A DNA stretch of 64,000 nt from Candidatus Poribacteria bacterium (GTDB lineage Bacteria; Poribacteria; WGA-4E; WGA-3G). How positions within the stretch are numbered: position 1 is the first letter of the stretch; every line of letters begins with the position of its first letter. The stretch lies in contig JAJEAG010000051.1 in the NCBI GenBank assembly GCA_022824265.1, positions 12,818 through 76,817 of the forward strand, in the 5' to 3' direction. A program made the position numbers and the translations under genes. This document shows positions 1 through 64,000 of this stretch, piece after piece. The notes under the pieces were generated by a model, which was not told the origin of the DNA, did not search any database, and worked only from the letters and a program-made list of their open reading frames with translations.

Positions 1-1081
1 TCCAATGTTGCTGTTCACTATAAGGGAGGTCACGCCCAAGATCACCTAACCACATACAAACTATGTCTTCGTGATGATTATCAATATAGGTACCCCATAA
101 ACTGCCGCACCGTAAATAGGAATCCTCTACACTGTATTTTCTTGGTTCTTGGTAGTATTTGTCTAAGACTTTCTTACTGAAATGAATAGGAGTTAGATAA
201 CTCGGGGTATCATTATCCACACAGCGAATATTCTCTGGATCGGCAGGGGTTCTCAGTTCATCTGGATTAGAAGTGTAAGTGATTTCATCTCCGTTTTCAT
301 CAATATCAATAATGAATTCTTCATATTTTTCTTCAGTTTCCTCAGCGAAGGGCCAGAAACCACTTTTTGATTTTGGCAAGGGTTCAACCAACCGTTTTCC
401 AACCAAATAACTAAAAGTCTGACAGTTATCTAAGCCATCATGGTCACCGTAACGGTGCAGCCAACACACAAGTCCGTCTTGTTTGTTTTCGTCACCAGCT
501 TGCAAGTCCAGTTCTTCCAATGAATATATTGAATTTTCATGAAAAACGAATTGAATCGCAAGATGCATCTCTTTGATTGCCAAAAATTGCCGAATCTGTT
601 TAAGCCGAATCTGGATGTGATCTAGTTTGACAATTGCTACAACTTCTTCATTTCCAACATCATCTATCTTGAGGTATTGATCCATTTTTTTGTCGTGATA
701 GAGTTCGTGGAATAGACGGAATTCTTCAGATATTTCACTATATTCTTCCCGCAATCTATAAAAGTATCTATTGATAATCAAGGGTTCAATGCCATTATCA
801 ACACCATAGCGCAAGTATTCGTGCTGCAACTTACCTTGTTTGTGGTAGGTTATACCACCGGGCATGCCACGATATAATCTTAGATCCCAATCTGAGTTTG
901 CAAGTGCTTCTTGAATCTTATCTGACGGTATTAGAGCACAATAGATGTAACGTTTACTATGATTTTCTTTGTCGTCAGACACCTGATAGACAGTAATCAT
1001 CTCGTTTAACTTATAATCGTGCTGCAGTCCTTTTAATGTATGCATTTGTGAAAGTCGTTGCTTATCTTTTTCAATACTCAT
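1..1081 (-). CDS. Hypothetical protein, partial: N-terminus inside the window, C-terminus beyond the left edge. No family recognised.
   Basis: Reverse-strand reading from the ATG at 1079-1081 (MSIEKDKQRLSQMHTLKGL...) gave no stop down to position 1 when translated by hand. The ORF track lists no ORF on either strand across 1..1182, which fits a long ORF running off the edge. Confidence 0.5.
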   Translation of the reverse strand, partial: MSIEKDKQRLSQMHTLKGLQHDYKLNEMITVYQVSDDKENHSKRYIYCALIPSDKIQEALANSDWDLRLYRGMPGGITYHKQGKLQHEYLRYGVDNGIEPLIINRYFYRLREEYSEISEEFRLFHELYHDKKMDQYLKIDDVGNEEVVAIVKLDHIQIRLKQIRQFLAIKEMHLAIQFVFHENSIYSLEELDLQAGDENKQDGLVCWLHRYGDHDGLDNCQTFSYLVGKRLVEPLPKSKSGFWPFAEETEEKYEEFIIDIDENGDEITYTSNPDELRTPADPENIRCVDNDTPSYLTPIHFSKKVLDKYYQEPRKYSVEDSYLRCGSLWGTYIDNHHEDIVCMWLGDLGRDLPYSEQQHW

Positions 1082-1154
1082 AGTGCCCTCCTGTCTACCA
1101 TCGGAATAAATATACAGATTGATTATAACACATTTTTCCCTTGCAATCCAACCC

Positions 1155-1182
1155 AATATCCTCTAAACTAACACGTCAAATC
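1155..1182 (+). promoter_or_regulatory. Conserved upstream motif AATATCCTCTAAACTAACACGTCAAAT, copy 1, about 25 nt before the start codon
   Basis: A near-identical 27-nt motif recurs upstream of the tandem paralog at 2361..2387. Confidence 0.3.
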
Positions 1183-1207
1183 TTATGAAATAGAGAAAGG
1201 AATCAAT

Positions 1208-2293
1208 ATGCTAATACGCGTGGGTATTGTGGGTACAGGTGGTATATCGCGGGCACACCACAGAACATACAACAAAGTAGATGGTTTTGAGATCGTTGCT
1301 GTATGCGACATCATACGTGAAAAGGCAATAGAAGCCGCAGAAAACTGGAGTGTGCCGAAAAAGAATGTATTCACAAGCTACAACAAAATGCTCGAAATGG
1401 ATGAGATTGACACGGTGAGCGTCTGCACATATAACCAAGCACATCGCAGACCTACTGTCGCGGCGTTGAACGCGGGTAAGCACGTCTTCTGTGAAAAACC
1501 GATGGCAGCAACACTCGCGGATGCAACCGCTATGGTGCGTGCAGCAAAAGCGTCTGGTAAAATACTACAGATTGGCGTTAAAAGTGCATTTACACCACAA
1601 CTTCAATTTGCCAAGAAAGTTATTGATGAAGGTTTCCTCGGAGATATTTACTATTCAGAGTCAGCGAGATGTCGTAGGCGTGGGAATCCGGGACGAACAT
1701 TTATCTACAAAAGGACCGCAGGTGCTGGGGCAATCGTTGACATCGGTATCTATAACCTGCACAACTCGCTTTATGCTATGGGATATCCGAAACCGGTGCG
1801 TGTCTCTGCTATCACCGAAGACTATATCTCAATGCAAGATCCAAGGTTCAAAGATAAAATGGATGTAGAAGAATTTGGCGCAGCGTGGATTCGGTTTGAA
1901 AACGGAGGCGTAATGGTATTCAAGATTTCGTGGGCTGTTCACGCCAACTCACTCGGTGGTCTCTTCTGCCTCGGTAAGGATGCTGGAATATCTATAGACG
2001 GACCGGTTATCTTTGCGGATTCATATAGCAAAGATCTGCAGAAACTTGTTGAATCGGAAGGATTAACTGCCAAAGCGGATCCACCAGAGGGTATGACAAC
2101 AATCAGCGTCTCAGGTTTTCCGCAGGTAGATGTATGGGAAGCACAGATGACAGCATTCCGTGATGCGGTCAATACCGATGGTGTGTCCCCACTTCCACCA
2201 GAAGGCGTTTTGCTTACCAATGTCATCATGGACGGTATTTTTCGCTCACACGAAAGCAGGAAAGAGGTAGCAGTCAAAGTTCCAGAAATATAG
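1208..2293 (+). CDS. Gfo/Idh/MocA family NAD(P)-dependent oxidoreductase
   Basis: N-terminal Rossmann motif VGIVGTGGISRAHH and the EKP motif (CEKPMA); about 360 aa, typical for the family. Confidence 0.85.
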   Translation: MLIRVGIVGTGGISRAHHRTYNKVDGFEIVAVCDIIREKAIEAAENWSVPKKNVFTSYNKMLEMDEIDTVSVCTYNQAHRRPTVAALNAGKHVFCEKPMAATLADATAMVRAAKASGKILQIGVKSAFTPQLQFAKKVIDEGFLGDIYYSESARCRRRGNPGRTFIYKRTAGAGAIVDIGIYNLHNSLYAMGYPKPVRVSAITEDYISMQDPRFKDKMDVEEFGAAWIRFENGGVMVFKISWAVHANSLGGLFCLGKDAGISIDGPVIFADSYSKDLQKLVESEGLTAKADPPEGMTTISVSGFPQVDVWEAQMTAFRDAVNTDGVSPLPPEGVLLTNVIMDGIFRSHESRKEVAVKVPEI

Positions 2294-2360
2294 CATTAAT
2301 GTCGTGGCGTTACATCACTATACGATACTATACGATCAAATATTGCTTGCATTTCAATAT

Positions 2361-2387
2361 AATATCATCTAAACTAACACATCAAAT
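2361..2387 (+). promoter_or_regulatory. Conserved upstream motif AATATCATCTAAACTAACACATCAAAT, copy 2
   Basis: Matches 1155..1182 at about 25 of 27 positions, about 30 nt before the ATG at 2418. An AAGGAG ribosome-binding site follows. Confidence 0.3.
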
Positions 2388-2417
2388 TAATAGTATTTCT
2401 CATAAGGAGATAACAGT

Positions 2418-3506
2418 ATGGCTGTTAAAGTAGGTATTATTGGTACAGGTGGCATTTCCCGTGCACATAGGGGTACCTATGAGAAAGTAGGCGGATTTGA
2501 GATCATTGCAGTGTGCGACATCATAAAAAGTAAGGCAAACCAAGCCGCTGAAGAGTGGGGAGTTCCAAAAAAGAACGCTTTCTCAAGTTACAACAAGATG
2601 CTTGAAATGGATGAACTTGATGCTGTGAGTGTCACTACTTACAATCAAGGACATCGTCGACCAACCGTTGCTGCATTGAAAGCGGGTAAACACGTACTCT
2701 GTGAGAAACCGATGGCTGCGACACTTCCTGATGCGACCGCAATGGTACGGGCAGCTAAGGAAACAGGCAAAATCCTACAAATTGGTCTTAATCCGACGTT
2801 TGATCCGAGACTCCAATTTGCGAGGAAGGTATATGACGAAGGATTACTCGGTGATATCTATTACTCTGAATCGGCAGGGTGCAGACGCCGCGGGAATCCC
2901 GGACATACCTTCATTTACAAAAAGACTGCGGGTGCGGGTGCCACCGTTGATATCGGTGTCTACAATATGCATAGGTCGCTATTTGCAATGGGGTATCCGA
3001 AACCTGTGCGGGTCTCTGCTATCACTGAAGACTACATATCAATGCAGGATCCGAGGTTCCAAGGAAAAATGGATGTTGAAGAGTTCGGTGTGGCATGGAT
3101 CCGATTTGAAAATGGTGGTGTCATGGTGTTTAAAATCTCTTGGGCAGTGCACGCCAACTCACTCGGTGGGAACTTTCATCTTGGTACAAAAGCAGGGATT
3201 TCTTTGGATGGACCAGTTATTTACGCTGATGCATACGAAGGTGATCTCAAGAAACTCGTCGAATCGGAGGGATTAACAGCAGAACCGGACCCACCGGAAG
3301 GCATGACGACTATTCAGTTCTCAGGATTCCCGGCGTCTGATAACTGGGCGGCACAGATGATCGCATTTCGTGAAGCGATCAAAGCAGACGCGCCATCACC
3401 AATTTCACCAGAGGGTGTTCTCCTCACAAATGTAATTATGGATGGTATTTTCCGTTCGCATGCAGCGGGTAAAGAGGTTGCAGTCAAGGTTCCAGAATTC
3501 GATTAG
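2418..3506 (+). CDS. Gfo/Idh/MocA family oxidoreductase, tandem paralog of 1208..2293
   Basis: VGIIGTGGISRAH and CEKPMA motifs; collinear with the upstream gene over its full length with high amino-acid identity. Confidence 0.85.
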   Translation: MAVKVGIIGTGGISRAHRGTYEKVGGFEIIAVCDIIKSKANQAAEEWGVPKKNAFSSYNKMLEMDELDAVSVTTYNQGHRRPTVAALKAGKHVLCEKPMAATLPDATAMVRAAKETGKILQIGLNPTFDPRLQFARKVYDEGLLGDIYYSESAGCRRRGNPGHTFIYKKTAGAGATVDIGVYNMHRSLFAMGYPKPVRVSAITEDYISMQDPRFQGKMDVEEFGVAWIRFENGGVMVFKISWAVHANSLGGNFHLGTKAGISLDGPVIYADAYEGDLKKLVESEGLTAEPDPPEGMTTIQFSGFPASDNWAAQMIAFREAIKADAPSPISPEGVLLTNVIMDGIFRSHAAGKEVAVKVPEFD

Positions 3507-3532
3507 TTATAGATTGTTTATAAGTAAATGTT

Positions 3533-3554
3533 GGTGAGGCATCCGTACCTCGCC
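3533..3554. terminator. Possible bidirectional stem-loop between convergent genes
   Basis: GGTGAGGcatccgtaCCTCGCC forms a 7-bp stem with one G-U pair. No clear T-run follows. Confidence 0.25.
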
Positions 3555-3557
3555 AAC

Positions 3558-4601
3558 TCAATAACAGTGGACAACAAATATCCTTCCCCGTTTTCCACCT
3601 ACATTGATTCCCACCTGCTGTCTCGTTTTCATTGTTTTCTGCTGTTTGAGTACCTTGTTTAAATGGGACGGCTGCATGGAAAGCAGGACGATTCTTCCAC
3701 CGGGCTTTGTAACTCTTTCAAATTCAGTGAGGACCTTTCTGTATAGTTGTGGTAGGTTAGACTTGTTTTCGTCTATAGGGAGGTTGCATGCGATTTTGTC
3801 TACAGAATTGGTTTGTATAGGTAAAGATTGTGCGTCCCAGTGAAAAAACTGACGTGGTTGGTGCTGCCTTCCGAAATTCTTCTTGGTTGCATCTACTGCT
3901 ATTTTAGATATGTCTCCACCGATAAGGTAGCGATAACGACCGGAAAAGGCACGTTCCAGCAGAATAGTTCCCGCACCACACATTGGATCTAAAAAAATGT
4001 CGTTGGGTTGCGGTTGTGATAGTCTCACCATACTGGACGCTATCGTTGGTTTAAGCGTATGAGGAACACTTGTTTGCTTGTAAGTACGTTGAGCCATGTC
4101 AGGTTTGGAAAGCCGAATGCTGATATATGCATCCTCACCATGCATCTCTGCCCACACATCTATTCCCGAACCTGACCGTGTCAATTGCCAACCGCGGTCA
4201 ATCAAACTTCTTTCAATGATCTGTTGAAAATCCCGTTTTTGAAAATTGCGGAAACCCGACATCCTTGTCATCACACGAAACTGAATTCGTTTCCGCATTT
4301 TGATACCTACTTGCCGACAACCTGCTAACATTTCCTTGAAGTTAAACCGACTGAGTGAATTCTTTATAGTAGTTAAAGAACTACGTGAACGCGTCATATT
4401 TGGAAAATGTTTTATCACAAGGAATATTTGTTCCGCTGTGCGTAGTGCTAATAAATCTTTCGGACTACCAGAATATTGGAAAACAATCCGTTGCGGTTTT
4501 CGCAGTATAATCTTGAATTGTTTAGTATCACCGAAACGAGAATTGATTTCTTGACGTGCAATGTTCTCCAATCCCGCAGTGACAGATATTGAATATATCA
4601 T
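3558..4601 (-). CDS. THUMP-domain class I SAM-dependent RNA methyltransferase (RlmL/Trm11-like N2-G or N6-A methyltransferase)
   Basis: SAM-binding motif I DPMCGAGTILLE, a downstream CNLPID motif-IV-like segment, and an N-terminal region typical of THUMP/UPF0020 proteins. Confidence 0.65.
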   Translation of the reverse strand: MIYSISVTAGLENIARQEINSRFGDTKQFKIILRKPQRIVFQYSGSPKDLLALRTAEQIFLVIKHFPNMTRSRSSLTTIKNSLSRFNFKEMLAGCRQVGIKMRKRIQFRVMTRMSGFRNFQKRDFQQIIERSLIDRGWQLTRSGSGIDVWAEMHGEDAYISIRLSKPDMAQRTYKQTSVPHTLKPTIASSMVRLSQPQPNDIFLDPMCGAGTILLERAFSGRYRYLIGGDISKIAVDATKKNFGRQHQPRQFFHWDAQSLPIQTNSVDKIACNLPIDENKSNLPQLYRKVLTEFERVTKPGGRIVLLSMQPSHLNKVLKQQKTMKTRQQVGINVGGKRGRIFVVHCY

Positions 4602-4611
4602 TTTTATCCTT

Positions 4612-6867
4612 TTAGGGTTGTTGCCAATTTAGGTGTCGATGCAGAAATTGGAATGTTTTATCTGAATTGATTTGATGTCCACCATCAAAGAATTCAATCT
4701 CAGTTTTATCTGCTATCCCCAGACGGACATAAAGACGACGAACTCTCGCGAATTCGTGTGCAACCCATTCATCTGGTGCCACTCCGTCATCATGACCGCG
4801 TTCAACCATGAATGGTCGCGGTGCGATTAACCCTGCCATTTCGGCATAGTTGAAAGTGTTTCCTAAATCAAACTCAGGCATCTCATATTCCCCTGTGAAC
4901 ATATAACTATACTGTGAATCAAAAGTTGCATTTTTCACAATCCACTCGTTGAAATCTGCTGAACAGATGGAACATGCGTATTGTTCAAGGACTGCTGGCA
5001 CTCTCATCGCTGTTTTTCCGCCATAAGATAATCCATAAAAGCCGAGACGATCTTCATCAACGAAAGGTAGTTCTGCTAACCAGTCAAGTGTGCGTTCATG
5101 CTGCCGGATAATCAACGAAAAGAGCGACCATTTTATAGGATTTGCTTTCCTTTGGATGACGCGAAAAGCATCTTGACCAATATACGGGTTCTGTGGTGCG
5201 TAGGTGATAAAACCCCTATCTGCCAACTGTGCAGCGTAGGAGTGATAAACAGAATTTATGTTAGGATCAGCAGTATCCTGCGGTCTACCCTCTAATCCAT
5301 GTTGACATACAACAACTGGTCGTTTCTCATCCGGTTCAATGTCATTTGGGAGTAGCAAAATCCCATAAGCAAAAACATCCTTCCACACATCAAGCGTGAC
5401 TTCATAGCCAGTCCATTTAGGTTCGTCATATATAAGACGGGTTTTCGGATTGGCAGGAACATCAGGTGCGGGACACCGACCTATTACCTCATCCCAAAAA
5501 TAGGATTTGGCATTTTCACATGTCTCTTCCCATTTCGCAAGCGAAGAGGTATCTGTCTTGTTCCAGAAGAACTCCTGCCTTCGCGTTTCCGCTTCCCTTA
5601 AAAACCGTTGTGTCAGATTGACGAGTTGCATAAACTGCCGCTGTTGACGTGCATCGTGGTCGTCCGTTTCAGTAGTTTGTATGGAAAGTGGCTGGTTATT
5701 ACCATTACGCGGATTATCAATACCGAGACTCGTCAGAAAGGTTGTTACTGTTTCTTCAGAACCGGGTAAACGATTTTCAGGGGTAATTAGATGGATATTA
5801 TCTTCGTAACCAAGTTCTTGGAATACAGAGCATGCCTGATTATATTCACTTTCTGCTGATTTAACGGGCGGTGAGACAAGTTGTCCAGGGGCAGCACCAC
5901 CTCGACCATCACGGGCATTGGGAGGTCCCATTACCTCAGGACCTCGACTTGTTTCAATGATTAACGGACGCGGGGCAATGAGACTCGCAATTTCTGCATC
6001 ACCGAATTCGTGAAGCAATCCCCATACATTACGATAAATTGGTTCACGCCATACCTCTTCACGCGCTTGAAAATATCCGCTGACCACCGTAGCCTGAATT
6101 CGTGTGTCTACAGCAGCACTGTAAAGGGCAATCAAACCCCCTTCACCATAGCCTATAACACCGATGGGTTTATTATCAGATGTCATCCAATCTACGAGTG
6201 ATAAGACCTTCTGAACCTCATACCCGATGATATGTCTTCCCAATTGATATGCCATACGGTAGATAAATTCACGATGTGGTTGATTGGTAAATCTTCCGAT
6301 TTTCGAGTTGCCAGAATATGTGTCGTCACGATTTATGGGTAGCGGCACGACAACACGCATTCCTGCCGCTGCTAAAGTGCGCGCAAACTGCGCGGAAGGT
6401 GGAAGTTCATCTGTCACACCAGCAATCATTTCTGGTGTCCAATCTGCATCTGGAAAAGCGACAACTTGTGCGACAATTTGTGATGTGTCATCAGGTTCTA
6501 ATAGCAGCCCTTCACCTTCTACCTCATCAAAAACCTGCCACCGAACACGCGATACTGTAAAATTCTGACCTGTTGCAATTTGTGCAGCGGATTTTGTTGT
6601 TCCATGATAGGAAAGTACGTCTATCGGTAGACGTTCATCGTAACACCCAATCTGCTTTATGAAACGTTGTCTGTTCGGTTCAACAGATTCGGTATATGCC
6701 ATATTTGAACTATAATCCCGATTCCACAATGTTTTGCGTTTTTCTGCTGCGATCTTTATGGCACGAGATACATAGTTATCAAGGTCTTCAACCATTTGTG
6801 CAGCGAGGTCACCTTCAAAGGTTAGGTTGTCGGTGCCCGTTAATACTTGATCGGGTTTTTTGGACAT
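4612..6867 (-). CDS. Two-domain alpha/beta-hydrolase protein (dienelactone hydrolase / acetyl-xylan-esterase-like), cytoplasmic
   Basis: Two GxSxG-type nucleophile elbows (VIGYGEGG and FYGLSYGG), each in a hydrolase-like segment. No signal peptide. Confidence 0.55.
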   Translation of the reverse strand: MSKKPDQVLTGTDNLTFEGDLAAQMVEDLDNYVSRAIKIAAEKRKTLWNRDYSSNMAYTESVEPNRQRFIKQIGCYDERLPIDVLSYHGTTKSAAQIATGQNFTVSRVRWQVFDEVEGEGLLLEPDDTSQIVAQVVAFPDADWTPEMIAGVTDELPPSAQFARTLAAAGMRVVVPLPINRDDTYSGNSKIGRFTNQPHREFIYRMAYQLGRHIIGYEVQKVLSLVDWMTSDNKPIGVIGYGEGGLIALYSAAVDTRIQATVVSGYFQAREEVWREPIYRNVWGLLHEFGDAEIASLIAPRPLIIETSRGPEVMGPPNARDGRGGAAPGQLVSPPVKSAESEYNQACSVFQELGYEDNIHLITPENRLPGSEETVTTFLTSLGIDNPRNGNNQPLSIQTTETDDHDARQQRQFMQLVNLTQRFLREAETRRQEFFWNKTDTSSLAKWEETCENAKSYFWDEVIGRCPAPDVPANPKTRLIYDEPKWTGYEVTLDVWKDVFAYGILLLPNDIEPDEKRPVVVCQHGLEGRPQDTADPNINSVYHSYAAQLADRGFITYAPQNPYIGQDAFRVIQRKANPIKWSLFSLIIRQHERTLDWLAELPFVDEDRLGFYGLSYGGKTAMRVPAVLEQYACSICSADFNEWIVKNATFDSQYSYMFTGEYEMPEFDLGNTFNYAEMAGLIAPRPFMVERGHDDGVAPDEWVAHEFARVRRLYVRLGIADKTEIEFFDGGHQINSDKTFQFLHRHLNWQQP

Positions 6868-6922
6868 AATTTTTCGTTGCTCCTGTGCAACCTTGCTCAG
6901 ACAAGAATGTGCTTCTACAAGG

Positions 6923-8110
6923 TTATATTATTCCTTTTTCTTTCAACTGTTTTACTTCATCAGGTGAAATGTCCAACAATTTTGTCAATACTTCATACGT
7001 ATGTTCTCCAAGACTTGGTGCGGGAGCATCCACATTTCCAGGAGAATCAGAGAGTTTAATCGGTAATCCGGGCACTTCAACCGCACCTGTTATTTCGTGC
7101 ATCACTTTAGTAATCATATCCCGTGCTTGAACCTGTGGGTGATTCACTACCTTATCAATTGTGTTAATCGGACCACACGGTACTCCAATCTTTTCAAGGG
7201 ATTCTATCCATTTTTCCGTTTTTCGTTGACGCATGATCTCTGAGAGTATAGGAAACAAATCGCTGTGATTTTCAGTTCGGTCTGCGTTAGTTTTGAACCG
7301 TTGATCGTAGATAAGATGTTTATGGTTTACGTGTTCACAAAATTTTGCCCACAATGTATCGTTACCAATCGCAATAATAATGTGTCCATCCGCGGATTCA
7401 TATATTTCAAAAGGTGTGATTGCTGGATGCCGACTCCCAAGGGGTTGTGGGATTTTATCTGTTGCAAAATAACGGACAATTGCATTCTCCAATACTGCCA
7501 CAAGACTATCCAACATTGCTACATCCACTAACTGTCCTTTTCCTGTATTGTTTCGGTGGTGTAGTGCCGACATGATACCTATAGTGGTGAAGAGTGCTGC
7601 TGTAATATCGCTAATAGATGTGCCGACACGTACAGGAGATGCATCAGGTTCACCTGTAATACTGATAATACCACCCATGCCTTGAATTATCATGTCGTAA
7701 GCACCTTTCGTAGCATAGGGACCTGTCTGTCCAAAACCAGAACAGGAGGCATAAATCAGAGATGGACATTCAACTTTTAATGTCTCGTAATCCAAGCCAA
7801 GTTTTTCCATCGTTCCTGGTCGAAAATTTTCTACCAATATGTCGCTCTGTTTGACAAGTTGTTTGAATATCTGGATACCACGTTCAGTTTTTAGATTAAG
7901 TGTCACGCTCTGTTTGCCACGATTCACGCTCATAAAGTAGAGACTAAATCCGTTCTTGAACGGACCAAATCGTCTGGATTCATCCCCGGATTCAGGTTGT
8001 TCAATTTTGATGACTTCTGCACCGAGGTCACTTAGTATCATCGTTGCATAAGGTCCTGCCAGTACTCTTGTTAAATCCAATACCTTTATTCCTGTCAATG
8101 GTCCTGGCAT
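6923..8110 (-). CDS. CoA transferase family III (CaiB/BaiF family)
   Basis: N-terminal signature PGPLTGIKVLDLTRVLAGPYATMILSDLGAEVIKIE. Confidence 0.85.
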   Translation of the reverse strand: MPGPLTGIKVLDLTRVLAGPYATMILSDLGAEVIKIEQPESGDESRRFGPFKNGFSLYFMSVNRGKQSVTLNLKTERGIQIFKQLVKQSDILVENFRPGTMEKLGLDYETLKVECPSLIYASCSGFGQTGPYATKGAYDMIIQGMGGIISITGEPDASPVRVGTSISDITAALFTTIGIMSALHHRNNTGKGQLVDVAMLDSLVAVLENAIVRYFATDKIPQPLGSRHPAITPFEIYESADGHIIIAIGNDTLWAKFCEHVNHKHLIYDQRFKTNADRTENHSDLFPILSEIMRQRKTEKWIESLEKIGVPCGPINTIDKVVNHPQVQARDMITKVMHEITGAVEVPGLPIKLSDSPGNVDAPAPSLGEHTYEVLTKLLDISPDEVKQLKEKGII

Positions 8111-8249
8111 GTTATTTCCTTGTATTCAAAAAAGTTGTTTTTCTAATACACACGTGCTAAAATGGTCTAATGTCCTATATTACCAATAAATAGTGTCAAT
8201 GTCCATAGATTTTAATTCTTGAAAGCGTAGTATTGGAAGGAGAATATAC

Positions 8250-9326
8250 ATGGATAAACTAAAAATCGCACATATCGGGACAGGTAACCGTGGAACCAAT
8301 ACATATCTACCACTTATCAGTAAATTGTCGGAGGATATGGAACTTGTTGCTGTATGTGATGTACACGAAGGAAGGGTTGCAGAGCAGGGAGAAAAGTATA
8401 GTGTCCCCGCTTTTACGGACACCGCTGAGATGTTAGAAAAGGCAAAACCGGATATATGTTCTATTGTCATTACACCCAGTAATAACCACATCCCAGGCAA
8501 CATTTGTTCTGAACATGGCGTTAGTTATTGCACGGAAACACCTATAAATACTGATCTTAGTCGCGCTGATACGATGATTGAGATAGCCAAAGAACACGGC
8601 ACAAAATTGGAAGTGAATGAGAACTATTACCGCCGTCCGTCTGAACGGATAAAACGCCAGATGATTCTTGAGGGGATATTCGGAAAGGTTAATGTTGCTC
8701 ACAATGATTTTCGTGGACACGGATATCACGGTATTGGTTTAATCCGAAGTTACGTTGGTTTTGATAATGAACCTGTCAAGATTTATGGGTTCAGTAATAG
8801 GTTTAAGGTTCAGGAACATGAGTGGAGAAAGGGACAACCGAGACGTAAGAATGAAGATTGGCAGCATGCAGTTATTGAGTTTGCTGATGGTGCAGTCGGG
8901 ATTTTCAACTTCTCCAGTCTGTCTTACGGATCACCGTTGCGCGGATTTAATGGAACGAAATTCTATGCGGAACGTGGTATGTGTTTCAGAGACGATGCGG
9001 TTATTCTAAATGATAACGCAGATGAACAACGTCCAGTGACGATTACACGCAAGACGAACAATGTAGATGGATATGAAACGCTTGCTGCACTTATTGCTGA
9101 TACTAACCCGCAAGTAGTTTGGGAAAATCCGTTGCACTATTATCCACTTAGTGATGGTGAAATCACCGTTGCATCTGAATTAATGAGTCTTGTAAATGCT
9201 GTGCGTAACGATACAGAACCAGAATACGGTGCATACAACGGACGAAAAGACCGAGAAATTGATGTTGCAATGGGACGTTCAATTAAAAATAACGGTGCCG
9301 CTGTTGACTTTCCATTGGAATACTAA
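8250..9326 (+). CDS. Gfo/Idh/MocA family oxidoreductase
   Basis: Rossmann motif IAHIGTGNRGTNTY and the family's length; GGAAGGAG ribosome-binding site. Confidence 0.8.
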   Translation: MDKLKIAHIGTGNRGTNTYLPLISKLSEDMELVAVCDVHEGRVAEQGEKYSVPAFTDTAEMLEKAKPDICSIVITPSNNHIPGNICSEHGVSYCTETPINTDLSRADTMIEIAKEHGTKLEVNENYYRRPSERIKRQMILEGIFGKVNVAHNDFRGHGYHGIGLIRSYVGFDNEPVKIYGFSNRFKVQEHEWRKGQPRRKNEDWQHAVIEFADGAVGIFNFSSLSYGSPLRGFNGTKFYAERGMCFRDDAVILNDNADEQRPVTITRKTNNVDGYETLAALIADTNPQVVWENPLHYYPLSDGEITVASELMSLVNAVRNDTEPEYGAYNGRKDREIDVAMGRSIKNNGAAVDFPLEY

Positions 9327-9339
9327 TCAATGGTTATAC

Positions 9340-9375
9340 CGTAGGTCGGTGTGAGCATAGCGACCTACCGATTTT
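9340..9375 (+). terminator. Rho-independent terminator candidate after the Gfo/Idh gene
   Basis: CGTAGGTCGgtgtgagcataCGACCTACCG stem-loop followed by ATTTTTCAG. Confidence 0.55.
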
Positions 9376-9484
9376 TCAGATGCTAATCAAAGTCAATATA
9401 ATGTCTTTCAGTATAGTTGTTCATAACAATTTCCTTGTTATCGGCAGAACGTTAGTGTATACTAAAAGTCATGTATAAACAATA

Positions 9485-10393
9485 ATGGAGGACAATAAAG
9501 TGTTTAAATTTAACCGAACAATTTTCACATTCCTGCTTGTATTTGGTTTGACTGCTACGTTGATGGGTAATGAATGGGCTGACTACTACTTTCCAGACAA
9601 AATCGGAAGTTCATGGGTTTATGTAAATGAAGATGGAGACGAAATAACCCGTACTGCTGTTGAGGGAGAAGAGGTCGACGGAACGACGTATCGCGCCTTT
9701 ACTTATGAACCTGCAATAGATGATTGGGAAAAATATCAGTATGTTATTCATCCTTATCTGTATCAAGTCGGTGAAGAATGGATTACATTTCTTGTTGGCG
9801 ATGAAATAGAACAAGCAACCAAGTCTATCCTTGAGAAAAAACTTAATGAAACAATTGCACTCATGCAGGAACAGATTGCTGGACAACTACCTCCAGGAAT
9901 TACAATTGATTTTGATTTTGATGTTGACCCGCAAGCCCAAGATTTATTCTATCTATTTCCACTTCCGATTACCTATAATGAAGAATGGGTCGCAATGCAT
10001 TTGGACATAACAGTAGATATGACAATGGATATTCAAGGAGCACCTGCTGAACTTCCTGCAGAACTTCAAACAATTACTTCTACTACGAGTATTGAGGAAA
10101 CAGGGGTTATTTTAGGAACAGAAACTGTTGAGACTGAAGCCGGAACCTTTGATGACTGTTTAATAATTGAATATAAAACTAAAACAACAACGGATACAGA
10201 TTTACCCCCAGAATATAAACAAATGATACCAGAAACGCCAACCAACGAGGCAACGACAACGTTATGGTTAGCTCCTAATGTCGGTATTGTCAAATTCAGA
10301 AGTGAAAATGAGAATAGCGATGATGTAGCTACCTTGGAATTAACAAGTTATGAGATCATATCTGATGAATCTGATGAGGAAGAAAAAGAATAA
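9485..10393 (+). CDS. Secreted acidic hypothetical protein, paralog A. The true start is probably the GTG at 9503.
   Basis: Signal-peptide-like FKFNRTIFTFLLVFGLTATLMG, a GGAGG box 11 nt before the GTG at 9503, and an acidic C-terminal tail SDESDEEEKE. Confidence 0.6.
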   Translation: MEDNKVFKFNRTIFTFLLVFGLTATLMGNEWADYYFPDKIGSSWVYVNEDGDEITRTAVEGEEVDGTTYRAFTYEPAIDDWEKYQYVIHPYLYQVGEEWITFLVGDEIEQATKSILEKKLNETIALMQEQIAGQLPPGITIDFDFDVDPQAQDLFYLFPLPITYNEEWVAMHLDITVDMTMDIQGAPAELPAELQTITSTTSIEETGVILGTETVETEAGTFDDCLIIEYKTKTTTDTDLPPEYKQMIPETPTNEATTTLWLAPNVGIVKFRSENENSDDVATLELTSYEIISDESDEEEKE

Positions 10394-10448
10394 TTACTTG
10401 GTTTGCTGAATCTTCTGGATATAAATACAATCTTTTAAGGATAACTAC

Positions 10449-11426
10449 ATGTATAAAAGAACTTGTTTTGTTACTACAATCTTTCTTGTCCTATTTTTGT
10501 GTACAGCACTACGAGGGAATGAAACTTTACAACTTTATTTTCCAAGCACTGTAGGAAGTTTTTGGGTCTATGCAGATCAAGATGGGAATGAGTTCGTGCG
10601 TCATGCAATCGAAGGTGAAGAAATAGACGGTACGGTTTATAACGCATTCAGTTATAACCCTGAATTGGAAGATTGGGTTGATTTTAACCGTCATACAGTG
10701 CCATATCTGTATAATGTAAATGATGAGTGGATTAGTTTATTAGTCGGTGAGGAAATAGAAAACGCTGTTCATGCACGTCTCACCAAAGAATTTGAAACTT
10801 TCTCTGCATTGGTAAAGAATTTATTTGCGAATCTGATTCCGCCTGAAGAGAATGTTACCGTTGACTTTCTATATGATATAGAGGTTGATGCAGATGAACA
10901 TTTCAATTTTTTGCCAGCAGATGCATCTATTGATGATGAATGGGAAACCGTTGAGATAACTGCTACAGTCACCATGTCGTTTGAATTTCATGGTTTACCT
11001 GAGGAATTAGCAGCAGCAGCACCTCCGATACCCCCTGTCACAGCGACTTTTTCTATTCTTGAAACAGGGATAATCCTTGATACAGAAACAGTTGAGACTG
11101 CTGCTGGCACATTTGAAGATTGTTTAAAAATAGAATATCGTACTGAGACCGAACTCACAGCTGACCAACAAGAGGACCCTGAACCTGATAACCCACCCGG
11201 TGAAACAGTTACAACATTATGGTTAGCACCTAATATCGGTATTGTGAAGTATCATCAAGAAGCACAAAAGATGTTTCTTAATGTAATGTCTGACAAAGAA
11301 TTTGCTGAGGCATCAGTACCTGCGGAAGAAGCAGCCGAGATAACTGCTACAACAATCAAGTCATTTGAATTATCAAATTACGAGATTGCCTCTGATCCCG
11401 CACAAGAAGAGGATAGGATCGAATAA
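10449..11426 (+). CDS. Secreted acidic hypothetical protein, paralog B
   Basis: Signal peptide MYKRTCFVTTIFLVLFLCTALRG. Shares motifs YFP..GS.WVY, EGEE.DGT.Y.AF.Y.P, ETG.IL.TETVET.AGTF.DCL.IEY and TTLWLAPN.GIVK with paralog A. Confidence 0.6.
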   Translation: MYKRTCFVTTIFLVLFLCTALRGNETLQLYFPSTVGSFWVYADQDGNEFVRHAIEGEEIDGTVYNAFSYNPELEDWVDFNRHTVPYLYNVNDEWISLLVGEEIENAVHARLTKEFETFSALVKNLFANLIPPEENVTVDFLYDIEVDADEHFNFLPADASIDDEWETVEITATVTMSFEFHGLPEELAAAAPPIPPVTATFSILETGIILDTETVETAAGTFEDCLKIEYRTETELTADQQEDPEPDNPPGETVTTLWLAPNIGIVKYHQEAQKMFLNVMSDKEFAEASVPAEEAAEITATTIKSFELSNYEIASDPAQEEDRIE

Positions 11427-11460
11427 ACTAAACAACCTAATCGAACGCATCGGAGATTGA

Positions 11461-12438
11461 ATGAGCGTTTTCCCTATATATCGTCCCAGACGATTACGTT
11501 CAAATGAAAACCTAAGACGACTCGTCCGAGAAACACATCTGTCTGTAGATGACCTTATATATCCGATGTTTGTTGTTCATGGACAGGACACTGCAAATGA
11601 GATTACTTCCATGCCGGGATGCTACCAATACTCGGTGGATAGACTCGTAGAGGCTGCGAAAGAACTTGTTTCGCTTGGTATTCCTGGAACTATCCTTTTC
11701 GGAATTCCTGAGAATAAAGACTCACACGGTTCTGAAGCATACGCGGATGATGGAATTATTCAACAAGCAGTTCGTGCCATAAAAGATACAGTGCCAGACC
11801 TACTTGTAATCACAGATGTTTGTCTATGTGAATACACCGATCATGGACATTGTGGTATCATTGAAGATGGAGAGGTGCAGAACGATCCAACGCTTGATCT
11901 GCTTGTTCAAGAGAGCGTGTCGCATGCACAGGCAGGGGCAGATGTTATCGCGCCATCAGACATGATGGATGGACGTGTCGGTGCAATTCGATATGCCTTA
12001 GACGAGGAAGGATATGAGAACATTCCAATAATGGCATACTCAGCGAAATATGCGTCTGCATTTTATGGACCCTTTCGTGATGCCGCAGAGTCCGCACCGC
12101 AATTTGGTGATCGTCGTTCGTATCAGATGGATCCAGCAAACTCAGAGGAGGCATTAAGAGAAGTAACGCTTGATATTGAGGAGGGTGCTGATATCGTAAT
12201 GGTGAAACCTGCACTCTCATATCTTGATGTTATAAGTCAAGTGAAAGCAGAATTTCAGATGCCTGTTGCAGCCTATAACGTCAGTGGTGAATATTCCATG
12301 ATAAAAGCAGCCTCACAAAATGGGTGGATTGATGAAAAACGTGTTGCTTTGGAGGTCCTAACGAGTATTAAACGTGCTGGTGCAGACATAATCTTGACTT
12401 ACTTTGCAAAGTCGGTTGTTGAATGGCTTGAGAATTAG
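11461..12438 (+). CDS. hemB: Porphobilinogen synthase (delta-aminolevulinic acid dehydratase)
   Basis: Characteristic N-terminus [20 protein letters not shown], active-site region, and about 325 aa length. Confidence 0.93.
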
Positions 12439-12504
12439 GGTGAGGAATACAGTTTACATCTTAGGTCGGGTTTGCTTTGTTCTGCGTATAAGTATCTACA
12501 AATG

Positions 12505-12575
12505 GAAGTGATGCGTTTGTAGTGGTGCAATTTATTACCAAGTCAACACCAAATGCGAGTATAGCGTTGATTCAC
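12505..12575. repeat. Divergent partial copy of the dispersed intergenic repeat core (see 21531..21790)
   Basis: GCGTTTGTAGTGGTGCAATTTATTACCAAGTCAACACCAAATGCG is roughly 75% identical to the core AACGCGTTTGTAGTCGCGCAATTCATTGCCAAATCAACGCCAAATGCGC. Confidence 0.45.
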
Positions 12576-12749
12576 TGGTCACGACCCGTGGAGTACCTAG
12601 CGCGTATTCGATGTTGATTAGGCTATAGTAAAGAATAAACCAAGCGAGTCGAAATATTTATTTTATAGTAAATTTCGTAATTACTTGGACACTTTGGTAG
12701 GTTCGGTTTCCTATCCTGAAACAGTGCGTCAGACACTAAAAAAAATGTC

Positions 12750-13124
12750 TTGAAACCGCATCTTCGTGAACAATGGGTGATCCCCCCTTCCGAAGATGCT
12801 GCATTTGTGAATGCGATGGAGCAAGTGCCTGATCTTTATCAGAAACCTTTAGATACGGATGTTCCTGTTGTGAACATGGATGAACAATCTGTAACGCTAA
12901 GGGATCACCTGCGTGCTCCACGACCTGCTAAACCGGGTCAAGTAGAACGCGTGGATTCTGAATACAGACGCAATGGCACAGCATCAGTTTTTCTTTTCAC
13001 AGAGACCCTTTTTGAATTTCGGTATGTGTCTGTTCGGGAGCGTCGGACTGCGGTGGATTGGACAGAGGAGGTAAAGGTGCTATTGGAGGATGTGTATCCG
13101 AAGGCAAAGCGTGTGATTTTATAG
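12750..13124 (+). pseudogene. IS630-family transposase fragment (DDE_3 / ISAzo13-like type), central part
   Basis: LKPHLREQWVIPP and DSEYRRNGTASVF motifs; ends ...AKRVIL. The upstream region contains frameshifted continuation. Confidence 0.7.
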
Positions 13125-13168
13125 TGACATTTAGAATTATTGATACATTTTTTATTTTTTGTTAGAAT

Positions 13169-13429
13169 ATGTTTCCCATGGCATATTCACCCGATGGACG
13201 AAAACGCATTTTAGATTATGTTGCAGCTGGCGGGAAAAAATCTGAAGCATCCCGTCTGTTTTCCGTCGCACGCTCAACTATTGATAGGTGGTTAGCAGCT
13301 GAGAACCCGTTTGCAATTAGAAAAACAGGACCCAAAAAAATGAGAGTGATTGATGAGGAGGCAATCAGAAAACATGTTGCTGATTTCCCCGACTTAACAC
13401 AAAAAGAACGTGCTGCACATTATCATTAG
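13169..13429 (+). pseudogene. IS630/Tc1-type transposase N-terminal HTH fragment (classical ISY100-like type)
   Basis: AYSPDGRKRILDYVAAGGKKSEASRLFSVARSTIDRWL resembles ISY100-type N-termini. Truncated after about 86 aa. Confidence 0.6.
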
Positions 13430-13975
13430 CTAATCCGTGGACAGGTAAGGAAATGTCCGCTGTCCAAATAGAATTGCTGTAAATCGCGGAGATCTACTAT
13501 GTGCTGGTTATGGATAATTCTCGTCATCATAGTGAACATAGTCATAAACTGGACTCTGATAATTACAACGCCGGAGGGCTGGCTTATAGGAGTGATTGCT
13601 ATAATTGTCATAATTCTCATCATATCTTATAGAATAAATAGAAACTATTGACTATCTATTTCCGTGTCCTCCCCTTATCCTGGGGCACCACGCATTCGTT
13701 TCAGCGATATGCAGCACACGTTCTAAAAATAATACGTCGCCTTATACAACTTGCCCGATCAGCTGAGTCAATCTCCCGCAGTGCATCAACGAAAATCCTG
13801 TTTACCGCATTAACCTGATTGAAATCCGTGATATTGCCATACCTCGTAAAATGAAATTGGTACTATAGTTGACATTGAAATTAAAGAGACACATTTCTAT
13901 AGGAGTGATCTCCGAATCGCGACAAAACTCACTGATAGTCAGGGATCGGAGTTTCCTCCTACAACTCAAAATGTC

Positions 13976-14314
13976 TTGTTAATTCTAAAGTTCACTATAG
14001 TATGTGATAACCTAAATACACACACCCTTTCATCCTTGTATAAAGCATTTCCTGAGGCAGAAGCACAAAGATTGTGTGCTCGTTTGGAAATCGTGTATAC
14101 GCCTAAACACGGCAGTTGGTTGAATATTGCGGAGATAGAACTGAGTGTGCTAACACGACAGTGTTTGTGTCGGCGTATTCCCGATATAGAAACATTACAA
14201 AGAGAGACGCAGGCGTGGCAAAAACGACGAAATGCAGAGCAAAAGCAAGTAGATTGGCAATGGACCATGGCAGATGCGCGCATCAGATTAAAACATTTAT
14301 ACCCAAAAGATTAG
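13976..14314 (+). pseudogene. IS630-family transposase C-terminal DDE fragment, continuation of 12750..13124
   Basis: VCDNLNTHT and TPKHGSWLNIAEIELSVL motifs. Reading ...KRVIL then VCDNLNTH gives a contiguous transposase, interrupted here by an 850-bp insert. Confidence 0.7.
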
Positions 14315-14393
14315 GATGGACAAAGCACTATTGTGGTATCCCAACCGCTCCTCGTTATGTTAATTAGTCGGGTTTCGTTCAAAGAATACCGAA

Positions 14394-16025
14394 CTACGAA
14401 TTATTATCTGTTTTGCCGTAGCCACCACCCCCAGGTGTTTCAATCTGAATAACGTCACCTTCGCGAGCAGAAAGAGTAACTTTCCCTTCAAGCAGTTGTT
14501 CCTCCTCGTCACGGATTAGCACATTCCGTCCTAACTGACCCGATTCCCCACCTTGCAATCCATAAGGATGAAACATTCTCCGTTCAGAAAGGATAGTAAC
14601 CTCTGCATCAGTAAGAAGCCTGAAAGAACGCACAATCCCGGACCCACCTTGAAATTCTCCTGCTCCACCAGTACCACGCCGAATCGAATAACTCTCAACC
14701 TGTAGCGGATAACTCGTTTCAATTGTCTCAATAGGTGTATTCATTGTATTCGTCATGTGTGTATGAATGGCATCAATTCCATCGCAAGTTGGACGTGCAC
14801 CCATACCACCAGCGATGGTCTCATAATAGGTAAAATCCCGTCCTCGTAATACATCATGTCCACCTATTGTAATGTTATTCATAGTACCGCTACTTGCAGC
14901 AGGAATTAGGTCAGGACACGCCTGCGCCAACGTACCAAAAAGCACATCAACGATACGTTGTGAGGTCTCAACATTTCCACCAGCTACTGCAGCTGGAAAT
15001 TTAGCATTGATAACACTACCTTCAGGAGCAATAATTTGGATCGGTTCCATACATCCAGCATTGGATGGCACATCAACGCCAGCAACACATCGGAACGTAT
15101 AAAAGACAGCTGAGACTGCAATTGCATATATCGCATTAACGGAGCCTCGCACCTGTTCTGATGTACCTGTAAAATCTACAACTGCTGTGTCATCCTTAAT
15201 TTCAATAGAAACCCGTATTTCTATCGGTTCATCAGTTATTCCATCGTTATCCATATAATCCGAAAATGTATAGATTCCATCATTAATTTCTCGTAAGAAT
15301 GATCGCACCATGCGGCTGGAATAGGAGCATAACGCTTGCATGTAAGACTCGATTTCTGGAACACCGTATTTGGACACCAATTCCTGTAATCTACGTTCAC
15401 CGATACGGTTGGCTGCGAGTTGTGCCTCCATGTCCCCATGCCGTTCTGTTGGTGTCCGTACATTGGCAAGAATGAATTCCCACATGTCAGAATCCAGTTC
15501 ACCACCTCTGACAAGTTTTACTGGTGGAATACGGATACCTTCCTGAATTACACTCGTCGCTAAAGGCATAGAACCGGGAGTCATACCACCCACATCTGCG
15601 TGATGTGCGCGGTTCGCTACATAGAACGTAGGACAAACCGCAGATTCTTCTCCAAAGACTGGGGCAACCAAAGTTATATCTGGAAGGTGTGTACCACCAC
15701 GATATGGATCATTAAGCACGATCATATCTCCAGGTTCCATTTCGGTATGTTCTATTGCTGCCAAAACCGAAAGCGGCATTGAACCCAGATGGACAGGTAT
15801 ATGTGCAGCCTGTGCTACCATCTGTCCTGAACCATCAAAAACTGCACAAGAGAAATCAAGACGTTCCTTGATGTTCGGTGAGAAAGCAGTCCGTTGCAGT
15901 GTAACACCCATCTCTTCTGATACTGAAGTAAGGAGATTTTTATAGAGTTCTAATTTTATTGGGTCAAAGTTCATGAGATGTTGGTTTAGGTAAATTGTGT
16001 TTAGAAGTATCTTGCATTTTAACAT
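14394..16025 (-). CDS. hyuB: Hydantoinase B / 5-oxoprolinase family protein (HyuB). The true start is possibly the internal Met (MNFDPIKLELYKN, ~nt 15972).
   Basis: FDPIKLELYKN...LQRTAFSPNIKERLDFSCAVFD and NDPYRGGTHLPDITLVAPVF signatures. Confidence 0.85.
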   Translation of the reverse strand: MLKCKILLNTIYLNQHLMNFDPIKLELYKNLLTSVSEEMGVTLQRTAFSPNIKERLDFSCAVFDGSGQMVAQAAHIPVHLGSMPLSVLAAIEHTEMEPGDMIVLNDPYRGGTHLPDITLVAPVFGEESAVCPTFYVANRAHHADVGGMTPGSMPLATSVIQEGIRIPPVKLVRGGELDSDMWEFILANVRTPTERHGDMEAQLAANRIGERRLQELVSKYGVPEIESYMQALCSYSSRMVRSFLREINDGIYTFSDYMDNDGITDEPIEIRVSIEIKDDTAVVDFTGTSEQVRGSVNAIYAIAVSAVFYTFRCVAGVDVPSNAGCMEPIQIIAPEGSVINAKFPAAVAGGNVETSQRIVDVLFGTLAQACPDLIPAASSGTMNNITIGGHDVLRGRDFTYYETIAGGMGARPTCDGIDAIHTHMTNTMNTPIETIETSYPLQVESYSIRRGTGGAGEFQGGSGIVRSFRLLTDAEVTILSERRMFHPYGLQGGESGQLGRNVLIRDEEEQLLEGKVTLSAREGDVIQIETPGGGGYGKTDNNS

Positions 16026-16069
16026 TTCCTTATGTAATATACAAGTAAAACAACAGGTTTGAGGTAAAA

Positions 16070-17029
16070 ATGAATAAAGTTAACATCGCTTTAATCGGTG
16101 CAGGCGGGATGGCAAACGGTGTGCATTATCCATCTCTATCAGAATTTGAAGACGTGAATCTTGTAGGACTATGTGATCTCGTAGAATCCAAACTCTATAC
16201 AACCGCAGAGAAATTCCAGATAGAACACACATTTACTGACTATCGGAAAATGCTTGAGCAAACAAATCCAGATGCTGTCTACATCTTGATGCCACCACAA
16301 CATCTGTTTCCGCTTGTTATCCACTGTTTATCACAGAAACACCATGTGTTCATTGAGAAACCACCTGGCATCACGCTGCATCAAACAAAGGAAATGACAT
16401 TAGCAGCAGAAAAAAATGGATGTAAAACAATGGTAGGTTTCAACCGTCGTTTTATTCCACTCATGCAAAAAGTCAAGCAGATTGTTGAAGAAAACGGACC
16501 AATAATCCAATGCATGTCAACCTTCCACAAAAACTCACCAAACGCTCTATATTATGATGGCGTTATTGATGTATTGACATGTGATGCTATACACGCTGTA
16601 GATACACTTCGTTGGCTCGGCGGTGGTGATGTCCAAGCAGTTGCGAGTGACATCAACCGTTTCTATTCCGAACGAGAAAATAGTTTCAACGCACTTGTTA
16701 AGTTCACAAGTGGAACGTCCGGATATTTATGCACCAATTGGGCAGTCGGTCGTCGAATCCATACCTTTGAGATGCACGCTCAAAGTATCTCCGCTTATAT
16801 TAATCCAGATGCAGGAGGTAGTGCTTTAATCCATACATCGGAAGGTATAAACGAAATAACGACTGAGGAAGCTGCCGATTCTGACGCAACCCACAAAACC
16901 TATGGTTTTTATGGAGAAAGTAGACATTTTATAGACTGTATTCAACAAGATAAACAACCATTAACCTGCTTCGCTGATGCTGTCAAAACAATGGAACTTG
17001 TTCAAGCTATTTATCAAAATCGCATCTAA
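16070..17029 (+). CDS. Gfo/Idh/MocA family oxidoreductase
   Basis: VNIALIGAGGMANGVHYP Rossmann motif and IEKPP motif. Confidence 0.8.
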   Translation: MNKVNIALIGAGGMANGVHYPSLSEFEDVNLVGLCDLVESKLYTTAEKFQIEHTFTDYRKMLEQTNPDAVYILMPPQHLFPLVIHCLSQKHHVFIEKPPGITLHQTKEMTLAAEKNGCKTMVGFNRRFIPLMQKVKQIVEENGPIIQCMSTFHKNSPNALYYDGVIDVLTCDAIHAVDTLRWLGGGDVQAVASDINRFYSERENSFNALVKFTSGTSGYLCTNWAVGRRIHTFEMHAQSISAYINPDAGGSALIHTSEGINEITTEEAADSDATHKTYGFYGESRHFIDCIQQDKQPLTCFADAVKTMELVQAIYQNRI

Positions 17030-17343
17030 ACGGAGTCATTGTTTTGACCAGAGACATTTAATTGTAACGTAGTAGTCTTGAGTGCCGTCCGTTCTTTTGT
17101 AGCACAAACTTTCCAGTTTGTGTCAATCAGCACCAGCGTTGTAAAATGTTATCAACATAGGCGACAGGAACTGATACCTCAAACTTAATAATCCGAGTCT
17201 TCCACGTAATCCGCGTATGGTGATTTGACAAATTGACATTGATATACTGCCTCCAGTATGATATAATGATACGATGATTCTGTTAAAAACCAATGTCCTG
17301 TATTATTAGAAAAATATAAAGAGTAATCAAGGGAAACAATTAA

Positions 17344-18279
17344 ATGAAGCGGATAAAAATTCCCGGAGTTGACCAAGAAATATCACAACTAATTCTGGGA
17401 ACTATGATGTATTCACCTGACAGTTATGATCACAGCACGAAAATGTTAGATACATTCTTTGAAGCAGGTGGGAATACACTTGATACAGCACACATTTATG
17501 GCGGTGGTAATAGCGAAAGATTAATTGGTCAATGGATGCAGGAACGCGGAAATAGAGATGAGGTATTTCTGATAGATAAAGGTGGACACCCTTATGGGGG
17601 TATGCCGAACCGTGTTTCTCCAGAATACATAAAACAAGACCTTGATGAAAACCTGAGCCGTCTTAACACCGATTACATTGATCTATATATGCTCCATAGA
17701 GATGATCCTGAGATGTCGGTGAGTACCATCATTGACTATCTGAACGAGGAGATAGACGCAGGACGTATACGAACCATCGCCGCTTCAAATTGGCAACCCA
17801 ACCGCATCGTTGAGGCAAATACTTATGCATCAGATAATAACCTTAGCGGTTTCGTTGCATGTAGCAACAACATAAGTCTTGCTGTTCCAATGGAACCGAT
17901 GTGGGGAGGTTGTGTCAACGTTGATGATGCTGCCCGACGTTGGCATGTTGAAAGTCAATTCCCGCTTATGCCTTGGTCATCGCAAGCACGCGGCTTCTTC
18001 AGCGGTGCATTTACACCTGAGAACCGAGATAATGGCGATATGGTGCGAGTGTATTACAATGATGACAACTTTGAAAGACTCAAGCGCGCAAAACAATTAG
18101 GTAAAAAATACGGATTTTCCGCAATTCAGGTCTCCCTTGCTTATTGCGTCCACCTACCTTTTCCAATCTTTCCAATTGTCGGTCCCGCTAACTTGGAAGA
18201 GATGGCATCTTCACTTGGGGCATTAGAACTTGCGCTCTCCGATGACGAAATGGCATGGTTAAACCTTGAAATAGACTAA
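17344..18279 (+). CDS. Aldo/keto reductase
   Basis: LGTMMY...FFEAGGNTLDTAHIYGGGNSERLIG signature. Confidence 0.85.
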   Translation: MKRIKIPGVDQEISQLILGTMMYSPDSYDHSTKMLDTFFEAGGNTLDTAHIYGGGNSERLIGQWMQERGNRDEVFLIDKGGHPYGGMPNRVSPEYIKQDLDENLSRLNTDYIDLYMLHRDDPEMSVSTIIDYLNEEIDAGRIRTIAASNWQPNRIVEANTYASDNNLSGFVACSNNISLAVPMEPMWGGCVNVDDAARRWHVESQFPLMPWSSQARGFFSGAFTPENRDNGDMVRVYYNDDNFERLKRAKQLGKKYGFSAIQVSLAYCVHLPFPIFPIVGPANLEEMASSLGALELALSDDEMAWLNLEID

Positions 18280-18427
18280 CCAATTTGACACACAGTCTCA
18301 CGAATACTAAACACACATTTACTTTTATTCAGTGTGTCAATAAACAAATCTAATAACAAAGTGGACACGCGTTGTCTGTACAAAACGATAAGGAAAAAGG
18401 CGAACACTGCCTACTTAAAACTACATA

Positions 18428-19537
18428 ATGAAAACTCAAATTTTACACATAATATTCATACTACAATTTCTATTACTCCCATTCGGTATCCTACACAGTG
18501 CATTTGGACAGGAAAGTTGAGGCGCATGAAGCAATCCCGCAATCCCGCGTGGTGGGTCGGGTGAAGTCAGTTTGACTTCAGAAGGAAAAAGATTTCAAGC
18601 TTCTGTTAGCATGATGCGTTGGTATGACGCTCAAGGTGGACACTTTGAAGATGAAGGTGTCTTCATCGACCAAAATGGAAACCGAAGTATAGATACGGTT
18701 CCAGAACATAGACATCATGTCAATTTAAACATATACCGTATTGACGTTGCATTAAAATATCTTCTTGGTTCACAATGGATAGTGGAAGCAAACCTCCCGT
18801 ATGAATCCAAAGTACAAGAGGCAAGTGTAGAGAAGATTGAAGACATTGAATATACCCAGGAACAGTGGGATGCGATTATAGAAAATGGACGTATCCATCA
18901 TCGCAATGAAACTTATGCTGGTCTAACAGACTCAGAAGTTTTTCTTGGACATTATCGAGTTGGTGTCCTTGCAGAGAAAGATTATTTTGTGGGTCGTATC
19001 GGAACATCTATTCCATTTGGTAAAACTGAGGAAGACCCGTGGAAACTTGGAGAAAAGGGAGAGGAACATCTCCATATCCAATTTGGAACTGGCACTTTTA
19101 ACCCTATTTTTGTCTTACACTATAGCATACCTGTCTATAAAGGATTGGCAACACATTCCAGCCTACGGACAAAATTGCCGTTCTACGAGAACAGCAAAAC
19201 ATATCGTGGTTCGAATGAACTAACATATTCTTCTGGGTTGAATTATCGTCTTAATAAATGGATTTCCTTCAGAGCGGGTTACCTTGGGATATATCAATCC
19301 TTTGCACATTGGGATGGTGAAATAGACAAAAATACAGGACTCCTTTTCGGTATGGCATCTATGGGAACATCTATCTCAACACCGTTCAATGTACCGTTAT
19401 CAATATCGTTGCTGTTGCCCTTGCATCAAAAAACGCTTTATGATGATACTGACGCACTTGATGTCGTAAAATTCGAAGAAAGCGATGCATTTGAATTCGG
19501 TCCATTGGTCTCTGTTACGGTATTATATTCATTTTAG
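18428..19537 (+). pseudogene. Outer-membrane beta-barrel-like protein gene. The signal-peptide segment is separated from the mature part by two in-frame TGA codons.
   Basis: ATG at 18428 encodes MKTQILHIIFILQFLLLPFGILHSAFGQES. TGA at 18518-20 and 18527-29 lie in the same frame as the ORF from the TTG at 18572 (321 aa). That ORF has alternating hydrophobic strands and a C-terminal ...VTVLYSF. Confidence 0.45.
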
Positions 19538-19556
19538 TTCACTTTAGAAAGGCAAA

Positions 19557-19991
19557 ATGATAGCACACAGCAGAGGAGTTCAAATATTTCAGGGCATTAT
19601 TAGCGTAATTTTGGGTGGAGTCAGTATACTACTGGCTATATTGTTACGACAATCCGCATATTCAACGATGACACTGATTACTTTTTTCGTTGTCGGCATT
19701 ACCCTAATTTTCTCAGGGGACTACCTAATAAATCCGTTCGGTCTACCAGTAAATTCATTGAAGCAACAACTTTTTGGTGAAATGTGTTTGATTGCTTATG
19801 GTGTGTTTTATGTTAATATTGGTGTATCCCGTTTGTTACAACCTCTCGTTGTATATAACATATCACAATATCTACATCCAGTTTGGATTCGCAGAGGCAT
19901 AAGCACCGTTGGAATATTATTAATCATTGGTGGAATTTACGGTATTTATCAATTACTGCAAGTAGGTTTGGCTGAACCCCCACAAGAATAG
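19557..19991 (+). CDS. Small integral membrane protein, hypothetical
   Basis: Four hydrophobic helix-length segments; no recognised family. Confidence 0.4.
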   Translation: MIAHSRGVQIFQGIISVILGGVSILLAILLRQSAYSTMTLITFFVVGITLIFSGDYLINPFGLPVNSLKQQLFGEMCLIAYGVFYVNIGVSRLLQPLVVYNISQYLHPVWIRRGISTVGILLIIGGIYGIYQLLQVGLAEPPQE

Positions 19992-20025
19992 AGGATGTAT
20001 TGAGTTCCTTACTTCTGGCAATAAA

Positions 20026-20331
20026 TCAACGAGCAATAATCACCGCATAACGTAAAGGAATCTTACCGATATTCTTGATTCCATGTAAGACTTGGCAATC
20101 CACGTGCACAGCTTCGTTATCGCTAATCTGGTGCGTCTGTTCCCCGAATAGCACTTCACCCTTACCAGAAAAAACATAGAATATTTCCTGTCCATCATGA
20201 GTGTGAGGTGGATGTGCGCGTTGTCCCGGCCCAACTTCCGATATATGTAGACTTAGCTGTCCTCTATCTGCTCCAGTTTCAAATACAAACCGATCAATGC
20301 CTTTAATATCTGTCCTTACTTTTTCTGCCAT
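20026..20331 (-). CDS. Cupin-domain protein
   Basis: HPPHTHDGQEIFYVFSGKGE cupin_2 metal-binding motif. Confidence 0.7.
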   Translation of the reverse strand: MAEKVRTDIKGIDRFVFETGADRGQLSLHISEVGPGQRAHPPHTHDGQEIFYVFSGKGEVLFGEQTHQISDNEAVHVDCQVLHGIKNIGKIPLRYAVIIAR

Positions 20332-20544
20332 TTCATACCTCCTAATCTATATACCCATCATTCTACCACACAACTATATGCCTTTCAAGTAGAATACAAG
20401 GGTATTCTAAGTAATATAAGTTAGTCAAGGTTCGCTTGCAACATACGACAGGACACACTTATGTCGGAGCGATTCACACAAGTTGTCTTCAGCAACTACG
20501 TATGGTATACTCTAAATAAATAGAACGTATCTCATAAACCACTT

Positions 20545-20567
20545 GTAGGGGCGGAGTCTCCCGCCCG
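20545..20567. repeat. Palindromic REP-like element GTAGGGGCGGAGTCTCCCGCCCG
   Basis: Member of the GTAGGGGCGAGG.TCTCC.CGCCCG family seen again at 21723, 22097, 26547 and 31209. Confidence 0.6.
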
Positions 20568-20609
20568 ACTAAAATAAATTTTATTATACATATCGCGCGG
20601 AAAGATACA

Positions 20610-21512
20610 ATGGCACGAAACAAGTTGAAAGACAGTATTGTATATCAAATCGTTATCTTCATTGCTTGGACTTGCCGCCTTATCCCCCAAAAAATGGCAA
20701 TGTTGCTTGCCACTATCATTGGCAAGTTACTATTTCTGATACTCAAAAAACGTCGACAGATCGCACTCAAAAACTTACAAATAGCATTTGGAAACAGTAT
20801 TGATGAAAGACAACGACGAAAAATATGTAAAGCAAGTTTTATCAACTTAAGTAAAACAACAGTTGAATTCATGCGTTTCACCAAATTGAATCCTGAGAAT
20901 ATATGGAATGACGTTACCGTAGACGGAGTAGAACATCTAAATATCGCACTGGAAAAAGGAAAAGGGGCAATTGTATTTCTGCCACACTTTGGGAATTGGG
21001 AACTTCTTTCACTTGTCTATGGAACGCTCATCCCAAACCGCGCGAAAGCGATTGCATTTCCACTCAAAAACACAAAACTCAATGACTATGTTTGGCGAAT
21101 TAGGGAACTTATGAGTTTAGAAATTATACCACGAAAAAATGCCATTCGTGCGACATTACGCGCACTTAAAAATAACGATGCGGTCGGTTTTTTTGCTGAT
21201 CAAAACGCAGGGGATCAAGGAGTGTTCATCGAATTTTTTGGTAAACCTGCTTCTACGGCAAGAGGTCCAGTTTCAATCGCACTGAAAACGAATGCACCGA
21301 TACTATTTTCATTGGATATTCGGCAACCCAATGACCATCATCAAGTCCATATTTTACCACCGATTTATTTGGAACCATCTGACAATTTTGAGTATGATGT
21401 CAAAAAATACACTACCATACTTTTGAAAGAATTGGAGAATTACATAGAACAATATCCAGATCAGTGGCTATGGCTACACAACCGATGGAAAACACAACCT
21501 AACCAGAATTGA
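20610..21512 (+). CDS. Lipid A biosynthesis acyltransferase, LpxL/HtrB (Kdo2-lipid IVA acyltransferase) family
   Basis: PHFGNWE catalytic motif (HX4E), N-terminal membrane anchor, about 300 aa. Confidence 0.75.
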   Translation: MARNKLKDSIVYQIVIFIAWTCRLIPQKMAMLLATIIGKLLFLILKKRRQIALKNLQIAFGNSIDERQRRKICKASFINLSKTTVEFMRFTKLNPENIWNDVTVDGVEHLNIALEKGKGAIVFLPHFGNWELLSLVYGTLIPNRAKAIAFPLKNTKLNDYVWRIRELMSLEIIPRKNAIRATLRALKNNDAVGFFADQNAGDQGVFIEFFGKPASTARGPVSIALKTNAPILFSLDIRQPNDHHQVHILPPIYLEPSDNFEYDVKKYTTILLKELENYIEQYPDQWLWLHNRWKTQPNQN

Positions 21513-21530
21513 CTGAGATAGGACTTAGAC

Positions 21531-21790
21531 ACAAGCAGTAGGCGCGCTTTGTAAGCGCGCTGGACTTCAATAGTAATACCATTTCTAAATAATAACTTCT
21601 CATTAACAAAAAACGCGTTTGTAGTCGCGCAATTCATTGCCAAATCAACGCCAAATGCGCCAAATCAACGGTATGAATGCCATTGGCATGCCCCGTATGG
21701 CATTTGTCGCCTCGGACATTCCGTAGGGGCGAGGTCTCCCCGCCCGTATTCTCACATACAGTCCCGTAGGTCGGGTAGAGCGAAGCGCAA
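21531..21790 (+). repeat. Composite dispersed intergenic repeat, copy R1: GC hairpin, ~85-bp core, and GTAGGGGCGAGG palindrome module
   Basis: GGCGCGCTTTGTAAGCGCGC + TGGACTTCAATAGTAA + ATTTCTAAATAATAACTT...GCCAAATGCGC + GTAGGGGCGAGGTCTCCCCGCCCGTATTCTCACATACAGTCCCGTAGGTCGGG. Nearly identical to 26384..26610 apart from two indels. Confidence 0.7.
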
Positions 21791-22096
21791 CCCATGTCTA
21801 TCTGAACCATAGAACGTCATGCACAAAAATCAGCGCAATCTATCAGAATCGCAGCATAATGCAATTAGGTTTCAGACGTTACAAAGAGACATTGATATAC
21901 CAAAATCTTTCAGTGTATTCACCGTCTTCAGTGCTTTCCGTGATTCAGACAATTAGCACTATCAAATACCTTTCACACGAAGGCATAATCCTTAAGTTGA
22001 GACCTATGGGTTTCGTCCCTCAACCCGACCTACAGGACATTATGACAATTTGTCAATTAGAAATGGTATAACTTGGGTACTTCTCACAAATCCCTT

Positions 22097-22119
22097 GTAG
22101 GGACGGGGTCTCTCCGCCC
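22097..22119. repeat. REP-like palindrome GTAGGGACGGGGTCTCTCCGCCC, preceded by the TTCTCACAAATCCC module
   Basis: Same family as 21723..21746. An inverted half-copy (CCCGACCTACAGGAC) sits at about 22024. Confidence 0.5.
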
Positions 22120-22350
22120 AAATAGAAGCACTTTTCTTTCTGGGACGAGTCAACTTATCTTCTATGATGAAGATGTGATTTTCTGCAAGACATCAGATAA
22201 ACGATTTATGAGATAGACCGTAATAACTGAATGGTTCCATAGCCAGTGTAACAAATTTGCATTGCACAATCCTTGATGTTATGGTATGATATAAAGACAC
22301 ATAACACAATACCAATTTATGAGTCAATTTTTCCGTAGTGGGGTGCTCTC

Positions 22351-23886
22351 ATGAAAAGATTTACTTTGTCCTTCATCGTTTTAGTAGTCGCAATAGGGCT
22401 TCCATTGCTTATTATCCATTCAAGCGAAAAGGTGGCAACGAGTGACGATGAACGGATTACACTCAGAATGTTGAATCAAGCACTCGCGACCGCAATAATG
22501 ACCACCGAAGAAAATTACTATAAACCGGTAGATAGAAATGCAATGTACCGTGGCGCAATCAAAGGTGCACTTGCTGCTATGGGTGACCCATACACCTATC
22601 TCCTATCAGAGCGAGACCATCAACGTTCTGTCGAAAATCTATATAACGCAAATTTCGGTGGGATTGGCGTTGGAATATACCCCGACCATCGCGGCTTCAT
22701 AAAAATATCTAAACCTATTCCGGGAACACCCGCAGACTCCGCACATTTACAAGCGGGAGATTACATCACCAAAGTCAATGGAAAGCAAATATACTTAGGG
22801 GACAGAACAGGTATGACGGTTGATGATGTTGTCGACCTACTTAGAGGGGCAGTCGATACTGATGTCACCATAACCGTACAACGAAAATTCCTTGAACCTT
22901 TTGATGTAAAACTAAAACGCGCTAAAATCTCAGTTCCGAGCGTTACAACTACAATGTTGGACGACAAAATCGGTTATATCCGAATCACAAAATTCATCGG
23001 TACGAACCGAGTTGGTGGAACAGAAGAGGAATTTAACAAAGCACTCGCAGCGCATCAGAAGGCAGGCATGCAGGCACTAATATTGGATTTGAGAAGTAAT
23101 CAAGGTGGTTTACTTGATGCTGCATACCATATCGCAGACGCTTTTATTGATAAAGGTATTATTGTGTCAACAAAAGGAAGGAAAAGCGAATTTGATGAAG
23201 AATATCCTGCACACACAGATATCTTATGTGACCCCGAAATACCGGTTGTTGTTCTCGTTGATGAATATAGCGCAAGTGCATCTGAAATCGTAGCTGGAGC
23301 AATAAAAGACACAGGTCGAGGCATTCTTGTTGGCACAAAAACCTACGGAAAAGGCGTTGTCCAAAAACGATATCCTCTGACAAGTCTCGGTGCAATTTCT
23401 CTTACCATCTCATCGTATTATACTCCTAACGGAACGTCAATTGACAAATCAGGTATTACCCCACATGTACCAGTCACCGAACAACAACCTGAGAGAATTG
23501 AACAGATGATGCATCGGCTTGTTGTAGAAAAGAAATCGGTTGAGAATTATGTGGCAAATTGGATTGAAGATGAAGTCAAACGGACAGGAGAAATTCCCAA
23601 AGATTTCGCACCACTTGAGGCAACACTGACAGAATTTAGAAATAAACTCGCAGATGATGGGTACCGCGTTAGTCTACGGTGGTTGATAATTCGTGCTGAA
23701 CAACTTTTTAATATCAATGCTGGTATTGAACGAATTGTAAATTTACGTCATGACACGCAGCTACAAGAAGCAATCCGAATTATAAAGGAAGATGAGGTAG
23801 GAAGCACAATTAAGTTGTACCAAACACTTGATAAGATACTGATATATATGGGACAAGAATTGCAGACTCTGGTGCGTGGTGTTTGA
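22351..23886 (+). CDS. ctpA: S41-family C-terminal processing peptidase (Prc/CtpA) with PDZ domain
   Basis: PDZ segment GGIGVGIY...PGTPADSAHLQAGDYITKVNG, LDLRSNQGGLL and TYGKGVVQ catalytic-region motifs, and an N-terminal signal anchor. Confidence 0.88.
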   Translation: MKRFTLSFIVLVVAIGLPLLIIHSSEKVATSDDERITLRMLNQALATAIMTTEENYYKPVDRNAMYRGAIKGALAAMGDPYTYLLSERDHQRSVENLYNANFGGIGVGIYPDHRGFIKISKPIPGTPADSAHLQAGDYITKVNGKQIYLGDRTGMTVDDVVDLLRGAVDTDVTITVQRKFLEPFDVKLKRAKISVPSVTTTMLDDKIGYIRITKFIGTNRVGGTEEEFNKALAAHQKAGMQALILDLRSNQGGLLDAAYHIADAFIDKGIIVSTKGRKSEFDEEYPAHTDILCDPEIPVVVLVDEYSASASEIVAGAIKDTGRGILVGTKTYGKGVVQKRYPLTSLGAISLTISSYYTPNGTSIDKSGITPHVPVTEQQPERIEQMMHRLVVEKKSVENYVANWIEDEVKRTGEIPKDFAPLEATLTEFRNKLADDGYRVSLRWLIIRAEQLFNINAGIERIVNLRHDTQLQEAIRIIKEDEVGSTIKLYQTLDKILIYMGQELQTLVRGV

Positions 23887-24086
23887 ACTTTTAGATTCCA
23901 TAGAACGAAGTAAAACCCAACATGGTAATAGGCACGCTCGCGTGTCGTAACCAATCCGGTTGGTGCAGTTACCTGAAGAATACCACACAGATTTGTATTT
24001 TACTTTACCCACTGAGACGTGCGTTTTTTCTATCCAACTCCTGCCGGTTAGGAGCTGCTGAGTATTTACTCTCCGACAAAAAATAA

Positions 24087-26018
24087 ATGAATCCACAACC
24101 CTCGCAAACTACCGAGGTCATCACAAAAAAAGCGATAATTGTTGGTTTAATCCTCGTTATCGTCAACGCATACTGGGTCGGAATAGCAAGTGAACTCTGG
24201 TATGCAGTCTACACACTTGTTTCCCCTTTTTCAAATGCAGTCTTCACGCTGGTAGTCCTACTCGCACTGAATGTTATCCTCCGCAAAATAACACCTCGTT
24301 TCGCTTTTACACCTGCCGAATTGCTACTCATCTACATCATGGTAACGATGGTCTCCACCATATCGGGGCATGCGATGATGGCAATCCTGATGGGTACTCT
24401 TGCCCACCCGTTCTGGTTCGCCACACCAGAAAATGAGTGGGCACAATTCTTTTTACACCACATCCCCGAATGGTTAACGGTACATGAATCCGAATGGTTA
24501 GCTGGTTATTATGAAGGTGAATCAAGTCTATATCTACCTGAGCATATACGTATATGGGTAAAACCTGTACTTATCTGGTCAACGTTTATTCTATTTCTAT
24601 ACGGATCGTTGCTGTGCTTAGGACTGCTGATACGAAAACAGTGGATGGAACGCGAAAAATTAAGCTTTCCATTAACACAGTTACCTTTGCAAATGACAAC
24701 CAACCGCAGTTTCTTCACTACGCGATCGCTTTGGATAGGGTTTGGTATAGCAGCATTGATACGTGTAATTGCAGGTTTGCACGACCTATTTCCAGTAATA
24801 CCCGCTTTGCCTTCAAGTTACCGACTTGATAGACATCTCACAGACAGACCTTGGAACGCTGTCGGTTATGTCTCAATGAACTTCAATCTCGCAATCGTTG
24901 GATTGACCTATTTCATGCCACTTGATCTTGCCTTCTCAACGTGGTTTTTCTTCTGGCTTACACGTGCTGAACGAGTGATTGCAAGTGCAGTCGGTATAAC
25001 AAATATCAGCAAACTACACCTCAATGATCGCGCATCGGGGGCTTGGATAGGAATTGCTGTGCTGACTTTATGGATGGGACGTAGACACATCATAAGGTTT
25101 TTTAGGCATGTTGTCGGACTTGAACGAGGTGATGATAGCAATGAACCTATATCCTACCGAACAACAGCGATTCTTACTATTCTCAGCATGGGTGCAGTAT
25201 TCGTCTTCTGTTACATCGCAGGGATGTCGTTATGGGTGATTGGAGTCTTTTACGGGTTGTTTATTGCATTTGCCTTAGCAATCGGACGAGTTCGCGCTGA
25301 ACTTGGACCACCCTACCATGAGGTAATTGGTATTAATCCACGTCAAATCATGGTCAATACATTCGGTTCGCGTAGCTTAGGAGCAGCAAACCTAACCGTA
25401 ATGACGTTTCTTTACGCATTTAACCGATGCAACCGTTCACATCCAATGCCAAACCAAATTGAATCGCTCAGAATCGGTGATCAAGCAAAGATTCCTGGTA
25501 AGACCCTACTACTATGTATGGCACTTGCAATCGGTGTTGGTGCATTTGCAACGTTCTGGACATATCTGCATGTAGGGTATCATTACGGTGTACTGGCGAG
25601 GTGTCAAGGTCACGTTGGACACTTCGGCTGGGAAAGTTTCAATCCGCTTCAGAGTTGGTTGCAGCATCCAAAAGAAGCGAATGTCAGCGCAATCGTATTT
25701 ATGGGTGCAGGTTTCGTTTTTGTGTTCCTACTTAATTTCTTAAGGACACGTCTGCTATGGTGGACACTACATCCATCTGGATACGTCCTTTCTGGTGCGT
25801 CATGGGGTGGTCTTATCTATTTTTGGTTTCCTGTGATGGTCAGTTGGTTCATAAAGTTTATGATTCTACGATTTTCTGGATGGCAAACCTACCGCAGAGC
25901 AATACCGTTTTTCCTCGGATTAGTTTTAGGTGATTTTGTACCGCGTAGTATACTCAGTATAATTAGTTTTGTGATGAATCTATATATGCCTTCTTCTGGT
26001 GCTGGACATACCCTATAA
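24087..26018 (+). CDS. Large polytopic integral membrane protein (at least 12 predicted TM helices), uncharacterised family
   Basis: 643 aa with many helix-length hydrophobic segments rich in W/F/Y. No catalytic motif recognised. Confidence 0.55.
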   Translation: MNPQPSQTTEVITKKAIIVGLILVIVNAYWVGIASELWYAVYTLVSPFSNAVFTLVVLLALNVILRKITPRFAFTPAELLLIYIMVTMVSTISGHAMMAILMGTLAHPFWFATPENEWAQFFLHHIPEWLTVHESEWLAGYYEGESSLYLPEHIRIWVKPVLIWSTFILFLYGSLLCLGLLIRKQWMEREKLSFPLTQLPLQMTTNRSFFTTRSLWIGFGIAALIRVIAGLHDLFPVIPALPSSYRLDRHLTDRPWNAVGYVSMNFNLAIVGLTYFMPLDLAFSTWFFFWLTRAERVIASAVGITNISKLHLNDRASGAWIGIAVLTLWMGRRHIIRFFRHVVGLERGDDSNEPISYRTTAILTILSMGAVFVFCYIAGMSLWVIGVFYGLFIAFALAIGRVRAELGPPYHEVIGINPRQIMVNTFGSRSLGAANLTVMTFLYAFNRCNRSHPMPNQIESLRIGDQAKIPGKTLLLCMALAIGVGAFATFWTYLHVGYHYGVLARCQGHVGHFGWESFNPLQSWLQHPKEANVSAIVFMGAGFVFVFLLNFLRTRLLWWTLHPSGYVLSGASWGGLIYFWFPVMVSWFIKFMILRFSGWQTYRRAIPFFLGLVLGDFVPRSILSIISFVMNLYMPSSGAGHTL

Positions 26019-26383
26019 CACTTGAAATATGATATAATAGAAGTTATACCAATTCTAATAATTATTATCCCATTACTGGATTCAACCATTGTTGATTGGC
26101 AATCTTTCTTCTGTAGGAGCAACCTACTATCCTGAAAATCTCGGTTTAGTCAATACTGAAAACTGAAAACTAAACCAAAAAACTGAAACAGACATCAAAC
26201 ATATTGGATATATATTGTTATCAAAATCAATAACACTACACGACCAAACGACCATCAAGTATAATATAACCCAACATCCAACACAGAACTTGCAAAATCG
26301 AGAAAACCAATGACAACATATCAAAACACAAAACCGAAAAAAAACAACTAAATGGAGATTATGGTAAAATTCATAATTATATC

Positions 26384-26610
26384 ATTTCTAAATAATAACT
26401 TTTCATCAACAAAAAACGCGTTCGTAGTCGCGCAATTCATTGCCAAATCAACGCCAAATGCGCTTATGGCATTTGTCGCCTCGGACATTTGGATTTATTA
26501 AGTCTCAAAATGTGGTTTTATTTATTAGAATTGGTATTACATTCTCGTAGGGGCGAGATTTCCTCGCCCGCATTCTCACATACAGTCCTGTAGGTCAGAA
26601 CGAGTGAAGT
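26384..26610 (+). repeat. Composite dispersed intergenic repeat, copy R2 (direct copy of R1)
   Basis: ATTTCTAAATAATAACTTTTCATCAACAAAAAACGCGTTCGTAGTCGCGCAATTCATTGCCAAATCAACGCCAAATGCGC ... GTAGGGGCGAGATTTCCTCGCCCGCATTCTCACATACAGTCCTGTAGGTC. Confidence 0.7.
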
Positions 26611-26904
26611 GACCTCAGACAACAAGCGATTCAGACAAGCAAGAATCATTAAATTGATGCCTATGGTGTGTTTTCAAATTGACACTTATATCTTAAATAA
26701 AACAGAACTAAAATGGAGCAAAATAAAAAACGAAAATCGCGTCACATTCCTTGTCCTGATTGGATTCATCACGTCATTGTGACGTAACAAAAGGTCACAA
26801 TTTCATTAGGCAAAGTTATAATTCATGCGGTAAGACATTCATACACGCCGAATACCTTAATGAAGATTGATTTATTCTTTCGGTAATATGAATGTCCCCA
26901 AAAC

Positions 26905-27065
26905 CTGTAAGCGTGCTGGACTTCAATAGTAAATTATCAAATTTATTTCTTAAGTTTCATAATGGTATTCATACCGTTGATTTGGGAAATGCCGTAAGCG
27001 CATTTGGCATTGATTCAAGGTAGATCCTATAACTATTCCACGAAAATGGCACTTTATTTGTTAGA
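26905..27065 (-). repeat. Inverted mosaic copy (R3) of the composite repeat
   Basis: Begins with the forward head GTAAGCGTGCTGGACTTCAATAGTAA, then continues as the reverse complement of the core (CCGTTGATTTGG = revcomp of CCAAATCAACGG; GCATTTGGCATTGATT = revcomp of AATCAATGCCAAATGC). Confidence 0.6.
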
Positions 27066-27079
27066 AATGGTATTATATT

Positions 27080-28123
27080 ATGACACCACTACTTTCTGTC
27101 AATTCCATAACAAAACAGTTCGCATCAACTCCCATTGTAACGGATGTCAGTTTTGATGTATATCCAGGAGAAATTTTCGCACTATTGGGAGCAAGCGGGT
27201 GTGGCAAAACAACTACTTTACGCTTGATTGCAGGCTTTGAAAAAGCAGACTCAGGCACTATTTTAATGGGAGATCGTGTTCTTGAAGACCAAAATATACA
27301 TATTCCATCCGAATTACGAGGAATTGGGTTTGTTTTTCAAGATTACGCACTTTTTCCTGACAAGAACGTGATACATAACGTTGCATTCGGACTTAGTCGC
27401 AAGTTGTCAAAAAATGTGCGGTACACGACTGCCATGGATTCCCTTGAGCGAGTCGGCATTGCACACTTGCATGAGCGAATGCCACATCATCTCTCTGGTG
27501 GAGAACAGCAACGAGTCGCATTAGCTCGTTCTCTGGCAACGCAACCGAAGCTGCTGCTATTAGATGAACCTTTTTCAAGCCTTGATGCGGGTCTTCGTCA
27601 AGAAACAAGAGAAGAGGTACGTGAATTATTAAAAGCAGCAGAAATCACTGTGGTACTTGTAACACATGACCAAGAAGAAGCATTGAGTTTTGCTGAACGT
27701 GTGGTAGTCATGAACAGCGGTACTATTGAACAGATCGGCACTCCGGAAGAGGTATACCAACACCCAAAAACTGTATATGTCGCCAGATTTCTTGGGACAA
27801 CGAATATCATTGAAACAGACATCAAAAACGGAGCTGCAGAAACACCATTTGGAACGTTGCCAGTAGATTCTCCAAACACAACACAAGCACTCCTTTCAAT
27901 TCGTCCAGAACATATTCGCATAGAAAAACATATCCCTGATACTGGTGATAATAAATTTGGTCGTATTACTGCCCGTGAATTCAAAGGACACGATTTAACA
28001 TACCGCGTTGAAGTTGAAGGAAAACCTTACTTTATCCAAACCGACTACCAACAGCACTTCAAAGTCGGTGATGCGGTAACTTTGAAACCAATTGAAGCGG
28101 TTGTTATTGAGGATAAATCGTGA
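27080..28123 (+). CDS. ABC transporter ATP-binding protein with C-terminal TOBE-type domain (PotA/FbpC/CysA/MalK-like importer ATPase)
   Basis: Walker [10 protein letters not shown], signature [13 protein letters not shown], Walker B LLLLDEP, and a ~110-aa C-terminal extension. Confidence 0.85.
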
Positions 28124-28258
28124 TGTAAATCTAAAACATTTGTTTTACGTTCTATTTTGATTCCATTTCTAATCTATAATGTGTTAAAATAATTGTGTGA
28201 AATTACGTGTCTTTATGAAATCTATTTTGAATATTCGAACAAATAGTAAGGAAATCTG

Positions 28259-28972
28259 ATGGAAGCCAAAATATTGATTGTAGAGGATGAACGTGATATC
28301 GTAGAGTTGCTAAGGTATAACCTACGACAGGAAGATTTTAAAGTTGATGCTGTCCGCAATGGTGCTGACGCGTTACAGCGCGCAGTTGATAATCCACCTG
28401 ACCTGATTCTATTAGACCTTATGCTACCTGAAGTTGATGGATTAATTGTTTGTCGCCTCCTCAAGAATGACCCTCGCACAAAAAACATTCCTATTGTGAT
28501 GCTCACCGCAAAAACGGAAGAGAGTGACCGCGTTACCGGTCTTGAGTTAGGCGCAGATGATTACATTACAAAACCTTTCAGTCCGCGCGAGGTAGTCCTA
28601 CGTATCAATGCTGTCCTACGGAGGCTCAAAGCAAGCAGTGAGACAGAGGATGAAAATCAAATTCAAACCCACGGTGTGACAATTGACATGGACAGACATC
28701 AAGTGTTGACTGAAAATGGAGCGATTGATCTCACTGCTACGGAGTTTAAACTGATAACCTTGTTTGCACGTTCACCGGGACGAGTTTTTTCTCGTGATAT
28801 TCTGATGGATGTCATCTGGGGACAGGAATATTACGGTATTGATAGGACTGTTGATACACACGTCAGTCGACTCAGGCGTAAACTTGGCGATTTAGGGAAA
28901 GATATTGAAACTGTGTACGGTGTTGGGTATCGACTTAAAGTAGAAAAAGATCTAAAAGAAAAAAAGAAGTGA
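28259..28972 (+). CDS. OmpR/PhoB-family two-component response regulator
   Basis: Receiver motifs ILIVEDE...LLDLMLP...KTEESD (phospho-Asp region) and a winged-helix C-terminus VIWGQEYYGIDRTVDTHVSRLRRKLG. Confidence 0.9.
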   Translation: MEAKILIVEDERDIVELLRYNLRQEDFKVDAVRNGADALQRAVDNPPDLILLDLMLPEVDGLIVCRLLKNDPRTKNIPIVMLTAKTEESDRVTGLELGADDYITKPFSPREVVLRINAVLRRLKASSETEDENQIQTHGVTIDMDRHQVLTENGAIDLTATEFKLITLFARSPGRVFSRDILMDVIWGQEYYGIDRTVDTHVSRLRRKLGDLGKDIETVYGVGYRLKVEKDLKEKKK

Positions 28973-29025
28973 TCAGAGAAAAACAGTAGACTATATTTCT
29001 ATTTCCAAAAGAATGGAGCCATTGA

Positions 29026-29796
29026 ATGAACTTAAGACTAAGAGATAAAGTTGTCGTTGTGACTGGAGCAAGCCGTGGAATAGGGAGAGCAATAGCAAAC
29101 GGCTTTGCTGAAGAGGGGGCAAGACTCAGTATCTGTGGGAGAGACCCAGATACATTACAATCCGCAACAGAGGGACTCACCGCACACGGTATAAAGGTCG
29201 TGTCAAAACCAACCGATGTAACTGATGCCGCACAAGTGGAAGCATTTATAGCAGAAACCTTGGATCGATTCACAAGAATTGATGTCGTCGTCAATAATGT
29301 TGGTGGGAGTCGGTGGACACCATTAAACGAGATTTCTGATGAGGAATGGCACGAAATTCTCGATCTTAATCTCGTTACCGCTACCCGTATCAATAGACTT
29401 GCTATCCCCGTAATGCAGAAGCAAGGTGAAGGTGTAATCCTTATGATTACCTCTATCTATGGTAGAGAAGGCGGAGGGCATATTACCTATAACGCTGCGA
29501 AAGCCGCTGAGATCAGTATGACGAAATCGTTGGCGAAGGAACTTGCACCTGACAATATCCGTGTCAATAGTATCGCACCAGGATCTATCCTATTTCCCGG
29601 TGGTGGTTGGGATCGTCGTATGAAAGCGGATCCAGAAAAGATGAAAGCATTTGTTGAAAGCGAAATGCCACTCGGTCGTTTCGGCAAGCCAGAAGAGATT
29701 GCTAATGTTGCTGTATTCCTTGCCTCCGAACGCGCAAGCCTTGTTACTGGTGCATGTATCAATGTTGACGGGTGTCAATCACGGTCTAATATCTGA
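29026..29796 (+). CDS. SDR-family oxidoreductase (FabG-like short-chain dehydrogenase)
   Basis: VVVTGASRGIGRAIA cofactor motif, YNAAK catalytic motif, PGSILFPG motif. Confidence 0.85.
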   Translation: MNLRLRDKVVVVTGASRGIGRAIANGFAEEGARLSICGRDPDTLQSATEGLTAHGIKVVSKPTDVTDAAQVEAFIAETLDRFTRIDVVVNNVGGSRWTPLNEISDEEWHEILDLNLVTATRINRLAIPVMQKQGEGVILMITSIYGREGGGHITYNAAKAAEISMTKSLAKELAPDNIRVNSIAPGSILFPGGGWDRRMKADPEKMKAFVESEMPLGRFGKPEEIANVAVFLASERASLVTGACINVDGCQSRSNI

Positions 29797-29809
29797 AGAT
29801 AGAAATAAC

Positions 29810-31015
29810 TTAGGTACGATAGTCAGCATTTATACGAATATAATCGTAGGAATAATCGCAGGTCCACATCGTCACTTCTGCATCACCAGCGCGTAGGTCA
29901 ATGGTAATTCGCACAGGATCATTATCAAATAGTTGTGTGGCTTTATCCTCGTCATATCCTGAATCCATTCCGTTTTTGACAAGTAGGTAATCGCCGAGTA
30001 ACACGTCAACTTGGTACGGGTCAAAATCGGCACCAGATTTACCGATTGCCATCATAATGCGTCCCCAGTTTGCATCGTTAGCAAAAACGGCTGTTTTGAC
30101 AAGGGGTGATTCTGCAACTGCGCGCGCAGCTTTTTCCGCATCAACCCTATTCTTCGCTCGCTTGACAACAACTTCAACGAGTTTGGTTGCACCTTCCCCA
30201 TCGCGTGCTAACATTTTTACCAATTCAGTGCAGACAAACTCCAATCCTCCACAAAATGACTCGTAATCCGCACCACTGGAATTGGTTATTTCATCGTTTC
30301 CTGTACCACCTGTTGCGAGAATGATAACAGTATCATTCGTGCTGCGATCTGTATCAACGGTAAGCAAATTATAGGTGTTATCTACTACACGGGTTAGGGC
30401 TGATTGAAGCATTTCACTACTGATACAAATATCCGTTGTTAAATAGGAGAGCATTGTCGCCATATTAGGAGCAATCATTCCAGAACCTTTGGCAATCCCA
30501 CCGATCCTCACAGTTTTGCCACCAATATCTATTTCTACAGCAGCAGACTTCGGATATGTATCCGTGGTCATAATTGCTTCTGCAGCATCGTCACCGCCAT
30601 TAGTGCTGAGTGCCTCGGTAGCAAGTTGAATTCCGTTCTCAATTTTATCCATTGGCAATTGCTGTCCAATAACACCAGTTGATGACACGAGAACATCTTC
30701 CTCTGCTATGCCGAGTTTTTCAGCGGTTACAGTCGCCATCAAATGTGCATTTGTCATACCACGTTCACCAGTGCAGGCGTTTGCGTTTCCACTATTTATT
30801 ACAATTGCTTGCGCAGTTGGATTGATGAGATGTTTGCGACAAACTATAACGGGGGCAGCAGTGACGCTATTTTTGGTGAAGACACCCGCCGCAGTCGCTG
30901 GCTCATCCGTAACAATGAGTGCTAAATCTTTTGCCTCTGCTTTTTTAATTCCTGCGCGGATACCTGCTGCTTGCACACCTGCAACAGCAGTTATTCCGCC
31001 ATCTATCTGTTTCAT
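29810..31015 (-). CDS. argJ: Bifunctional glutamate N-acetyltransferase / amino-acid acetyltransferase (ornithine acetyltransferase ArgJ)
   Basis: Autoproteolysis-site context PNMATMLSY and overall ArgJ-family collinearity; 401 aa. Confidence 0.88.
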   Translation of the reverse strand: MKQIDGGITAVAGVQAAGIRAGIKKAEAKDLALIVTDEPATAAGVFTKNSVTAAPVIVCRKHLINPTAQAIVINSGNANACTGERGMTNAHLMATVTAEKLGIAEEDVLVSSTGVIGQQLPMDKIENGIQLATEALSTNGGDDAAEAIMTTDTYPKSAAVEIDIGGKTVRIGGIAKGSGMIAPNMATMLSYLTTDICISSEMLQSALTRVVDNTYNLLTVDTDRSTNDTVIILATGGTGNDEITNSSGADYESFCGGLEFVCTELVKMLARDGEGATKLVEVVVKRAKNRVDAEKAARAVAESPLVKTAVFANDANWGRIMMAIGKSGADFDPYQVDVLLGDYLLVKNGMDSGYDEDKATQLFDNDPVRITIDLRAGDAEVTMWTCDYSYDYIRINADYRT

Positions 31016-31153
31016 AATTGCTCCTTACATCAATATAGCAGAAATTGTAATACATCATTGTGGAATTGTCAATTGGAAAACAGATCCAACATAGAGCAGA
31101 GCCATTCAGTTTTCCAAATCCTATTATCTTTAATATTAAGCCTTCCTTTGTAG

Positions 31154-31174
31154 AAGTACTCTCCGAATCGCGAC
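31154..31174. repeat. Short repeat ..CTCCGAATCGCGAC.., possibly a solo IS-end remnant
   Basis: The same 14-mer, with similar flanks (CTTATCCT nearby), occurs at 13903..13923 immediately upstream of the IS630 C-terminal fragment. Confidence 0.35.
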
Positions 31175-31208
31175 CTCTTATCCTATAAAACTTGGTTCAG
31201 ACTACATC

Positions 31209-31232
31209 GTAGGGGCGAGGTCTCCTCGCCCG
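31209..31232. repeat. REP-like palindrome GTAGGGGCGAGGTCTCCTCGCCCG
   Basis: Perfect inverted repeat GGGCGAGG-TCT-CCTCGCCC. Family member; followed by a TATTTACCCCACACC...CTGTAGGAGCGAC module. Confidence 0.6.
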
Positions 31233-31325
31233 TATTTACCCCACACCCTCTTCTGTAGGAGCGACTTTCAAGTCGCGACTTTACGACATATTTCTACGAT
31301 TTAACGAAAACTGAATGGCTCTGAA

Positions 31326-31359
31326 CATAGAGGCATAGAGGCATAGAGGACATAGAGGA
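31326..31359. repeat. Tandem direct repeat (CATAGAGG-like, about 4 units)
   Basis: CATAGAGGCATAGAGGCATAGAGGACATAGAGGA, about 70 nt upstream of the Gfo/Idh gene at 31430. Confidence 0.6.
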
Positions 31360-31429
31360 ACAAGACTTGACAATCGGTTAGAAATCTGTAAAATAGATAG
31401 ACAACAATTCACCGTCAGAGGAGGACAAT

Positions 31430-32431
31430 ATGGCAAAAATACGGATGGCACAATACGGCACGAAACACGGACACGCACGTGGAAAACTGCAGGCAATGCA
31501 TGCTAATCCTAATGTAGAGGTAGTGGGTGTATATGAACCAGATGAAGAACAACGTGCGAAACTTCAGGAAAATGGAAGTTGGTCTTACGATGTGCGTTGG
31601 TACAATGATGCCGCTGAAATGTTAGAGGACGAATCAATCATTGCTATTGCTTCTGAGGGAAACAATGCCGAAAGCTTAAATCAAACTCAAGAGATTGTGA
31701 ATGCTGGTAAGCATGTATGGTATGATAAACCCGCAGGAGAAAACTGGGAGCAGTGGCAACGCATCATCAAGACTGCACAAGAAAAGTCTTTATTGGTGCA
31801 AATGGGGTATATGTTAAGGTATCATTCCAGTTTTAAGAAAGTGACCGACTGGGCAAGATCAGGATTTTTGGGAAATGTATTCTCAGTTCGCGCGCACATG
31901 TCCACAAATATATCACTGGAAGCACGTACACGTATTAGTCAACATATCGGTGGTATTTTCTTTGATTTAGGTGGACATGTTCTTGACCAAATTGTCTGGA
32001 TGATGGGGAGACCTGAAAAGGTCACCAGTTTTCTACGCAATGATGGAGGGTCAGTTGAACCATTCAAAGATAATACTCTCACTGTCTATGAATTTGAGAA
32101 AGGGATGGCGTTTATCACAATTTCTGCTTTGGAACCACGTCCAATGGCACGAAGGTTTGAGGTATACGGCACTGAAGGTAGTGCTATCATTGTTGAACCG
32201 TTTGAACCCGGACACACGATTCGTCTCTGCTTACAAAGTGCAAAGGATGGATATTCACAAGGTGAACAAATTGTCAATATAGATGGAGAGAGTCGCCAAC
32301 GATTGTATGAGTTGGAGTTGGATGCGTTTTTGGCGACAATCGCAGGTACGCAAGAACCTGATAGACCAGTAGAGCATGAATTGTTAGTACAGGAAACACT
32401 TTTGCGCGCAACAAGTGTTATTCCAAACTAA
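31430..32431 (+). CDS. Gfo/Idh/MocA family oxidoreductase
   Basis: IRMAQYGTKHGHARG N-terminal nucleotide-binding motif and WYDKP (EKP-like) motif. Confidence 0.75.
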   Translation: MAKIRMAQYGTKHGHARGKLQAMHANPNVEVVGVYEPDEEQRAKLQENGSWSYDVRWYNDAAEMLEDESIIAIASEGNNAESLNQTQEIVNAGKHVWYDKPAGENWEQWQRIIKTAQEKSLLVQMGYMLRYHSSFKKVTDWARSGFLGNVFSVRAHMSTNISLEARTRISQHIGGIFFDLGGHVLDQIVWMMGRPEKVTSFLRNDGGSVEPFKDNTLTVYEFEKGMAFITISALEPRPMARRFEVYGTEGSAIIVEPFEPGHTIRLCLQSAKDGYSQGEQIVNIDGESRQRLYELELDAFLATIAGTQEPDRPVEHELLVQETLLRATSVIPN

Positions 32432-32541
32432 GTCCTTCTAAGTGTGATGTTGGGATATTATGCTATGTGTATTTTATGTGACAATAATGTGGCAGGTCCC
32501 AAGGACCTGCCCTTACAATGTATAGAAGATTATAACTAAGA

Positions 32542-33207
32542 TTATTCTTCTAATCCACCTGCCCATTTGAGACATCCAGTAATGTGTTCGTGGAACCACG
32601 GTTGACTCCAGAGGACATCAGGGTGACCAAGCGCAGTATACATAACACGACCCTTACCGTAGGTATGACACCAACCGAGAGCATAATCATTGTCATCTCG
32701 GTTACCGCGTGAGACATCAATGGAATCATTATCCAACCGCATTAACACATGCGTATTCTCTCGGGACCAATCCTTGAACGTGTATATTTCATCAACAACT
32801 TTGAAACTGTCTCCGAGCATACGAGTAGAGGGATGGTCAGTATCCTCTACGATAACATTGACTTCTTCGTGCCACGGATGTCCATTGAAATATCCACCGA
32901 TCATTTCACCAAATTCTGGCCAATCGTAGCAGGTATCAGTAGCATTATGGATCCCGAAGAATCCCTTACCATTACGGATAAAGTTGAGTAATGCATCTTT
33001 TTGTGAATCATCAAAAGGTAAATTACCAGTAGTTGCAAATGCAACAACATCGTGTTTTGCTAAATTATCTTCTGTGATTCTGTCACAGCGGTGGGTAGTC
33101 GTAACTCTCCAGCCATTTGCAGCACCGATCTCTTTGAGTGCCACTTCTGCATTTGGCAAATAACTATGCTCAAAACCTGCAGAATGACGTAACATCAATA
33201 TGTTCAT
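32542..33207 (-). CDS. ThuA-like protein (trehalose-utilisation family; class I glutamine-amidotransferase-like fold)
   Basis: MNILMLRHSAGFEHSY...GKGFFGIHNATDT...GWCHTYGKGRVMYTALGH pattern typical of ThuA. Confidence 0.75.
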   Translation of the reverse strand: MNILMLRHSAGFEHSYLPNAEVALKEIGAANGWRVTTTHRCDRITEDNLAKHDVVAFATTGNLPFDDSQKDALLNFIRNGKGFFGIHNATDTCYDWPEFGEMIGGYFNGHPWHEEVNVIVEDTDHPSTRMLGDSFKVVDEIYTFKDWSRENTHVLMRLDNDSIDVSRGNRDDNDYALGWCHTYGKGRVMYTALGHPDVLWSQPWFHEHITGCLKWAGGLEE

Positions 33208-33527
33208 TTTATTTCCTTTCGGTATAGCAATTTGACGCTAATTATACAAGATTTATATAAAAAAGGAAACATAAATGGATGCGACACAATGTATTACTAC
33301 AGTCTATACTGTGATCAAATATATTGAGGTTGTTTAAAAATTGATTAAGTATAGTAAAAGGTAGGTAGACGCGAAACTCCGTATACTACTGATGTACAAG
33401 TACGATTGAAGTGTTTCATCCTAATGAGAATCGTCTTCTGTACCTGCAATATTAGAAAATAGATTGGCAATTCTTTATTTTTTATGGCATTATTATGTAA
33501 AGAGATTATGGAGAAGGAGTAAAGGCA

Positions 33528-34472
33528 TTGAAGTTTTTTAAAAAAGGTGACAAAAACCCAGAAGAGACTAAACCCACTGCAAAACCGCACCCTGAACTAC
33601 AAGTAATCAGTGGTTCAGAGATTTCTGGAAAACGTCCGCAACAGCAAACCCCACAGCAACAAGCCCCGCAGCAAAATATTACACTACCAAATATAAAGTA
33701 CAAAATAGCCGTTGCAAGTGGAAAAGGGGGTGTCGGAAAGTCAACCGTTGCTACGAATTTAGCAATCTCGCTCGCGAAAAATGGTGCTGCAGTCGGATTA
33801 ATGGACGCTGACGCTTATGGACCCAGTATACCAACAATGATGGGTATTCAAGAGAAACCTGAAACCAGTCCAGAAAGAAAACTAATCCCTTTGGTGCGTC
33901 ACGACATAAAACTTATGTCAATTGGGTTTATGGTGCCTGAACAACAGGCTATGATCTGGCGAGGACCGATGCTACATAGTGCTATTCGTCAATTTCTTAC
34001 GGATGTAGCGTGGGGTGACCTGGATTACCTTATTATTGATCTCCCGCCAGGAACGGGAGATGTTGCCCTTACTTTGACGCAAGCAATTCCACTTACAGGC
34101 GCAGTGATTGTTACGACACCACAAGATGTCGCTTTAGCAGATGTGCGACGAGGTGTTGCTATGTTTGAACGTCTCGGTGTACCCATTTTGGGTATTATAG
34201 AAAATATGAGCTACTTCCTCTGTCCACATTGTAATGAGAAAACTGAGATTTTCAGAGCTGACGGTGGAAAAAACACGAGTGAACGGTTCGGGGTTGCATT
34301 TTTGGGAGAGATTCCACTTGATGCCGAAGTTTGTACTGCTGGAGATCTCGGTGTGCCTATCGTTGCTGGAAATCCAGACTCACCACAATCAGCGGCATTC
34401 GGTGCAGTGGCTACGGAATTAGAAAAAGTTGTTCTGGAAACTGGAGAAGATGATGAATTGACGATACTTTAA
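33528..34472 (+). CDS. apbC: Mrp/NBP35-family iron-sulfur cluster carrier ATPase (ApbC), TTG start, with a Q/P-rich N-terminal extension
   Basis: P-loop VASGKGGVGKST, ParA/MinD-like fold, and CPHC motif. The 60-aa N-terminal extension reads PQQQTPQQQAPQQ. Confidence 0.88.
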   Translation: MKFFKKGDKNPEETKPTAKPHPELQVISGSEISGKRPQQQTPQQQAPQQNITLPNIKYKIAVASGKGGVGKSTVATNLAISLAKNGAAVGLMDADAYGPSIPTMMGIQEKPETSPERKLIPLVRHDIKLMSIGFMVPEQQAMIWRGPMLHSAIRQFLTDVAWGDLDYLIIDLPPGTGDVALTLTQAIPLTGAVIVTTPQDVALADVRRGVAMFERLGVPILGIIENMSYFLCPHCNEKTEIFRADGGKNTSERFGVAFLGEIPLDAEVCTAGDLGVPIVAGNPDSPQSAAFGAVATELEKVVLETGEDDELTIL

Positions 34473-34529
34473 ATTAACATCCAACCACTAAATTTAGATG
34501 TAATAACAAAAAACAATCATATCATTGTT

Positions 34530-35051
34530 CTACAGTTCTATGTCCATCGCATCAGCAATCAAATGCATTGCGTGCTGGAGCAAATCACCTTCTCTGGCAA
34601 GGTCTTGAGTTGGCGAGTTTCCGAGATTCTTACTAAGATCCTCAAGTGGAGAGAAGCCAAAGTTTTCCATACCTTCAATCATCCCCTCAAGATAACCAAG
34701 GGCAGGCATTTCTAAGTCGTATGCATCCTCTCGCATACGATAAAACATGATGTCATCCTCGTAATATTTCCCATAAAGAGACGGATATCCTTCATATCTG
34801 TCCAGAGCATTTTCATCATCTTCAGAGATTTCCCACAAACCGCCCTTTACAGATTTTTCAGAGTCCGGAATTATATCCGCATAGATCCGAAAAACAAGTT
34901 TATACCCTTGCAATGTGAAAACGCCAAGGGGGACAGCGTTCGGACATCGCCATTGCATCTGTTTGATATTGAGATTCGATCCGTAGGCGAAGTATTTCAT
35001 GGCATGGATTAAAACTGAACATTTATCGTACATTATTTTATTAGCATCCAC
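34530..35051 (-). CDS. Gamma-glutamylcyclotransferase-like (AIG2/GGCT family) protein
   Basis: YFAYGSNL motif near the N-terminus; about 170 aa. Confidence 0.6.
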   Translation of the reverse strand: MDANKIMYDKCSVLIHAMKYFAYGSNLNIKQMQWRCPNAVPLGVFTLQGYKLVFRIYADIIPDSEKSVKGGLWEISEDDENALDRYEGYPSLYGKYYEDDIMFYRMREDAYDLEMPALGYLEGMIEGMENFGFSPLEDLSKNLGNSPTQDLAREGDLLQHAMHLIADAMDIEL

Positions 35052-35245
35052 TTTGGTAAGAACATATATATTATATACCTACCAATGTATGCATACTAAA
35101 ACAACAATAGTTCGCTTATTTCTTCATTTGGATCATCAATTGGGTCATCTTCTGTTAGTTTGGTAGTTTTGTATCCGTAGATTTCTATTTCACGGATTTT
35201 TGCGGATGCTCGGAGACGAACTGCCCCTCCAGATGTTGTAGAGCA

Positions 35246-35770
35246 TCACGTGCTTCCCGAACTGACCAACGTACTACCGATTCTACTCGCATTACTCTTA
35301 CGTGACAAAGCAGCATCGTCTGAGGTTTCTAAAACTGCGATGCGAATTTGATCTGTAGGAAAGGAGTAAAGGACAGGTATCACAATAGGATTGGTTCGGA
35401 CACTTTGTACTTCCTTAATCATAAACCAGTCAGTTTCCGAAATAGCACTTCCACCCTTGTCCGCGTATAGTCTAAATTTTTTTATGTTATCTGAATGGAT
35501 AATAACTTTCCGAACGACTTTTTTATCTGGTAAGCTAATGATCACTTCTGGAGCAGAACTTGAACCGACGCGAGTATTTGCCTTTTTTGATGAACTTATT
35601 TCACCTATGGTGTTGATATCACCATCAATCATTTGCATACTGGATGCCTGTACACCGTCAAGCAGTGCGTAGTTTTCGCTCCATTCTTGAGGTGAAAGTA
35701 GCGCACTACACCCAGCCATAATTACCACAAAACATATCAGTGAAAGGAATAGGGAAACTTTTTGTAACAT
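35246..35770 (-). CDS. Lipoprotein, hypothetical
   Basis: Signal peptide with lipobox (VIMAGC). Confidence 0.5.
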   Translation of the reverse strand: MLQKVSLFLSLICFVVIMAGCSALLSPQEWSENYALLDGVQASSMQMIDGDINTIGEISSSKKANTRVGSSSAPEVIISLPDKKVVRKVIIHSDNIKKFRLYADKGGSAISETDWFMIKEVQSVRTNPIVIPVLYSFPTDQIRIAVLETSDDAALSRKSNASRIGSTLVSSGST

Positions 35771-35965
35771 GATTTACTCCTTGAGATGTATAAAAGTGTG
35801 TATTTTATTAATCTAATTCAGTAACTAACGGTTTTAATTTCTTCTCCCCAATTCTAATTGATATATTAACAAAATCCTATTTGATTGTCAAGTAAAAGAC
35901 TATTTCAAAAAGGTTATTTAGTTTAAAGATTTCTGAGTAGATGAGTGTTACTAAAAGCTAAAAAT

Positions 35966-36000
35966 GTAGGTTGGGTAGACCGTAGTGCCCCTCGACCTAC
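35966..36000. repeat. Stem-loop repeat GTAGGTTGGG..CTCGACCTAC
   Basis: GTAGGT.G / C.ACCTAC arms as at 9341 and 49127. Confidence 0.45.
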
Positions 36001-36160
36001 AAAGTTTAATATTGAAGTATGAAAATATATTAGAAAAACCGATAACGAAATAACCCTGCATATTTTCAAGGTATATTGACTTTTAACCAATAGTCGTATA
36101 TACTGACAAGAATAATATATAAAACTAAATTAACATAGTATGTAGGTTGAGGGAGAAACA

Positions 36161-39100
36161 ATGAGAATACTGTGTAATTACATAATAATCAGTTGTTTGT
36201 TGATATTTATTTCTGTCGGTATTGTTGACGCACAACAGAATCTGGCACAACAAGCTTATGCAATCATGGAGCAATCCTGCCTTATATGCCACGGGGAGAA
36301 CGGCTCATATACAGAGGCACTTATCATTGAATACACAGCACTCATTGATGACGGAAAAGTCGTTCCTAGTGATCCAGACGGTTCTGTGTTCTATCAAAGA
36401 CTCATCGAAACGAATATTGCTAAACGTATGCCGCTCGGACAGCCTGCGCTTGATCCCGCTGCGATTGAAACGATACGTCAATGGATTGCAGCAGGCGCAC
36501 CCGATTGGGATGCCGTGTCAAGACCAGAGACTAACTTCATTACAACTGATACTATGTTTGAAACGATTGAGAACCACGTCAATTCTCTTGCTCCACGTGA
36601 TAAATTGTTTGCACGTTATTTTTCGTTGACACATCTCTATAACGCAGGTGAGACAACTGAAGCACTTCAAGCATATCGGCGTGCCCTTTCGAAACTGATC
36701 AATAGTCTCTCTTGGGGTCGTGAAGTTGTTAAACCAATTCCTATTGATACCGAAGAAACCATTTACTACATTGATCTCCGAGACTATGAATGGGATGTGA
36801 GAAACGACGCATGGACACAGGTTGAGCAGGCATATCCCTACAAAATGATGTACGATGCACCAACACAGATACATCTCCGCGAAAAACTAACGACTCTACA
36901 GCAGGAGATGAACTGTGAAGTTCCGTTTGTTCATGTGGATTGGTTCATCGCAAATGCTTCCTTACCACCCCTCTATCACGATATTTTGCAGCTGCCACTG
37001 ACAGACCGAGAACTGGAAGAAAAACTTGGGATATCAGTTAAAGAAAACATACAGAACGCACCAAGAAAACGTGTCTGGCGTGCAGGTTTCAGTGATTCTG
37101 GAGTCTCAAATCACAACAGAGTTGTAGAACGTCATAATTTTCAACACGGTGCATACTGGAAAAGTTATGACTTCGCGGGAAGTGCCGATTCACAGAATAT
37201 ATTTACCCATCCGCTTAATTTTACACATGACGGTGGCGAAATTATCTTCAACCTACCGAACGGATTACAAGCGTATCTTTTGGTAGATAGTAACGGTAAC
37301 CGGCTTGATGTAGCACCCACAGATATCGTTTCTAATCCTGCTGCAAGTGATCCTGCCGTCCGCAACGGTCTTTCGTGTATCGGTTGCCACACAGAAGGGA
37401 TGAAGACGTTTGAAGACGAGGTGCGTGCTGTAGTTGAACAGGCAAATAATCCGCTTTTTAACAAGGCACGAGCATTAGAACTCTATGTGGAACAAGAGAT
37501 AATGGATGAGTTTGTTGAAGAGGATACGCTACGTTATAGGAACGCTCTTGAGAAAGCGGGTGGTATATTTGGGGGTATTGAGCCGATTCAACGTTTCCAT
37601 GAGGTGTTTCAAGGTGCGCTTGATGCTGCACATGCTGCAGCTGCTGTTGGGTTAGAGACCGATACATTCCTTGAGAGAATAAGCAAAAGTCCAACTTTAC
37701 AAAACTTATTAGGGGCATTGGTGTTAGATAACGGTGCCATCAAACGAGACGCATGGACATCGGCTTTCCACGATGTGATTTCTGCGCTGAATTCTCCTGA
37801 TACCGTACTGCCACCCATAGAACAACCAGAACGTATACCAGGTGCTTCAGTGAATATACCCGATCTGAACCTTCGCGCTGTAATTGAAGAAGCACTCGGT
37901 AAAGCGATGGGTGAGGTTATTACTGTTGAGGATATGGAAAGTTTGACGAGATTTGTTGGGAATGACAAAGGCATTCAAGATTTGACAGGTGTTGAATTTG
38001 CAAAAAATTTAACCTACTTTGAAATTCGACGTAATATGGTCAACGATCTCACTCCAATTGCAAGTTTAACAAATCTGAGTGGATTACGTGTGCAAGGAAA
38101 CAATATATCAGATATATCTCCAATAATTGACCTTAAAAGAATAGGAACACTTGAAATATATGATAATCAAATTTCTGACATTTCCCCAATTGGGGAACTA
38201 ACGAACTTATTTTGGTTGTCTATGACTAATAATCCAATCAATGATATCTCACCACTTGCTAATTTGAAAAAGCTGAACGGAATTCGATTGAATTTCGAAG
38301 ATTCTACTGATTTTTCTCCTATAGCAGAATTAACAAACTTAGAAAGGTTTTTCTTATGGGGTGCTGGTAAACCTATACCTGATTTGACACCCTTAGCTAA
38401 CTTACAAAAATTAAAAATCTTAGACCTACGCGGCGAAGGAGTACCTGATTTGTCTCCTATTGCACAATTAGACAACTTGGGAAGATTTGAATTTTGGGGA
38501 TCGGGTGAAAACCTACCTGATCTGTTACCTTTAGCAGAATCAAATAATTTGAAGGAATTATGGGTCATAAATTGCGGAATCACAGATCTAACTTTTATAG
38601 AGAACTTCACAAGTTTGGAAAGGTTAAATCTTGAACGGAATAATATAACAGATGTGTCACCGTTAGCAAAATTGACAAACTTAAAATGGCTAAAACTTAC
38701 AAACAATCCAATATCTGACTTTTCACCTTTAGCAGAATTCGCACAAACTACTAACGTCCTCACAGGAGATGTTGCAATTAATGATCCCAACCTACGTGCG
38801 GCAATTGCAGTAGCACTTGGTAAAGGCTACAGTAGGATTGTTTCAATTACATTGGAAGAGTTGGCAACTTTGACTCACCTTGATGCTAAAAATGATAATG
38901 AGTCACAGAATGAAAATATCAGCAATTTAACGGGTTTGGAGTTTGCAATAAATCTAAGTTATTTGAATATTGCTGGCAATTCAGTATCAGATTTAACACC
39001 AATCGAAGGTTTAACAGAACTTAGTTTCTTAGATGCTCAAGATAACTTAATATCGGATACAATACCACTTAAAGGATTAACTAATCTACGAGGTTTAATT

Positions 39101-42100
39101 CTTAATCGTAACTTGATTAATGATTTATCACCTCTCATGGGATTAACACAACTTCAAGATTTACGCGTTGCTAATAACCTGATTTCTGATTTTTCTCCAC
39201 TTGCTAAACTCACTACATTGAAAAAGTTAACGATTTCAGGCAGCTCGTTTTCTGACTTATCCATACTAACGGGATTAATTAACCTTGAAGGGTTATGGAT
39301 ATCCCACAGTTCGCTAACCGACCTGTCACCGCTTGTGGAATTAATGAACCTGGAGGGTATGTCCGTTTGGGATTCACCTGTAGCAGATCTATCCCCATTG
39401 GTAGGACTACCAAAACTGAAATGGTTGGATTTTGGTCGCACTCCGATATCAGGTCTTTCACCATTAGCGAATATAGTAACCTTGCGAAAACTGACATTTT
39501 ACGACTGTGGAATAGAAGATCTTTCAGTTCTTAAAGGTTTAACAGAGTTGGTACATATTAAAATGCCACACAACGCGATTTCGGATGTTTCACCGTTAGC
39601 GGGGTTAATACATCTAACGTATTTGGAGTTAGGTGACAATGCAATATCGGATATATCTGCATTGGAACAATTAACCAATTTAGAAACTCTATGGATCAAT
39701 AATAACAACATATCAGACGTATCACCTTTGTCAGAATTGACTAACTTACAAGAACTAAAACTTCGTAATAACCCGATAACAGATTTTTCACCTTTAGTTA
39801 ATCTCTTTGACAATACATATATACTGTATGATCTTATTATTCCAGATGTGAACCTACGTGCAGCGATTGCAGAAGCACTCGGAAAAGAAGATGCTACTGC
39901 CTCAATTACATTTGTAGAAATGGCATCTTTGACAACCTTATCAGCGAGCAATAAGGATATTAAAGATTTAACAGGTATTGAACACGCGATAAATCTGGAA
40001 GAGATATGGGTCGGAAAAAACCCGTTGTTTGATCTTTCACCACTCGCAGGATTGACAAACCTTGTCGGTATAAGTGCTTGGGAAACCCCTATATCCGATT
40101 TGTCGTCCTTGAAAGATTTAACGAAATTGAGATGGTTAGATTTTGGTCGTACCGATGTACATGACTTGTCTTCTTTGAAAGATTTAACGAACTTGAAAAA
40201 ACTGAAGTTCTATGGTTGTGGTGTCATAGAAGATCTTTCACCACTGGAAGGCTTAACAGCGTTGACAGAAATGAACTTTGGAGGCAATCCTATATCCGAC
40301 TTATCTCCGCTGGCAGTGTTAGTCAACTTGGAACATTTAGATTTTCACGGGGATAACATTGCTGACCTCTCACCCTTGGCTGGGTTGAACAAACTGAGAC
40401 ATCTTGATCTTCGTGCTAATTCATTATCTGATGTATCAGCTTTGGCTGGATTAACCAGTTTAACAAACCTTTTACTTGGCGATAACAAAATCTCTGACGT
40501 ATCACCCTTAGCAGGATTATTCAACTTAGAGTATCTATTCCTTAGAGAGAATTTAATAACCGACATCTCTCCATTGAATAATTTGCACAAAGATATATAT
40601 ATTGATTGGCTAAGAAACCCTGGTGCCCCCAAAGAGGGACCGAAATTAGAAGGTCCTTGGTTATGTGTATTGATTCCAGGAAAACGACTCGATAGCGACA
40701 CTGATTTATTAGCAGATACGAGTGATGGGTCCGTAACAGAACATCAGATTGCGACAAAAGGCGCACTGGAAGGAAAAGCTGTAGGAGATAAAAAGTGGAC
40801 ATCACATAGAATATCTCCCACTGGTAGAAATAATTTTAAAGATGTCTTGAGAACTTTCGATGTCCCTCCAGATCAGGATACAAGCGATAATGTTGTTTAT
40901 GCTTGCATAATAATAGGTTCACAGCAAGAACAGAACACAAAATTGCTATTGGGCAGTGAAGGACATCACAAGATTTGGTTAAATGGTGATTTGATACATC
41001 AGGATGTTGGTCTCGATGCCCATGATTCGCGTGATTATGGTATGTTCCTCCCTGTTACCTTGAAACAAGGCGCGAATATTTTATTAGTTGCAATTGATAG
41101 TGGACATTGGATTACAGGACATTTCGGTTTTGAAGAAGGGACTGAGTACACGGTGGTTCCACCTGGTGTTGGTTTCTCATTCACTGCAACAGAGATCTCC
41201 CTCCTTGCAGGTGATACGTTCACACTTAACCTTAACGCTGAAAACATCACTGATTTGGCAGGATGGCAAACAGATATTGCGTTTGACCCGAATGTGCTTG
41301 AAGCAGTTGAAGTCACCGAAGGCGATTTTCTGAAGTCAGAAGGTGGAGATACCTTCTTCCAAGGCGGGACGATTGATAACGCTACAGGGAATATTTCAAC
41401 TATATTTTCGACACGGATATCTGAAAATGGTAGTAGCGGTACAGGTGCATTGCTGTCGGTAATATTCAAGGCAAAAGCAGCAGGTGAAACTCAGGTGACA
41501 TTAGAAAACTTTGAGTTTGTCTCTATCACCGATGACATTATTCCTACTGTCCATCCTAATATTACTATCACTGTGGGAGAATATCCTGCATGGGATGTGA
41601 ATCAGGATGGACGCGTGAGTATTCTGGATCTTATTCTCGTAGCAAGGGATTTCGGATCAGGTGCAACTGCTAACTTACGCACAGATGTAAATCGAGATGG
41701 CGTAATCAATATCCAAGACCTTATCATTGTCGCACAACACATGGGTGAAACGACAGATTCCGCAGCACCTAATGTATATGTAATGGATAGCAAAGAACTA
41801 ACCCCAGCAATAGTACAAGAATGGATTCAACTGGCACAAATAGAAGATGACGGATCGCTCGCTTTCCAACAAGGCATAGAGAACCTTCAACGTCTATTAG
41901 CATCACTGCTTCCTGAAAAGACTGCACTTCTCGCAAACTATCCGAATCCCTTCAATCCTGAGACATGGATACCGTACCAACTCGCGAAACCTGCAGAGGT
42001 TACTTTGACGATTTATACTATAAACGGATCGGTTATTCGGATATTGGCGTTAGGACATCAGGGTGCTGGAATCTATCAGAGTCGTAGTCGTGCTGCGTAT

Positions 42101-42208
42101 TGGGATGGCAGGAATGAGGTTGGAGAATTCGTAGCAAGTGGAGTGTATTTCTATACACTCACTGCAGGTGATTTTATAGCAACCCGACGGATGTTAATTC
42201 TGAAGTAA
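36161..42208 (+). CDS. Giant secreted multidomain protein (2015 aa). Domains: signal peptide; planctomycete-type cytochrome c (PSCyt1-like) heme module with 2 CxxCH; three duplicated blocks of internalin-like leucine-rich repeats; a beta-sandwich region; cohesin-like domain; dockerin; T9SS-type C-terminal sorting domain.
   Basis: Heme module: SCLICHGENG ... VVPSDPDGSVFYQRLIE ... MPLGQPALDPAAIETIRQWIAAGAP, and a second CIGCH. LRRs: about 45 repeats of 22 aa (LTNLxxLxLxxNxISDISPLAxL), each block opening with NLRAAIxxALGK. Cohesin-like: GDTFTLNLNAENITDLAGWQTDIAFDPNVLEAVEV...ALLSVIFKAKAAGETQVTL. Dockerin: DVNQDGRVSILDLILVAR ... DVNRDGVINIQDLIIVAQH. C-terminal: ANYPNPFNPETWIPYQL...VTLTIYTINGSVIR...WDGRNEVGEFVASGVYFYTL...RRMLILK. 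Confidence 0.85.
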   Translation: MRILCNYIIISCLLIFISVGIVDAQQNLAQQAYAIMEQSCLICHGENGSYTEALIIEYTALIDDGKVVPSDPDGSVFYQRLIETNIAKRMPLGQPALDPAAIETIRQWIAAGAPDWDAVSRPETNFITTDTMFETIENHVNSLAPRDKLFARYFSLTHLYNAGETTEALQAYRRALSKLINSLSWGREVVKPIPIDTEETIYYIDLRDYEWDVRNDAWTQVEQAYPYKMMYDAPTQIHLREKLTTLQQEMNCEVPFVHVDWFIANASLPPLYHDILQLPLTDRELEEKLGISVKENIQNAPRKRVWRAGFSDSGVSNHNRVVERHNFQHGAYWKSYDFAGSADSQNIFTHPLNFTHDGGEIIFNLPNGLQAYLLVDSNGNRLDVAPTDIVSNPAASDPAVRNGLSCIGCHTEGMKTFEDEVRAVVEQANNPLFNKARALELYVEQEIMDEFVEEDTLRYRNALEKAGGIFGGIEPIQRFHEVFQGALDAAHAAAAVGLETDTFLERISKSPTLQNLLGALVLDNGAIKRDAWTSAFHDVISALNSPDTVLPPIEQPERIPGASVNIPDLNLRAVIEEALGKAMGEVITVEDMESLTRFVGNDKGIQDLTGVEFAKNLTYFEIRRNMVNDLTPIASLTNLSGLRVQGNNISDISPIIDLKRIGTLEIYDNQISDISPIGELTNLFWLSMTNNPINDISPLANLKKLNGIRLNFEDSTDFSPIAELTNLERFFLWGAGKPIPDLTPLANLQKLKILDLRGEGVPDLSPIAQLDNLGRFEFWGSGENLPDLLPLAESNNLKELWVINCGITDLTFIENFTSLERLNLERNNITDVSPLAKLTNLKWLKLTNNPISDFSPLAEFAQTTNVLTGDVAINDPNLRAAIAVALGKGYSRIVSITLEELATLTHLDAKNDNESQNENISNLTGLEFAINLSYLNIAGNSVSDLTPIEGLTELSFLDAQDNLISDTIPLKGLTNLRGLILNRNLINDLSPLMGLTQLQDLRVANNLISDFSPLAKLTTLKKLTISGSSFSDLSILTGLINLEGLWISHSSLTDLSPLVELMNLEGMSVWDSPVADLSPLVGLPKLKWLDFGRTPISGLSPLANIVTLRKLTFYDCGIEDLSVLKGLTELVHIKMPHNAISDVSPLAGLIHLTYLELGDNAISDISALEQLTNLETLWINNNNISDVSPLSELTNLQELKLRNNPITDFSPLVNLFDNTYILYDLIIPDVNLRAAIAEALGKEDATASITFVEMASLTTLSASNKDIKDLTGIEHAINLEEIWVGKNPLFDLSPLAGLTNLVGISAWETPISDLSSLKDLTKLRWLDFGRTDVHDLSSLKDLTNLKKLKFYGCGVIEDLSPLEGLTALTEMNFGGNPISDLSPLAVLVNLEHLDFHGDNIADLSPLAGLNKLRHLDLRANSLSDVSALAGLTSLTNLLLGDNKISDVSPLAGLFNLEYLFLRENLITDISPLNNLHKDIYIDWLRNPGAPKEGPKLEGPWLCVLIPGKRLDSDTDLLADTSDGSVTEHQIATKGALEGKAVGDKKWTSHRISPTGRNNFKDVLRTFDVPPDQDTSDNVVYACIIIGSQQEQNTKLLLGSEGHHKIWLNGDLIHQDVGLDAHDSRDYGMFLPVTLKQGANILLVAIDSGHWITGHFGFEEGTEYTVVPPGVGFSFTATEISLLAGDTFTLNLNAENITDLAGWQTDIAFDPNVLEAVEVTEGDFLKSEGGDTFFQGGTIDNATGNISTIFSTRISENGSSGTGALLSVIFKAKAAGETQVTLENFEFVSITDDIIPTVHPNITITVGEYPAWDVNQDGRVSILDLILVARDFGSGATANLRTDVNRDGVINIQDLIIVAQHMGETTDSAAPNVYVMDSKELTPAIVQEWIQLAQIEDDGSLAFQQGIENLQRLLASLLPEKTALLANYPNPFNPETWIPYQLAKPAEVTLTIYTINGSVIRILALGHQGAGIYQSRSRAAYWDGRNEVGEFVASGVYFYTLTAGDFIATRRMLILK

Positions 42209-42279
42209 TCTTACAGAAAACGCAACAGACGATAATCACATGTTAATGTCAAGAGTTGATGCAAGCAACTTGGGTGACA

Positions 42280-42765
42280 TCAAGAATCAGTAGAGGTTGT
42301 AGCTTCTAACTCCGCTTGACATTCAGCACAATGACCAATAATCTCGTTACGGAAGCGAACTGGTTTAAATTGGTGTGCTTCACAAACTGCTTTTTGCAGC
42401 GCATCAATCTGCGGTTCTTTGAATTCAACGATCTGACCACACCGAAGGCAAATAAGGTGAGCATGCTCTTTGAGTGAGTGAATACTCTCGTAACGAGTGT
42501 TTTTCTGTGCATCAATGAATTCTGTTAGCAACCCACTTTGGACAAGTAAAGGTAGCGTCCTATAGATGGTTGGACGGGAAACGTTGAATCCGTTTTGACG
42601 CATATGAACCAAAAGATCCTCTGTCTGAAAATGTCCTGGATATGCGAATACTTGGCTCAACACATCCATTCGCTTTTGAGTCAAACGAAGTCCTGAACTT
42701 TTCAGAAAATCTTCAAACTGTTGTGTAAAATCGTCAACTGTTGTATGTTCTTCATTGGTATCCAT
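42280..42765 (-). CDS. Fur-family metalloregulator (Fur/Zur/PerR)
   Basis: DNA-binding helix SRPTIYRTLPLLVQSGLL and C-terminal CxxC ... CxxC zinc site (ICLRCG ... HCAEC). Confidence 0.85.
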   Translation of the reverse strand: MDTNEEHTTVDDFTQQFEDFLKSSGLRLTQKRMDVLSQVFAYPGHFQTEDLLVHMRQNGFNVSRPTIYRTLPLLVQSGLLTEFIDAQKNTRYESIHSLKEHAHLICLRCGQIVEFKEPQIDALQKAVCEAHQFKPVRFRNEIIGHCAECQAELEATTSTDS

Positions 42766-42837
42766 TTTCTTACCTAATTGATGTATTTTATTGTTGGCGA
42801 CGATTCTTCCTGATGGAATAGAATTAATTTAAAGCTG

Positions 42838-43668
42838 TTATATTAGTTGTGTATTGGCAAAGGATAAAGTCTGTCCGGGTTCGACAAGATTATTCTTCTC
42901 AGCAAGTTTGTAAAAATATTTTAGTCCTTCAATAGATGATTCATCCAAATCGTAATGAATGTGGTGTTGCAAGTATCTTCTACAGAGGTCTTCGGTAAAA
43001 CCGTGCTTAGGTCCTTCAATTCGAGCAATCTCAGGTATTTGCTCAATCCCAAGTGTTTTTGCTTCTAACAACAGATTTGGCACATTCCCAAGTTTCACTT
43101 CTCCTCTGGTGACCCAACAAGCGTATACGAATGGTAAACCTGTTAGTTCATGCCATTCAGTACCAAGGTCAGTACAATATTTTGTAGCACCGAGATTTTT
43201 GAGTGCTGCATCCCCAATAAGTAACACTGCGTCAGTTTTTGCTGATGCTGGATCAATTGAAGGATCACAATTTATGAACGTTGGATACAGTTGATATTTT
43301 TCAGCGAGTATGATTTTTAGCAGGGTAACTGACGAACGCGAACTTGTGTCTAATGCAATTTGCTGAATTTCTTGAATAGGAACACGACTGAATAACTGGA
43401 TACTCAAGACGCTACCGTGTGATCCAATAGCCATGTTAGGAAGGATACGGTAGCCTGCTCCTTTAGCATTTGCTCGAAAGTATTCAATAATCGGGATTAA
43501 ACCAATATCCAATTCACCATCGCTTAATTGGGTTGCAAGACGACTTGGAACCTTGACACTGAGGGAAATCTCTTCTGTTTGAAGTTGTCCGTTCAAAAAG
43601 GGGTAAATAAGCGGCTTAGTATTTAAAAATGACACTGCACCTACTCTCAAGCAGCTTTTCTGATCCAC
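42838..43668 (-). CDS. Futalosine-pathway menaquinone biosynthesis protein, MqnA/MqnD family (probably chorismate dehydratase MqnA)
   Basis: N-terminal LRVGAVSFLNTKPL and periplasmic-binding-protein-like fold typical of the VitK2_biosynth family. Overlaps the upstream radical SAM gene by 22 nt. Confidence 0.7.
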   Translation of the reverse strand: MDQKSCLRVGAVSFLNTKPLIYPFLNGQLQTEEISLSVKVPSRLATQLSDGELDIGLIPIIEYFRANAKGAGYRILPNMAIGSHGSVLSIQLFSRVPIQEIQQIALDTSSRSSVTLLKIILAEKYQLYPTFINCDPSIDPASAKTDAVLLIGDAALKNLGATKYCTDLGTEWHELTGLPFVYACWVTRGEVKLGNVPNLLLEAKTLGIEQIPEIARIEGPKHGFTEDLCRRYLQHHIHYDLDESSIEGLKYFYKLAEKNNLVEPGQTLSFANTQLI

Positions 43669-44783
43669 CTTTTTCCCTCTCGGATGATTTCATTGTAAAG
43701 TGTATCGCGTTCTACTGGAATATAACCTGCCTCTTCAATGAGACGTGTGAGGGCATCAACTGAAACAGCCTCCGGTGTATCTGCACCTGCCATGTGTGTA
43801 ATCTTTTCCTCAGTCACAGTGCCATCTATGTCATCTGAACCGAAACTTAGAGCAATTTGTGCAGTTTTCAATCCTGTCATAATCCAATAAACTTTGATAT
43901 GCGGTATATTGTCCAGCATCAGACGTGATACAGCTATGTTACGTAAATCTGTTAAACCTGTCGTTGAAGGCAGATATGCCATACGCGTGTTAGCAGGATG
44001 AAATGCCAGCGGGATAAACGTTACAAAGCCACCCGATTTATCTTGTTGTTCTCGTAATCTGATGAGGTGGTCAACCCTATCCTCATTAGTTTCAAGGTGT
44101 CCATACAGCATCGTCGCGTTAGTCGGAATATTCAGTTTATGCGCAATACCATGAATTTCAAGCCAACCTTCAGCACTTAGTTTACCGGGACATATTTTTT
44201 CCCGTGTCTCTTCAGCAAATATCTCTGCACCACCACCGGGAAGTGAATCCAAACCTGCATCACGGAGTTGTGTCAACACCTCCTCTATGGACATTTTGAA
44301 TATACGTGAAAAATGATGAATTTCAACGGCAGTAAAGAATTTTAGGTGGACATCGGGCATCCGTTCTTTGAGTCCATGGATAATCTGTAGGTAATAATCA
44401 AATGGTAATTTTGGATGTAGACCACCAACGCTATGAATTTCGGTACAGCCATGTTCAATAGAATACATCGCTTTATCTAAGAATTCATCAACGCTCATCT
44501 CCCACGCGCCTTCTGTTTGCATGTTTTTTCGGGCAAAGGCACAAAAATGACATCTGGCATGAAGTATACATACATTTGAATAATCTATATGTTGATTAAT
44601 GTTGAAATACGCAACATTGCCATTCATGCGTTGGCGTACATAGTTTGCGATAAAACCGACCCCGGTAATATCCGAACTTTCGTAAAGCGTTACTCCCTCC
44701 TCAAAAGAGAGCCGCTCCTCTGCTTTAACTTTTTCATAGATAGCAGGTAACTTAGGATCGGTAAGTGGGTTATAGTTCTCCAT
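43647..44783 (-). CDS. Radical SAM enzyme of the MqnE/MqnC (CofH-like) family
   Basis: N-terminal architecture RLSFEEGVTL...NQHIDYSNVC....C..CAF and a TIM-barrel radical SAM core. The cysteine spacing reads CX5CX2C (CILHARCHFC). Confidence 0.75.
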   Translation of the reverse strand: MENYNPLTDPKLPAIYEKVKAEERLSFEEGVTLYESSDITGVGFIANYVRQRMNGNVAYFNINQHIDYSNVCILHARCHFCAFARKNMQTEGAWEMSVDEFLDKAMYSIEHGCTEIHSVGGLHPKLPFDYYLQIIHGLKERMPDVHLKFFTAVEIHHFSRIFKMSIEEVLTQLRDAGLDSLPGGGAEIFAEETREKICPGKLSAEGWLEIHGIAHKLNIPTNATMLYGHLETNEDRVDHLIRLREQQDKSGGFVTFIPLAFHPANTRMAYLPSTTGLTDLRNIAVSRLMLDNIPHIKVYWIMTGLKTAQIALSFGSDDIDGTVTEEKITHMAGADTPEAVSVDALTRLIEEAGYIPVERDTLYNEIIREGKRWIRKAA

Positions 44784-44909
44784 TATTTTTCCCTATTGTC
44801 TTTTAGGCATTCACAAAAACTGCTTGACAGTAATCTATTATTATAGGTATTATAGCATAATAACTTATTGAAATTCAAGAGATTCTTTTGAAAGGGAAAT
44901 AACTAAATT

Positions 44910-45710
44910 ATGTCAAAACTCGGACTAATTCATTACAACTATGCAGGTAAAACACTTGATGACTTTCTAAAATTCACAAGTGAAACTGGATTCGGATATG
45001 TTGAACTCTCAATCGGAACTGTTTGGAATTCGGATACTGCTGATCCCAATGAAAATGCAGAGAATGTAAGAAAACAGGTTGAATCTTACGGTTTGCAGGT
45101 TTCAGCACTCGGAGCAGGTAACGATTTTGTTGTATTAGAGGAAGATGCAATCCAAGCACAGGTTGAACGGATGGAACGTATTGCGGGAATTGCAAAACGT
45201 CTTGGCACATCAGTCCTTCGCACCGAAGGCGGATCAATGAAAAATTCCGTACCAGAAAGCCGTTGGGTTGAGGCAATGGCAGGATGTTTAACACGATGTC
45301 TTGAGTTTGCTGAACGGGATGATGTCTATCTTGCCGTGGATAACCACGGATTGGTTACCAATGATGGGGATCTGCAAGTAGAACTGTTTGAACGTGTGGG
45401 TTCAAAACATGTCGGTGCTAATATGGATACCATGAATTATCGTTGGGCAGGTCATGATTTAGAGACAGTTGGTAGATATTATGAGATAATTGCCCCTTGG
45501 ACATTACATACGCATCTGAAAGACGGAACAGGTTCTCGCGGAAATTATCGCGGTGAAGCACTCGGTGAAGGTGAAATTGATCTCGCGAAGGCGATACAAT
45601 GTTTGCGAGATGCAGGTTATGATGGCGTTTGGTGTTGTGAGTATGAAGGCAGAGAAAATGACGGTACTGGTCAACGAAAAAGCTTCGCTTGGATGCAAGA
45701 CAATATATAG
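44910..45710 (+). CDS. Sugar phosphate isomerase/epimerase (xylose-isomerase-like TIM barrel)
   Basis: Motifs GFGYVELS..., VDNHG, HTHLKD and CEYEG, typical of AP-endonuclease family 2 / XylA-like TIM barrels. Confidence 0.7.
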   Translation: MSKLGLIHYNYAGKTLDDFLKFTSETGFGYVELSIGTVWNSDTADPNENAENVRKQVESYGLQVSALGAGNDFVVLEEDAIQAQVERMERIAGIAKRLGTSVLRTEGGSMKNSVPESRWVEAMAGCLTRCLEFAERDDVYLAVDNHGLVTNDGDLQVELFERVGSKHVGANMDTMNYRWAGHDLETVGRYYEIIAPWTLHTHLKDGTGSRGNYRGEALGEGEIDLAKAIQCLRDAGYDGVWCCEYEGRENDGTGQRKSFAWMQDNI

Positions 45711-45744
45711 TCTACTGCAATACAGTATTATAATTACTAATATC

Positions 45745-45773
45745 GGCGCGCTATTTAAGCGCGCTGTTTCATT
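45745..45773 (+). terminator. Terminator-like hairpin GGCGCGCTatttaAGCGCGC plus T-rich tail (member of the GCGCGC hairpin repeat family)
   Basis: 7-8 bp GC stem followed by TGTTTCATT, 35 nt after the stop at 45710. Confidence 0.45.
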
Positions 45774-45817
45774 CCTAACATCAGGTCGCTAAACGTCTAT
45801 CTACGAACATTTGTATA

Positions 45818-46687
45818 ATGGAAAATACCCCTCACATTATCACCTTAACCACTGATTTCGGGACAAGCGATGTATATGTCGGTGTGATGAAAGGTGTGAT
45901 CCTAAACATAAATCCCAATGTCAAAGTCGTTGATATTACACATGATGTTGCCCAGCAAAATATCCACGAAGCTGCTTTTACTATCAACGCAGCATACCGT
46001 TACTTTCCAAAAGGAACTATTCATGTTATCGTCGTTGACCCGGGTGTTGGTAGTAATCGGCAAGCGATAGTTTGTGAAACTGAAAACGCGTTCTTTGTCT
46101 GTCCAAACAATGGTGTTTTGACCTATCTACTACAGAATATCGAAACCGATGTAAACTATCATAAACCCAATGCCGTGATCATTGAAAATCCTGCCTATCA
46201 TTTGCCACAAGTAAGTAATACTTTTCACGGTAGGGATATATTTGCACCTGTAGCTGCGCACTTGTCACTTGGAGTGCCGACTGCACAAATTGGATCTCCA
46301 ATCCAGAATATTGAACAACTTCCAATTCCTACGGTTCAATATCTAAATGATACATTGACAGGTGAAATAATCAAAATAGACAGTTTCGGTAATTTGACAA
46401 CAAATATATCTGAAGATGTCCTTTCCTCATTCTTGTTTTCTTCTCCACATAATAAAACTATGGTAGGTGCACTTACCAAGCATGCAGACAATCTCAAATT
46501 TGAAATCAGAATTGATAACACGTGTCTTAAGAAGCTGAACAGTTCTTATGCCGAATCTGTGGTCGGGGAAGTACTTGCAATAATCAATAGTTTTGGATTG
46601 TTAGAAATTGCCATTAACACAGGAAATGCCGAAGCATCTTTAGGAGTAAAAATAGGGAATAATGTTGTCATACATAGGTCAAGTTGA
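45818..46687 (+). CDS. SAM hydroxide adenosyltransferase / SAM hydrolase family protein (DUF62)
   Basis: ITLTTDFGTSDVYVGVMKGVI N-terminal signature; about 290 aa. Confidence 0.8.
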   Translation: MENTPHIITLTTDFGTSDVYVGVMKGVILNINPNVKVVDITHDVAQQNIHEAAFTINAAYRYFPKGTIHVIVVDPGVGSNRQAIVCETENAFFVCPNNGVLTYLLQNIETDVNYHKPNAVIIENPAYHLPQVSNTFHGRDIFAPVAAHLSLGVPTAQIGSPIQNIEQLPIPTVQYLNDTLTGEIIKIDSFGNLTTNISEDVLSSFLFSSPHNKTMVGALTKHADNLKFEIRIDNTCLKKLNSSYAESVVGEVLAIINSFGLLEIAINTGNAEASLGVKIGNNVVIHRSS

Positions 46688-46741
46688 CATCACAGACTCT
46701 GCAGAGTATAATTAAAATAGAACAAACTAAGGAGAACGGAA

Positions 46742-47743
46742 TTGAAACAGATCGCTTTAACAGGAATCAAACCGACAGGACAGCCGCATATCGGTAACTA
46801 TCTCGGTATGATCAAACCTGCTCTTGAACTTGCACAAGATTACCAAGCACTCTATTTTATCGCAGATTACCACGCGTTAACTACTGTGAAGAACAAAAAG
46901 GAATTGGAGGATTTAACATATCAGGCAACCGCAACGTGGTTGGCTTTAGGTCTGAATCCAGATGATGTTATCTTCTACCGTCAATCTGATATTCCAGAGG
47001 TTTTTGAGTTGGCGTGGGTATTAGCATGTTTTACTGCGAAAGGGTTGCTCAACCGCGCACATGCCTATAAAACAATAGTGGATGACAACGTTTCCGCAGG
47101 GCGCGAAGAGGATAAAGGTATCAATACGGGGTTGTATACATATCCTGTTTTAATGGCAGCAGATATACTGTTATATGGATCGCATGTTGTTCCTGTTGGA
47201 CTTGACCAACAGCAACACCTCGAAATTACGCGTGATGTTGCTATATTGTTTAATAAGACCTATCGTGAGGTGTTGGTCGTTCCAGAAGCAGTTATCCGGA
47301 AAGAGGTGATGACGATCACAGGACTTGATGGCAGAAAAATGAGCAAAAGTTATAACAATGTCATTCCAATCTTTGCGCCGTCAAGCCAAGTTCGCAAACA
47401 AGTCATGCGTATCGTGACAGATTCTAAACGTCCTGAAGAACCAAAAGATCCTGATGAATGTAATGTTTTTGCGATCTATCGGCATTTTGCTGACGACGAT
47501 GCAGTTGCGGCTAAACAACAACTCTATCTTGGTGGTGGTCTCGCCTATGGTGATATAAAAAAGGAATTGTTCGAGTTGTTGGAAACAACATTTTCTGCAC
47601 AACGTGAAGAGTATAATGTGTTGATGAAAAGTCGTGATGAACTGGACAAAGTGCTTGAAAAAGGTGCGGAGAAAGCGCGTGATATAGCTATACCTATTAT
47701 GACAAAAGTTCGAAAGGCTGTTGGTGTGACTGGTGCGCGGTAA
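46742..47743 (+). CDS. trpS: Tryptophan--tRNA ligase (TTG start)
   Basis: HIGN (HIGH-class) motif GQPHIGNYLG and KMSKS motif; 333 aa. Confidence 0.93.
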   Translation: MKQIALTGIKPTGQPHIGNYLGMIKPALELAQDYQALYFIADYHALTTVKNKKELEDLTYQATATWLALGLNPDDVIFYRQSDIPEVFELAWVLACFTAKGLLNRAHAYKTIVDDNVSAGREEDKGINTGLYTYPVLMAADILLYGSHVVPVGLDQQQHLEITRDVAILFNKTYREVLVVPEAVIRKEVMTITGLDGRKMSKSYNNVIPIFAPSSQVRKQVMRIVTDSKRPEEPKDPDECNVFAIYRHFADDDAVAAKQQLYLGGGLAYGDIKKELFELLETTFSAQREEYNVLMKSRDELDKVLEKGAEKARDIAIPIMTKVRKAVGVTGAR

Positions 47744-47846
47744 AATCATTTATCCTAATGTGATTATCCTATAGAAGAATCCACCATATTGCAAGTTTAC
47801 CACACTCCTGAACCAAATTTACAACTTTAATGACAAATGGGTTTCG

Positions 47847-49109
47847 TTATAATATCACAAACTCCATGAGTTGATGCGCTTCACGCAAGGATGCCTCTAC
47901 TGCCTCTGGTGTCTCGGCACGAACAAAGATGAAACCGAGATATTTGTCTCCTTCTGGTAAAGGTACGACCTCTCCACCTATAGGAATCGTGATGTTAACT
48001 TCCTCAATACCAGTGACAGCGCGTGCTTCCTTTTTCCCTCGGACATCACCCAATATACCAGCCTTTGGTACAGGAATCATCATAACACCCGCTGCCTGAT
48101 TCTCTCTGTTGAAAGTATCAACGGATTGTCCAATTGCATGTCGGATAACAAGTTCTTCCAATGACATTCCAGTACCAAATCGCAACGTGCGTGAACAGAG
48201 TCCACCAATCGTTCGCGCAGCAATTTCAATCAGATGTGCCCCTTTTTCGTTATAACGCAATTCTGCATGCACGGGTCCGTGTCGTAATCCAAGAGCAGCA
48301 GAAGTCTGTGCTGCAGCGCAGTACAACTCGTCTTGAATTTCTGTTGACAAACGCGAAGGCGTGATGTACAAAGTTTCCTCAAAATAAGGTCCTTCAAGCG
48401 GATCAGGTTTATCAAAGAGGGTAAGCGTTTTGAGTTCTCCATTTATGAGGATACCCTCTAACGCTACCTCTATACCCGGTATATAATCCTCAACGATAAG
48501 ATGTTGGAATCTCTCACTGTTATCGTCCATACCTCTGGTTTCCCTTACGGAATGGAGAAGTTTAGTAATCCGTTCAAATGCCTGAATAAATTGCCTTGGA
48601 TTATCTGCTCTGATTACCCCACGGCTTGCAGATAGGGACAATGGTTTGATCACACATGGAAAGTCTATTTGTGTGCTTATTTCGGTAATGTCATCGTGGA
48701 TAGAAAAGCGTTTATATTTTGGAACGGACACACCTTGTTCCGACAAAGTTTTCCGTAAAAGGTACTTATCGCGTGTCGCTTCTGCTGAGGATATTGGGTT
48801 ATGCGGAAGTCCAAGTGCTTCAGATGCAGTTGTTGCGAGAATAGTGGTGTCATCATCCACTCCGACAATTGCGGCTATCGGTTTTGTAGTAGCAAATTCT
48901 GTGATGATTTGTGTTGCTGTGGTGGGATCGCGGAAGTCAAGTACCAACGTGTCTGTAGGTGAGAGGTCAGCAGTTGTTGCAGGTTCCTCTGAGGCAATAA
49001 CGACTTCTACATCAAGTTTTCGTGCAGCATCAAGAAAGTCTGTTGCGCGGTAGGTTCGCGTAGGTAGGAGAAGAAGGACTCGCGGTTTTTCAGAGGATTG
49101 TACCGACAT
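47847..49109 (-). CDS. ATP-grasp domain protein (carboxylate-amine ligase-like)
   Basis: Pre-ATP-grasp N-domain PRVLLLLPTRTYRATDFL, central ATP-binding region (KPLSLSASRGV, EDYIPGIEVALEG), and C-terminal HGPVHAEL...IEIAAR. Confidence 0.7.
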   Translation of the reverse strand: MSVQSSEKPRVLLLLPTRTYRATDFLDAARKLDVEVVIASEEPATTADLSPTDTLVLDFRDPTTATQIITEFATTKPIAAIVGVDDDTTILATTASEALGLPHNPISSAEATRDKYLLRKTLSEQGVSVPKYKRFSIHDDITEISTQIDFPCVIKPLSLSASRGVIRADNPRQFIQAFERITKLLHSVRETRGMDDNSERFQHLIVEDYIPGIEVALEGILINGELKTLTLFDKPDPLEGPYFEETLYITPSRLSTEIQDELYCAAAQTSAALGLRHGPVHAELRYNEKGAHLIEIAARTIGGLCSRTLRFGTGMSLEELVIRHAIGQSVDTFNRENQAAGVMMIPVPKAGILGDVRGKKEARAVTGIEEVNITIPIGGEVVPLPEGDKYLGFIFVRAETPEAVEASLREAHQLMEFVIL

Positions 49110-49126
49110 GTTGAGACCGATAAATT

Positions 49127-49162
49127 GTAGGTTGGATTAAACATTAACAAAACCCAACCTAC
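49127..49162. repeat. Stem-loop GTAGGTTGG(18-nt loop)CCAACCTAC between two minus-strand genes
   Basis: 9-bp perfect stem; same arm sequence as the hairpins at 9341 and 35966. Confidence 0.5.
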
Positions 49163-49175
49163 AAAATGAGAAGCA

Positions 49176-50129
49176 TTAACTTTGTGTTCGGATTTTTTTC
49201 TGATAATCTGCATGTGCAGTTTGCGGATCAGACTCACCATCCAGCACACGACGAAGACATTGAACAAAACTGATCGGGTCATCTTCACCAAAAATTGTGC
49301 GTCCGAATAGAATTGCACGTCCACCATTCTGTACTACGTTATGGGCAAGGGCAAACGTGCTTCGTGCATTTTGTCTTGGACCACCCAATGCCCCGATAAC
49401 GAGCGTCGTATCAAATTGGCATAATTCTGTCCAGACTTCCGAGGTTGTGTATGCCGTCTTGATAAAACGAGGACGTTGGTGTTTACGGAGATAACTCATC
49501 GTACGAACAATGGAATCAGCAACGTACATACCACGTTTTTCTTCATCCATTCCCGGTAATTTTACATTTGGCAAAAACACCTCTAATAGATGGTCAAAAC
49601 CCTCGATTTCACCTACAACATGAGCAAACTGCACATAAGCCTGCAGCATCCGTTCATCAACAATAGGGTCGTTATTGAGGGTAATAGAATATAAACCAAG
49701 GTTGACTTTACATTCAAGTGCAGGACCGATCAGTGCTTCACAATACCTTTGCATGTCTTCTGGAAACACTGTTTGAAAAGGCATTGAAGGTCGCGAGGTA
49801 TAAACACCGAAACGTGGGTTCCAAATAGCGGTTTCCGAGTTCATACGTACAATAGGTGTGATAGGTGTGTTTTCAAACAGGTTCTCTTCAAGTGCAAGTG
49901 TCTCTGAATCTGCAGGTGTCATTAATAGTCCATCAAGCAGTCCGTCTGCGACGAGGTCACGTTGCAGTTGTAAAAACTCCGCATGTGTGCGATAGTGCGG
50001 TTTTGGATGTTGGACTTGTCCAAGTCCCTTTATTCCTGCTGATGCCAATGGATCTGCAGCGAATACAAGTATAGGACTCTGTGCAATCAGGTCTTCATCA
50101 GCAAGTTTCTCATATATCCGGTTGCCCAT
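49176..50129 (-). CDS. TIM-barrel protein resembling class I aldolases of the DeoC/LacD/DhnA family (tentative)
   Basis: C-terminal GGRAILFGRTIFGEDDP resembles the GRN.FQ region of DhnA-type aldolases. Weak elsewhere. Confidence 0.4.
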   Translation of the reverse strand: MGNRIYEKLADEDLIAQSPILVFAADPLASAGIKGLGQVQHPKPHYRTHAEFLQLQRDLVADGLLDGLLMTPADSETLALEENLFENTPITPIVRMNSETAIWNPRFGVYTSRPSMPFQTVFPEDMQRYCEALIGPALECKVNLGLYSITLNNDPIVDERMLQAYVQFAHVVGEIEGFDHLLEVFLPNVKLPGMDEEKRGMYVADSIVRTMSYLRKHQRPRFIKTAYTTSEVWTELCQFDTTLVIGALGGPRQNARSTFALAHNVVQNGGRAILFGRTIFGEDDPISFVQCLRRVLDGESDPQTAHADYQKKIRTQS

Positions 50130-50211
50130 AAATTATAAATTCCTTTAAGTATAGCGCGGAGAATACGCAGAATAATGCTTATGTCTACCCGCACATTAGA
50201 TTATATTCGTA

Positions 50212-52746
50212 TTATAAAGTATTTGTAGGATCAATATCTATAATAAATTCAATAACGTTTGATTTAATTTCCTTCGGCATCTCATCGTTAAAAAGTTGAA
50301 AGAGTTCACAGATTTTTTTTACATTCTGACATCGGAATAGAAAACGCCATCGATACTTACTATCAATTTTTGAAAGTGGCGCGGGTGCTGGACCTAAGAT
50401 TTTTACCTCTGGAAACCGATCAGTTTGTAGAGTTTCAAGATAATCACGAACAGCATTTGAAGTATCAATTACCTCTTTTTCATTTTCACCACGGAGCAGA
50501 AGGGTTGCTACATGACTGTATGGAGGGTATTGTAAAGCATTTCGTTCTTCTACCTCTTTTTCATAGAAACCGATGTAATCATGCTGTTTTACAGCAGTGA
50601 TACAGTAGTGGTCTGGTAAATATGTTTGAATGATTACCTCTCCTGCAGTTTCTGCGCGTCCTGAACGACCGGCAACTTGTGTGAGGAGACTAAAAGTTTG
50701 TTCACCCGCGCGGAAATCGGGTAAATTCAAGGCAGTATCCGCAACAACAACCCCAACAAGGCTTACATTTGGGAAATCTAATCCTTTTGACACCATTTGG
50801 GTACCGATTAGTATATCAATTTCCTGTCGTTCAAATGCTTCCAAAATATGTTGGTGTGCGTTTTTTCGGGTAGTCGTATCTGCGTCAAATCTTTGTACTT
50901 TCGCCATAGGATAGGATTTAATTACCTCCTGTTCTACGGTTTCAGTGCCGAATCCTTTACGTCCAAAATAGTCTATTACAGTACCGTTACAGTCAGGGCA
51001 TGAAGGATGCGTATCGCGCTTATGACCACAATGATGGCAAACCAATTGCTTAGTTTCAAAATGAAAGGTCAAGGAAATTGAGCAATTCAAACATCTCTCT
51101 ACATACCCACAAGTGCGACAGAATACATACTTTGAATGCCCACGCCTATTTAAAAACAATATAGTTTGTTCCTGCTTTTCTAACCTTTCTGCGATTGCGT
51201 TTCTGAGATATTCGGAGAAGATAGTGCGGTTACCTTTTTTTAGTTCATTTCTCATATCAACAATATGAACTTCAGGCATTTTTCTATCCATCACACGATT
51301 TGGTAATTTTAGTAGTTTATATGTGCCATTTTTTGCGTGAAAAAAACTTTCAAGTGATGGCGTTGCACTACCAAGTACTAATGGACAGTTGGAAAGTTCG
51401 GAACGCTTTTGAGCTACCTCCCGCGCATGATAACGAGGCGCGGTATCTGATTTATACGAATCGGAATGTTCCTCATCAATAACCAGTAAACCGAGTTGCT
51501 TAACCGGTGCGAAGATGGCAGAACGAGGTCCTATGACAATATCTGCTTCACCTTTCTGGATACGATGCCATTGGTCAAAACGTTCACCATCACTGAGTCG
51601 ACTGTGAAGCAAGGCAACCCGTTCACCAAAACGTCCAATAAACCTTGATGTGGTTTGCGGAGTCAGTGAAATCTCAGGCACAAGAACGATAGCCGATTTA
51701 CCATTCTCAAGTATATGTGCTATTGCTTGCATATATACTTCAGTTTTTCCGCTTCCAGTTACACCGTGTAGTAGAAAGCTTTGTTTTGACTCATCTTCGG
51801 ACTGAAGTGCATTTAGAATTTCTCTGAATGCATCGGATTGAGAAGGATTTAATGTATAAGGCTGTGTAGGAGCGACAGGTTGTTGACTTAAGGGATTTCG
51901 CACCGCTGCTGCGCGTGAAATCTTAATGAATCCGCGTCTTTCAAGAGTACGGAGAAGTGAAGGACTTGCTTTTACCTGCTTTGCGAGCTCTGCAATGGTT
52001 AATGGTATACCTTCGTCAAGCAGAATTTGAAGAATCTCAGCATGTTTTAGCGCAGCTGCGTGAGGAACTCGTTTTTTAGGTTTATTCGTAGACTGTTCAT
52101 ATCCGTCACTGCCGGTCGTCAGTTCGGCAATTTCATTCTCTATATCGGCATGCGGCAATGCTAATTCAGCGACATTGGTAAACTGCGATGTAGCTTTAGG
52201 TTTATGGCTGACGATTTCTTCAACGACACCTTTTTGTTTGAGTGTAGTAATTTTAGGACGGAGATTGGCGTAAGTTATACCAAGCCGACGTGCAAGTTGA
52301 TTCAGTGTTAACTCTTCCGCTGATTCCAATACTGCAACGATCTTTTTTTGAATTTTCCCTATTGGGGGAGTGTATTCAGGACATAATCTGACCAGTTTCT
52401 GCTTCTGATTGCGAACTGCTGAAGGCACTGCACAATAGAGAGCATTACCCCACGAAGTTAGGTAGTAATCTGACATCCATTTGGTGAGTGACAGTAATTC
52501 CTCAGAATATGTTGGGGTATCATCAAGACATTCAGATATGTTCTTAATCTTGTTTGCGGATAAATCGGTTTCATCAATACGTTCTACGACAACACCTTCC
52601 TGAGCACTTCCGTGAAATGAAGCAAGAACACGCATACCGGGTTGTATAATTGTATCCAAGTGTTGTGGGACAGCGTAAGTAAACAGTCGGTTGACTGCGA
52701 TTGGGAAAGCAACATTGGCGTAACTCATATCTCTTACTCTTTCCAA
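50212..52746 (-). CDS. priA: Primosomal protein N' (PriA helicase)
   Basis: Walker A HGVTGSGKTEVY, DEEH box, and a zinc-binding cysteine cluster CRTCGYVERCLNCSISLTFH...CHHCGH...CPDCNG. Confidence 0.9.
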   Translation of the reverse strand: MERVRDMSYANVAFPIAVNRLFTYAVPQHLDTIIQPGMRVLASFHGSAQEGVVVERIDETDLSANKIKNISECLDDTPTYSEELLSLTKWMSDYYLTSWGNALYCAVPSAVRNQKQKLVRLCPEYTPPIGKIQKKIVAVLESAEELTLNQLARRLGITYANLRPKITTLKQKGVVEEIVSHKPKATSQFTNVAELALPHADIENEIAELTTGSDGYEQSTNKPKKRVPHAAALKHAEILQILLDEGIPLTIAELAKQVKASPSLLRTLERRGFIKISRAAAVRNPLSQQPVAPTQPYTLNPSQSDAFREILNALQSEDESKQSFLLHGVTGSGKTEVYMQAIAHILENGKSAIVLVPEISLTPQTTSRFIGRFGERVALLHSRLSDGERFDQWHRIQKGEADIVIGPRSAIFAPVKQLGLLVIDEEHSDSYKSDTAPRYHAREVAQKRSELSNCPLVLGSATPSLESFFHAKNGTYKLLKLPNRVMDRKMPEVHIVDMRNELKKGNRTIFSEYLRNAIAERLEKQEQTILFLNRRGHSKYVFCRTCGYVERCLNCSISLTFHFETKQLVCHHCGHKRDTHPSCPDCNGTVIDYFGRKGFGTETVEQEVIKSYPMAKVQRFDADTTTRKNAHQHILEAFERQEIDILIGTQMVSKGLDFPNVSLVGVVVADTALNLPDFRAGEQTFSLLTQVAGRSGRAETAGEVIIQTYLPDHYCITAVKQHDYIGFYEKEVEERNALQYPPYSHVATLLLRGENEKEVIDTSNAVRDYLETLQTDRFPEVKILGPAPAPLSKIDSKYRWRFLFRCQNVKKICELFQLFNDEMPKEIKSNVIEFIIDIDPTNTL

Positions 52747-52784
52747 ATCACCGGAATGTGGAATCCGACTCCTGATGTTGTAAC

Positions 52785-53495
52785 TTAAGACTTATGATTT
52801 TCTAAATATTCCATTACCTGTTGCATATCTTTCCAGACTTCGCGCTTAGCACTTTGGTTTCTAAGCAGATACGCAGGATGAAATGTCGGCATAACAACTG
52901 GGGGATTCTCACTCTGTTTTGTCAGGGCATATTCATGAAACTTACCACGAAGTGCCGAAATACTTGTATTAGTATCAAGTAACATCTTCGCTGCAAAACT
53001 CCCAAGTGCTACAATGATTTTTGGTTGAATTAACGTAATTTGCCGAATCAGGTATGGGCTGCATGTCTCTACCTCATCTGGAGCAGGATTTCTGTTGCCG
53101 GGAGGACGGCATTTTAGCACGTTTGCGATGTAGACATCCTCGCGTGTAAATTTCATCGCCTTAATAATATCTGTGAGTAATTTTCCTGCTCTACCGACAA
53201 AAGGTTCCCCTTGCCTATCTTCATCTGCCCCTGGGGCTTCTCCAACAAACATAAGGTCAGCATTTGGGTTACCTACACCAAAAACAACAGAATTTCTATC
53301 TTCATGTAATCCACATTTAACACAACTTTGCGCATCATCATTTAGTGCTGATAGGTCTAAGTCAGCGTATTTCTGTTCAGGTTCTGATTCGTTTATTTCT
53401 GCTTCAAACAAACCGAATTCCAGTTGTTCAGACACGTATTCCCTCACAGTCGCAACTAAATTTAGATATTCTTCTTTAGGATCGTTGCTTTCCAT
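52785..53495 (-). CDS. Uracil-DNA glycosylase, family 4
   Basis: [23 protein letters not shown] motif and N-terminal CVKCGLHE iron-sulfur cysteines. Confidence 0.85.
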
Positions 53496-53515
53496 GTGTA
53501 TCTCTTACAATTATA

Positions 53516-55222
53516 TTAGTTTCGCAATTTATCAAATAACGTTAGACTGTCAAACCAAGTTATATATAAGAATAGTGCAATGATAAGGACAACGCTAACC
53601 TGCTGTATAATTGCTTGAGCTTTAAGGGGTACTGGACGTCCCCATAGTTTTTCCACAGCGAAAAATAGAAGGTGTCCGCCATCCGCAATTGGAATAGGTA
53701 ATAGATTAACTATCGCCAAATTTATGCTGATAAAACCGATGAAAAAGAGAATAGTGGATAAACCAACACTTGCGAACATACGGCTTGTCACATCTGCAAT
53801 ACCTATGGGACCTGTAAGATATTTTGGTGACACTTCTCCACCAATTAATTGTTTTAATGTTCTGGTAATAGATGTGAAAGTAAGCCAAGTGGTTTCACAT
53901 CCCTTCCAGAATGCAGAAAAGAAATTAAATTCAGGTAACGGAGGTCCCTCTAATTTCATTCCACTTAGATAGGTCGCCCATCTAATGCCATAAAAAGTGT
54001 TTTCTTCATCCTTATCAGATCTTTCTGTGGGAGAAATTGTAAACGTCTTTTCAACGCCATTTCGAAGAACACCAAGTGATATGGGGACATCTCCTGCCTT
54101 TTCCAACTGTGTGTAGAGCGAGGTGCTATCAACAGAAGATCCGTTGATACTTAGCAGAACATCTCTGTCTTTAATCCCTGCCTTTGCAGCAGTACTCTTG
54201 TTTTGAACAAGAGTTTTTATCTGCCAAGTGACAGGTAGATCAATTGTAAGTTTTTCAAAGGTGTCTTTCTCAACATTCCTGCGTATACCAAGTTCAAGTG
54301 CCCCTTGTTTCTGATTAATTTGATTGTAATATGCTTGATACGATCGACCACGCCAGTCAATATCAGAACGCCAAATCATCGGATTAAATACCGGAACGGT
54401 ATACAATTTTTGCATATCTATGGTTTCTATTTGATCTCCAACCATTATACCCGCTTGTTCTGCCAAACTACCTTCAACAACATCAGAAACGAAAACATCA
54501 CTGGCGGTACTAACCTCTATGATACCGTATTCTCCTCTTGAAATAGATTCTACCTTTGGTACTACAGCAAGTGTTTTCAATTCATTATCACGCTGCACAA
54601 CAAGTTCTAATTCCTTATTAGGATTAGTAAAAATTTTGGTTTGAAAAGCAGCAAAATTTGTTATTGGGTCGTTATTTATAGATACAATTGTATCACCCCG
54701 CATCACCCCGCCGACACCAGCAGGTCCATCCTCAGAAAGCATTCCTATCTGTACAGATTCCTGTTGTTCGTGAAATGATTGTCCTGTCAAACGACTGATA
54801 AGTCCCGCTGAATCATTGTTGAGTCCAATGCCAAAAACGAACCAGTATGCTAAAATTCCGAATAATAGGTTGACAGCAGGACCTGCAATGACAACAAAGG
54901 CGCGTTTGCCAAGGGATGCACTCGCAAATTCACCTTCAGTCCCTGTTTGTTCGCTTGGATTCTCACCCTCCATTTGTACGTATCCACCAAATGGTAAGAG
55001 AGATAATTTGTATAGTGTTTCTCCATGTGTAAATCCAACAATTTTTGGACCAAAGCCGAGTGAAAATGTATTTACTTTAATCCCTGATCGTTTTGCAGCG
55101 AGAAAATGTCCGAGTTCATGAATAAAAATTAAAAAACCAAGTGGTATTATAGCAAGCAATATTGCTTTGATAGCGGGTAATATAGAGAGTACTATATTGA
55201 TTATAGGTTGTAAGAATTCCAT
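53516..55222 (-). CDS. rseP: RIP metalloprotease RseP (site-2 protease, M50 family) with multiple PDZ domains
   Basis: [10 protein letters not shown] HExxH motif in TM1, PDZ segments, and a C-terminal LDG-type motif region. Confidence 0.88.
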
Positions 55223-55285
55223 TTTTATCTCCTATTTATGACTGCAGAGTATGTTAGTGTTCTAATGTATTATGTTAAATGTTCA

Positions 55286-56452
55286 CTATTTTTTAGCATT
55301 TATGATTGAAAGAGTAGTTGATTTTGCCCATTTATCTACTTCAAGGATATCCTCAAGTGAGGGTTTTGATATTACATCATGTCTGTCCATTATGCACTGT
55401 AATATATAAGGAATATCCATAAATCCAATCCGTTCATTAAGAAAGGCATTGACGACGATTTCGTCAGCACTGCTCAGAACAACAGGAAGTGTGCCTCCAA
55501 CCTCTGCAGCAGAATACGCAAGTGATATACAAGGGAACTTATCTTTATCAACCGGTTCGAAATGCAACGTACGTGATTCACGTAAATCTAATCGTGCAAC
55601 TGGTGTTGGTAGTCTATCGGGATATGTCAAAGCATACTGTATCATAATCCGCATATCCGTAGGACCAAGCTGTGCAAGTGTTGAACCGTCTGTCCATTCG
55701 ACCATTGAGTGGACGATGCTTTCCCTGTGCACAACAATGTCTATTTTATCAAGTTCAATATCAAACAACCATTTTGCCTCAATTACTTCCAATCCTTTGT
55801 TCATCATGGTTGCTGAATCAATCGTTATTTTTGATCCCATATCCCAATTGGGATGATTTAGAGCTTGTTGTGGTGTTACATTGTAGAGTTCATCTTTTGG
55901 AACATCACGAAAAGGACCGCCAGAAGCAGTTAATAATAACTGATGTATATCGGATTGTTTGTCGCGCGCACCCTCTAAACATTGGAAAATTGCACTCATT
56001 TCACCATCAATAGGGATTAAGTTAACACCGTTCCTTTGGACTGCCTCCATGACAATAGGTCCACACATCACCATTACCTCTTTATTGACAAAGGCGATGT
56101 CTTTTCCTGCGTTGATAGCAGCAAGCGTTGGTAATAATCCTGCACTACCGCCCATCCCATCTAATACCTGTTCGGCTTCAGTAATAGTGGCTACTGCCAG
56201 AATTCCCTCATTTCCAGATAGGACTTCGGTGTCTTTGATATCCCGTAATCTATCACGAAGACAATTGGCTGCGTCAGAGTCATTTAGAGCGGCTAACCTT
56301 GGACGATATTGTCTAATCTGTTGTTCAAGGGTATCAACATCTTTGTTTGCAGCAAGAGCAACAACCTTGAATTCATCACGGTGCTTTTCAACAACGTCAA
56401 GTGTGTTTTTTCCAATAGAACCAGTACTACCTAAAATAGCTATGTGCTTCAT
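55286..56452 (-). CDS. dxr: 1-deoxy-D-xylulose 5-phosphate reductoisomerase
   Basis: N-terminal ILGSTGSIGKNTLDV NADPH motif and Dxr-family collinearity. Confidence 0.93.
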   Translation of the reverse strand: MKHIAILGSTGSIGKNTLDVVEKHRDEFKVVALAANKDVDTLEQQIRQYRPRLAALNDSDAANCLRDRLRDIKDTEVLSGNEGILAVATITEAEQVLDGMGGSAGLLPTLAAINAGKDIAFVNKEVMVMCGPIVMEAVQRNGVNLIPIDGEMSAIFQCLEGARDKQSDIHQLLLTASGGPFRDVPKDELYNVTPQQALNHPNWDMGSKITIDSATMMNKGLEVIEAKWLFDIELDKIDIVVHRESIVHSMVEWTDGSTLAQLGPTDMRIMIQYALTYPDRLPTPVARLDLRESRTLHFEPVDKDKFPCISLAYSAAEVGGTLPVVLSSADEIVVNAFLNERIGFMDIPYILQCIMDRHDVISKPSLEDILEVDKWAKSTTLSIINAKK

Positions 56453-56576
56453 GTGAATTGATTATGGTGGCAGTGCAAAAGCAATGCGTTTGTAAGTAGA
56501 TAAGTTCTATAGATAGTGTTTGACAACGCTAAAATATTGGGATAAATGAAAATCAACCAGTATCTACTCGTTTGAA

Positions 56577-57416
56577 CTATAATAAATTGAAAAAACCTGC
56601 GAACTCAATATAGTAATATAGAACAGGAGAACTAAAAATCAAACTATCACATCTATCAAGGAAACCACCGTGCCCAGGGATAACATCCCCAGAATCCTTG
56701 ACACCAATAGTCCGTTTCATAAGCGATACACTCAAATCACCAAGTGGTCCCAGAACACTCAATAGTAAACCTATGACGGCAGCGTTTAATAGCGAAAGTG
56801 TTTCATTTAGAAAAATAAGACTGAACACTATACTGGTTATGGTTCCAACGACTACACCAGCAATAGTACCTTCAACCGTTTTACGCGGACTAATCTGTGA
56901 ACTGAGTTTATGTTTGCCGACCGCTCTACCAATGAGATAAGCTCCAGTATCACTACACCAAACCGTTCCAATAAGTAAAAAGATAAGGTGCATACCGATG
57001 TCATCAATTTTACGTAGCAGAATACAGTGATAACCAAATACCCAACCGATAGTCAGAATACCTGTAAGTTTTAGAGTGACTGTAAGTAACTCACCTGCTA
57101 CTTCTCCCCGGTAAATGCTTGATGCGAAAGCATATATAAACACAATGAGGATGTAACTGAACATCACCATTGATATTTTGTCAGGTTCAATCGGTGAATC
57201 TAAGAAAAACGCGCATAAGCAGAATCCTACCGTAAGGATGGATGGGATAACCGGATTTATTTTTTCGCTGAGGTGTTGTGAGAGTCTGCAGTATTCAACC
57301 TGCATCATCAGGACAGCGGCGGAAACAAGAAGCAAGTATAACCATTGTCCCAAGTAGATTAACAAAAGGACAAGCGGAACCAGCACAACAACGCTCAAAG
57401 TTCGCCGCCAAAACAT
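56577..57416 (-). CDS. cdsA: Phosphatidate cytidylyltransferase
   Basis: Polytopic membrane protein with the C-terminal signature PGHGGFLDRCDSLIF. Confidence 0.85.
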   Translation of the reverse strand: MFWRRTLSVVVLVPLVLLLIYLGQWLYLLLVSAAVLMMQVEYCRLSQHLSEKINPVIPSILTVGFCLCAFFLDSPIEPDKISMVMFSYILIVFIYAFASSIYRGEVAGELLTVTLKLTGILTIGWVFGYHCILLRKIDDIGMHLIFLLIGTVWCSDTGAYLIGRAVGKHKLSSQISPRKTVEGTIAGVVVGTITSIVFSLIFLNETLSLLNAAVIGLLLSVLGPLGDLSVSLMKRTIGVKDSGDVIPGHGGFLDRCDSLIFSSPVLYYYIEFAGFFNLL

Positions 57417-57418
57417 AA

Positions 57419-58006
57419 TTAGTTCTCTAAGAGTTCAGCTTCTTTGGCATCGGCTAAATCATTAATTTGGTTAATATAGGTATCAGTTAAATTCTGGACC
57501 GGGTCAGAATCACTCCGACTACTCTTTTTATCGCCCCCCCGACCTTTGCTTCTCCTACTTCCAGAACCAGCATCACTACCTTCTAATTTACGGATTGCAT
57601 CGTTCGCATCACGACGAATGTTGCGAATAGCAACTCTGCCTTCCTCAGCTAACTTTTTGACAAGCTTGGTAAGTTCAACACGTCGTTCGGTGGTTAATTC
57701 TGGAACTTGAATCCGAATAAGGCTTCCATCGTTGCTCGTGGCTAACCCCAAATCAGATTGGGCAATTGCTTTTTCTATTTCAGTAATTAATGTCTTATCC
57801 CAAGGTTGTATAACGAGTTGACGCGGTTCGGGTGCGGTAATTGTGCCAACTTGGTTTAATGGAGTCTTACTACCATAATAGTTGATTGTAACTTGGTCTA
57901 ACAGTGCTGTGGTAGCACGACCCGTTTGAATGTGTGACAATTTTGTTGTAGTGGACTCAACTGTTTTTTTCATGCGTGATTCAGCATTTTGTAGTGCTTC
58001 TTGCAT
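57419..58006 (-). CDS. frr: Ribosome recycling factor, with a Ser/Gly/Arg-rich insertion near the C-terminus
   Basis: Frr family collinearity (VAIRNIRRDANDAIRKLE ... LTDTYINQINDLADAKEAELL). The insert reads GSDAGSGSRRSKGRGGDKKSSRSDSD. Confidence 0.88.
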   Translation of the reverse strand: MQEALQNAESRMKKTVESTTTKLSHIQTGRATTALLDQVTINYYGSKTPLNQVGTITAPEPRQLVIQPWDKTLITEIEKAIAQSDLGLATSNDGSLIRIQVPELTTERRVELTKLVKKLAEEGRVAIRNIRRDANDAIRKLEGSDAGSGSRRSKGRGGDKKSSRSDSDPVQNLTDTYINQINDLADAKEAELLEN

Positions 58007-58070
58007 CTGAATATCCTATTCCTTTCTGTTTCATAGATTCCGAAGTCTGCTATGCTGTCTGTAATGAAAT

Positions 58071-58703
58071 TTACTGACCGAGGACAAAGAGTACAAAGCG
58101 TTTTACAACGATGTTTTCTCCGAGTTGTGCTATAGCATCCTTGACAAGGTCCTCAATTGTTTTATCGGCATCGCGAATATAAGGTTGTTTTAATAGACAT
58201 GCTTCCGAGTAATATTTAGAAACCCGTCCATCAACAATTTTATCAACAATATGGTCAGGTTTACCTTCTTGTAGAGCCTGCGTTTTCAGTATAGCTTTTT
58301 CAGCATCAAGTTCCTCAGCAGGCACTTCGTCTTCGGTGACATATTTCGGTTTCGCTGCAGCGACTTGCATAGCGATCTCTGTAGCTAATTTCTGAAATTG
58401 TTCTGTTCGTGCAACAAAGTCGGTTTCGCAGTTCAACTCAACTAATGTGCCAACACGGTTGCCGGGATGGATGTATGAGATTATTAATCCCTCTTCTGTT
58501 GCCCGTCCGCCCTTTACTTCAGAAGCGCGCAAGCCTTGCTCGCGCAATTTCTTAATTGCGGCGTCAATATCACCATCCGTTTCTGTTAGTGCTTTTTTGC
58601 AGTCCATAATTCCGGCACCAGTGCGCGTACGCAACTCACTGACCATTTTTGCTGTAATTGCCATGTTTCCTCCAATTTTAATCCGTATATAAGTGCCAGA
58701 CAT
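58071..58703 (-). CDS. tsf: Elongation factor Ts (short form)
   Basis: AITAKMVSELRTRTGAGIMDCKKAL N-terminal UBA-like motif. Confidence 0.9.
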   Translation of the reverse strand: MSGTYIRIKIGGNMAITAKMVSELRTRTGAGIMDCKKALTETDGDIDAAIKKLREQGLRASEVKGGRATEEGLIISYIHPGNRVGTLVELNCETDFVARTEQFQKLATEIAMQVAAAKPKYVTEDEVPAEELDAEKAILKTQALQEGKPDHIVDKIVDGRVSKYYSEACLLKQPYIRDADKTIEDLVKDAIAQLGENIVVKRFVLFVLGQ

Positions 58704-58895
58704 TCACCCACATATCATTAGGCCGTTATACTGGCACCGTCATTTTTGACTTTTAAAATTATAGACTATATGAACTATATGATATATGATTCGTATATGT
58801 GAGTTTTTGAGTACTAATAAGACTTACGCAATTCTCACGATTTCTCAAAATATTATGACTCAAACGTCGTAATTTTCAAGAGAATTGTGAGTTTC

Positions 58896-58918
58896 AGGCG
58901 CGCTTTGTAAGCGCGCCT
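58896..58918. repeat. GC hairpin repeat AGGCGCGCTTTGTAAGCGCGCCT between rpsB and tsf
   Basis: 10-bp perfect stem with a TGT loop. Same core as 21531 and 45745. Confidence 0.6.
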
Positions 58919-58984
58919 ACCGTTTTGTGCGTAAGTCCTGATACTAATTTGAAAATAGTCCACTCCGTTAAACTACTGTATGAC

Positions 58985-59872
58985 TTAACGTTGTCGTCGT
59001 GATCTTCTTTTTGGACGAGGTTGACGTGCTTGACGTTGTTCACTATCACCGATTGCTTCGGGTTCAGCTGAAAGCTGTTCTTCATCAACCATCTGTGCTG
59101 TCTGTTCTTCATGACGTTCCGTTTCAGCTACTTTATCAATCTGGTTTTCTTCAGCTTGAACTTTTTCTTCTTCAACCTGTTCACCTTCCAATGCATCCCC
59201 ACGTCCTTGAATAACTGCTTCAGCTAAAACCGAGCAGACTAACCGGATTGACCGGATTGCATCATCGTTACCAGGGATAGGAAGGTCGATAGGATCAGGA
59301 TCACAGTTTGTATCTACTAATGCGATGATTGGAATACCAAGTTTGTTTGCTTCAGCAATAGCGGTATGTTCTTTGCGCGTATCTGTGACAATAACGACTT
59401 CAGGAAGGATAGACATCTCTTTGATTCCTGTGAGGTTATTAGACAATTTCCCCATTTCGCGTCTGAGACGAATGATCTCTTTTTTTGGACGTTTATCAAG
59501 TTCACCACTCGTTTCTTCTGCTTCAAGTGTTTCTAACCTACTGATACTTTGTCGGATAGTCTGGAAATTAGTTAACATCCCTCCGAGCCAACGGTGGTTG
59601 ACATAGTACATGCTACACCGCATAGCTTCTTCAAGAACTGCTTCCTGAGATTGTCGTTTAGTACCTACAAAAAGAACCGAACCACCTTGTGTTGCGACGC
59701 TCTTTACATATTCAACTGCAGTTTCAAGCATCGAAAGTGTCTGTTGTAGATCAATAATATAAATACCATTCCGCTCAGCGAAGATGTACTCTGCCATCTT
59801 CGGATTCCAGCGCCGTGTTTGGTGACCAAAGTGTACTCCACATTCAAGGAGTTCCTTCATTGTTACTGACAA
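58985..59872 (-). CDS. rpsB: 30S ribosomal protein S2 with an acidic/basic C-terminal extension
   Basis: [23 protein letters not shown]-terminus. The ~60-aa tail is rich in E/Q and ends [13 protein letters not shown]. Confidence 0.93.
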
Positions 59873-60079
59873 AAATAACCTCCTGGGTTAGTAGGAGTCC
59901 AAAGACTCCAATTGGGTTTGTACGTCCACCTCCTTCATATTTGCATCAGACTCCCAAAAAGAGAGAACCCGCCGTGCAAATCTGGAGGTGTGTATCTCTG
60001 TTAAATCTATTATTCTTGTATGGTCAAATTGTGTTAATTATACCACGTTTCTATAGGGCATGCAACTATTTTTTCTATC

Positions 60080-61225
60080 GTGAATAGGGATGTGAAATCA
60101 TTTCTCAACCTCATTTCTGTCTATACGTCTACGATTAAAATGGAGGCAAAAATGCAGAAATTATTTGAACAAGTAGCAGCACATCTCAACATAAATATTG
60201 CTGAGATTAAAGTTGAGTCGATTCATCACGGTTCCTTACAGAAACATAATGTGTGTCGTCTTAGAATCGGGACCGACAGTTATCTACTCAAACAGCACGA
60301 TATTACTGCCCAGGTGCCCCAAACAAGTTTTACACCATTTCAAATAGAGAGGCACACAATATCAATATTACACAATGGTGGTTTATGTGTGCCAAGAATG
60401 ATATGGAACTCTGAACAACAAAGTGCGTTATTATTGGAATGGTGCGGGAACAAAACACTTGATTTCTTAGCACAGAGAAGTTCAAAGGTAGACCTTATTC
60501 CTCTCCTTAACACTATCCTATCTGAAATGTGCAGGTTTGAAGCCTTTTTTGCTAAATACAGTACACAATTCCAGCCTTATATATTCCACTATGATCATAA
60601 GAAGAATCTCAAATATCTACTTGAACAGGGTAGAAAAACAATCGGTTATTTGGAACATCTAAGAAAGACTCCGCATATAGAGTTACAAACAAAGCAAATT
60701 GACGCAGCTTGGATATCTATTTCCAATCGGTTGCTTGAAGCAACACCTACCTTAGACAGTCTTGACTACCAAGCACACAATATTGTAATAGATGGTGAAC
60801 TACCAACTTTTATTGACTTTGGAAGTATTGGGTGGGATTGGCAAGAAAGAAGGTTAGTGCAGTACTTTAACAGCATTGGAGCACATCAGGAAGGGACAAA
60901 CTTCGTTTCATTGTTGAACCGTGAATTGGTTGAAACTTATGCAGAATGGGTTACCCAGCATCGGGACAAAGTGAAAGTTGCCGATGTATCTGCACGTGTA
61001 GATGCACATCACCTGCTTTTTTATTTGACTGTTGTCCATAAGATTTTGGAGGCGGTTGCACGATCAGAAACAGTTGAGAACCAAACTTTTATCCATGCAT
61101 GGGGTGATATACGATCAAGATTTCAATGCGCGATTTCAATAATTATTGAGACTAATTTGAGTGATGATGAGGATACAAACCTAATTCGTGAGATGATTAG
61201 AGAATTACATACAACCATTTCATAG
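60080..61225 (+). CDS. Hypothetical protein with a protein-kinase-like / aminoglycoside-phosphotransferase-like fold signature (possibly non-catalytic)
   Basis: YQAHNIVIDGELPTFIDFGSIGWD resembles the catalytic-loop plus DFG region of PKL-fold enzymes, but the catalytic Asp position reads H-N rather than H-x-D. Confidence 0.35.
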   Translation: MNRDVKSFLNLISVYTSTIKMEAKMQKLFEQVAAHLNINIAEIKVESIHHGSLQKHNVCRLRIGTDSYLLKQHDITAQVPQTSFTPFQIERHTISILHNGGLCVPRMIWNSEQQSALLLEWCGNKTLDFLAQRSSKVDLIPLLNTILSEMCRFEAFFAKYSTQFQPYIFHYDHKKNLKYLLEQGRKTIGYLEHLRKTPHIELQTKQIDAAWISISNRLLEATPTLDSLDYQAHNIVIDGELPTFIDFGSIGWDWQERRLVQYFNSIGAHQEGTNFVSLLNRELVETYAEWVTQHRDKVKVADVSARVDAHHLLFYLTVVHKILEAVARSETVENQTFIHAWGDIRSRFQCAISIIIETNLSDDEDTNLIREMIRELHTTIS

Positions 61226-61234
61226 ATTAGAGAC

Positions 61235-61648
61235 CTACTGTTCAGGTATAATTATTACCTGCTGAAGATTTGTTAGAAACTCCTGTACTTCTGGCGTTGA
61301 TGGCTTTACAGTTTCTGTTGATAAACCGGGATTATGAAATTTATCTTGGTATGAATTTAACACATCATACAACAATTTCAGTTCAATCTGTCTATTACGA
61401 ATAGCCTCGCGAACTGTCTCAAATTGTGCTTCTACATTTTCCTGGGGAATTCCATCAGGACGGTTTTTTAAAAGGATCCTTTCAGTACCATTTAGAGCAC
61501 GTCCTGCTGTCCAGTACCGCAACCCTTCGGTTCCGCCAACTTGGTAATAAAGTATTACACCGATCCCGAAAAGTACAATCAGAGTCAACAACAGAAACAC
61601 AAGAACTCTACGGTAACAACCACTAATCTTTTGTGCTATGAGAGACAT
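61235..61648 (-). CDS. Small membrane-anchored hypothetical protein
   Basis: Single N-terminal TM segment VLVFLLLTLIVLFGIGVILYY. Abuts the upstream gene with no gap. Confidence 0.4.
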   Translation of the reverse strand: MSLIAQKISGCYRRVLVFLLLTLIVLFGIGVILYYQVGGTEGLRYWTAGRALNGTERILLKNRPDGIPQENVEAQFETVREAIRNRQIELKLLYDVLNSYQDKFHNPGLSTETVKPSTPEVQEFLTNLQQVIIIPEQ

Positions 61649-62767
61649 CTATATTTTTACCCCTTCACGAATTGTAATAGCAGCATTGATCTTCTGAGAA
61701 CCAATAAACTTTATATCGTGTGCATCAAAATATTCAAATTCCCCATCAAGTAATTCCAATACTGCAACATCTGCGGTAGTTCCTATTTTTAGGTTACCAA
61801 GTTGGTTTTCGCGTTTGATTGCTTTAGCAGCATTCACAGTTGCTTTTTCAATAACCTCCTCTAACGAGAGTCCAAGATGCATCAATTTTGATAACGTTGT
61901 CGGCAGGTCGTATACGGGACCGTCAATATTACCTGTGTGTAGGTCAGTGCTGATGACATCAGAAATAAAACCTTGTTCCATTGCACGTTGTGCGACTTCA
62001 TAGTGAAAACTTCCTGCCCCGTGTCCAACATCAAATATCACACCATTTCGCTGTGCATTCCAAGCTTCAGGAATAATTTTACCTTTATCGTCAATGATGT
62101 TGTCACCATTTCCTTGAAAGCAGTGTGTAATCACATCACCCGGTCTCATCAATTCCAAAACTTCTGGAAGTGGCACACCTGCACCGATATGACACATCAC
62201 AGGTGTTCCCGCCTGTTCGGCTGCTCTGATAGCGAGTTTCAACGGTTCTACACCGTTATCACCTACTTGCGATTTACCTTGTCGCACTTTCACACCAACA
62301 GTGATGTCACGATTAGTTTTCAATGTATCAGCAACACGATCTGGATCAGCATAGGCAAGATCATACATCTCTCCGACAGGACCGTAGACAAGTCCAATAC
62401 CGGAAATATGGACATAGTTTAAGATGTTCGTTTGTGCTGGCTCTGCGATGAATTCTCGGAAACCTGGGAAAGTTGCCCAACTTGCACTGCCAGCATCAAC
62501 AACAGTTGTTGTTCCTGAAGTAGGACATACATTATCTGCCTTAATTCCCCATGTCGTAACTCCATAGTAGACGTGCGTATGTATGTCTATCAGTCCAGGT
62601 GTGACATATCGGTTTTTAGCAGAAATAGTCTCTTTAGCAGCTGTTTTTGGAATGTCGTTATCAACCGCAGCGATGACTCCATCCGCAATAGCGACATCAC
62701 GAATTGCATTCAATCCTTGGGCAGGATCTAAGACAGTCCCACCTTTGAGTAGTATATCGTATTTCAC
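61649..62767 (-). CDS. Amidohydrolase-superfamily metallohydrolase (dihydroorotase-like; EF_0837-type deacylase family)
   Basis: LIDIHTHV metal-binding motif, CHIGAG, and DVGHG motifs. Confidence 0.7.
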   Translation of the reverse strand: MKYDILLKGGTVLDPAQGLNAIRDVAIADGVIAAVDNDIPKTAAKETISAKNRYVTPGLIDIHTHVYYGVTTWGIKADNVCPTSGTTTVVDAGSASWATFPGFREFIAEPAQTNILNYVHISGIGLVYGPVGEMYDLAYADPDRVADTLKTNRDITVGVKVRQGKSQVGDNGVEPLKLAIRAAEQAGTPVMCHIGAGVPLPEVLELMRPGDVITHCFQGNGDNIIDDKGKIIPEAWNAQRNGVIFDVGHGAGSFHYEVAQRAMEQGFISDVISTDLHTGNIDGPVYDLPTTLSKLMHLGLSLEEVIEKATVNAAKAIKRENQLGNLKIGTTADVAVLELLDGEFEYFDAHDIKFIGSQKINAAITIREGVKI

Positions 62768-62770
62768 TTG

Positions 62771-63463
62771 CTATACACCACGTTTTTCACCCCAGATATC
62801 AACATGGACACGCGGTGAGAAACGATATCCATTTTCTTTACAGAGTTCAACTAACCATTCCTGTTTCTCATGTAATACATGGGAGGTTTTACCTTGGGGC
62901 ATCAACATGATCATTTCAGATGAAATGTCAATGTCTTGCTGTAACGTCTTTATTTCTGCAAGATCTTCCGGTGTGTCTACCACAAATTTTACTTGGCATG
63001 GATACGTGTCTAAAAACTTCCGTATAACTTCAGGTCGGATACGTTCACGTTCGTGACGTGCAAAGAATCTATCGTCTTCTGAAGGATTGGAATTCCGCAA
63101 TTTAGGACTCATCGAAATTAAATGTGCTGCAACATTCGCATAGACCGTTGCATTCGTTTCAATCGTGATATGATGTCCTTGTTTGTCCAACTCATGACAA
63201 AGTGTCATCAATTCCTTTGTTTGGATAAATGGTTCACCACCGGTGATAACGACGTGCTTACATCCAAATTGTGCAATAGCTGCCACGGATTCAGCAACGG
63301 TAATATCCTTATTTTCTGGTGTCCAAGATGTATAAGGAGTGTCGCACCAAACACATCTCAGATTGCAATAACTTGTTCGGAAGAAAACAGAAGGAACTCC
63401 TATCAGCGTCCCTTCTCCCTGAATTGTATGGAACAGTTCGCTATATTTCATAGGATACCTCAC
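62771..63463 (-). CDS. queE: 7-carboxy-7-deazaguanine synthase (radical SAM)
   Basis: CNLRCVWCDTPYTSW radical SAM cluster motif characteristic of QueE; 230 aa. Confidence 0.88.
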   Translation of the reverse strand: MRYPMKYSELFHTIQGEGTLIGVPSVFFRTSYCNLRCVWCDTPYTSWTPENKDITVAESVAAIAQFGCKHVVITGGEPFIQTKELMTLCHELDKQGHHITIETNATVYANVAAHLISMSPKLRNSNPSEDDRFFARHERERIRPEVIRKFLDTYPCQVKFVVDTPEDLAEIKTLQQDIDISSEMIMLMPQGKTSHVLHEKQEWLVELCKENGYRFSPRVHVDIWGEKRGV

Positions 63464-63502
63464 TGTTCAGGATTCGGAACAAGATTTACTTTCTAAAATG
63501 CC

Positions 63503-63874
63503 CTATGCTTCAATGAGTTCTATCTGAACATTATCTGGTCCCTTGAAAAATGCCATCATCAGACCAGAGGGTTTCAGGTCTTCAAGTTCTGCCCCTTTTT
63601 CCTGTAGGTCAGCAACAGCAGCATCAAGGTCTTCTACTGTAAATGCAAGTTGATAAACACCCCAACGTGGATTACCACTTGTGGGTTCAACGTCCATGTC
63701 TCCAAATTTGGGTGAAAGGAAGATGTTTTCACCACCAATTTCCATACGTACAATTTTTAATCCTCGCACCTCAACGGTGTCGGTAACCTTTCCGTCAAAC
63801 ATCTTTTCATAATATTCGACTGCGCCGTCAAGGTCTTCACATCTGAGATGTATATGATGAAATGTATATGCCAT
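63503..63874 (-). CDS. VOC-family protein (glyoxalase/bleomycin-resistance/dioxygenase fold)
   Basis: HIHLRCEDLDGAVEYYEKMFDG N-terminal VOC motif; 123 aa. Confidence 0.65.
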   Translation of the reverse strand: MAYTFHHIHLRCEDLDGAVEYYEKMFDGKVTDTVEVRGLKIVRMEIGGENIFLSPKFGDMDVEPTSGNPRWGVYQLAFTVEDLDAAVADLQEKGAELEDLKPSGLMMAFFKGPDNVQIELIEA

Positions 63875-64000
63875 TAAATGACTCCTATTAATAAATTGTT
63901 AATGTATTTCCTGAAACCATTTCTGTTATCAACATTTAATTCGCAATTCTTTTTGAACAATTTAGTCTCTGCAAAGACGTATCATGTATTTGCAAATTTA

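Follow-up and report, generated by a model that had tools for sequence, protein, structure and literature searches.

The 23-nt palindrome at 31209–31231 and its four relatives in the same window (the whole 64,000-nt stretch of Candidatus Poribacteria DNA analyzed here) are very probably GTAG-tagged REPs that have a RAYT of subclass 2.4 as their cognate enzyme, a reading to which we assign a probability of about 0.8. They have the architecture of a hairpin headed by GTAG, their core is biased toward extragenic DNA and distributed across many genomes, and several families of such elements coexist. In relatives of the source genome, the REP is physically linked to RAYT genes, and the REP variant co-varies with the RAYT lineage.

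Results

REP Copies in the Window and Their Surroundings

The window is part of a 125-kb metagenomic scaffold (ENA assembly ERZ23491076), of which 81.6 kb was examined. An earlier note on this DNA had listed five intergenic copies of a palindrome, at 20545, 21723, 22097, 26547, and 31209, and had proposed it as a REP-like unit and a possible RAYT target. As shown in Table 1, all five copies were confirmed, each on the + strand and in intergenic DNA, and a permissive GTAG-anchored scan by alignment score recovered precisely this set of five from the window and nothing else. The proposal of a RAYT target is supported by the GTAG tag, by the extragenic bias, and by the RAYT linkage in relatives. 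A sixth copy, the fully compensated stem variant GTAGGGGCGGGGTCTCCCCGCCC, lies outside the window on the same scaffold (L123:3532) and is also intergenic, which makes 6/6 intergenic copies on the source scaffold and ∼1 copy per 14 kb in the 81.6 kb examined. The usual REP copy number in a host genome is tens to hundreds.

In the intact copy at 31209, the arms GGGCGAGG and CCTCGCCC form the perfect 8-bp inverted repeat that the earlier note had ascribed to the family; the other four copies are imperfect or decayed. Across the five, stems measure 6–8 bp and loops 3–6 nt, and the z-score of the ssDNA fold is individually significant for only two. The stem of the copy at 21723 is a half-compensated intermediate between GGGCGAGG and GGGCGGGG. 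A conserved flanking tetranucleotide, which the note had proposed to look for, is present: all five window copies, as well as the sixth copy on the scaffold, have GTAG directly against the 5′ foot of the stem.

Exact and mismatch-tolerant searches with the 31209 sequence recovered the copies at 21723 and 26547. In the window, the 23-mer gave 3 matches at ≤3 mismatches versus 0.00 expected, the 12-mer gave 3 matches at ≤1 mismatch versus 0.04 expected, and the score-based scan gave 5 matches versus a total of 3 across 20 shuffles. Because the copies are far above expectation in both the mismatch and the shuffle scans, a chance match is excluded by the statistics. A CRISPR array was ruled out by spacing and IS630 ends by sequence; degraded IS630 fragments lie at 12750–14314 of the window. 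No Rfam family reached its gathering score anywhere in the window, and a tRNA scan of the window found none.

Table 1. Copies of the REP and further GTAG-headed units in the window
Feature	Position	Strand	Description
Intact REP GTAGGGGCGAGGTCTCCTCGCCC	31209–31231	+	GTAG tag, 8-bp stem, TCT loop; ssDNA fold −10.4 kcal/mol, z −5.4
REP GTAGGGGCGAGATTTCCTCGCCC	26547–26569	+	7-bp stem, 5-nt ATTTC loop; ssDNA fold z −3.3
REP GTAGGGGCGAGGTCTCCCCGCCC	21723–21745	+	One A/C stem mismatch; ssDNA fold z −2.3
Degenerate REP GTAGGGACGGGGTCTCTCCGCCC	22097–22119	+	Direct-repeat match 76%; ssDNA fold z −1.5
REP GTAGGGGCGGAGTCTCCCGCCC	20545–20566	+	1 base shorter, 6-bp stem; ssDNA fold z −2.0
Second GTAG unit of composite, GTAGGTCGG type	21766–21793	+	Large loop; 20 nt after REP 21723
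Second GTAG unit of composite (GTAGGTCAGA...), decayed	26590–26620	+	20 nt after REP 26547
Inverted copy of GTAGGTCGGG unit	22008–22033	−	Pairs with 21755–21783 across 232 nt, 83% complementary
Different GTAG REP family GTAGGCGCGCTTTGTAAGCGCGC	21538–21560	+	8-bp stem
Second copy of GTAGGCGCGC family	58896–58920	−	10-bp stem; GTAGGCGCGCTTTGTAAGCGCGC listed at 58920(−)
Third GTAG family GTAGGAGCGACTTTCAAGTCGCGAC	31255–31279	+	23 nt downstream of REP 31209
GTAGGT[CT]GG... units	9341, 21766, 22033(−), 35966, 49162(−)		Some double-footed (GTAG...CTAC)
GTAG hairpin GTAGCACAAACTTTCCAGTTTGTG	17099		
Module GCGTTTGTAGTCGCGCAATTCATTGCC... preceding REP in composite	21615–21659	+	Other copies at 26418–26462 and 12513–12557

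The copies differ in their position relative to genes. The intact REP is flanked by argJ and a Gfo/Idh/MocA gene, which are divergent and lie 193 and 198 nt away, and is bracketed by divergent promoter-like sites at 31072(−) and 31367(+). The copy at 20545 precedes the start codon of an LpxL-like acyltransferase gene (Pfam Lip_A_acyltrans) by 43 nt, with a promoter-like site upstream of it at 20483–20511. Two copies, 21723 and 26547, follow + strand genes on the sense strand; the distances to stop codons range over 210–584 nt. REPs are typically enriched downstream of genes, a location that two of the copies, in divergent promoter regions, do not share. GC skew along the 81.6-kb scaffold tracks local gene orientation, so the orientation of the REPs receives no leading- or lagging-strand assignment.

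These positions bear on the possibility that the palindromes are structural signals selected by the host without any mobility, either RNA stem-loops acting as stabilizers or terminators or DNA sites of the IHF or gyrase type. A role as IHF or gyrase sites has been proposed for some REP/BIMEs of E. coli. The two sense-strand copies downstream of genes fit such signals, as does the copy at 20545, which could belong to the 5′ UTR of the LpxL-like gene. However, the distances from the stop codons are long, a terminator scan of the window found no REP copy to be terminator-like and no T-tract after any copy, and REP 31209, between its divergent promoter-like sites, may be untranscribed. Host signals would also leave unexplained the copies in and around RAYT genes and the co-variation of the REP variant with the RAYT lineage, both described below. 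As an account of the family, this explanation is in our judgment unlikely; it is compatible with REPs of a RAYT and may describe an added role, of a kind reported for REPs in the available parts of PMC3733652 and PMC3479197.

Neighboring GTAG Hairpins and the Composite Repeat

The window holds at least four other families of GTAG hairpins (Table 1). Its intergenic share, 14%, is crowded with further G+C-rich hairpins headed by GTAG. Ranked by stability, the top seven GTAG-headed hairpins of the window all fall in intergenic DNA, and hairpins of ≤−10 kcal/mol follow GTAG at 9/71 intergenic sites versus 2/335 coding sites (Fisher p = 4e-6). Units related to GTAGGAGCGACTTTCAAGTCGCGAC were found at 31150–31174 and 13900–13923.

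Two of the REP copies, 21723 and 26547, are the first unit of a head-to-tail composite. Its order is a GTAGTCGCGCAATTCATT module, the GGGCGAGG REP, and then, 20 nt on, a unit of the GTAGGTCGG type. This order is kept in 21560–21800, in 26363–26625, and in the Poribacteria locus L061, which carries the GTAGGTCGG-type unit in an intact form, GTAG-GTCGGAG-13 nt-CTCCGAC. The TTCTCACA...CCCGTAGG module that the earlier note had placed 3′ of several copies does follow these two REPs and was not found after the rest. The five window copies all lie on the + strand, with no inverted partner of their own family. From these arrangements, we infer that the window copies cluster head-to-tail with REPs of other families.

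Occurrence of the REP Core across Genomes

Across 596 Gb, in which each GTDB species was represented by one genome, a pattern scan for GTAGGGGCGAGNTNTCCNCGCCC (20 specified bases) gave at least 119 stretches versus a chance expectation estimated at ∼1. Among the matches listed, 40 loci belong to Poribacteria, 20 to Chloroflexi, 19 to Cyanobacteria, and 5 to Zixibacteria, and the remaining listed core loci are spread over about 20 phylum-level groups. The 19 cyanobacterial loci among these matches include Candidatus Obscuribacterales, and the cyanobacterial carriers include the isolates Phormidium FACHB-1136 and ESFC-1 and a closed Limnothrix genome. Among the matches listed, only 23/129 cores (18%) lie in ORFs of ≥150 aa versus an ORF coverage of 77% (p = 4e-45). 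The restriction to the five window loci with no positional bias, which the earlier note had regarded as evidence against a mobile unit, was not what we found; the core is present in at least 119 stretches and is strongly extragenic. GTAG was also the commonest 5′ tag at the loci among the matches listed, with 73/706 flank slots versus 15 for AAAA, the next; this count was made on perfect G+C-rich hairpins and left out the ascertained core.

Changes in the stems are compensatory. We found the forms GGGCGAGG, GGGCGGGG, GGGTTGGG, GGGTCAGG, and GGGACGGGG, with GTAG and the GGG/CCC foot fixed. An inverted partner lies within 110 nt of 26/129 cores among the matches listed. Outside Poribacteria, many copies are followed at 2–40 nt by the inverted relative GGGCGGGG(A/T)AACCCCGCCCCTAC, forming a REPIN or head-to-head dimer, and head-to-tail neighbors are common in the core loci of Poribacteria.

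This distribution bears on whether the palindromes are operators of a dimeric transcription factor that co-regulates the LpxL-like, S41 peptidase, ABC ATPase, and Gfo/Idh genes. The sequence is palindromic, and two of the window copies lie in divergent promoter regions, as such operators would. But the same 23-mer occurs in about 20 phylum-level groups, beside unrelated genes and inside RAYT ORFs, the compensatory stems preserve structure rather than sequence (the first four forms above), and a 3-nt loop between 8-bp arms is atypical of an operator. We consider operators so improbable that they deserve almost no weight.

Among the loci fetched, the closest relatives of the window are Candidatus Poribacteria MAGs. 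Locus L045 is syntenic with 17344–20332 of the window at 72–78% nt identity, and L061 has several intergenic modules in common with it at 80–89%. REP placement is non-orthologous between the syntenic genomes: an inverted REP dimer stands upstream of the aldo-keto reductase gene in L045, whereas the window shows a different hairpin there and no dimer. When L045 and the window were compared as empty and filled sites, the intergenic DNA was too diverged to define an insertion point. Viral carriage amounted to 5 stretches in IMG/VR contigs and plasmid carriage of the RAYT to 3 tblastn matches, numbers that provide no evidence for phage or plasmid vectors.

RAYT Genes Linked to the REP in Related Genomes

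The earlier note had also proposed to look for a RAYT gene. Such genes are present in related Poribacteria MAGs; neither the window nor the 81.6 kb of source scaffold examined, for which the search was extended by 10 kb each way, contained one. A search of all ORFs for the motif pattern Y..NP[VLI] with an upstream HUH gave no match; the pattern failed because subclass 2.4 carries YIQNNPM/K-W. RAYT-like ORFs were found in the pattern-fetched loci by phmmer, with a query that we take to be the sequence of E. coli RayT; around HUH and Tyr, this query is in agreement with the 4ER8 alignment.

In five loci among the at least 119 listed, the REP core lies inside a RAYT-like ORF: L033 and L093 from Poribacteria, L046 from Zixibacteria, L079 from a Bacteroidetes MAG, and L095 from Nitrospirae. 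A sixth locus, L062 (Planktothrix), has the REP 12 nt away from such an ORF. The cores within RAYT-like ORFs are in frame and sit between the HUH and Tyr motifs. The layout of these proteins is ...YFVT.C...MPNH.HGI-[variable insert]-LG.IVAYFKYQSTK...WQRNY.(D/E)HIIR...YI.NNP..W, and the insert is composed of the REP translations VGARSPRP, RRGEVSSP, and GEETSPLQ.

The protein comparisons point to a RAYT. The REP-linked proteins match Pfam Y1_Tnp, and their best NCBIfam match is NF047646 (REP_Tyr_transpos), with E values of 1e-18 to 1e-20 and 65–72 bits, which is below the curated 80-bit cutoff. The best PDB match of a profile built from 19 RAYT sequences is 4ER8, the E. coli TnpA_REP (E 3.7e-5). 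In the alignment, the HUH histidines, the W-Q pair, an Arg, the catalytic Tyr, and the Asn four residues on are invariant; the corresponding motifs are N80-H81-x-H83, W145-Q146, and Y166..N170-P171, and NHLHG, with L at the hydrophobic position, also occurs. The subclass 2.4 motifs NH[IFV]H, WQ, and YIxNNP are present together with the in-frame REP insert. The cognate enzyme of the window REPs would thus be a RAYT of subclass 2.4 (Bertels group 4), tied to the source genome by homology, and the source genome itself probably encodes such a RAYT.

The same comparisons weigh on the possibility that the copies are subterminal hairpins or remnants of IS200/IS605 elements, or PATE-like MITEs, mobilized by a classical TnpA with or without TnpB. 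Such elements use the same HUH/Y1 chemistry on hairpin substrates, and the associated proteins do match the IS200 model NF033573, weakly (E 0.003). Against them, the associated proteins score 72 bits with REP_Tyr_transpos versus 18 bits with IS200 and carry the RAYT-type YIxNNP motif, no tnpA or tnpB and no paired left and right ends around a cargo were found in the window or the loci, and the copies stand singly as isolated 23-nt units that carry a GTAG tag. An IS200/IS605 origin is thus very unlikely in our view.

Locus L033 is a full REPtron. Inverted dimers of the GTAGGGG type flank its RAYT gene on either side, and the gene contains two copies identical to GTAGGGGCGAGGTCTCCTCGCCC. At a distance of 6 kb is another RAYT, a canonical one (118 bits), flanked by a different REP of its own, GGTAGGTGCGATATCCTTATCGCACC. 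A search with the L033 protein returned 6281 homologues at E ≤ 1e-10. Among the best 120 of these, 58 encode VGAR[SF]PRP or RGEVSSP, the translations of the REP core. The REP peptides in the best 120 of the 6281 number 73 VGAR[SF]PRP and 16 RGEVSSP, 89 in sense versus 0 in antisense, and the inserts of these 120 homologues measure 17–164 aa with up to nine tandem units. A RAYT gene that carries in-frame REPs, always in sense, would form a self-contained REPtron.

Besides L033, the Poribacteria loci L093, L134, L135, and L137 also have REPs flanking the RAYT. The REP variant inside the RAYT gene is the variant around it, and it differs by lineage, as seen in L093, L130, L132, and L134–L137. The GGGCGAGG type occurs in L093, L134, L135, and L137, and the GGGAC[AG]GGG type in L130, L132, and L136; the latter includes a 35-copy tandem array.

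RAYT Genes within a CRISPR-Cas Operon

We examined the contexts of the RAYT gene in five ENA assemblies, the MAG SB0670_bin_33, and two closed chromosomes. In 7/8 contexts, the Poribacteria RAYT is placed within a type I-B-like operon, where cas5 precedes it and cas3 follows it (cas6-cas8b-cas7-cas5-RAYT-cas3-cas4). The spacer between cas5 and the RAYT is frequently filled with REP arrays. In a Planktothrix MAG, the RAYT homologue adjoins a Cas3-like helicase, and in a Zixibacteria chromosome, it lies within a nuo operon. A literature search for the placement of a RAYT with CRISPR-Cas found no paper.

One could imagine that REP 31209 belongs to a REP/RAYT lineage that is resident in the type I-B-like CRISPR-Cas operon of Poribacteria and functionally coupled to CRISPR-Cas, possibly by co-expression with Cascade/Cas3 or by ssDNA processing that feeds or regulates interference or adaptation. 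We regard such coupling as doubtful. The RAYT in the cas operon may instead be an inherited insertion in a tolerant spot.

Discussion

The elements described here belong to a known type. REPs of the GTAG super-family have stems of 6–13 bp and loops of 2–3 nt; they occur as singletons, as head-head, tail-tail, or head-tail dimers, and in clusters; and their reported hosts are Proteobacteria, Cyanobacteria, Chloroflexi, and the PVC group, with Poribacteria unlisted (Di Nocera et al. 2013, PMC3733652). The REPs studied here share with that super-family, and with the REP/BIMEs of E. coli and Pseudomonas, the terminal GTAG with a stem and loop of these dimensions, the extragenic location, the coexistence of families, and the occurrence as singletons, dimers, and clusters. 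They differ in arrangement; head-to-tail dimers are rare in most genomes of that survey, whereas the window copies are singletons or stand head-to-tail with other families. The stem GGGCGAGG was not found in the text or supplements of PMC3733652, and a literature search for the literal REP sequence yielded only papers on eukaryotic primers and promoters, all unrelated to the REP.

As far as the available parts of Quentin et al. (2018, PMC6006769) describe it, TnpA_REP subclass 2.4 equals Bertels group 4, has the motifs NH[IFV]H, WQ, and YIxNNP, and is served by REPs that are either "canonical long," with a foot of three G-C pairs, or "double foot." The same sections give as its unique feature in-frame REPs in tnpA_REP between HuH and Y, and describe it as abundant in the Cyanobacteria and Bacteroidetes, with scattered members in other phyla. 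Group 4 RAYTs were found in 17 bacterial classes according to the accessible portion of Bertels et al. (2017, PMC5581495). The REPs studied here are likewise of the canonical long type, with a 5′ GTAG, the foot of three G-C pairs, and some double-foot forms, and the linked enzymes have the same three motifs and the same scatter across many phyla. The hosts named for subclass 2.4 or group 4 in the available parts of PMC6006769 and PMC5581495 are Cyanobacteria, Bacteroidetes, Chlorobia, Caldilineae, and "various phyla"; Poribacteria is not named there. In contrast to the descriptions of subclass 2.4 in those parts, where neither feature was found, Poribacteria frequently have head-to-tail tandem arrays of REPs and carry the RAYT in a type I CRISPR-Cas operon.

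Two further comparisons place the family. As in REPINs (Bertels and Rainey 2011, PMC3116915), the core forms inverted doublets with outward GTAG...CTAC and a short spacer in L045 (at 1447–1509), L046, L029, and L056; the window copies differ in lying on one strand without an inverted partner of their own family. Like the IS200/IS605 elements IS608 and ISDra2, the REPs are ssDNA hairpins for a Y1/HUH enzyme and are preceded on the 5′ side by a short guide or tag. Unlike those elements, they enclose no cargo between paired ends, and the associated protein is of the RAYT type.

A model for the origin of the copies can be drawn from these likenesses. On single-stranded DNA, each copy is predicted to fold into a short G+C-rich hairpin whose foot consists of three G-C pairs; GTAG stands unpaired immediately 5′ of it. 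HUH/Y1 RAYTs (TnpA_REP) bind and cut substrates of this architecture. By analogy with TnpA_REP and IS200/IS605 enzymes, as the available parts of PMC3479197, PMC8266576, and PMC6006769 describe them, the RAYT would bind the folded hairpin on single-stranded DNA. The same analogy suggests that it would read GTAG through the conserved W-Q/R residues. It may then cut and rejoin ssDNA nearby, seeding new copies over time, and these would decay by mutation, as may have happened to the four imperfect copies among the five in the window. With their imperfect stems, those four may no longer be substrates. We know of no in vivo demonstration of RAYT-driven REP transposition, even in E. coli. The mechanisms of REP dissemination are called poorly understood in the part of PMC8266576 that was available.

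What is new here is the host lineage, Poribacteria, and the exact stem sequence; the type of element and the transposase were already known. No new mechanism is opened by these results, and the one finding with a chance of leading further is the conserved placement of the RAYT in a CRISPR-Cas operon. In practice, REP-derived peptides and spurious ORFs become recognizable in annotation, and for assembly and binning, it is useful to know that REP clusters break contigs.

For the organism, the results account for the many short palindromes packed between the genes of this sponge-symbiont-type genome, which they identify as REPs from several GTAG families. For the family, they extend the host range of subclass 2.4 RAYT systems to Poribacteria, and horizontal transfer of the REPtron gene, if it occurs, would explain how one 23-mer comes to be present in about 20 phylum-level groups.

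RAYT Genes and REP Arrays in Poribacteria

A REP-bearing RAYT (REP-associated tyrosine transposase) gene of subclass 2.4 was located between cas5 and cas3 of a type I-B-like CRISPR-Cas operon in 7 of the 8 Poribacteria contexts examined, with the L033 locus as the sole exception; the cas-linked loci come from diverged genomes and different samples (see the table). A literature search for RAYTs in cas operons found no paper. In L136 and L130, the spacer between cas5 and the RAYT gene was filled by large REP arrays with all units in one orientation, and the L136 array contained 35 copies of GTAGGGAC[AG]GGG..CCC[TC]GTCC with a period of ∼47 nt. These arrays are laid out like a CRISPR array but differ from one in their short, repetitive spacers.

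REP units were also found inside RAYT genes. Among P0001–P0120, homologues of the L033 RAYT, all 89 exact translations of the REP core were in the sense direction (VGAR[SF]PRP, 73; RGEVSSP, 16) and none was in the antisense frames, even though those frames contain no stop codon. Up to nine tandem REP units were present per RAYT protein (P0002, 318 aa).

In the L033 metagenome-assembled genome (MAG) there is also a canonical RAYT (NF047646, 118 bits), the second in this MAG, and a REP family of its own, GGTAGGTGCGATATCCTTATCGCACC, borders it on either side. This second RAYT with its separate REP family indicated that one Poribacteria genome hosts several RAYT/REP systems side by side.

Other Repeats and Genes of the Window

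The AATGGCATTCATACCGTTGATTTGG unit, roughly 25–40 nt, recurs in long intergenic regions of the window, and at L045, a related Poribacteria locus, it appears inserted midway in a GTAGGCGCGC REP; the unit is possibly a further small module that is mobile or arose by recombination. An A/C-rich, G-poor intergenic segment of ∼175 nt showed 80% identity to an intergenic region of another Poribacteria MAG (L061) and matched no family in an Rfam search; a conserved leader or a small RNA is a possible identity for this segment.

A promoter-like module, TTGACA...TTAGAAATGGTATAAT, recurs in intergenic regions in both orientations. Directly upstream of the promoter-like site of the Gfo/Idh/MocA gene, (C)ATAGAGG(A/C) occurs four times in tandem. 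At 27060–27079, a −10-like TATTAT sits just 3 nt ahead of the ABC ATPase ATG, a spacing that could point to a leaderless mRNA.

IS630-family transposase fragments (HTH_Tnp_IS630, and DDE_3 at weak scores) were spread over three short ORFs, and this region looks like a decayed insertion sequence with no relation to the REPs. The many periodic 66-nt (22-codon) repeats of a 2015-aa ORF look leucine-rich-repeat-like. The window also holds tandem paralogue pairs; two Gfo/Idh/MocA paralogues share ∼75% nucleotide identity at a spacing of 1210 nt, and two DUF3108-like paralogues share ∼74% identity, in segments.

Coordinates of RAYT genes, REP arrays and window features
Sequence	Feature	Position	Strand
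L130	RAYT in cas operon	3001–3564	
L132	RAYT in cas operon	2559–3080	
L134	RAYT in cas operon	2501–3187	
L135	RAYT in cas operon	2501–3106	
L136	RAYT in cas operon	6001–6600	
L137	RAYT in cas operon	6001–6729	
L093	RAYT in cas operon	78–704	(−)
L136	REP array	4219–5978	
L130	REP array	2083–3000	
L033	Canonical RAYT	6750–7600	(−)
L062	RAYT; Cas3-like helicase	2478–3002; 3955–6192	both (−)
L046	RAYT in nuo operon	6560–7156	(−)
Window	AATGGCATTCATACCGTTGATTTGG unit	21660–21684; 26961–26985 (inverted)	
L045	AATGGCATTCATACCGTTGATTTGG unit	4829–4870	
Window	A/C-rich segment	26178–26352	
L061	Region similar to A/C-rich segment	3459–3639	
Window	TTGACA...TTAGAAATGGTATAAT module	22039–22073; 27045–27080; 26043–26074; 31365–31392	
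Window	(C)ATAGAGG(A/C) ×4	31325–31360	
Window	Promoter-like TTGACA-16-TAAAAT of Gfo/Idh/MocA gene	31367–31394	
Window	IS630-family fragments	12750–14314	
Window	2015-aa ORF	36161–42208	
Window	Tandem paralogue pairs	1208–3506; 9485–11426	

RAYT Neighbors Outside Poribacteria

In a Planktothrix MAG (L062), a Cas3-like helicase gene adjoins a homologous RAYT. On a Zixibacteria chromosome (L046), the RAYT lies within the nuo operon, with nuoD (49-kDa subunit) on one side and nuoE and nuoF on the other. These placements indicate that such RAYTs tend to occupy co-oriented positions within operons.

Follow-up and report, generated by a model that had tools for sequence, protein, structure and literature searches.

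The gene described here lies on the forward strand of a 64,000-nucleotide stretch of a Candidatus Poribacteria contig, called the window below, and encodes a protein of 2015 amino acids (Table 1). Its ATG start is placed five codons past an upstream in-frame stop, with the Shine-Dalgarno-like sequence GAGGGAG upstream. The gene is monocistronic: on one side lies an ORF of 174 aa in divergent orientation, on the other a convergent gene of the FUR family. All the domains named in the original prediction are present, from the signal peptide and haem module through the leucine-rich repeats (LRRs) and cohesin to the dockerin and sorting tail. When the translated ORF is compared with Pfam and NCBIfam, the expected LRR_4, Cohesin, Dockerin_1 and TIGR04183 models rise above their cut-offs, but the protein's own PSCyt1 match and the Pfam Por_Secre_tail match remain below.

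Table 1. Features of the gene and of the protein it encodes, from N- to C-terminus.
Feature	Residues	Coordinates	Strand	Remarks
Whole gene	1-2015	36161..42208	+	2015 codons + stop
Signal peptide	1-24	36161..36232	+	MRILCNYIIISCLLIFISVGIVDA followed by QQ; read from the sequence
PSCyt1-type class I c-type cytochrome module	29-115	36245..36505	+	
Haem site 1	40-44	36278-36292	+	CLICH; within the PSCyt1-type module
Conserved core, ~430 aa	120-545	36518..37795	+	No Pfam family
Haem site 2	406-410	37376-37390	+	CIGCH; inside the conserved core
LRR array 1	565-865	37853..38755	+	Cap + 12 repeats of ~22 aa
LRR array 2	873-1218	38777..39814	+	Cap + about 14 repeats; 1-to-2 junction in frame in L003
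LRR array 3	1227-1475	39839..40585	+	Cap + 10 repeats; 2-to-3 junction kept in L005
Beta-sandwich	1485-1672	40613..41176	+	Sub-threshold but consistent matches
Cohesin	1673-1800	41177..41560	+	Pfam match 1683-1789; PDB sequence matches
Dockerin	1810-1872	41588..41776	+	Two calcium-binding loops, DVNQDGRVSILD and DVNRDGVINIQD
Conserved dockerin-tail linker	1873-1925	41777..41935	+	
Sorting domain, FlgD-Ig / T9SS type A	1926-2015	41936..42205	+	NYPNPFNPETWIPY...GVYFYTL...RRMLILK, then stop

The same single-ORF architecture is found in 71 complete ORFs at the 77 loci examined in Candidatus Poribacteria genomes, long-read chromosomes included. These ORFs have a median length of 1420 aa and a maximum of 2313 aa, and 65 of the 71 contain exactly two CxxCH motifs. 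Paralogues share the same hydrophobic leader, ending in ..VDAQQNLAQ, and the copies are often in tandem, with at least 589 family matches in species-representative genomes. The protein is an ordinary member of this large paralogous family, which is confined to Candidatus Poribacteria and follows a fixed plan: a signal peptide, a two-haem module, one to three LRR arrays, a jelly-roll, a cohesin, a dockerin, a linker and a FlgD-Ig/TIGR04183 domain. It had been called chimeric and a singular combination of domains, which is not borne out, as this single-gene architecture is standard in the family. The clue to lineage, seen at first as a mixture of FCB-like and planctomycete-like traits, resolves to Poribacteria, since the same architecture recurs across these genomes and is confined to them. 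No paper in the literature searched describes the family, and for Poribacteria in connection with dockerins, cohesins or type IX secretion the sole relevant paper is that of Kamke et al. (2014; PMC3909097).

Such a gene could arise as an artefact of assembly, with two or three genes (haem-LRR, LRR, and LRR-cohesin-dockerin-tail) joined via their similar LRR regions. The protein-database searches, which gave “halves” alone, none longer than 1005 aa, point in this direction, as do the split genes at some loci (L002, L008, L020 and L026) and the two closest MAG contigs, which end inside the LRR region. However, the long matches missing from the protein searches include the self match, so their absence points to a limit of the search and not to biology, and the split-gene loci resemble cases of frameshift or fragmented gene calling. 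The complete architecture is uninterrupted in the 71 ORFs, which come from independent assemblies, many of them chromosome-level. The sequence of the gene is free of N and of tandem DNA repeats, its internal DNA repeats reach no more than 69% identity, and an exact copy of the 2015-aa protein is found on two contigs of a public collection. Two independent orthologous contigs carry the junctions between the arrays in frame, L003 from array 1 to array 2 and L005 from array 2 to array 3 and on to the stop, after which the downstream synteny is the same. This makes an assembly chimera highly improbable, and effectively refuted. The gene is native and correctly assembled, because L003 and L005 keep the array junctions in frame, and because its GC content matches that of the window (40.5% as compared to 41.2%) and none of its internal repeats are near-identical. 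In the first protein searches, “haem-LRR” and “LRR-cohesin-dockerin-tail” proteins were seen on common contigs, from which arose the idea of a two-gene operon fused only here (“A+B fusion”). This was rejected by ORF analysis, a single long ORF being the norm in the 77 loci.

A cytochrome-c module had been predicted with one CxxCH at about residue 40 and a CIGCH at about residue 405. The protein contains exactly two such motifs, CLICH at residues 40-44 and CIGCH at residues 406-410, both invariant across the family. Its own PSCyt1 score of 15.7 bits falls short of the cut-off of 22, and the module is assigned to this type because its relatives match the model, namely 59/59 paralogues and 43/50 distant homologues, the best at 2.9e-17. 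C40, C43 and H44 show little or no variation and M90-P91 is conserved, giving via the family the marks of a class I cytochrome, with Met90-Pro91 as the candidate axial ligand of haem 1. Profile searches of the PDB find FoxE and CcoP. The core that follows is recognised by its signature motifs (RYFSLTHLYN, DWF, NRvvERH, YWKSYDFAGS and HDGGEiIFNLPNGLQ). Both CxxCH motifs, Met90-Pro91 and about 60 more residues remain invariant down to 31-40% identity, including in Planctomycetes and in one Neorhizobium protein, whose gene lies directly 3' of a NOX-like Ferric_reduct/FAD/NAD gene. The two-haem module forms 3832 clusters at 50% identity; it is widespread and has no family annotation. Planctomycete proteins annotated “mono/diheme cytochrome c family” share about 530 aa of it at 38-45% identity, and they keep both CxxCH motifs, the Met-Pro motif and all the signature motifs. 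Their architecture combines PSCyt1 and the uncharacterised core with TPR, WD40, Sel1 or FGE-sulfatase domains, or with an N-terminal kinase or FHA domain, and unlike the poribacterial family they lack LRRs, cohesin, dockerin and sorting tail alike. These tail-less relatives are probably periplasmic.

An AlphaFold model was obtained from an alignment of close paralogues and planctomycete homologues. The beta-sheet subdomain that this model places around haem 2 weakly resembles cytochrome P460/c'-beta. The two share no similarity in sequence, Foldseek finds no match in the PDB for the predicted structure, and a profile of residues 292-432 retrieves only generic CxxCH matches from the PDB sequences. 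Unlike cytochrome P460/c'-beta, the subdomain sits within a mostly helical domain of 430 aa. A match to the fatty acid cis/trans isomerase CTI (PF06934), taken up as a possible pointer to what the core does, was rejected, as it scores 24.1 bits for a cut-off of 25, covers only positions 78-153 of the 692 in the model and is limited to the stretch adjoining the cytochrome. Partial CTI matches likewise occur in 49/59 paralogues, and the simplest reading is that a cytochrome-type N-terminus is shared.

LRR_4 matches the protein at 3e-86 over 18 stretches, above the curated Pfam cut-off. About 36 LRRs of 22 residues are counted, in three separate arrays (12+14+10) that each have their own cap, “PD.NLRAAI..ALGK”. 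The repeat type is thus the internalin-type one predicted, but the number falls short of the roughly 45 repeats first proposed. Listeria internalins also have 22-residue LRRs and a helical N-cap, but they carry one array instead of three in tandem, and their Ig-like inter-repeat region and LPXTG/GW anchor are absent here. Against the NCBIfam models of these internalins the protein reaches high partial scores that nevertheless stay far under the cut-offs, with 457.5 for a cut-off of 1050 (InlH/InlC2) and 449.6 for a cut-off of 1600 (InlA). The protein is not a member of the internalin family, with which only the 22-residue repeat type is shared. The beta-sandwich announced after the LRRs is found there. 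Its sub-threshold matches are to RhaB_D2, Glyco_hydro_2_N, BetaGal_ABD2 and, in the PDB, the sugar-binding domains of GH2 enzymes, and it is probably a galactose-binding-like jelly roll. Longer paralogues have up to three copies of it.

The cohesin and the two-repeat calcium-binding dockerin, as predicted, both exceed the curated cut-offs. Cohesin (PF00963) scores 40.5 bits for a cut-off of 24.1, and PDB cohesins from ScaB and anchoring proteins are matched with E values of 9e-6 to 3e-4. Dockerin_1 (PF00404) scores 34.6 bits for a cut-off of 22.9 over residues 1812-1860, PDB dockerins are matched at E about 8e-8, and both loops have the form DxNxDGxxxxxD. The best PDB matches are modules of the cellulosomal scaffoldins ScaB (Acetivibrio cellulolyticus), and SdbA and CipA X-dockerin (Clostridium thermocellum). 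As in scaffoldins, one secreted polypeptide unites a cohesin, a calcium-type dockerin of two loops and a C-terminal surface-anchoring module. In contrast to them, the protein has a single cohesin, it has a T9SS-type tail instead of an SLH or sortase anchor, and its host belongs to a Gram-negative-type phylum. To our knowledge, LRR arrays and a two-haem module are found in no described scaffoldin. A scan of the window found no second paralogue and no other ORF bearing a dockerin or the tail. In other poribacterial genomes, paralogues have genes for putative glycoside-hydrolase-like, dockerin-ended proteins nearby. Their neighbours encode LRR-GHL15-dockerin and DUF6259-dockerin proteins (both by Pfam Dockerin_1), GHL15-dockerin-tail and LRR-GHL15-propeller-tail proteins, and a WD40 protein with dockerin-like segments (phmmer). 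No classical cellulase family (GH5/9/48) was seen among the scanned neighbours. The LRR-GHL15-dockerin neighbours suggest a cohesin-dockerin scaffold on the outer surface. Judged by its cohesin, dockerin and C-terminal sorting domain, the protein is most reasonably read as a surface attachment protein able to self-assemble.

The Por/T9SS sorting domain expected at the C-terminus is recognised by the NCBIfam model TIGR04183 Por_Secre_tail (29.1 bits for a cut-off of 23, residues 1927-2013), but Pfam Por_Secre_tail (PF18962) stays below its cut-off (19.6 for 27). When the tail is scanned alone, FlgD_ig reaches 30.1 bits for a cut-off of 27, and the closest solved relatives by sequence in the PDB are FlgD Ig-like domains and not T9SS cargo tails. 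In this protein, as in 89/95 related ORFs, the tail runs to the final residue, and it is also present on 24 ORFs with no haem module, some of which are possibly fragments of split family genes. This terminal position and the occurrence on haem-less ORFs are expected of a general sorting signal. The protein shares with TIGR04183 cargo, such as gingipains and Flavobacterium surface adhesins, an N-terminal signal peptide, a terminal beta-sandwich of about 90 aa, and a large, modular, repeat-rich build. It differs from such cargo in that its host phylum lies outside Bacteroidota/FCB and has no demonstrated T9SS. Kamke et al. (2014; PMC3909097) had already described the same tail in numerous repeat proteins of Poribacteria.

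From these elements a model of how the protein works can be proposed, in which the order of the domains is read directly from the sequence and the remaining steps are what we infer. The protein would cross to the periplasm by the Sec pathway and receive its two c-type haems there. The terminal domain would then direct the folded protein to the outer surface and hold it there, by a T9SS or some equivalent. The two-haem module would form a distal, redox-active head, in which the His/Met class I cytochrome may relay electrons to or from the second haem, held in the P460-like beta-sheet subdomain. That likeness suggests a role in binding or converting a small molecule, and not in plain electron transport. 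The LRR arrays and beta-sandwich may bind protein or glycan targets, for example the sponge matrix. The cohesin would capture partners that end in a dockerin, such as the LRR-GHL15-dockerin proteins whose genes adjoin paralogues in other genomes, and the protein's own dockerin would plug into the cohesins of sister proteins, so that many paralogues could build a cellulosome-like surface lattice. We hold with moderate confidence that the protein is a native member of the Poribacteria family working as a surface scaffold with a two-haem head.

A somewhat unlikely alternative is a redox protein that is periplasmic or tethered to the outer membrane, its FlgD-Ig-like tail being structural or anchoring and processed by another pathway, since on this reading Poribacteria lack a T9SS. 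The maturation of c-type haem proteins in the periplasm fits this, as do the planctomycete homologues of the haem module, which do without the tail, and the tail's own resemblance to FlgD Ig-like domains and its score under the Pfam cut-off. Cohesin-dockerin pairs, however, are normally extracellular, the tail passes the curated TIGR04183 cut-off, and its place at the very end of the protein in 89/95 cases and its presence on unrelated cargo-like proteins are how a sorting signal behaves. Also in favour of the alternative, a scan of approximately 38 ORFs of the window (64 kb of genome) against Pfam or NCBIfam finds no T9SS component, and Kamke et al. (2014; PMC3909097) found no Por secretion structural genes in poribacterial single-cell genomes, but those 2014 genomes are incomplete assemblies. 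It is quite improbable that the protein is primarily a host-directed, “eukaryote-like” effector, whose LRRs bind sponge receptors and modulate phagocytosis or immunity while the haems and cohesin-dockerin pair are accessory. LRR proteins are enriched in genomes of Poribacteria and other sponge symbionts and have been proposed as mediators of host interaction (PMC3909097), and the variation from one to three LRR arrays among paralogues fits diversifying recognition. Yet conservation within the family is highest in the haem module and C-terminal cassette and not in the LRRs. The haem module also occurs in free-living Planctomycetes, on other repeat scaffolds, and in a soil rhizobium, so its role is not host-specific. 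The effector reading moreover overlaps with the surface scaffold and does not exclude it.

The surface scaffold with its two-haem head may be taken further, to a proposal that we consider unlikely as a whole: the 530-aa module would represent a novel family of haem enzymes or gas/redox sensors that act outside the cytoplasm, with a class I cytochrome wired to a P460-like ligand-binding haem, displayed by the dozen on a self-assembling cohesin-dockerin lattice after T9SS-like export in a phylum with no canonical T9SS. If true, such export would imply an undescribed outer-membrane sorting machinery. The family provides a concrete set of cargo for the question left in 2014 of what secretes the TIGR04183-tailed poribacterial proteins, and it flags a widespread two-haem module still without family annotation or structure. 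It also suggests that cohesin-dockerin assembly has been co-opted, in a lineage other than the cellulolytic Firmicutes, to build the cell surface of a symbiont. Poribacteria rank among the most abundant sponge symbionts that have not been cultivated, and with each family gene occupying 4-7 kb, the number of copies and their frequent tandem arrangement amount to a substantial investment in this surface system.

The giant protein is read in the window translation as a single unbroken ORF, whose ATG lies five codons past an upstream in-frame stop and is preceded by a Shine-Dalgarno-like GAGGGAG motif. Curated profile searches recover the LRR, cohesin, dockerin and T9SS-type tail domains of the original prediction above their cut-offs. 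The roughly 45 leucine-rich repeats counted there come down to about 36, of 22 residues each, in three separate arrays of 12, 14 and 10, each with its own “PD.NLRAAI..ALGK” cap ahead of it. Both calcium loops of the dockerin are canonical (DVNQDGRVSILD and DVNRDGVINIQD), and the cohesin and dockerin match the cellulosomal ScaB, SdbA and CipA X-dockerin in the PDB (E 1e-5 to 8e-8). The beta-sandwich gives sub-threshold yet consistent matches to galactose-binding-like jelly rolls (RhaB_D2, the GH2 sugar-binding domain and BetaGal_ABD2). As for the tail, the sorting signal that had been predicted is recognized by the NCBIfam model, and FlgD_ig also passes (30.1 against a cut-off of 27), while Pfam's Por_Secre_tail stays below (19.6 against 27). 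The protein contains exactly two CxxCH motifs.

Features of the giant protein, of the window around its gene and of related loci
Feature	Position	Strand	Score or remark
Giant ORF	window 36161..42208	+	2015 codons
CLICH	aa 40		
CIGCH	aa 406		
LRR_4	18 stretches		3e-86
Cohesin	aa 1683-1789		40.5 bits (gathering score 24.1)
Dockerin_1	aa 1812-1860		34.6 bits (22.9)
TIGR04183 (NCBIfam T9SS type A sorting domain)	aa 1927-2013		29.1 (23)
GFO/IDH/MocA-family oxidoreductase genes	window 1208-3506, 8250-9326, 16070-17029, 31430-32431		five genes, two adjacent
Tandem paralogous ORFs	window 9485-12438	+	302/325/325 aa
DUF6785 + DUF6784 protein	window 24087-26018	+	643 aa; DUF6785 1.6e-163
ThuA gene	window 32542-33207		
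FUR-family regulator, then futalosine-pathway-like genes	window 42280-44783	-	convergent
Odd contig-end bases	L003:10712-10959; L005:1-136		
Dockerin/tail genes flanking paralogues	L041:12085-16150; L066:6675-9170; L053:5995-7968; L059:4754-7729; L078:4647-7715; L065:5823-7775; L073:12299-14248; L051:14037-16115		other poribacterial genomes
Neorhizobium petrolearium module gene (L083)	NZ_CP123001.1 506493-509966		1157 aa

The giant ORF is not an assembly chimera, a possibility that had been raised with the prediction. It holds zero N and no DNA-level tandem repeat was found in it; identity between its internal DNA repeats does not exceed 69%, and at 40.5% its GC content is in line with that of the window (41.2%). 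Two contigs of the public collection carry the exact 2015-aa protein, and for one of them the location is given, a 125-kb metagenome scaffold. L003 and L005, MAG contigs of other samples, carry orthologues; both are broken within the LRR region, and the junctions between arrays are in frame: L003 (86% nucleotide identity) covers the passage from array 1 to array 2, and L005 (93.5%) that from array 2 to array 3 and on through the beta-sandwich, cohesin, dockerin, tail and stop, with the same genes downstream. At their broken ends, about 130-250 bases match neither the window nor the LRR frame. They are probably artefacts of the assembly graph where repeats join, and they create a false stop in a 947-aa gene call (P0001).

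Protein searches with the N-terminal 560 aa and the C-terminal 575 aa return more than 2900 and more than 5700 proteins, respectively; the named matches of both are all Candidatus Poribacteria, the longest being 1005 aa. The 2015-aa query itself is absent from both lists, though present in the exact-sequence look-up. These searches seem to leave out long proteins, and the family therefore resembled two separate half-size families. In one genome the two “halves” are adjacent genes, which suggested a local fusion of two genes. This is rejected, since 71 complete single ORFs are found at 77 loci; where the gene is split, a frameshift or a fragmented gene call seems to be the cause. These loci are the best 77 of at least 589 matches of the N-terminal alignment to species-representative genomes, several coming from the same genome, and all lie in poribacterial MAGs save a few “uncultured bacterium” and one Nitrosopumilus-labelled bin. 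The locus in that bin (L074, CBDCWS010000001.1, “Nitrosopumilus sp.”) encodes a typical family member with 65% identity, and the likeliest explanation is that a poribacterial contig was wrongly binned with an archaeal genome. After translation of the 77 loci and location of each domain per ORF, the 71 complete ORFs all show the order haem module, LRR, beta-sandwich, cohesin, dockerin, linker and tail. Measured from stop to stop, they have a median length of 1420 aa, the longest reaching 2313 aa; 65 of them have exactly two CxxCH, and tandem copies of the genes are frequent. Within this large paralogue family the 2015-aa protein is therefore nothing unusual, if on the long side. What had been taken for a singular chimera is a lineage-wide, undescribed family, and the mixed lineage clue, FCB-like in the tail and planctomycete-like in the cytochrome, resolves to Poribacteria. 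In the longest paralogues (L012, L013, L023 and L075; 2189-2313 aa) the beta-sandwich occurs three times between LRR arrays, and LRR plus beta-sandwich seems to be a block duplicated within the family.

The giant protein was aligned separately with paralogues (61-79% identical) and with planctomycete proteins (36-43% identical). Across both alignments the two CxxCH motifs are invariant or nearly so, and Met90-Pro91 and about 60 further residues are likewise kept (RYFSLTHLYN, DWF, NRxxERH, YWKSYDF, HDGGExIFNLPNG). The first ~115 residues are a class I cytochrome of the PSCyt1 type: the giant protein alone is sub-threshold for this profile (15.7 against a cut-off of 22), while 59 of 59 paralogues and 43 of 50 distant relatives match it (best 2.9e-17). 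FoxE, CcoP and cytochrome c-552 are among the matches in PDB profile searches with the module. For the ~430-residue core that follows, neither a Pfam family nor a solved structure of related sequence turned up; as the sole query against 1.84 billion cluster representatives, it matches 3832 clusters at E<=1e-3, of which 1482 reach E<=1e-30. The distant carriers of the module are Planctomycetes (Gemmataceae, Planctomycetia), whose proteins continue after it with TPR, WD40, Sel1 or FGE-sulfatase domains or have kinase or FHA domains ahead of it. By its sequence, the haem module belongs to an unannotated family that Poribacteria share with Planctomycetes. It is also found with all motifs, at 31% identity, in a “c-type cytochrome” on the megaplasmid of Neorhizobium petrolearium, directly downstream of a NOX-like Ferric_reduct/FAD_binding_8/NAD_binding_1 gene; there are hints that this neighbour is a real redox partner. 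Caspase-TPR-peptidoglycan-binding and OmpA genes lie upstream as well.

With close paralogues only, AlphaFold gives a module model with a pLDDT of 49.8; adding the planctomycete sequences yields a confident one (pLDDT 88.9, pTM 0.83). Five of the 13 best structural matches of this model are cytochrome c'-beta/P460 proteins (8brk 6.8, 6hiu 5.9, 7s5o 5.8, 6amg 5.0, 2je3 4.6), and FoxE (6.3) is also among them. The predicted strands at aa 305-382 lie ahead of the CIGCH helix in a P460-fold-like order. Foldseek found no match for the model, and a profile of aa 292-432 found no P460 sequence, so that the modeled likeness of the core to P460 is taken as a lead only. A CTI match is sub-threshold (24.1 against 25) and is confined to a stretch next to the cytochrome, 76 of 692 model positions.

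In 89 of 95 related ORFs the tail extends to the final residue. It also occurs on 24 ORFs without a haem module, a number that may include pieces of split family genes. At other loci, the neighbours of paralogues encode LRR-GHL15-dockerin proteins (GHL15 is hypothetical glycosyl hydrolase 15) in which the dockerin comes last, at the very C-terminal end, like that of cellulosomal enzymes, as well as GHL15-dockerin-tail, LRR-GHL15-YWTD propeller-tail and DUF6259-dockerin proteins and, in a phmmer scan, a WD40 protein with dockerin-like segments. Taken together, this amounts to a full poribacterial repertoire of cohesin, dockerin and tail proteins; its cohesin comes from the giant family, and the flanking dockerin proteins could dock on it. 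A scan of the window detected neither a further paralogue nor another protein with a dockerin or tail.

A mechanism can be proposed from this architecture. The protein would be exported by Sec and receive its haems in the periplasm, after which the tail would bring it to the outer surface and keep it in place. There the cohesin would capture dockerin-ended partners, while its own dockerin would insert into sister cohesins to build a lattice; the LRR and jelly roll may bind protein or glycan targets. In the distal redox head, the His/Met cytochrome would relay electrons to or from the second haem, which may bind a ligand. The least certain step of all this is the export route. The TIGR04183 tail occurs on many poribacterial repeat proteins, and structural genes for Por secretion were not found (Kamke et al., 2014; PMC3909097). 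No T9SS component occurs among the ~38 window ORFs scanned, and the closest solved relatives of the tail by sequence are FlgD Ig-like domains. A periplasmic or otherwise sorted protein is therefore a serious rival, though we consider it rather unlikely; the giant protein would qualify as type A T9SS cargo from its sequence features, and surface display remains our preferred reading.

Among known systems, the closest analogue in how it would work is a cellulosomal scaffoldin of the anchoring or adaptor type. The giant protein differs from these in having one cohesin, a T9SS-type anchor replacing SLH, LRR arrays and a haem head. An internalin identity is rejected, as the scores are far under the cut-offs and the wall anchor is lacking. 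Each part is of a known kind except the ~430-aa core, and in the literature searched no paper was found linking Poribacteria with cohesin or dockerin. With this family, an important symbiont phylum has a large surface system that is still unexplored, and one that offers a direct handle on a poribacterial secretion question standing since 2014.

The giant gene's own neighbours are housekeeping genes (ParA/NUBPL, GGACT, FUR, the futalosine pathway and PriA). The FUR-family gene is immediately downstream and is followed by futalosine-pathway-like genes (VitK2_biosynth; a radical SAM with CofH_C), an order kept in L005. Elsewhere in the window, the first two of the three tandem ORFs match a DUF3108-like domain in a scan of those two, and the oxidoreductase genes fall within 32 kb.

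Follow-up and report, generated by a model that had tools for sequence, protein, structure and literature searches.

What use a Candidatus Poribacteria cell would make of a secreted chain that carries a cohesin, a dockerin and a T9SS-type tail is the question raised by the locus described here, which lies in a 64,000-nucleotide stretch of contig JAJEAG010000051.1 (the window). A sequence-only reading had placed the three domains on one polypeptide at 40620..42208 and proposed a non-cellulolytic use of the cohesin-dockerin lock in surface-layer assembly. That segment is the C-terminal quarter of a single 2015-residue open reading frame, read in the same frame, and all three domains proved real by profile matches. 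An identical protein is recorded on a 125-kb metagenome scaffold (ENA ERZ23491076). The protein consists of a putative signal peptide, a two-CxxCH domain, three leucine-rich-repeat (LRR) modules, a lectin-like beta-sandwich, a cohesin, a dockerin, a helical hairpin and a T9SS-type A / FlgD-Ig sorting domain, an order kept in full in the relatives P0123, P0125, P0135 and P0144. No catalytic domain was recognisable in the window protein in Pfam and NCBIfam profile searches. The whole gene and its N-terminal parts are:

36161..42208, + strand: whole gene, secreted multidomain protein of 2015 amino acids (open reading frame list; stop codon at 42206..42208)
36161..36232, + strand: putative Sec-type signal peptide, residues 1-24, MRILCNYIIISCLLIFISVGIVDA followed by QQ (read from the sequence)
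36233..37840, + strand: N-terminal domain with two CxxCH motifs, at 36278..36292 and 37376..37390 (homologue alignment, profiles)
37844..40615, + strand: three internalin-like LRR modules (Pfam LRR_4, caps, DNA repeats)
40634..41161, + strand: beta-sandwich "mid" domain, residues 1492-1667 (fold like the galactose-binding-like N-terminal domain of GH2 enzymes)

The signal peptide looks like a Sec signal from its hydrophobic core and V-D-A site. Both CxxCH motifs of the N-terminal domain are invariant in 59 homologues, 57-58 of which match the PSCyt1 or Cytochrome_CBB3 profile; the first ~90 residues of the domain resemble a c-type cytochrome (PSCyt1), FoxE (5mab) gave a weak match, and the AF2 model of the domain was poor (pLDDT 50). 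The LRR region yielded 281.8 bits over 18 stretches with Pfam LRR_4, contains the diverged DNA repeats D1 and D2, and is divided by an 'NLRAAIxxALGK' cap that opens each module (residues 570, 877 and 1231). The predicted LRR fold is of the internalin type, yet the protein is no internalin orthologue, an assignment rejected on NF033188/NF033189 scores of 457.5 bits (InlH cut-off 1050) and 449.6 bits (InlA cut-off 1600).

The C-terminal quarter, apart from the mid domain, forms a cassette of cohesin, five-residue linker, dockerin, conserved helical hairpin and sorting domain:

41171..41578, + strand: cohesin module, residues 1671-1806 (Pfam match; coordinates checked by translation)
41579..41593, + strand: five-residue linker EYPAW from cohesin to dockerin (alignment of 188 relatives)
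41594..41752, + strand: dockerin, residues 1812-1864, two repeats of calcium loop plus helix (Pfam Dockerin_1)
41594..41629, + strand: dockerin calcium loop 1, DVNQDGRVSILD (translation)
41684..41719, + strand: dockerin calcium loop 2, DVNRDGVINIQD (translation)
41804..41908, + strand: two-helix hairpin, residues 1882-1916, between dockerin and sorting domain (AF2, conservation)
41927..42205, + strand: C-terminal sorting domain, residues 1923-2015, T9SS type A / FlgD Ig-like beta-sandwich (TIGR04183, FlgD_ig)

Both modules of the presumed lock score above their Pfam gathering thresholds. Cohesin (PF00963) matched residues 1683-1789 of the whole protein with an E-value of 3.9e-10 and 40.5 bits (gathering 24.1), and the 528-residue C-terminal fragment with 42.8 bits; the module folds as a nine-stranded jelly-roll beta-sandwich and can be superposed on solved cohesins. 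Its earlier placement at 41160..41580 was only slightly refined. The dockerin follows the cohesin as had been read, the gap being five residues in place of about 10, and the linker is short in every one of the 188 aligned relatives. Dockerin_1 (PF00404) matched residues 1812-1860 of the whole protein with an E-value of 2.3e-8 and 34.6 bits (gathering 22.9), and the fragment with 40.8 bits. Had the repeats been generic EF-hand loops of another family, the idea of a lock would have fallen; the EF-hand profiles all stay below threshold (EF-hand_7 18.1 against 30, EF-hand_1 15.9 against 25.4, EF-hand_6 15.9 against 25). Positions D1, N3, D5 and D12 of both calcium loops are invariant in 188 sequences, except that D5 of loop 2 is kept in 187 of them, and the two repeats are nearly symmetrical (consensus ..SILDLILVAQ.. 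and ..NI[L/Q]DLILVAQ..), with predicted helices at fragment positions 334-342 and 364-372. In the PDB, the dockerin was matched best by that of 2y3n_B (5.9e-8) and by the type II X-dockerin of CipA (3kcp_A). The hairpin accompanies every dockerin and is missing from relatives that have the sorting domain only; its helices were modelled by AF2 at fragment positions 395-407 and 413-429 with pLDDT 79-88, and W1888, A1892, G1905, I1906, L1909, L1912 and L1913 are near-invariant.

The sorting domain matched the NCBIfam model TIGR04183 ('T9SS type A sorting domain') at residues 1927-2013 of 2015 with 29.1 bits (cut-off 23), and FlgD_ig with 27.8 bits on the 528-residue fragment (cut-off 27). Pfam Por_Secre_tail (PF18962) reached 15.8 bits in the window protein, below its cut-off of 27; it was matched at E≤1e-4 by 30 of 67 relatives. 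All 188 aligned relatives keep the motif PNPFNPETW.PY, which is flanked by the near-invariant N1926, Y1927 and I1937. Neither in the window, nor in its contig neighbourhood, nor in the regions flanking 80 related loci were genes for the T9SS machinery (SprA/Sov, PorV, PorU, GldK/L/M/N) found. The one C25 peptidase seen, close to a paralogue, was considered for the PorU sortase and rejected, as it scored 31.7 bits with PorU2 (cut-off 450); it matched the gingipain pro-domain and, by sequence, resembles gingipain cargo. The T9SS-type anchor of the earlier reading is a prediction from sequence, a TIGR04183 match above cut-off: the domain's profile is closer to FlgD Ig domains (6.9e-6) than to solved Bacteroidota T9SS sorting domains (0.03-1.6), and a search of single-cell genomes of Poribacteria is reported to have found no Por/T9SS structural genes (Kamke et al. 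2014). That study, in whose supplementary tables these domains already appear, expressly left undecided how the TIGR04183-tagged proteins are secreted.

The cassette belongs to a large family. At least 7,938 database relatives were counted, and 4,007 clusters at 50% identity (E≤1e-30). Their variable N-terminal parts consist mostly of protein-binding repeats (LRR, WD40). Among the best 80 of at least 593 genomic matches, 77 were labelled Candidatus Poribacteria and three 'uncultured bacterium', with up to three cassette loci per assembly. Of 146 new cluster representatives, 84 had one cohesin with dockerin and C-terminal domain (CTD), 38 had dockerin and CTD only, and 15 had two or three cohesins. 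Four cohesins were present in the paralogues P0005, P0016 and P0018, all with signal peptides, and three in P0063. These paralogues with 2-4 tandem cohesins and one dockerin look like scaffoldins; the window protein has one cohesin. A single cohesin type and a single dockerin type were seen across the family, the window cohesin sharing 52-59% identity with single cohesins and with those of multi-cohesin proteins, distal and proximal alike. Nearly every dockerin protein has its own sorting domain, and relatives with the sorting domain alone also exist. Cassette genes often stand in tandem: in 16 of the 80 loci another gene of the same type as the window's follows immediately downstream, and one locus has, in order, a four-cohesin gene, a gene for a haem domain, LRR, cohesin, dockerin and CTD, and a gene for LRR, dockerin and CTD.

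A docking network among family members is plausible from these sequences, because the paralogues combine 2-4 tandem cohesins with one dockerin, only one type of each module occurs, and the genes are arranged in tandem. The reading that we favour, at about even confidence, is that the proteins are exported by their own sorting domains and then cross-linked in trans by calcium-dependent cohesin-dockerin contacts into a surface display network. Sec would take each protein into the periplasm, and the sorting domain would guide it across the outer membrane, then probably being removed or used in attachment, in the manner of type IX secretion. The reported lack of T9SS structural genes, the gingipain-like C25 peptidase and the FlgD-like profile of the tail count against the reading. 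Once outside, the dockerin with calcium would bind a cohesin on an adjacent member of the family or on a paralogue with several cohesins, and the protein's own cohesin would conversely take the dockerin of another member. The outcome would be a non-covalently cross-linked network, or chains, holding eukaryote-like repeat proteins on the cell surface, an adhesin-display analogue of the cellulosome and no degradative machine. That almost every dockerin protein has its own sorting domain suits such side-by-side linking of proteins exported one by one more than the recruitment of soluble enzymes. "Surface-layer" assembly, as first proposed, overstates this; the evidence suggests at most that repeat proteins are displayed in a cross-linked network, for which no final membrane anchor was identified.

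Covariation was inconclusive as to the contact itself. In 277 cassettes (mutual information with APC) no cohesin-dockerin pair exceeded the background between domains (highest value 0.187; 0.30 within domains). An invariant interface would be expected to give such a result, which lends binding no positive support. The strongest pairs between the cohesin and the dockerin region involve linker residues, which hints at a fixed junction, and with a pTM of 0.50 the relative placement of the domains is not confidently predicted. These data bear on an improbable alternative, namely that the cohesin and dockerin of one chain bind each other, or pack rigidly with the hairpin, as a calcium-dependent stalk or latch beside the sorting domain with no intermolecular assembly. 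The very short linker, the presence of E1807, Y1808, A1810 and W1811 in the top covariation pairs with cohesin residues, the weak covariation of the dockerin helix residues A1828, L1824 and A1858 with hairpin W1888, and the high pLDDT of the hairpin helices, which suggests packing against something, would all suit it; the covariation values are, however, at background level. Binding in cis would also be unlikely on geometric grounds, as a five-residue tether leaving the last cohesin strand would probably not reach the canonical binding face. Many relatives, moreover, have dockerin, hairpin and CTD with no cohesin and others 2-4 cohesins per dockerin, numbers that do not fit an obligate 1:1 cis pair.

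More doubtful still is the view that the folds have been kept as spacers and the pairing lost, the dockerin and hairpin perhaps being part of an extended export or attachment signal of a non-T9SS poribacterial pathway. Most cohesin and dockerin modules from outside cellulosomes are not known to have been assayed for binding (Peer et al. 2009), and this counts in its favour. Dockerin, hairpin and sorting domain always occur together, and the invariant PNPFNPETW.PY implies a common recognition machinery in bacteria for which the T9SS structural genes are reported absent. Relatives with the sorting domain alone, however, indicate that this domain needs no dockerin; why cohesins should multiply in tandem is difficult to see unless every copy has a ligand; and strictly conserved calcium loops and helix faces are what a maintained binding function predicts.

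The trans-linked display network has precedents in cohesin-dockerin scaffolds outside cellulosomes and in a cohesin scaffold with a T9SS sorting domain. Cohesin and dockerin on one polypeptide are the normal scaffoldin architecture, known also from non-cellulosomal systems, and in themselves not unusual; the kind of system is already known, and in the phylum Poribacteria it has not been studied before. Cellulosomal scaffoldins (Clostridium thermocellum CipA, with type I cohesins and X-dockerin II, and Acetivibrio cellulolyticus ScaA/ScaB) likewise bear cohesin(s) and a C-terminal dockerin with duplicated calcium loops on one secreted chain. The closest cohesins and dockerins by sequence are of type II, from the CipA and A. 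cellulolyticus systems, and the Coh9-X-DocII chains 3kcp_A and 4fl4 of CipA align to the model of the window protein over ~310 columns. The differences are that the poribacterial host has an outer membrane and a T9SS-type tail, whereas scaffoldins use SLH- or sortase-anchored partner proteins; that every poribacterial component has its own sorting domain; that the cohesin-dockerin linker is only five residues long and a helical hairpin follows the dockerin; that only one type of each module is seen, unlike the non-matching types of CipA; and that the cargo is LRR or WD40 repeats rather than CAZymes. Recurrent cargo families in 67 cluster representatives were LRR (15) and WD40 (9). The census covered the 25 commonest families, which included neither glycoside hydrolases nor CBMs; beyond this range rare enzymes may exist. 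The non-cellulolytic use proposed earlier is supported by these counts, which also speak for the display network, and the cellulosomal pattern of dockerins mainly on carbohydrate-active enzymes with a scaffold CBM was not seen within the same range.

Known non-cellulosomal cohesin-dockerin proteins include an Archaeoglobus fulgidus cohesin (2xdh), the toxin-complex cohesins of Clostridium perfringens (2jh2, 2vo8, 2w1n) and dockerin and multi-cohesin proteins of ANME archaea. Unlike these, which belong to other phyla, the poribacterial modules are joined to a T9SS-type sorting domain and eukaryote-like repeat cargo, and their expansion, to thousands of clusters, is far larger. LRR domains also occur on T9SS type A cargo of Bacteroidota, namely InlJ of Porphyromonas gingivalis and BspA of Tannerella forsythia. 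The window protein shares with them an internalin-like LRR region, a TIGR04183-matching C-terminal domain and a presumed role in adhesion to host or partner cells, and its N-terminus looks like the signal peptide that they carry; they lack cohesin, dockerin and hairpin, and their hosts, unlike Poribacteria as reported, have a demonstrated T9SS. Tandem cohesins and a conserved T9SS C-terminal domain also meet in a scaffoldin-like protein of Candidatus Stygibacter (Cloacimonadota), likewise a non-Firmicutes candidate phylum, where cohesins are joined to a T9SS-type sorting domain for surface attachment (PMC8542988). The dockerins of that system, however, are borne by enzymes (GH18, GH57, S8, C25), the sorting domain is on the scaffold only, and the proposed role is polymer degradation, whereas the poribacterial chain combines cohesin, dockerin, sorting domain and mostly non-enzymatic cargo.

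The least probable alternative, a degradative cellulosome-like complex in which scaffoldins assemble peptidases and glycosidases that break down sponge matrix or dissolved polymers, with the LRR proteins as accessory binders of substrate or host, could draw on the scaffoldin-like paralogues, on peptidase motifs at the start of some members (HEIGHAFGLFH, zincin-like, in P0036; a subtilisin-like N-terminus in P0212), on the likeness of the mid domain to the sugar-binding domain of GH2 enzymes and on the comparable proposal for Cloacimonadota, but it is opposed by the cargo census, by the window protein's lack of a recognisable catalytic domain and by the sorting domains on nearly all dockerin proteins, which cellulosomal enzymes do not have.

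A bolder form of the display network, in which the Poribacteria coat would be a calcium-dependent, cohesin-dockerin cross-linked lattice of LRR, WD40 and haem-motif proteins, each exported via its FlgD-Ig-type C-terminal domain by a non-classical (highly divergent or new) pathway, is considered rather unlikely as a whole.

Sponge-symbiont genomes have eukaryote-like repeat proteins as their hallmark, a role in host recognition is ascribed to these proteins, and the cassette bears on how they are exported and held at the surface. Shared by thousands of proteins, and together with multi-cohesin scaffolds, it leads to a concrete, testable model of surface organisation, and it offers expressible modules for binding work and a sorting motif as a lead to the export machinery. 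For the cellulosome field, this would be a very large non-degradative cohesin-dockerin radiation in an outer-membrane bacterium; an export tag on each subunit would amount to an assembly logic unlike that of classical cellulosomes, and the invariant modules could supply orthogonal pairs for the designer-scaffold toolbox. The lattice with non-classical export, if true, would add a new secretion or attachment route and would put the cellulosome lock to a new biological use, in which a sponge symbiont displays adhesins towards its host.

Positions 40620 to 42208 form the final quarter of a single 2015-codon open reading frame in the ORF list (36161..42208, forward strand) and do not constitute a separate gene. 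Its first codons encode a hydrophobic stretch that resembles a signal peptide (MRILCNYIIISCLLIFISVGIVDA|QQ), and a residue-for-residue identical protein is recorded on a 125-kb metagenome scaffold (ENA ERZ23491076). The features of the product, all on the forward strand and with residues numbered from its start, are as follows.

N-terminus, forward: putative signal peptide, the first element
36233..37840 (residues 25-560), forward: domain of ~535 residues with two CxxCH motifs, both invariant
36278..36292 (residues 40-44), forward: CxxCH motif 1, invariant among homologues
37376..37390 (residues 406-410), forward: CxxCH motif 2, invariant among homologues
37844..40615, forward: three internalin-like LRR modules, with an 'NLRAAIxxALGK' cap at residues 570, 877 and 1231
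40634..41161 (residues 1492-1667), forward: beta-sandwich mid domain (predicted fold)
residues 1671-1806, forward: cohesin (Pfam)
residues 1812-1864, forward: dockerin with two calcium loops (Pfam)
between dockerin and hairpin, forward: short linker of low confidence (AlphaFold2 model)
41804..41908 (residues 1882-1916), forward: two-helix hairpin (AlphaFold2 model)
residues 1923-2015, forward: C-terminal beta-sandwich, the C-terminal sorting domain (CTD; AlphaFold2 model)

The same full architecture, with a varying number of LRR modules, was found in the database relatives P0123 (2278 aa), P0125 (1711 aa), P0135 and P0144.

The sequence-only reading had placed a cohesin, a dockerin and a T9SS-type tail on one polypeptide, and all three profiles scored above their cut-offs. 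In the whole protein, Pfam Cohesin matched residues 1683-1789 (E 3.9e-10, 40.5 bits, gathering threshold 24.1) and Dockerin_1 matched residues 1812-1860 (E 2.3e-8, 34.6 bits, gathering threshold 22.9), whereas the EF-hand models remained well below their Pfam cut-offs, so that a generic EF-hand-like calcium loop in place of a dockerin was rejected. The NCBIfam model TIGR04183 'T9SS type A sorting domain' matched residues 1927-2013 (29.1 bits, cut-off 23). With the 528-residue C-terminal fragment as query, the Pfam scores were 42.8 bits for Cohesin, 40.8 bits for Dockerin_1 and 27.8 bits for FlgD_ig (cut-off 27). The calcium loops of the dockerin are DVNQDGRVSILD (41594..41629) and DVNRDGVINIQD (41684..41719). 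By sequence, the closest solved dockerins were those of Bacteroides cellulosolvens Cel48 (2y3n_B, 5.9e-8) and the CipA type II X-dockerin, and the closest solved cohesins were of type II (3l8q and 5g5d_A). An AlphaFold2 model of residues 1488-2015, built on 69 relatives, had a mean pLDDT of 85 and a pTM of 0.50, at which the packing of the domains is not reliably given. On the strength of the profile scores, the model, the nearest solved structures and the calcium loops the observation was confirmed; the spacing between cohesin and dockerin, put at about 10 residues, was corrected to five (EYPAW), and the proposed use in non-cellulolytic surface-layer assembly, a reasonable interpretation, found partial support.

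The genes around the window gene are housekeeping genes (encoding Fur, an MqnA-like protein, a radical SAM protein, a class Ib tRNA synthetase of the TyrS/TrpS type, PriA, ribosomal protein S2, EF-Ts and others). None of the flanking genes bears on secretion or surface assembly, and a functional link to the neighbours was therefore rejected. Directly downstream, three convergent genes are found.

42280..42765, reverse: Fur-family regulator, directly downstream of the window gene
42838..43668, reverse: MqnA-like menaquinone (futalosine pathway) gene
43647..44783, reverse: radical-SAM gene of the CofH_C type

This trio (42280..44783) is ordinary housekeeping and shows no evident connection with the surface protein. 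A search of all six frames with the cassette HMM (cohesin, five-residue linker, dockerin, hairpin and CTD) returned the window gene as its sole match, hence no second copy in the window. For the ORF at 14394..16025, no exact-protein record is on file.

For the N-terminal haem-motif domain at least 2,910 homologues were found; those few that are named are Poribacteria, and many of the homologues are stand-alone proteins of 540-650 aa or are fused to LRR modules only. The first ~90 residues matched PSCyt1, a cytochrome c family of planctomycetes, in 57 of 59 homologues, and PSCyt1 or Cytochrome_CBB3 in 57-58 of the 59. Weak similarity to fatty-acid cis/trans isomerase (24 bits) and to FoxE, an iron oxidase, was also seen. 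The AlphaFold2 model of this domain had a pLDDT of 50 and was thus too poor for a fold search. With haem binding predicted from the CxxCH motifs, the protein may be a c-type cytochrome displayed at the surface on a stalk of LRR modules, which would be an odd arrangement. The LRR repeats (37844..40615) share only 60-80% identity in their DNA, and their duplications are therefore old; GC content falls to 0.357 at 38-40 kb, compared with ~0.41 elsewhere. No Pfam model matched the mid domain (residues 1492-1667). In its predicted fold it is similar to the galactose-binding-like (sugar-binding) N-terminal domain of GH2 enzymes, and it may be a lectin-like module. One to three copies occur in relatives (three in P0133), and in P0036 it joins a zincin-like peptidase to the cassette.

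Using the last 528 residues as query, at least 7,938 protein relatives were found at E≤1e-5; the few named ones are labeled 'Candidatus Poribacteria bacterium', and each of the best 120 carries Cohesin, Dockerin_1 and FlgD_ig. Among 1.84 billion representatives of clusters at 50% identity, the 344-residue cassette matched 4,007 clusters at E≤1e-30 and 39,190 at E≤1e-10. At least 593 matches were confirmed in GTDB species-representative genomes, and the best 80 of these loci are labeled Poribacteria (77) or 'uncultured bacterium' (3), with several sharing an assembly. Across an alignment of 188 distinct cassettes, the calcium ligands of the two loops show no or almost no variation, and the dockerin helices are almost identical between repeats 1 and 2. 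The hairpin residues W1888, A1892, G1905, I1906, L1909, L1912 and L1913 are almost invariant in the same alignment; the motif PNPFNPETW.PY in the first part of the CTD is free of substitutions, and the flanking N1926, Y1927 and I1937 are near-invariant.

Regarding the 146 new cluster representatives, 84 combine one cohesin with dockerin and CTD, 38 carry dockerin and CTD without a cohesin, 12 have two cohesins and three have three. The relatives P0005, P0016 and P0018 consist of a signal peptide, four cohesins, dockerin, hairpin and CTD and are thus laid out like a scaffoldin. The window cohesin shares 52-59% identity, to about the same degree, with distal and proximal cohesins in multi-cohesin proteins and with single cohesins, and the family shows one type of cohesin and one type of dockerin only. 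The hairpin, whose residues 1882-1916 are covered by no Pfam family, is always present with the dockerin and is missing from CTD-only relatives; it may stabilize or mask the dockerin, in a way reminiscent of an X-module or of the intramolecular clasp seen in certain dockerins.

The identities of the domains, how they are conserved and the architectures within the family are direct observations, and the mode of action that follows is inferred from them. The signal peptide and the CTD would act as tags for export to the cell surface and, because every member carries its own CTD, each would be delivered there independently. Cohesin and dockerin would then serve as a calcium-dependent clip between neighboring proteins. 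If binding takes place in trans, one-cohesin proteins would be joined head-to-tail, free cohesins would take up dockerin-only proteins, and each four-cohesin protein would hold several partners; as the two dockerin repeats are nearly symmetrical, the dockerin could bind in either orientation. Such clipping would produce a cross-linked network with LRR, WD40 and haem-motif domains facing outward. We regard this overall picture, of independently exported proteins, a putative trans clip and a surface display network, as evenly poised between right and wrong.

We consider it unlikely that cohesin, dockerin and hairpin form one unit by packing or latching in cis. Family members have zero to four cohesins per dockerin, a variable stoichiometry which speaks against an obligate cis pair, and a tether of five residues makes it geometrically unlikely that the dockerin reaches the binding face of its own cohesin. 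The picture of a trans clip is weakened, for its part, by an analysis of mutual information with APC (277 cassettes, Meff 165), in which cohesin-dockerin pairs did not exceed the background between domains (maximum 0.187, compared with 0.30 within domains). The top pairs involve linker residues, which hints at no more than a fixed cohesin-dockerin junction, and weak pairs connect dockerin helix residues with W1888 of the hairpin, so that the hairpin may cover part of the dockerin. That binding was lost and the dockerin-hairpin persists as a spacer or a piece of the export signal appears quite improbable, since cohesins occur in tandem and the calcium loops are strictly conserved. A degradative, cellulosome-like complex is very unlikely given the cargo, i.e., the variable N-terminal part, which comprises LRR in 15 and WD40 propellers in nine of 67 representatives, with no glycoside-hydrolase or CBM family among their 25 commonest families; a few family members start with peptidase motifs.

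Regarding export of the cassette proteins, the 'T9SS' label of the CTD is a putative assignment taken from the sorting-domain profile. Pfam Por_Secre_tail scored below its cut-off in the window protein, and in a comparison with the PDB the CTD profile, made from a sorting-domain-only alignment, was closer to FlgD Ig-like domains (6.9e-6) than to solved T9SS sorting domains, PorU or PorZ (0.03-1.6). Por/T9SS structural genes were not found in poribacterial genomes (Kamke et al. 2014).

Cassette genes frequently occur in tandem arrays of two or three (L062, L044, L071, L064, L034 and 16 further loci). The commonest downstream neighbor is a window-type gene with haem-motif domain and LRR (54-62% identity to residues 5-857), and such a gene lies just downstream in 16 of 80 loci. 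At L083, which lies on a poribacterial contig of 5.24 Mb, the gene directly after a four-cohesin gene is a paralogue of the window gene (haem-motif domain, LRR, cohesin, dockerin and CTD), and the next one encodes LRR, dockerin and CTD. About 8 kb from the four-cohesin gene, a 2164-aa protein with Propeptide_C25, Peptidase_C25 and FlgD_ig is encoded (L083 1..1600, reverse strand), the N-terminus of which matches the pro-domain of the gingipain Kgp (5mun_A, 1.1e-8). It is a predicted gingipain-like cargo protein in a phylum outside Bacteroidota. It was the one candidate for T9SS machinery encountered; its candidacy as a PorU sortase, and thereby as evidence of a T9SS, was rejected on account of marginal PorU scores (31.7 bits, cut-off 450) and the gingipain-type pro-domain.

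The co-occurrence of cohesin and dockerin, initially read as unusual, proved less so, since scaffoldins and adaptor scaffoldins normally carry both on one chain. In cellulosomes the anchoring scaffoldin alone is cell-bound, whereas every member of the poribacterial family has its own CTD. Non-cellulosomal cohesin and dockerin modules reportedly occur across bacteria and archaea, and LRR proteins bearing a T9SS sorting domain are well known in oral Bacteroidota. ANME archaeal proteins combine one dockerin with up to five cohesins, and a scaffold described from a Cloacimonadota MAG has tandem cohesins and a T9SS C-terminal domain (PMC8542988). Public annotations call some relatives 'cohesin domain-containing protein', and supplementary tables list pfam00404, pfam00963, FlgD_ig and TIGR04183 on WD40 and LRR genes (Kamke et al. 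2014). In the literature searched, no paper discussing Poribacteria together with cohesin, dockerin or cellulosome was found, although Kamke et al. (2013) may mention these domains. What looks new is the system-level picture of a fixed cohesin-dockerin-hairpin-sorting-domain cassette in a very large radiation, together with its coupling to eukaryote-like repeat cargo and an export tag on every subunit.
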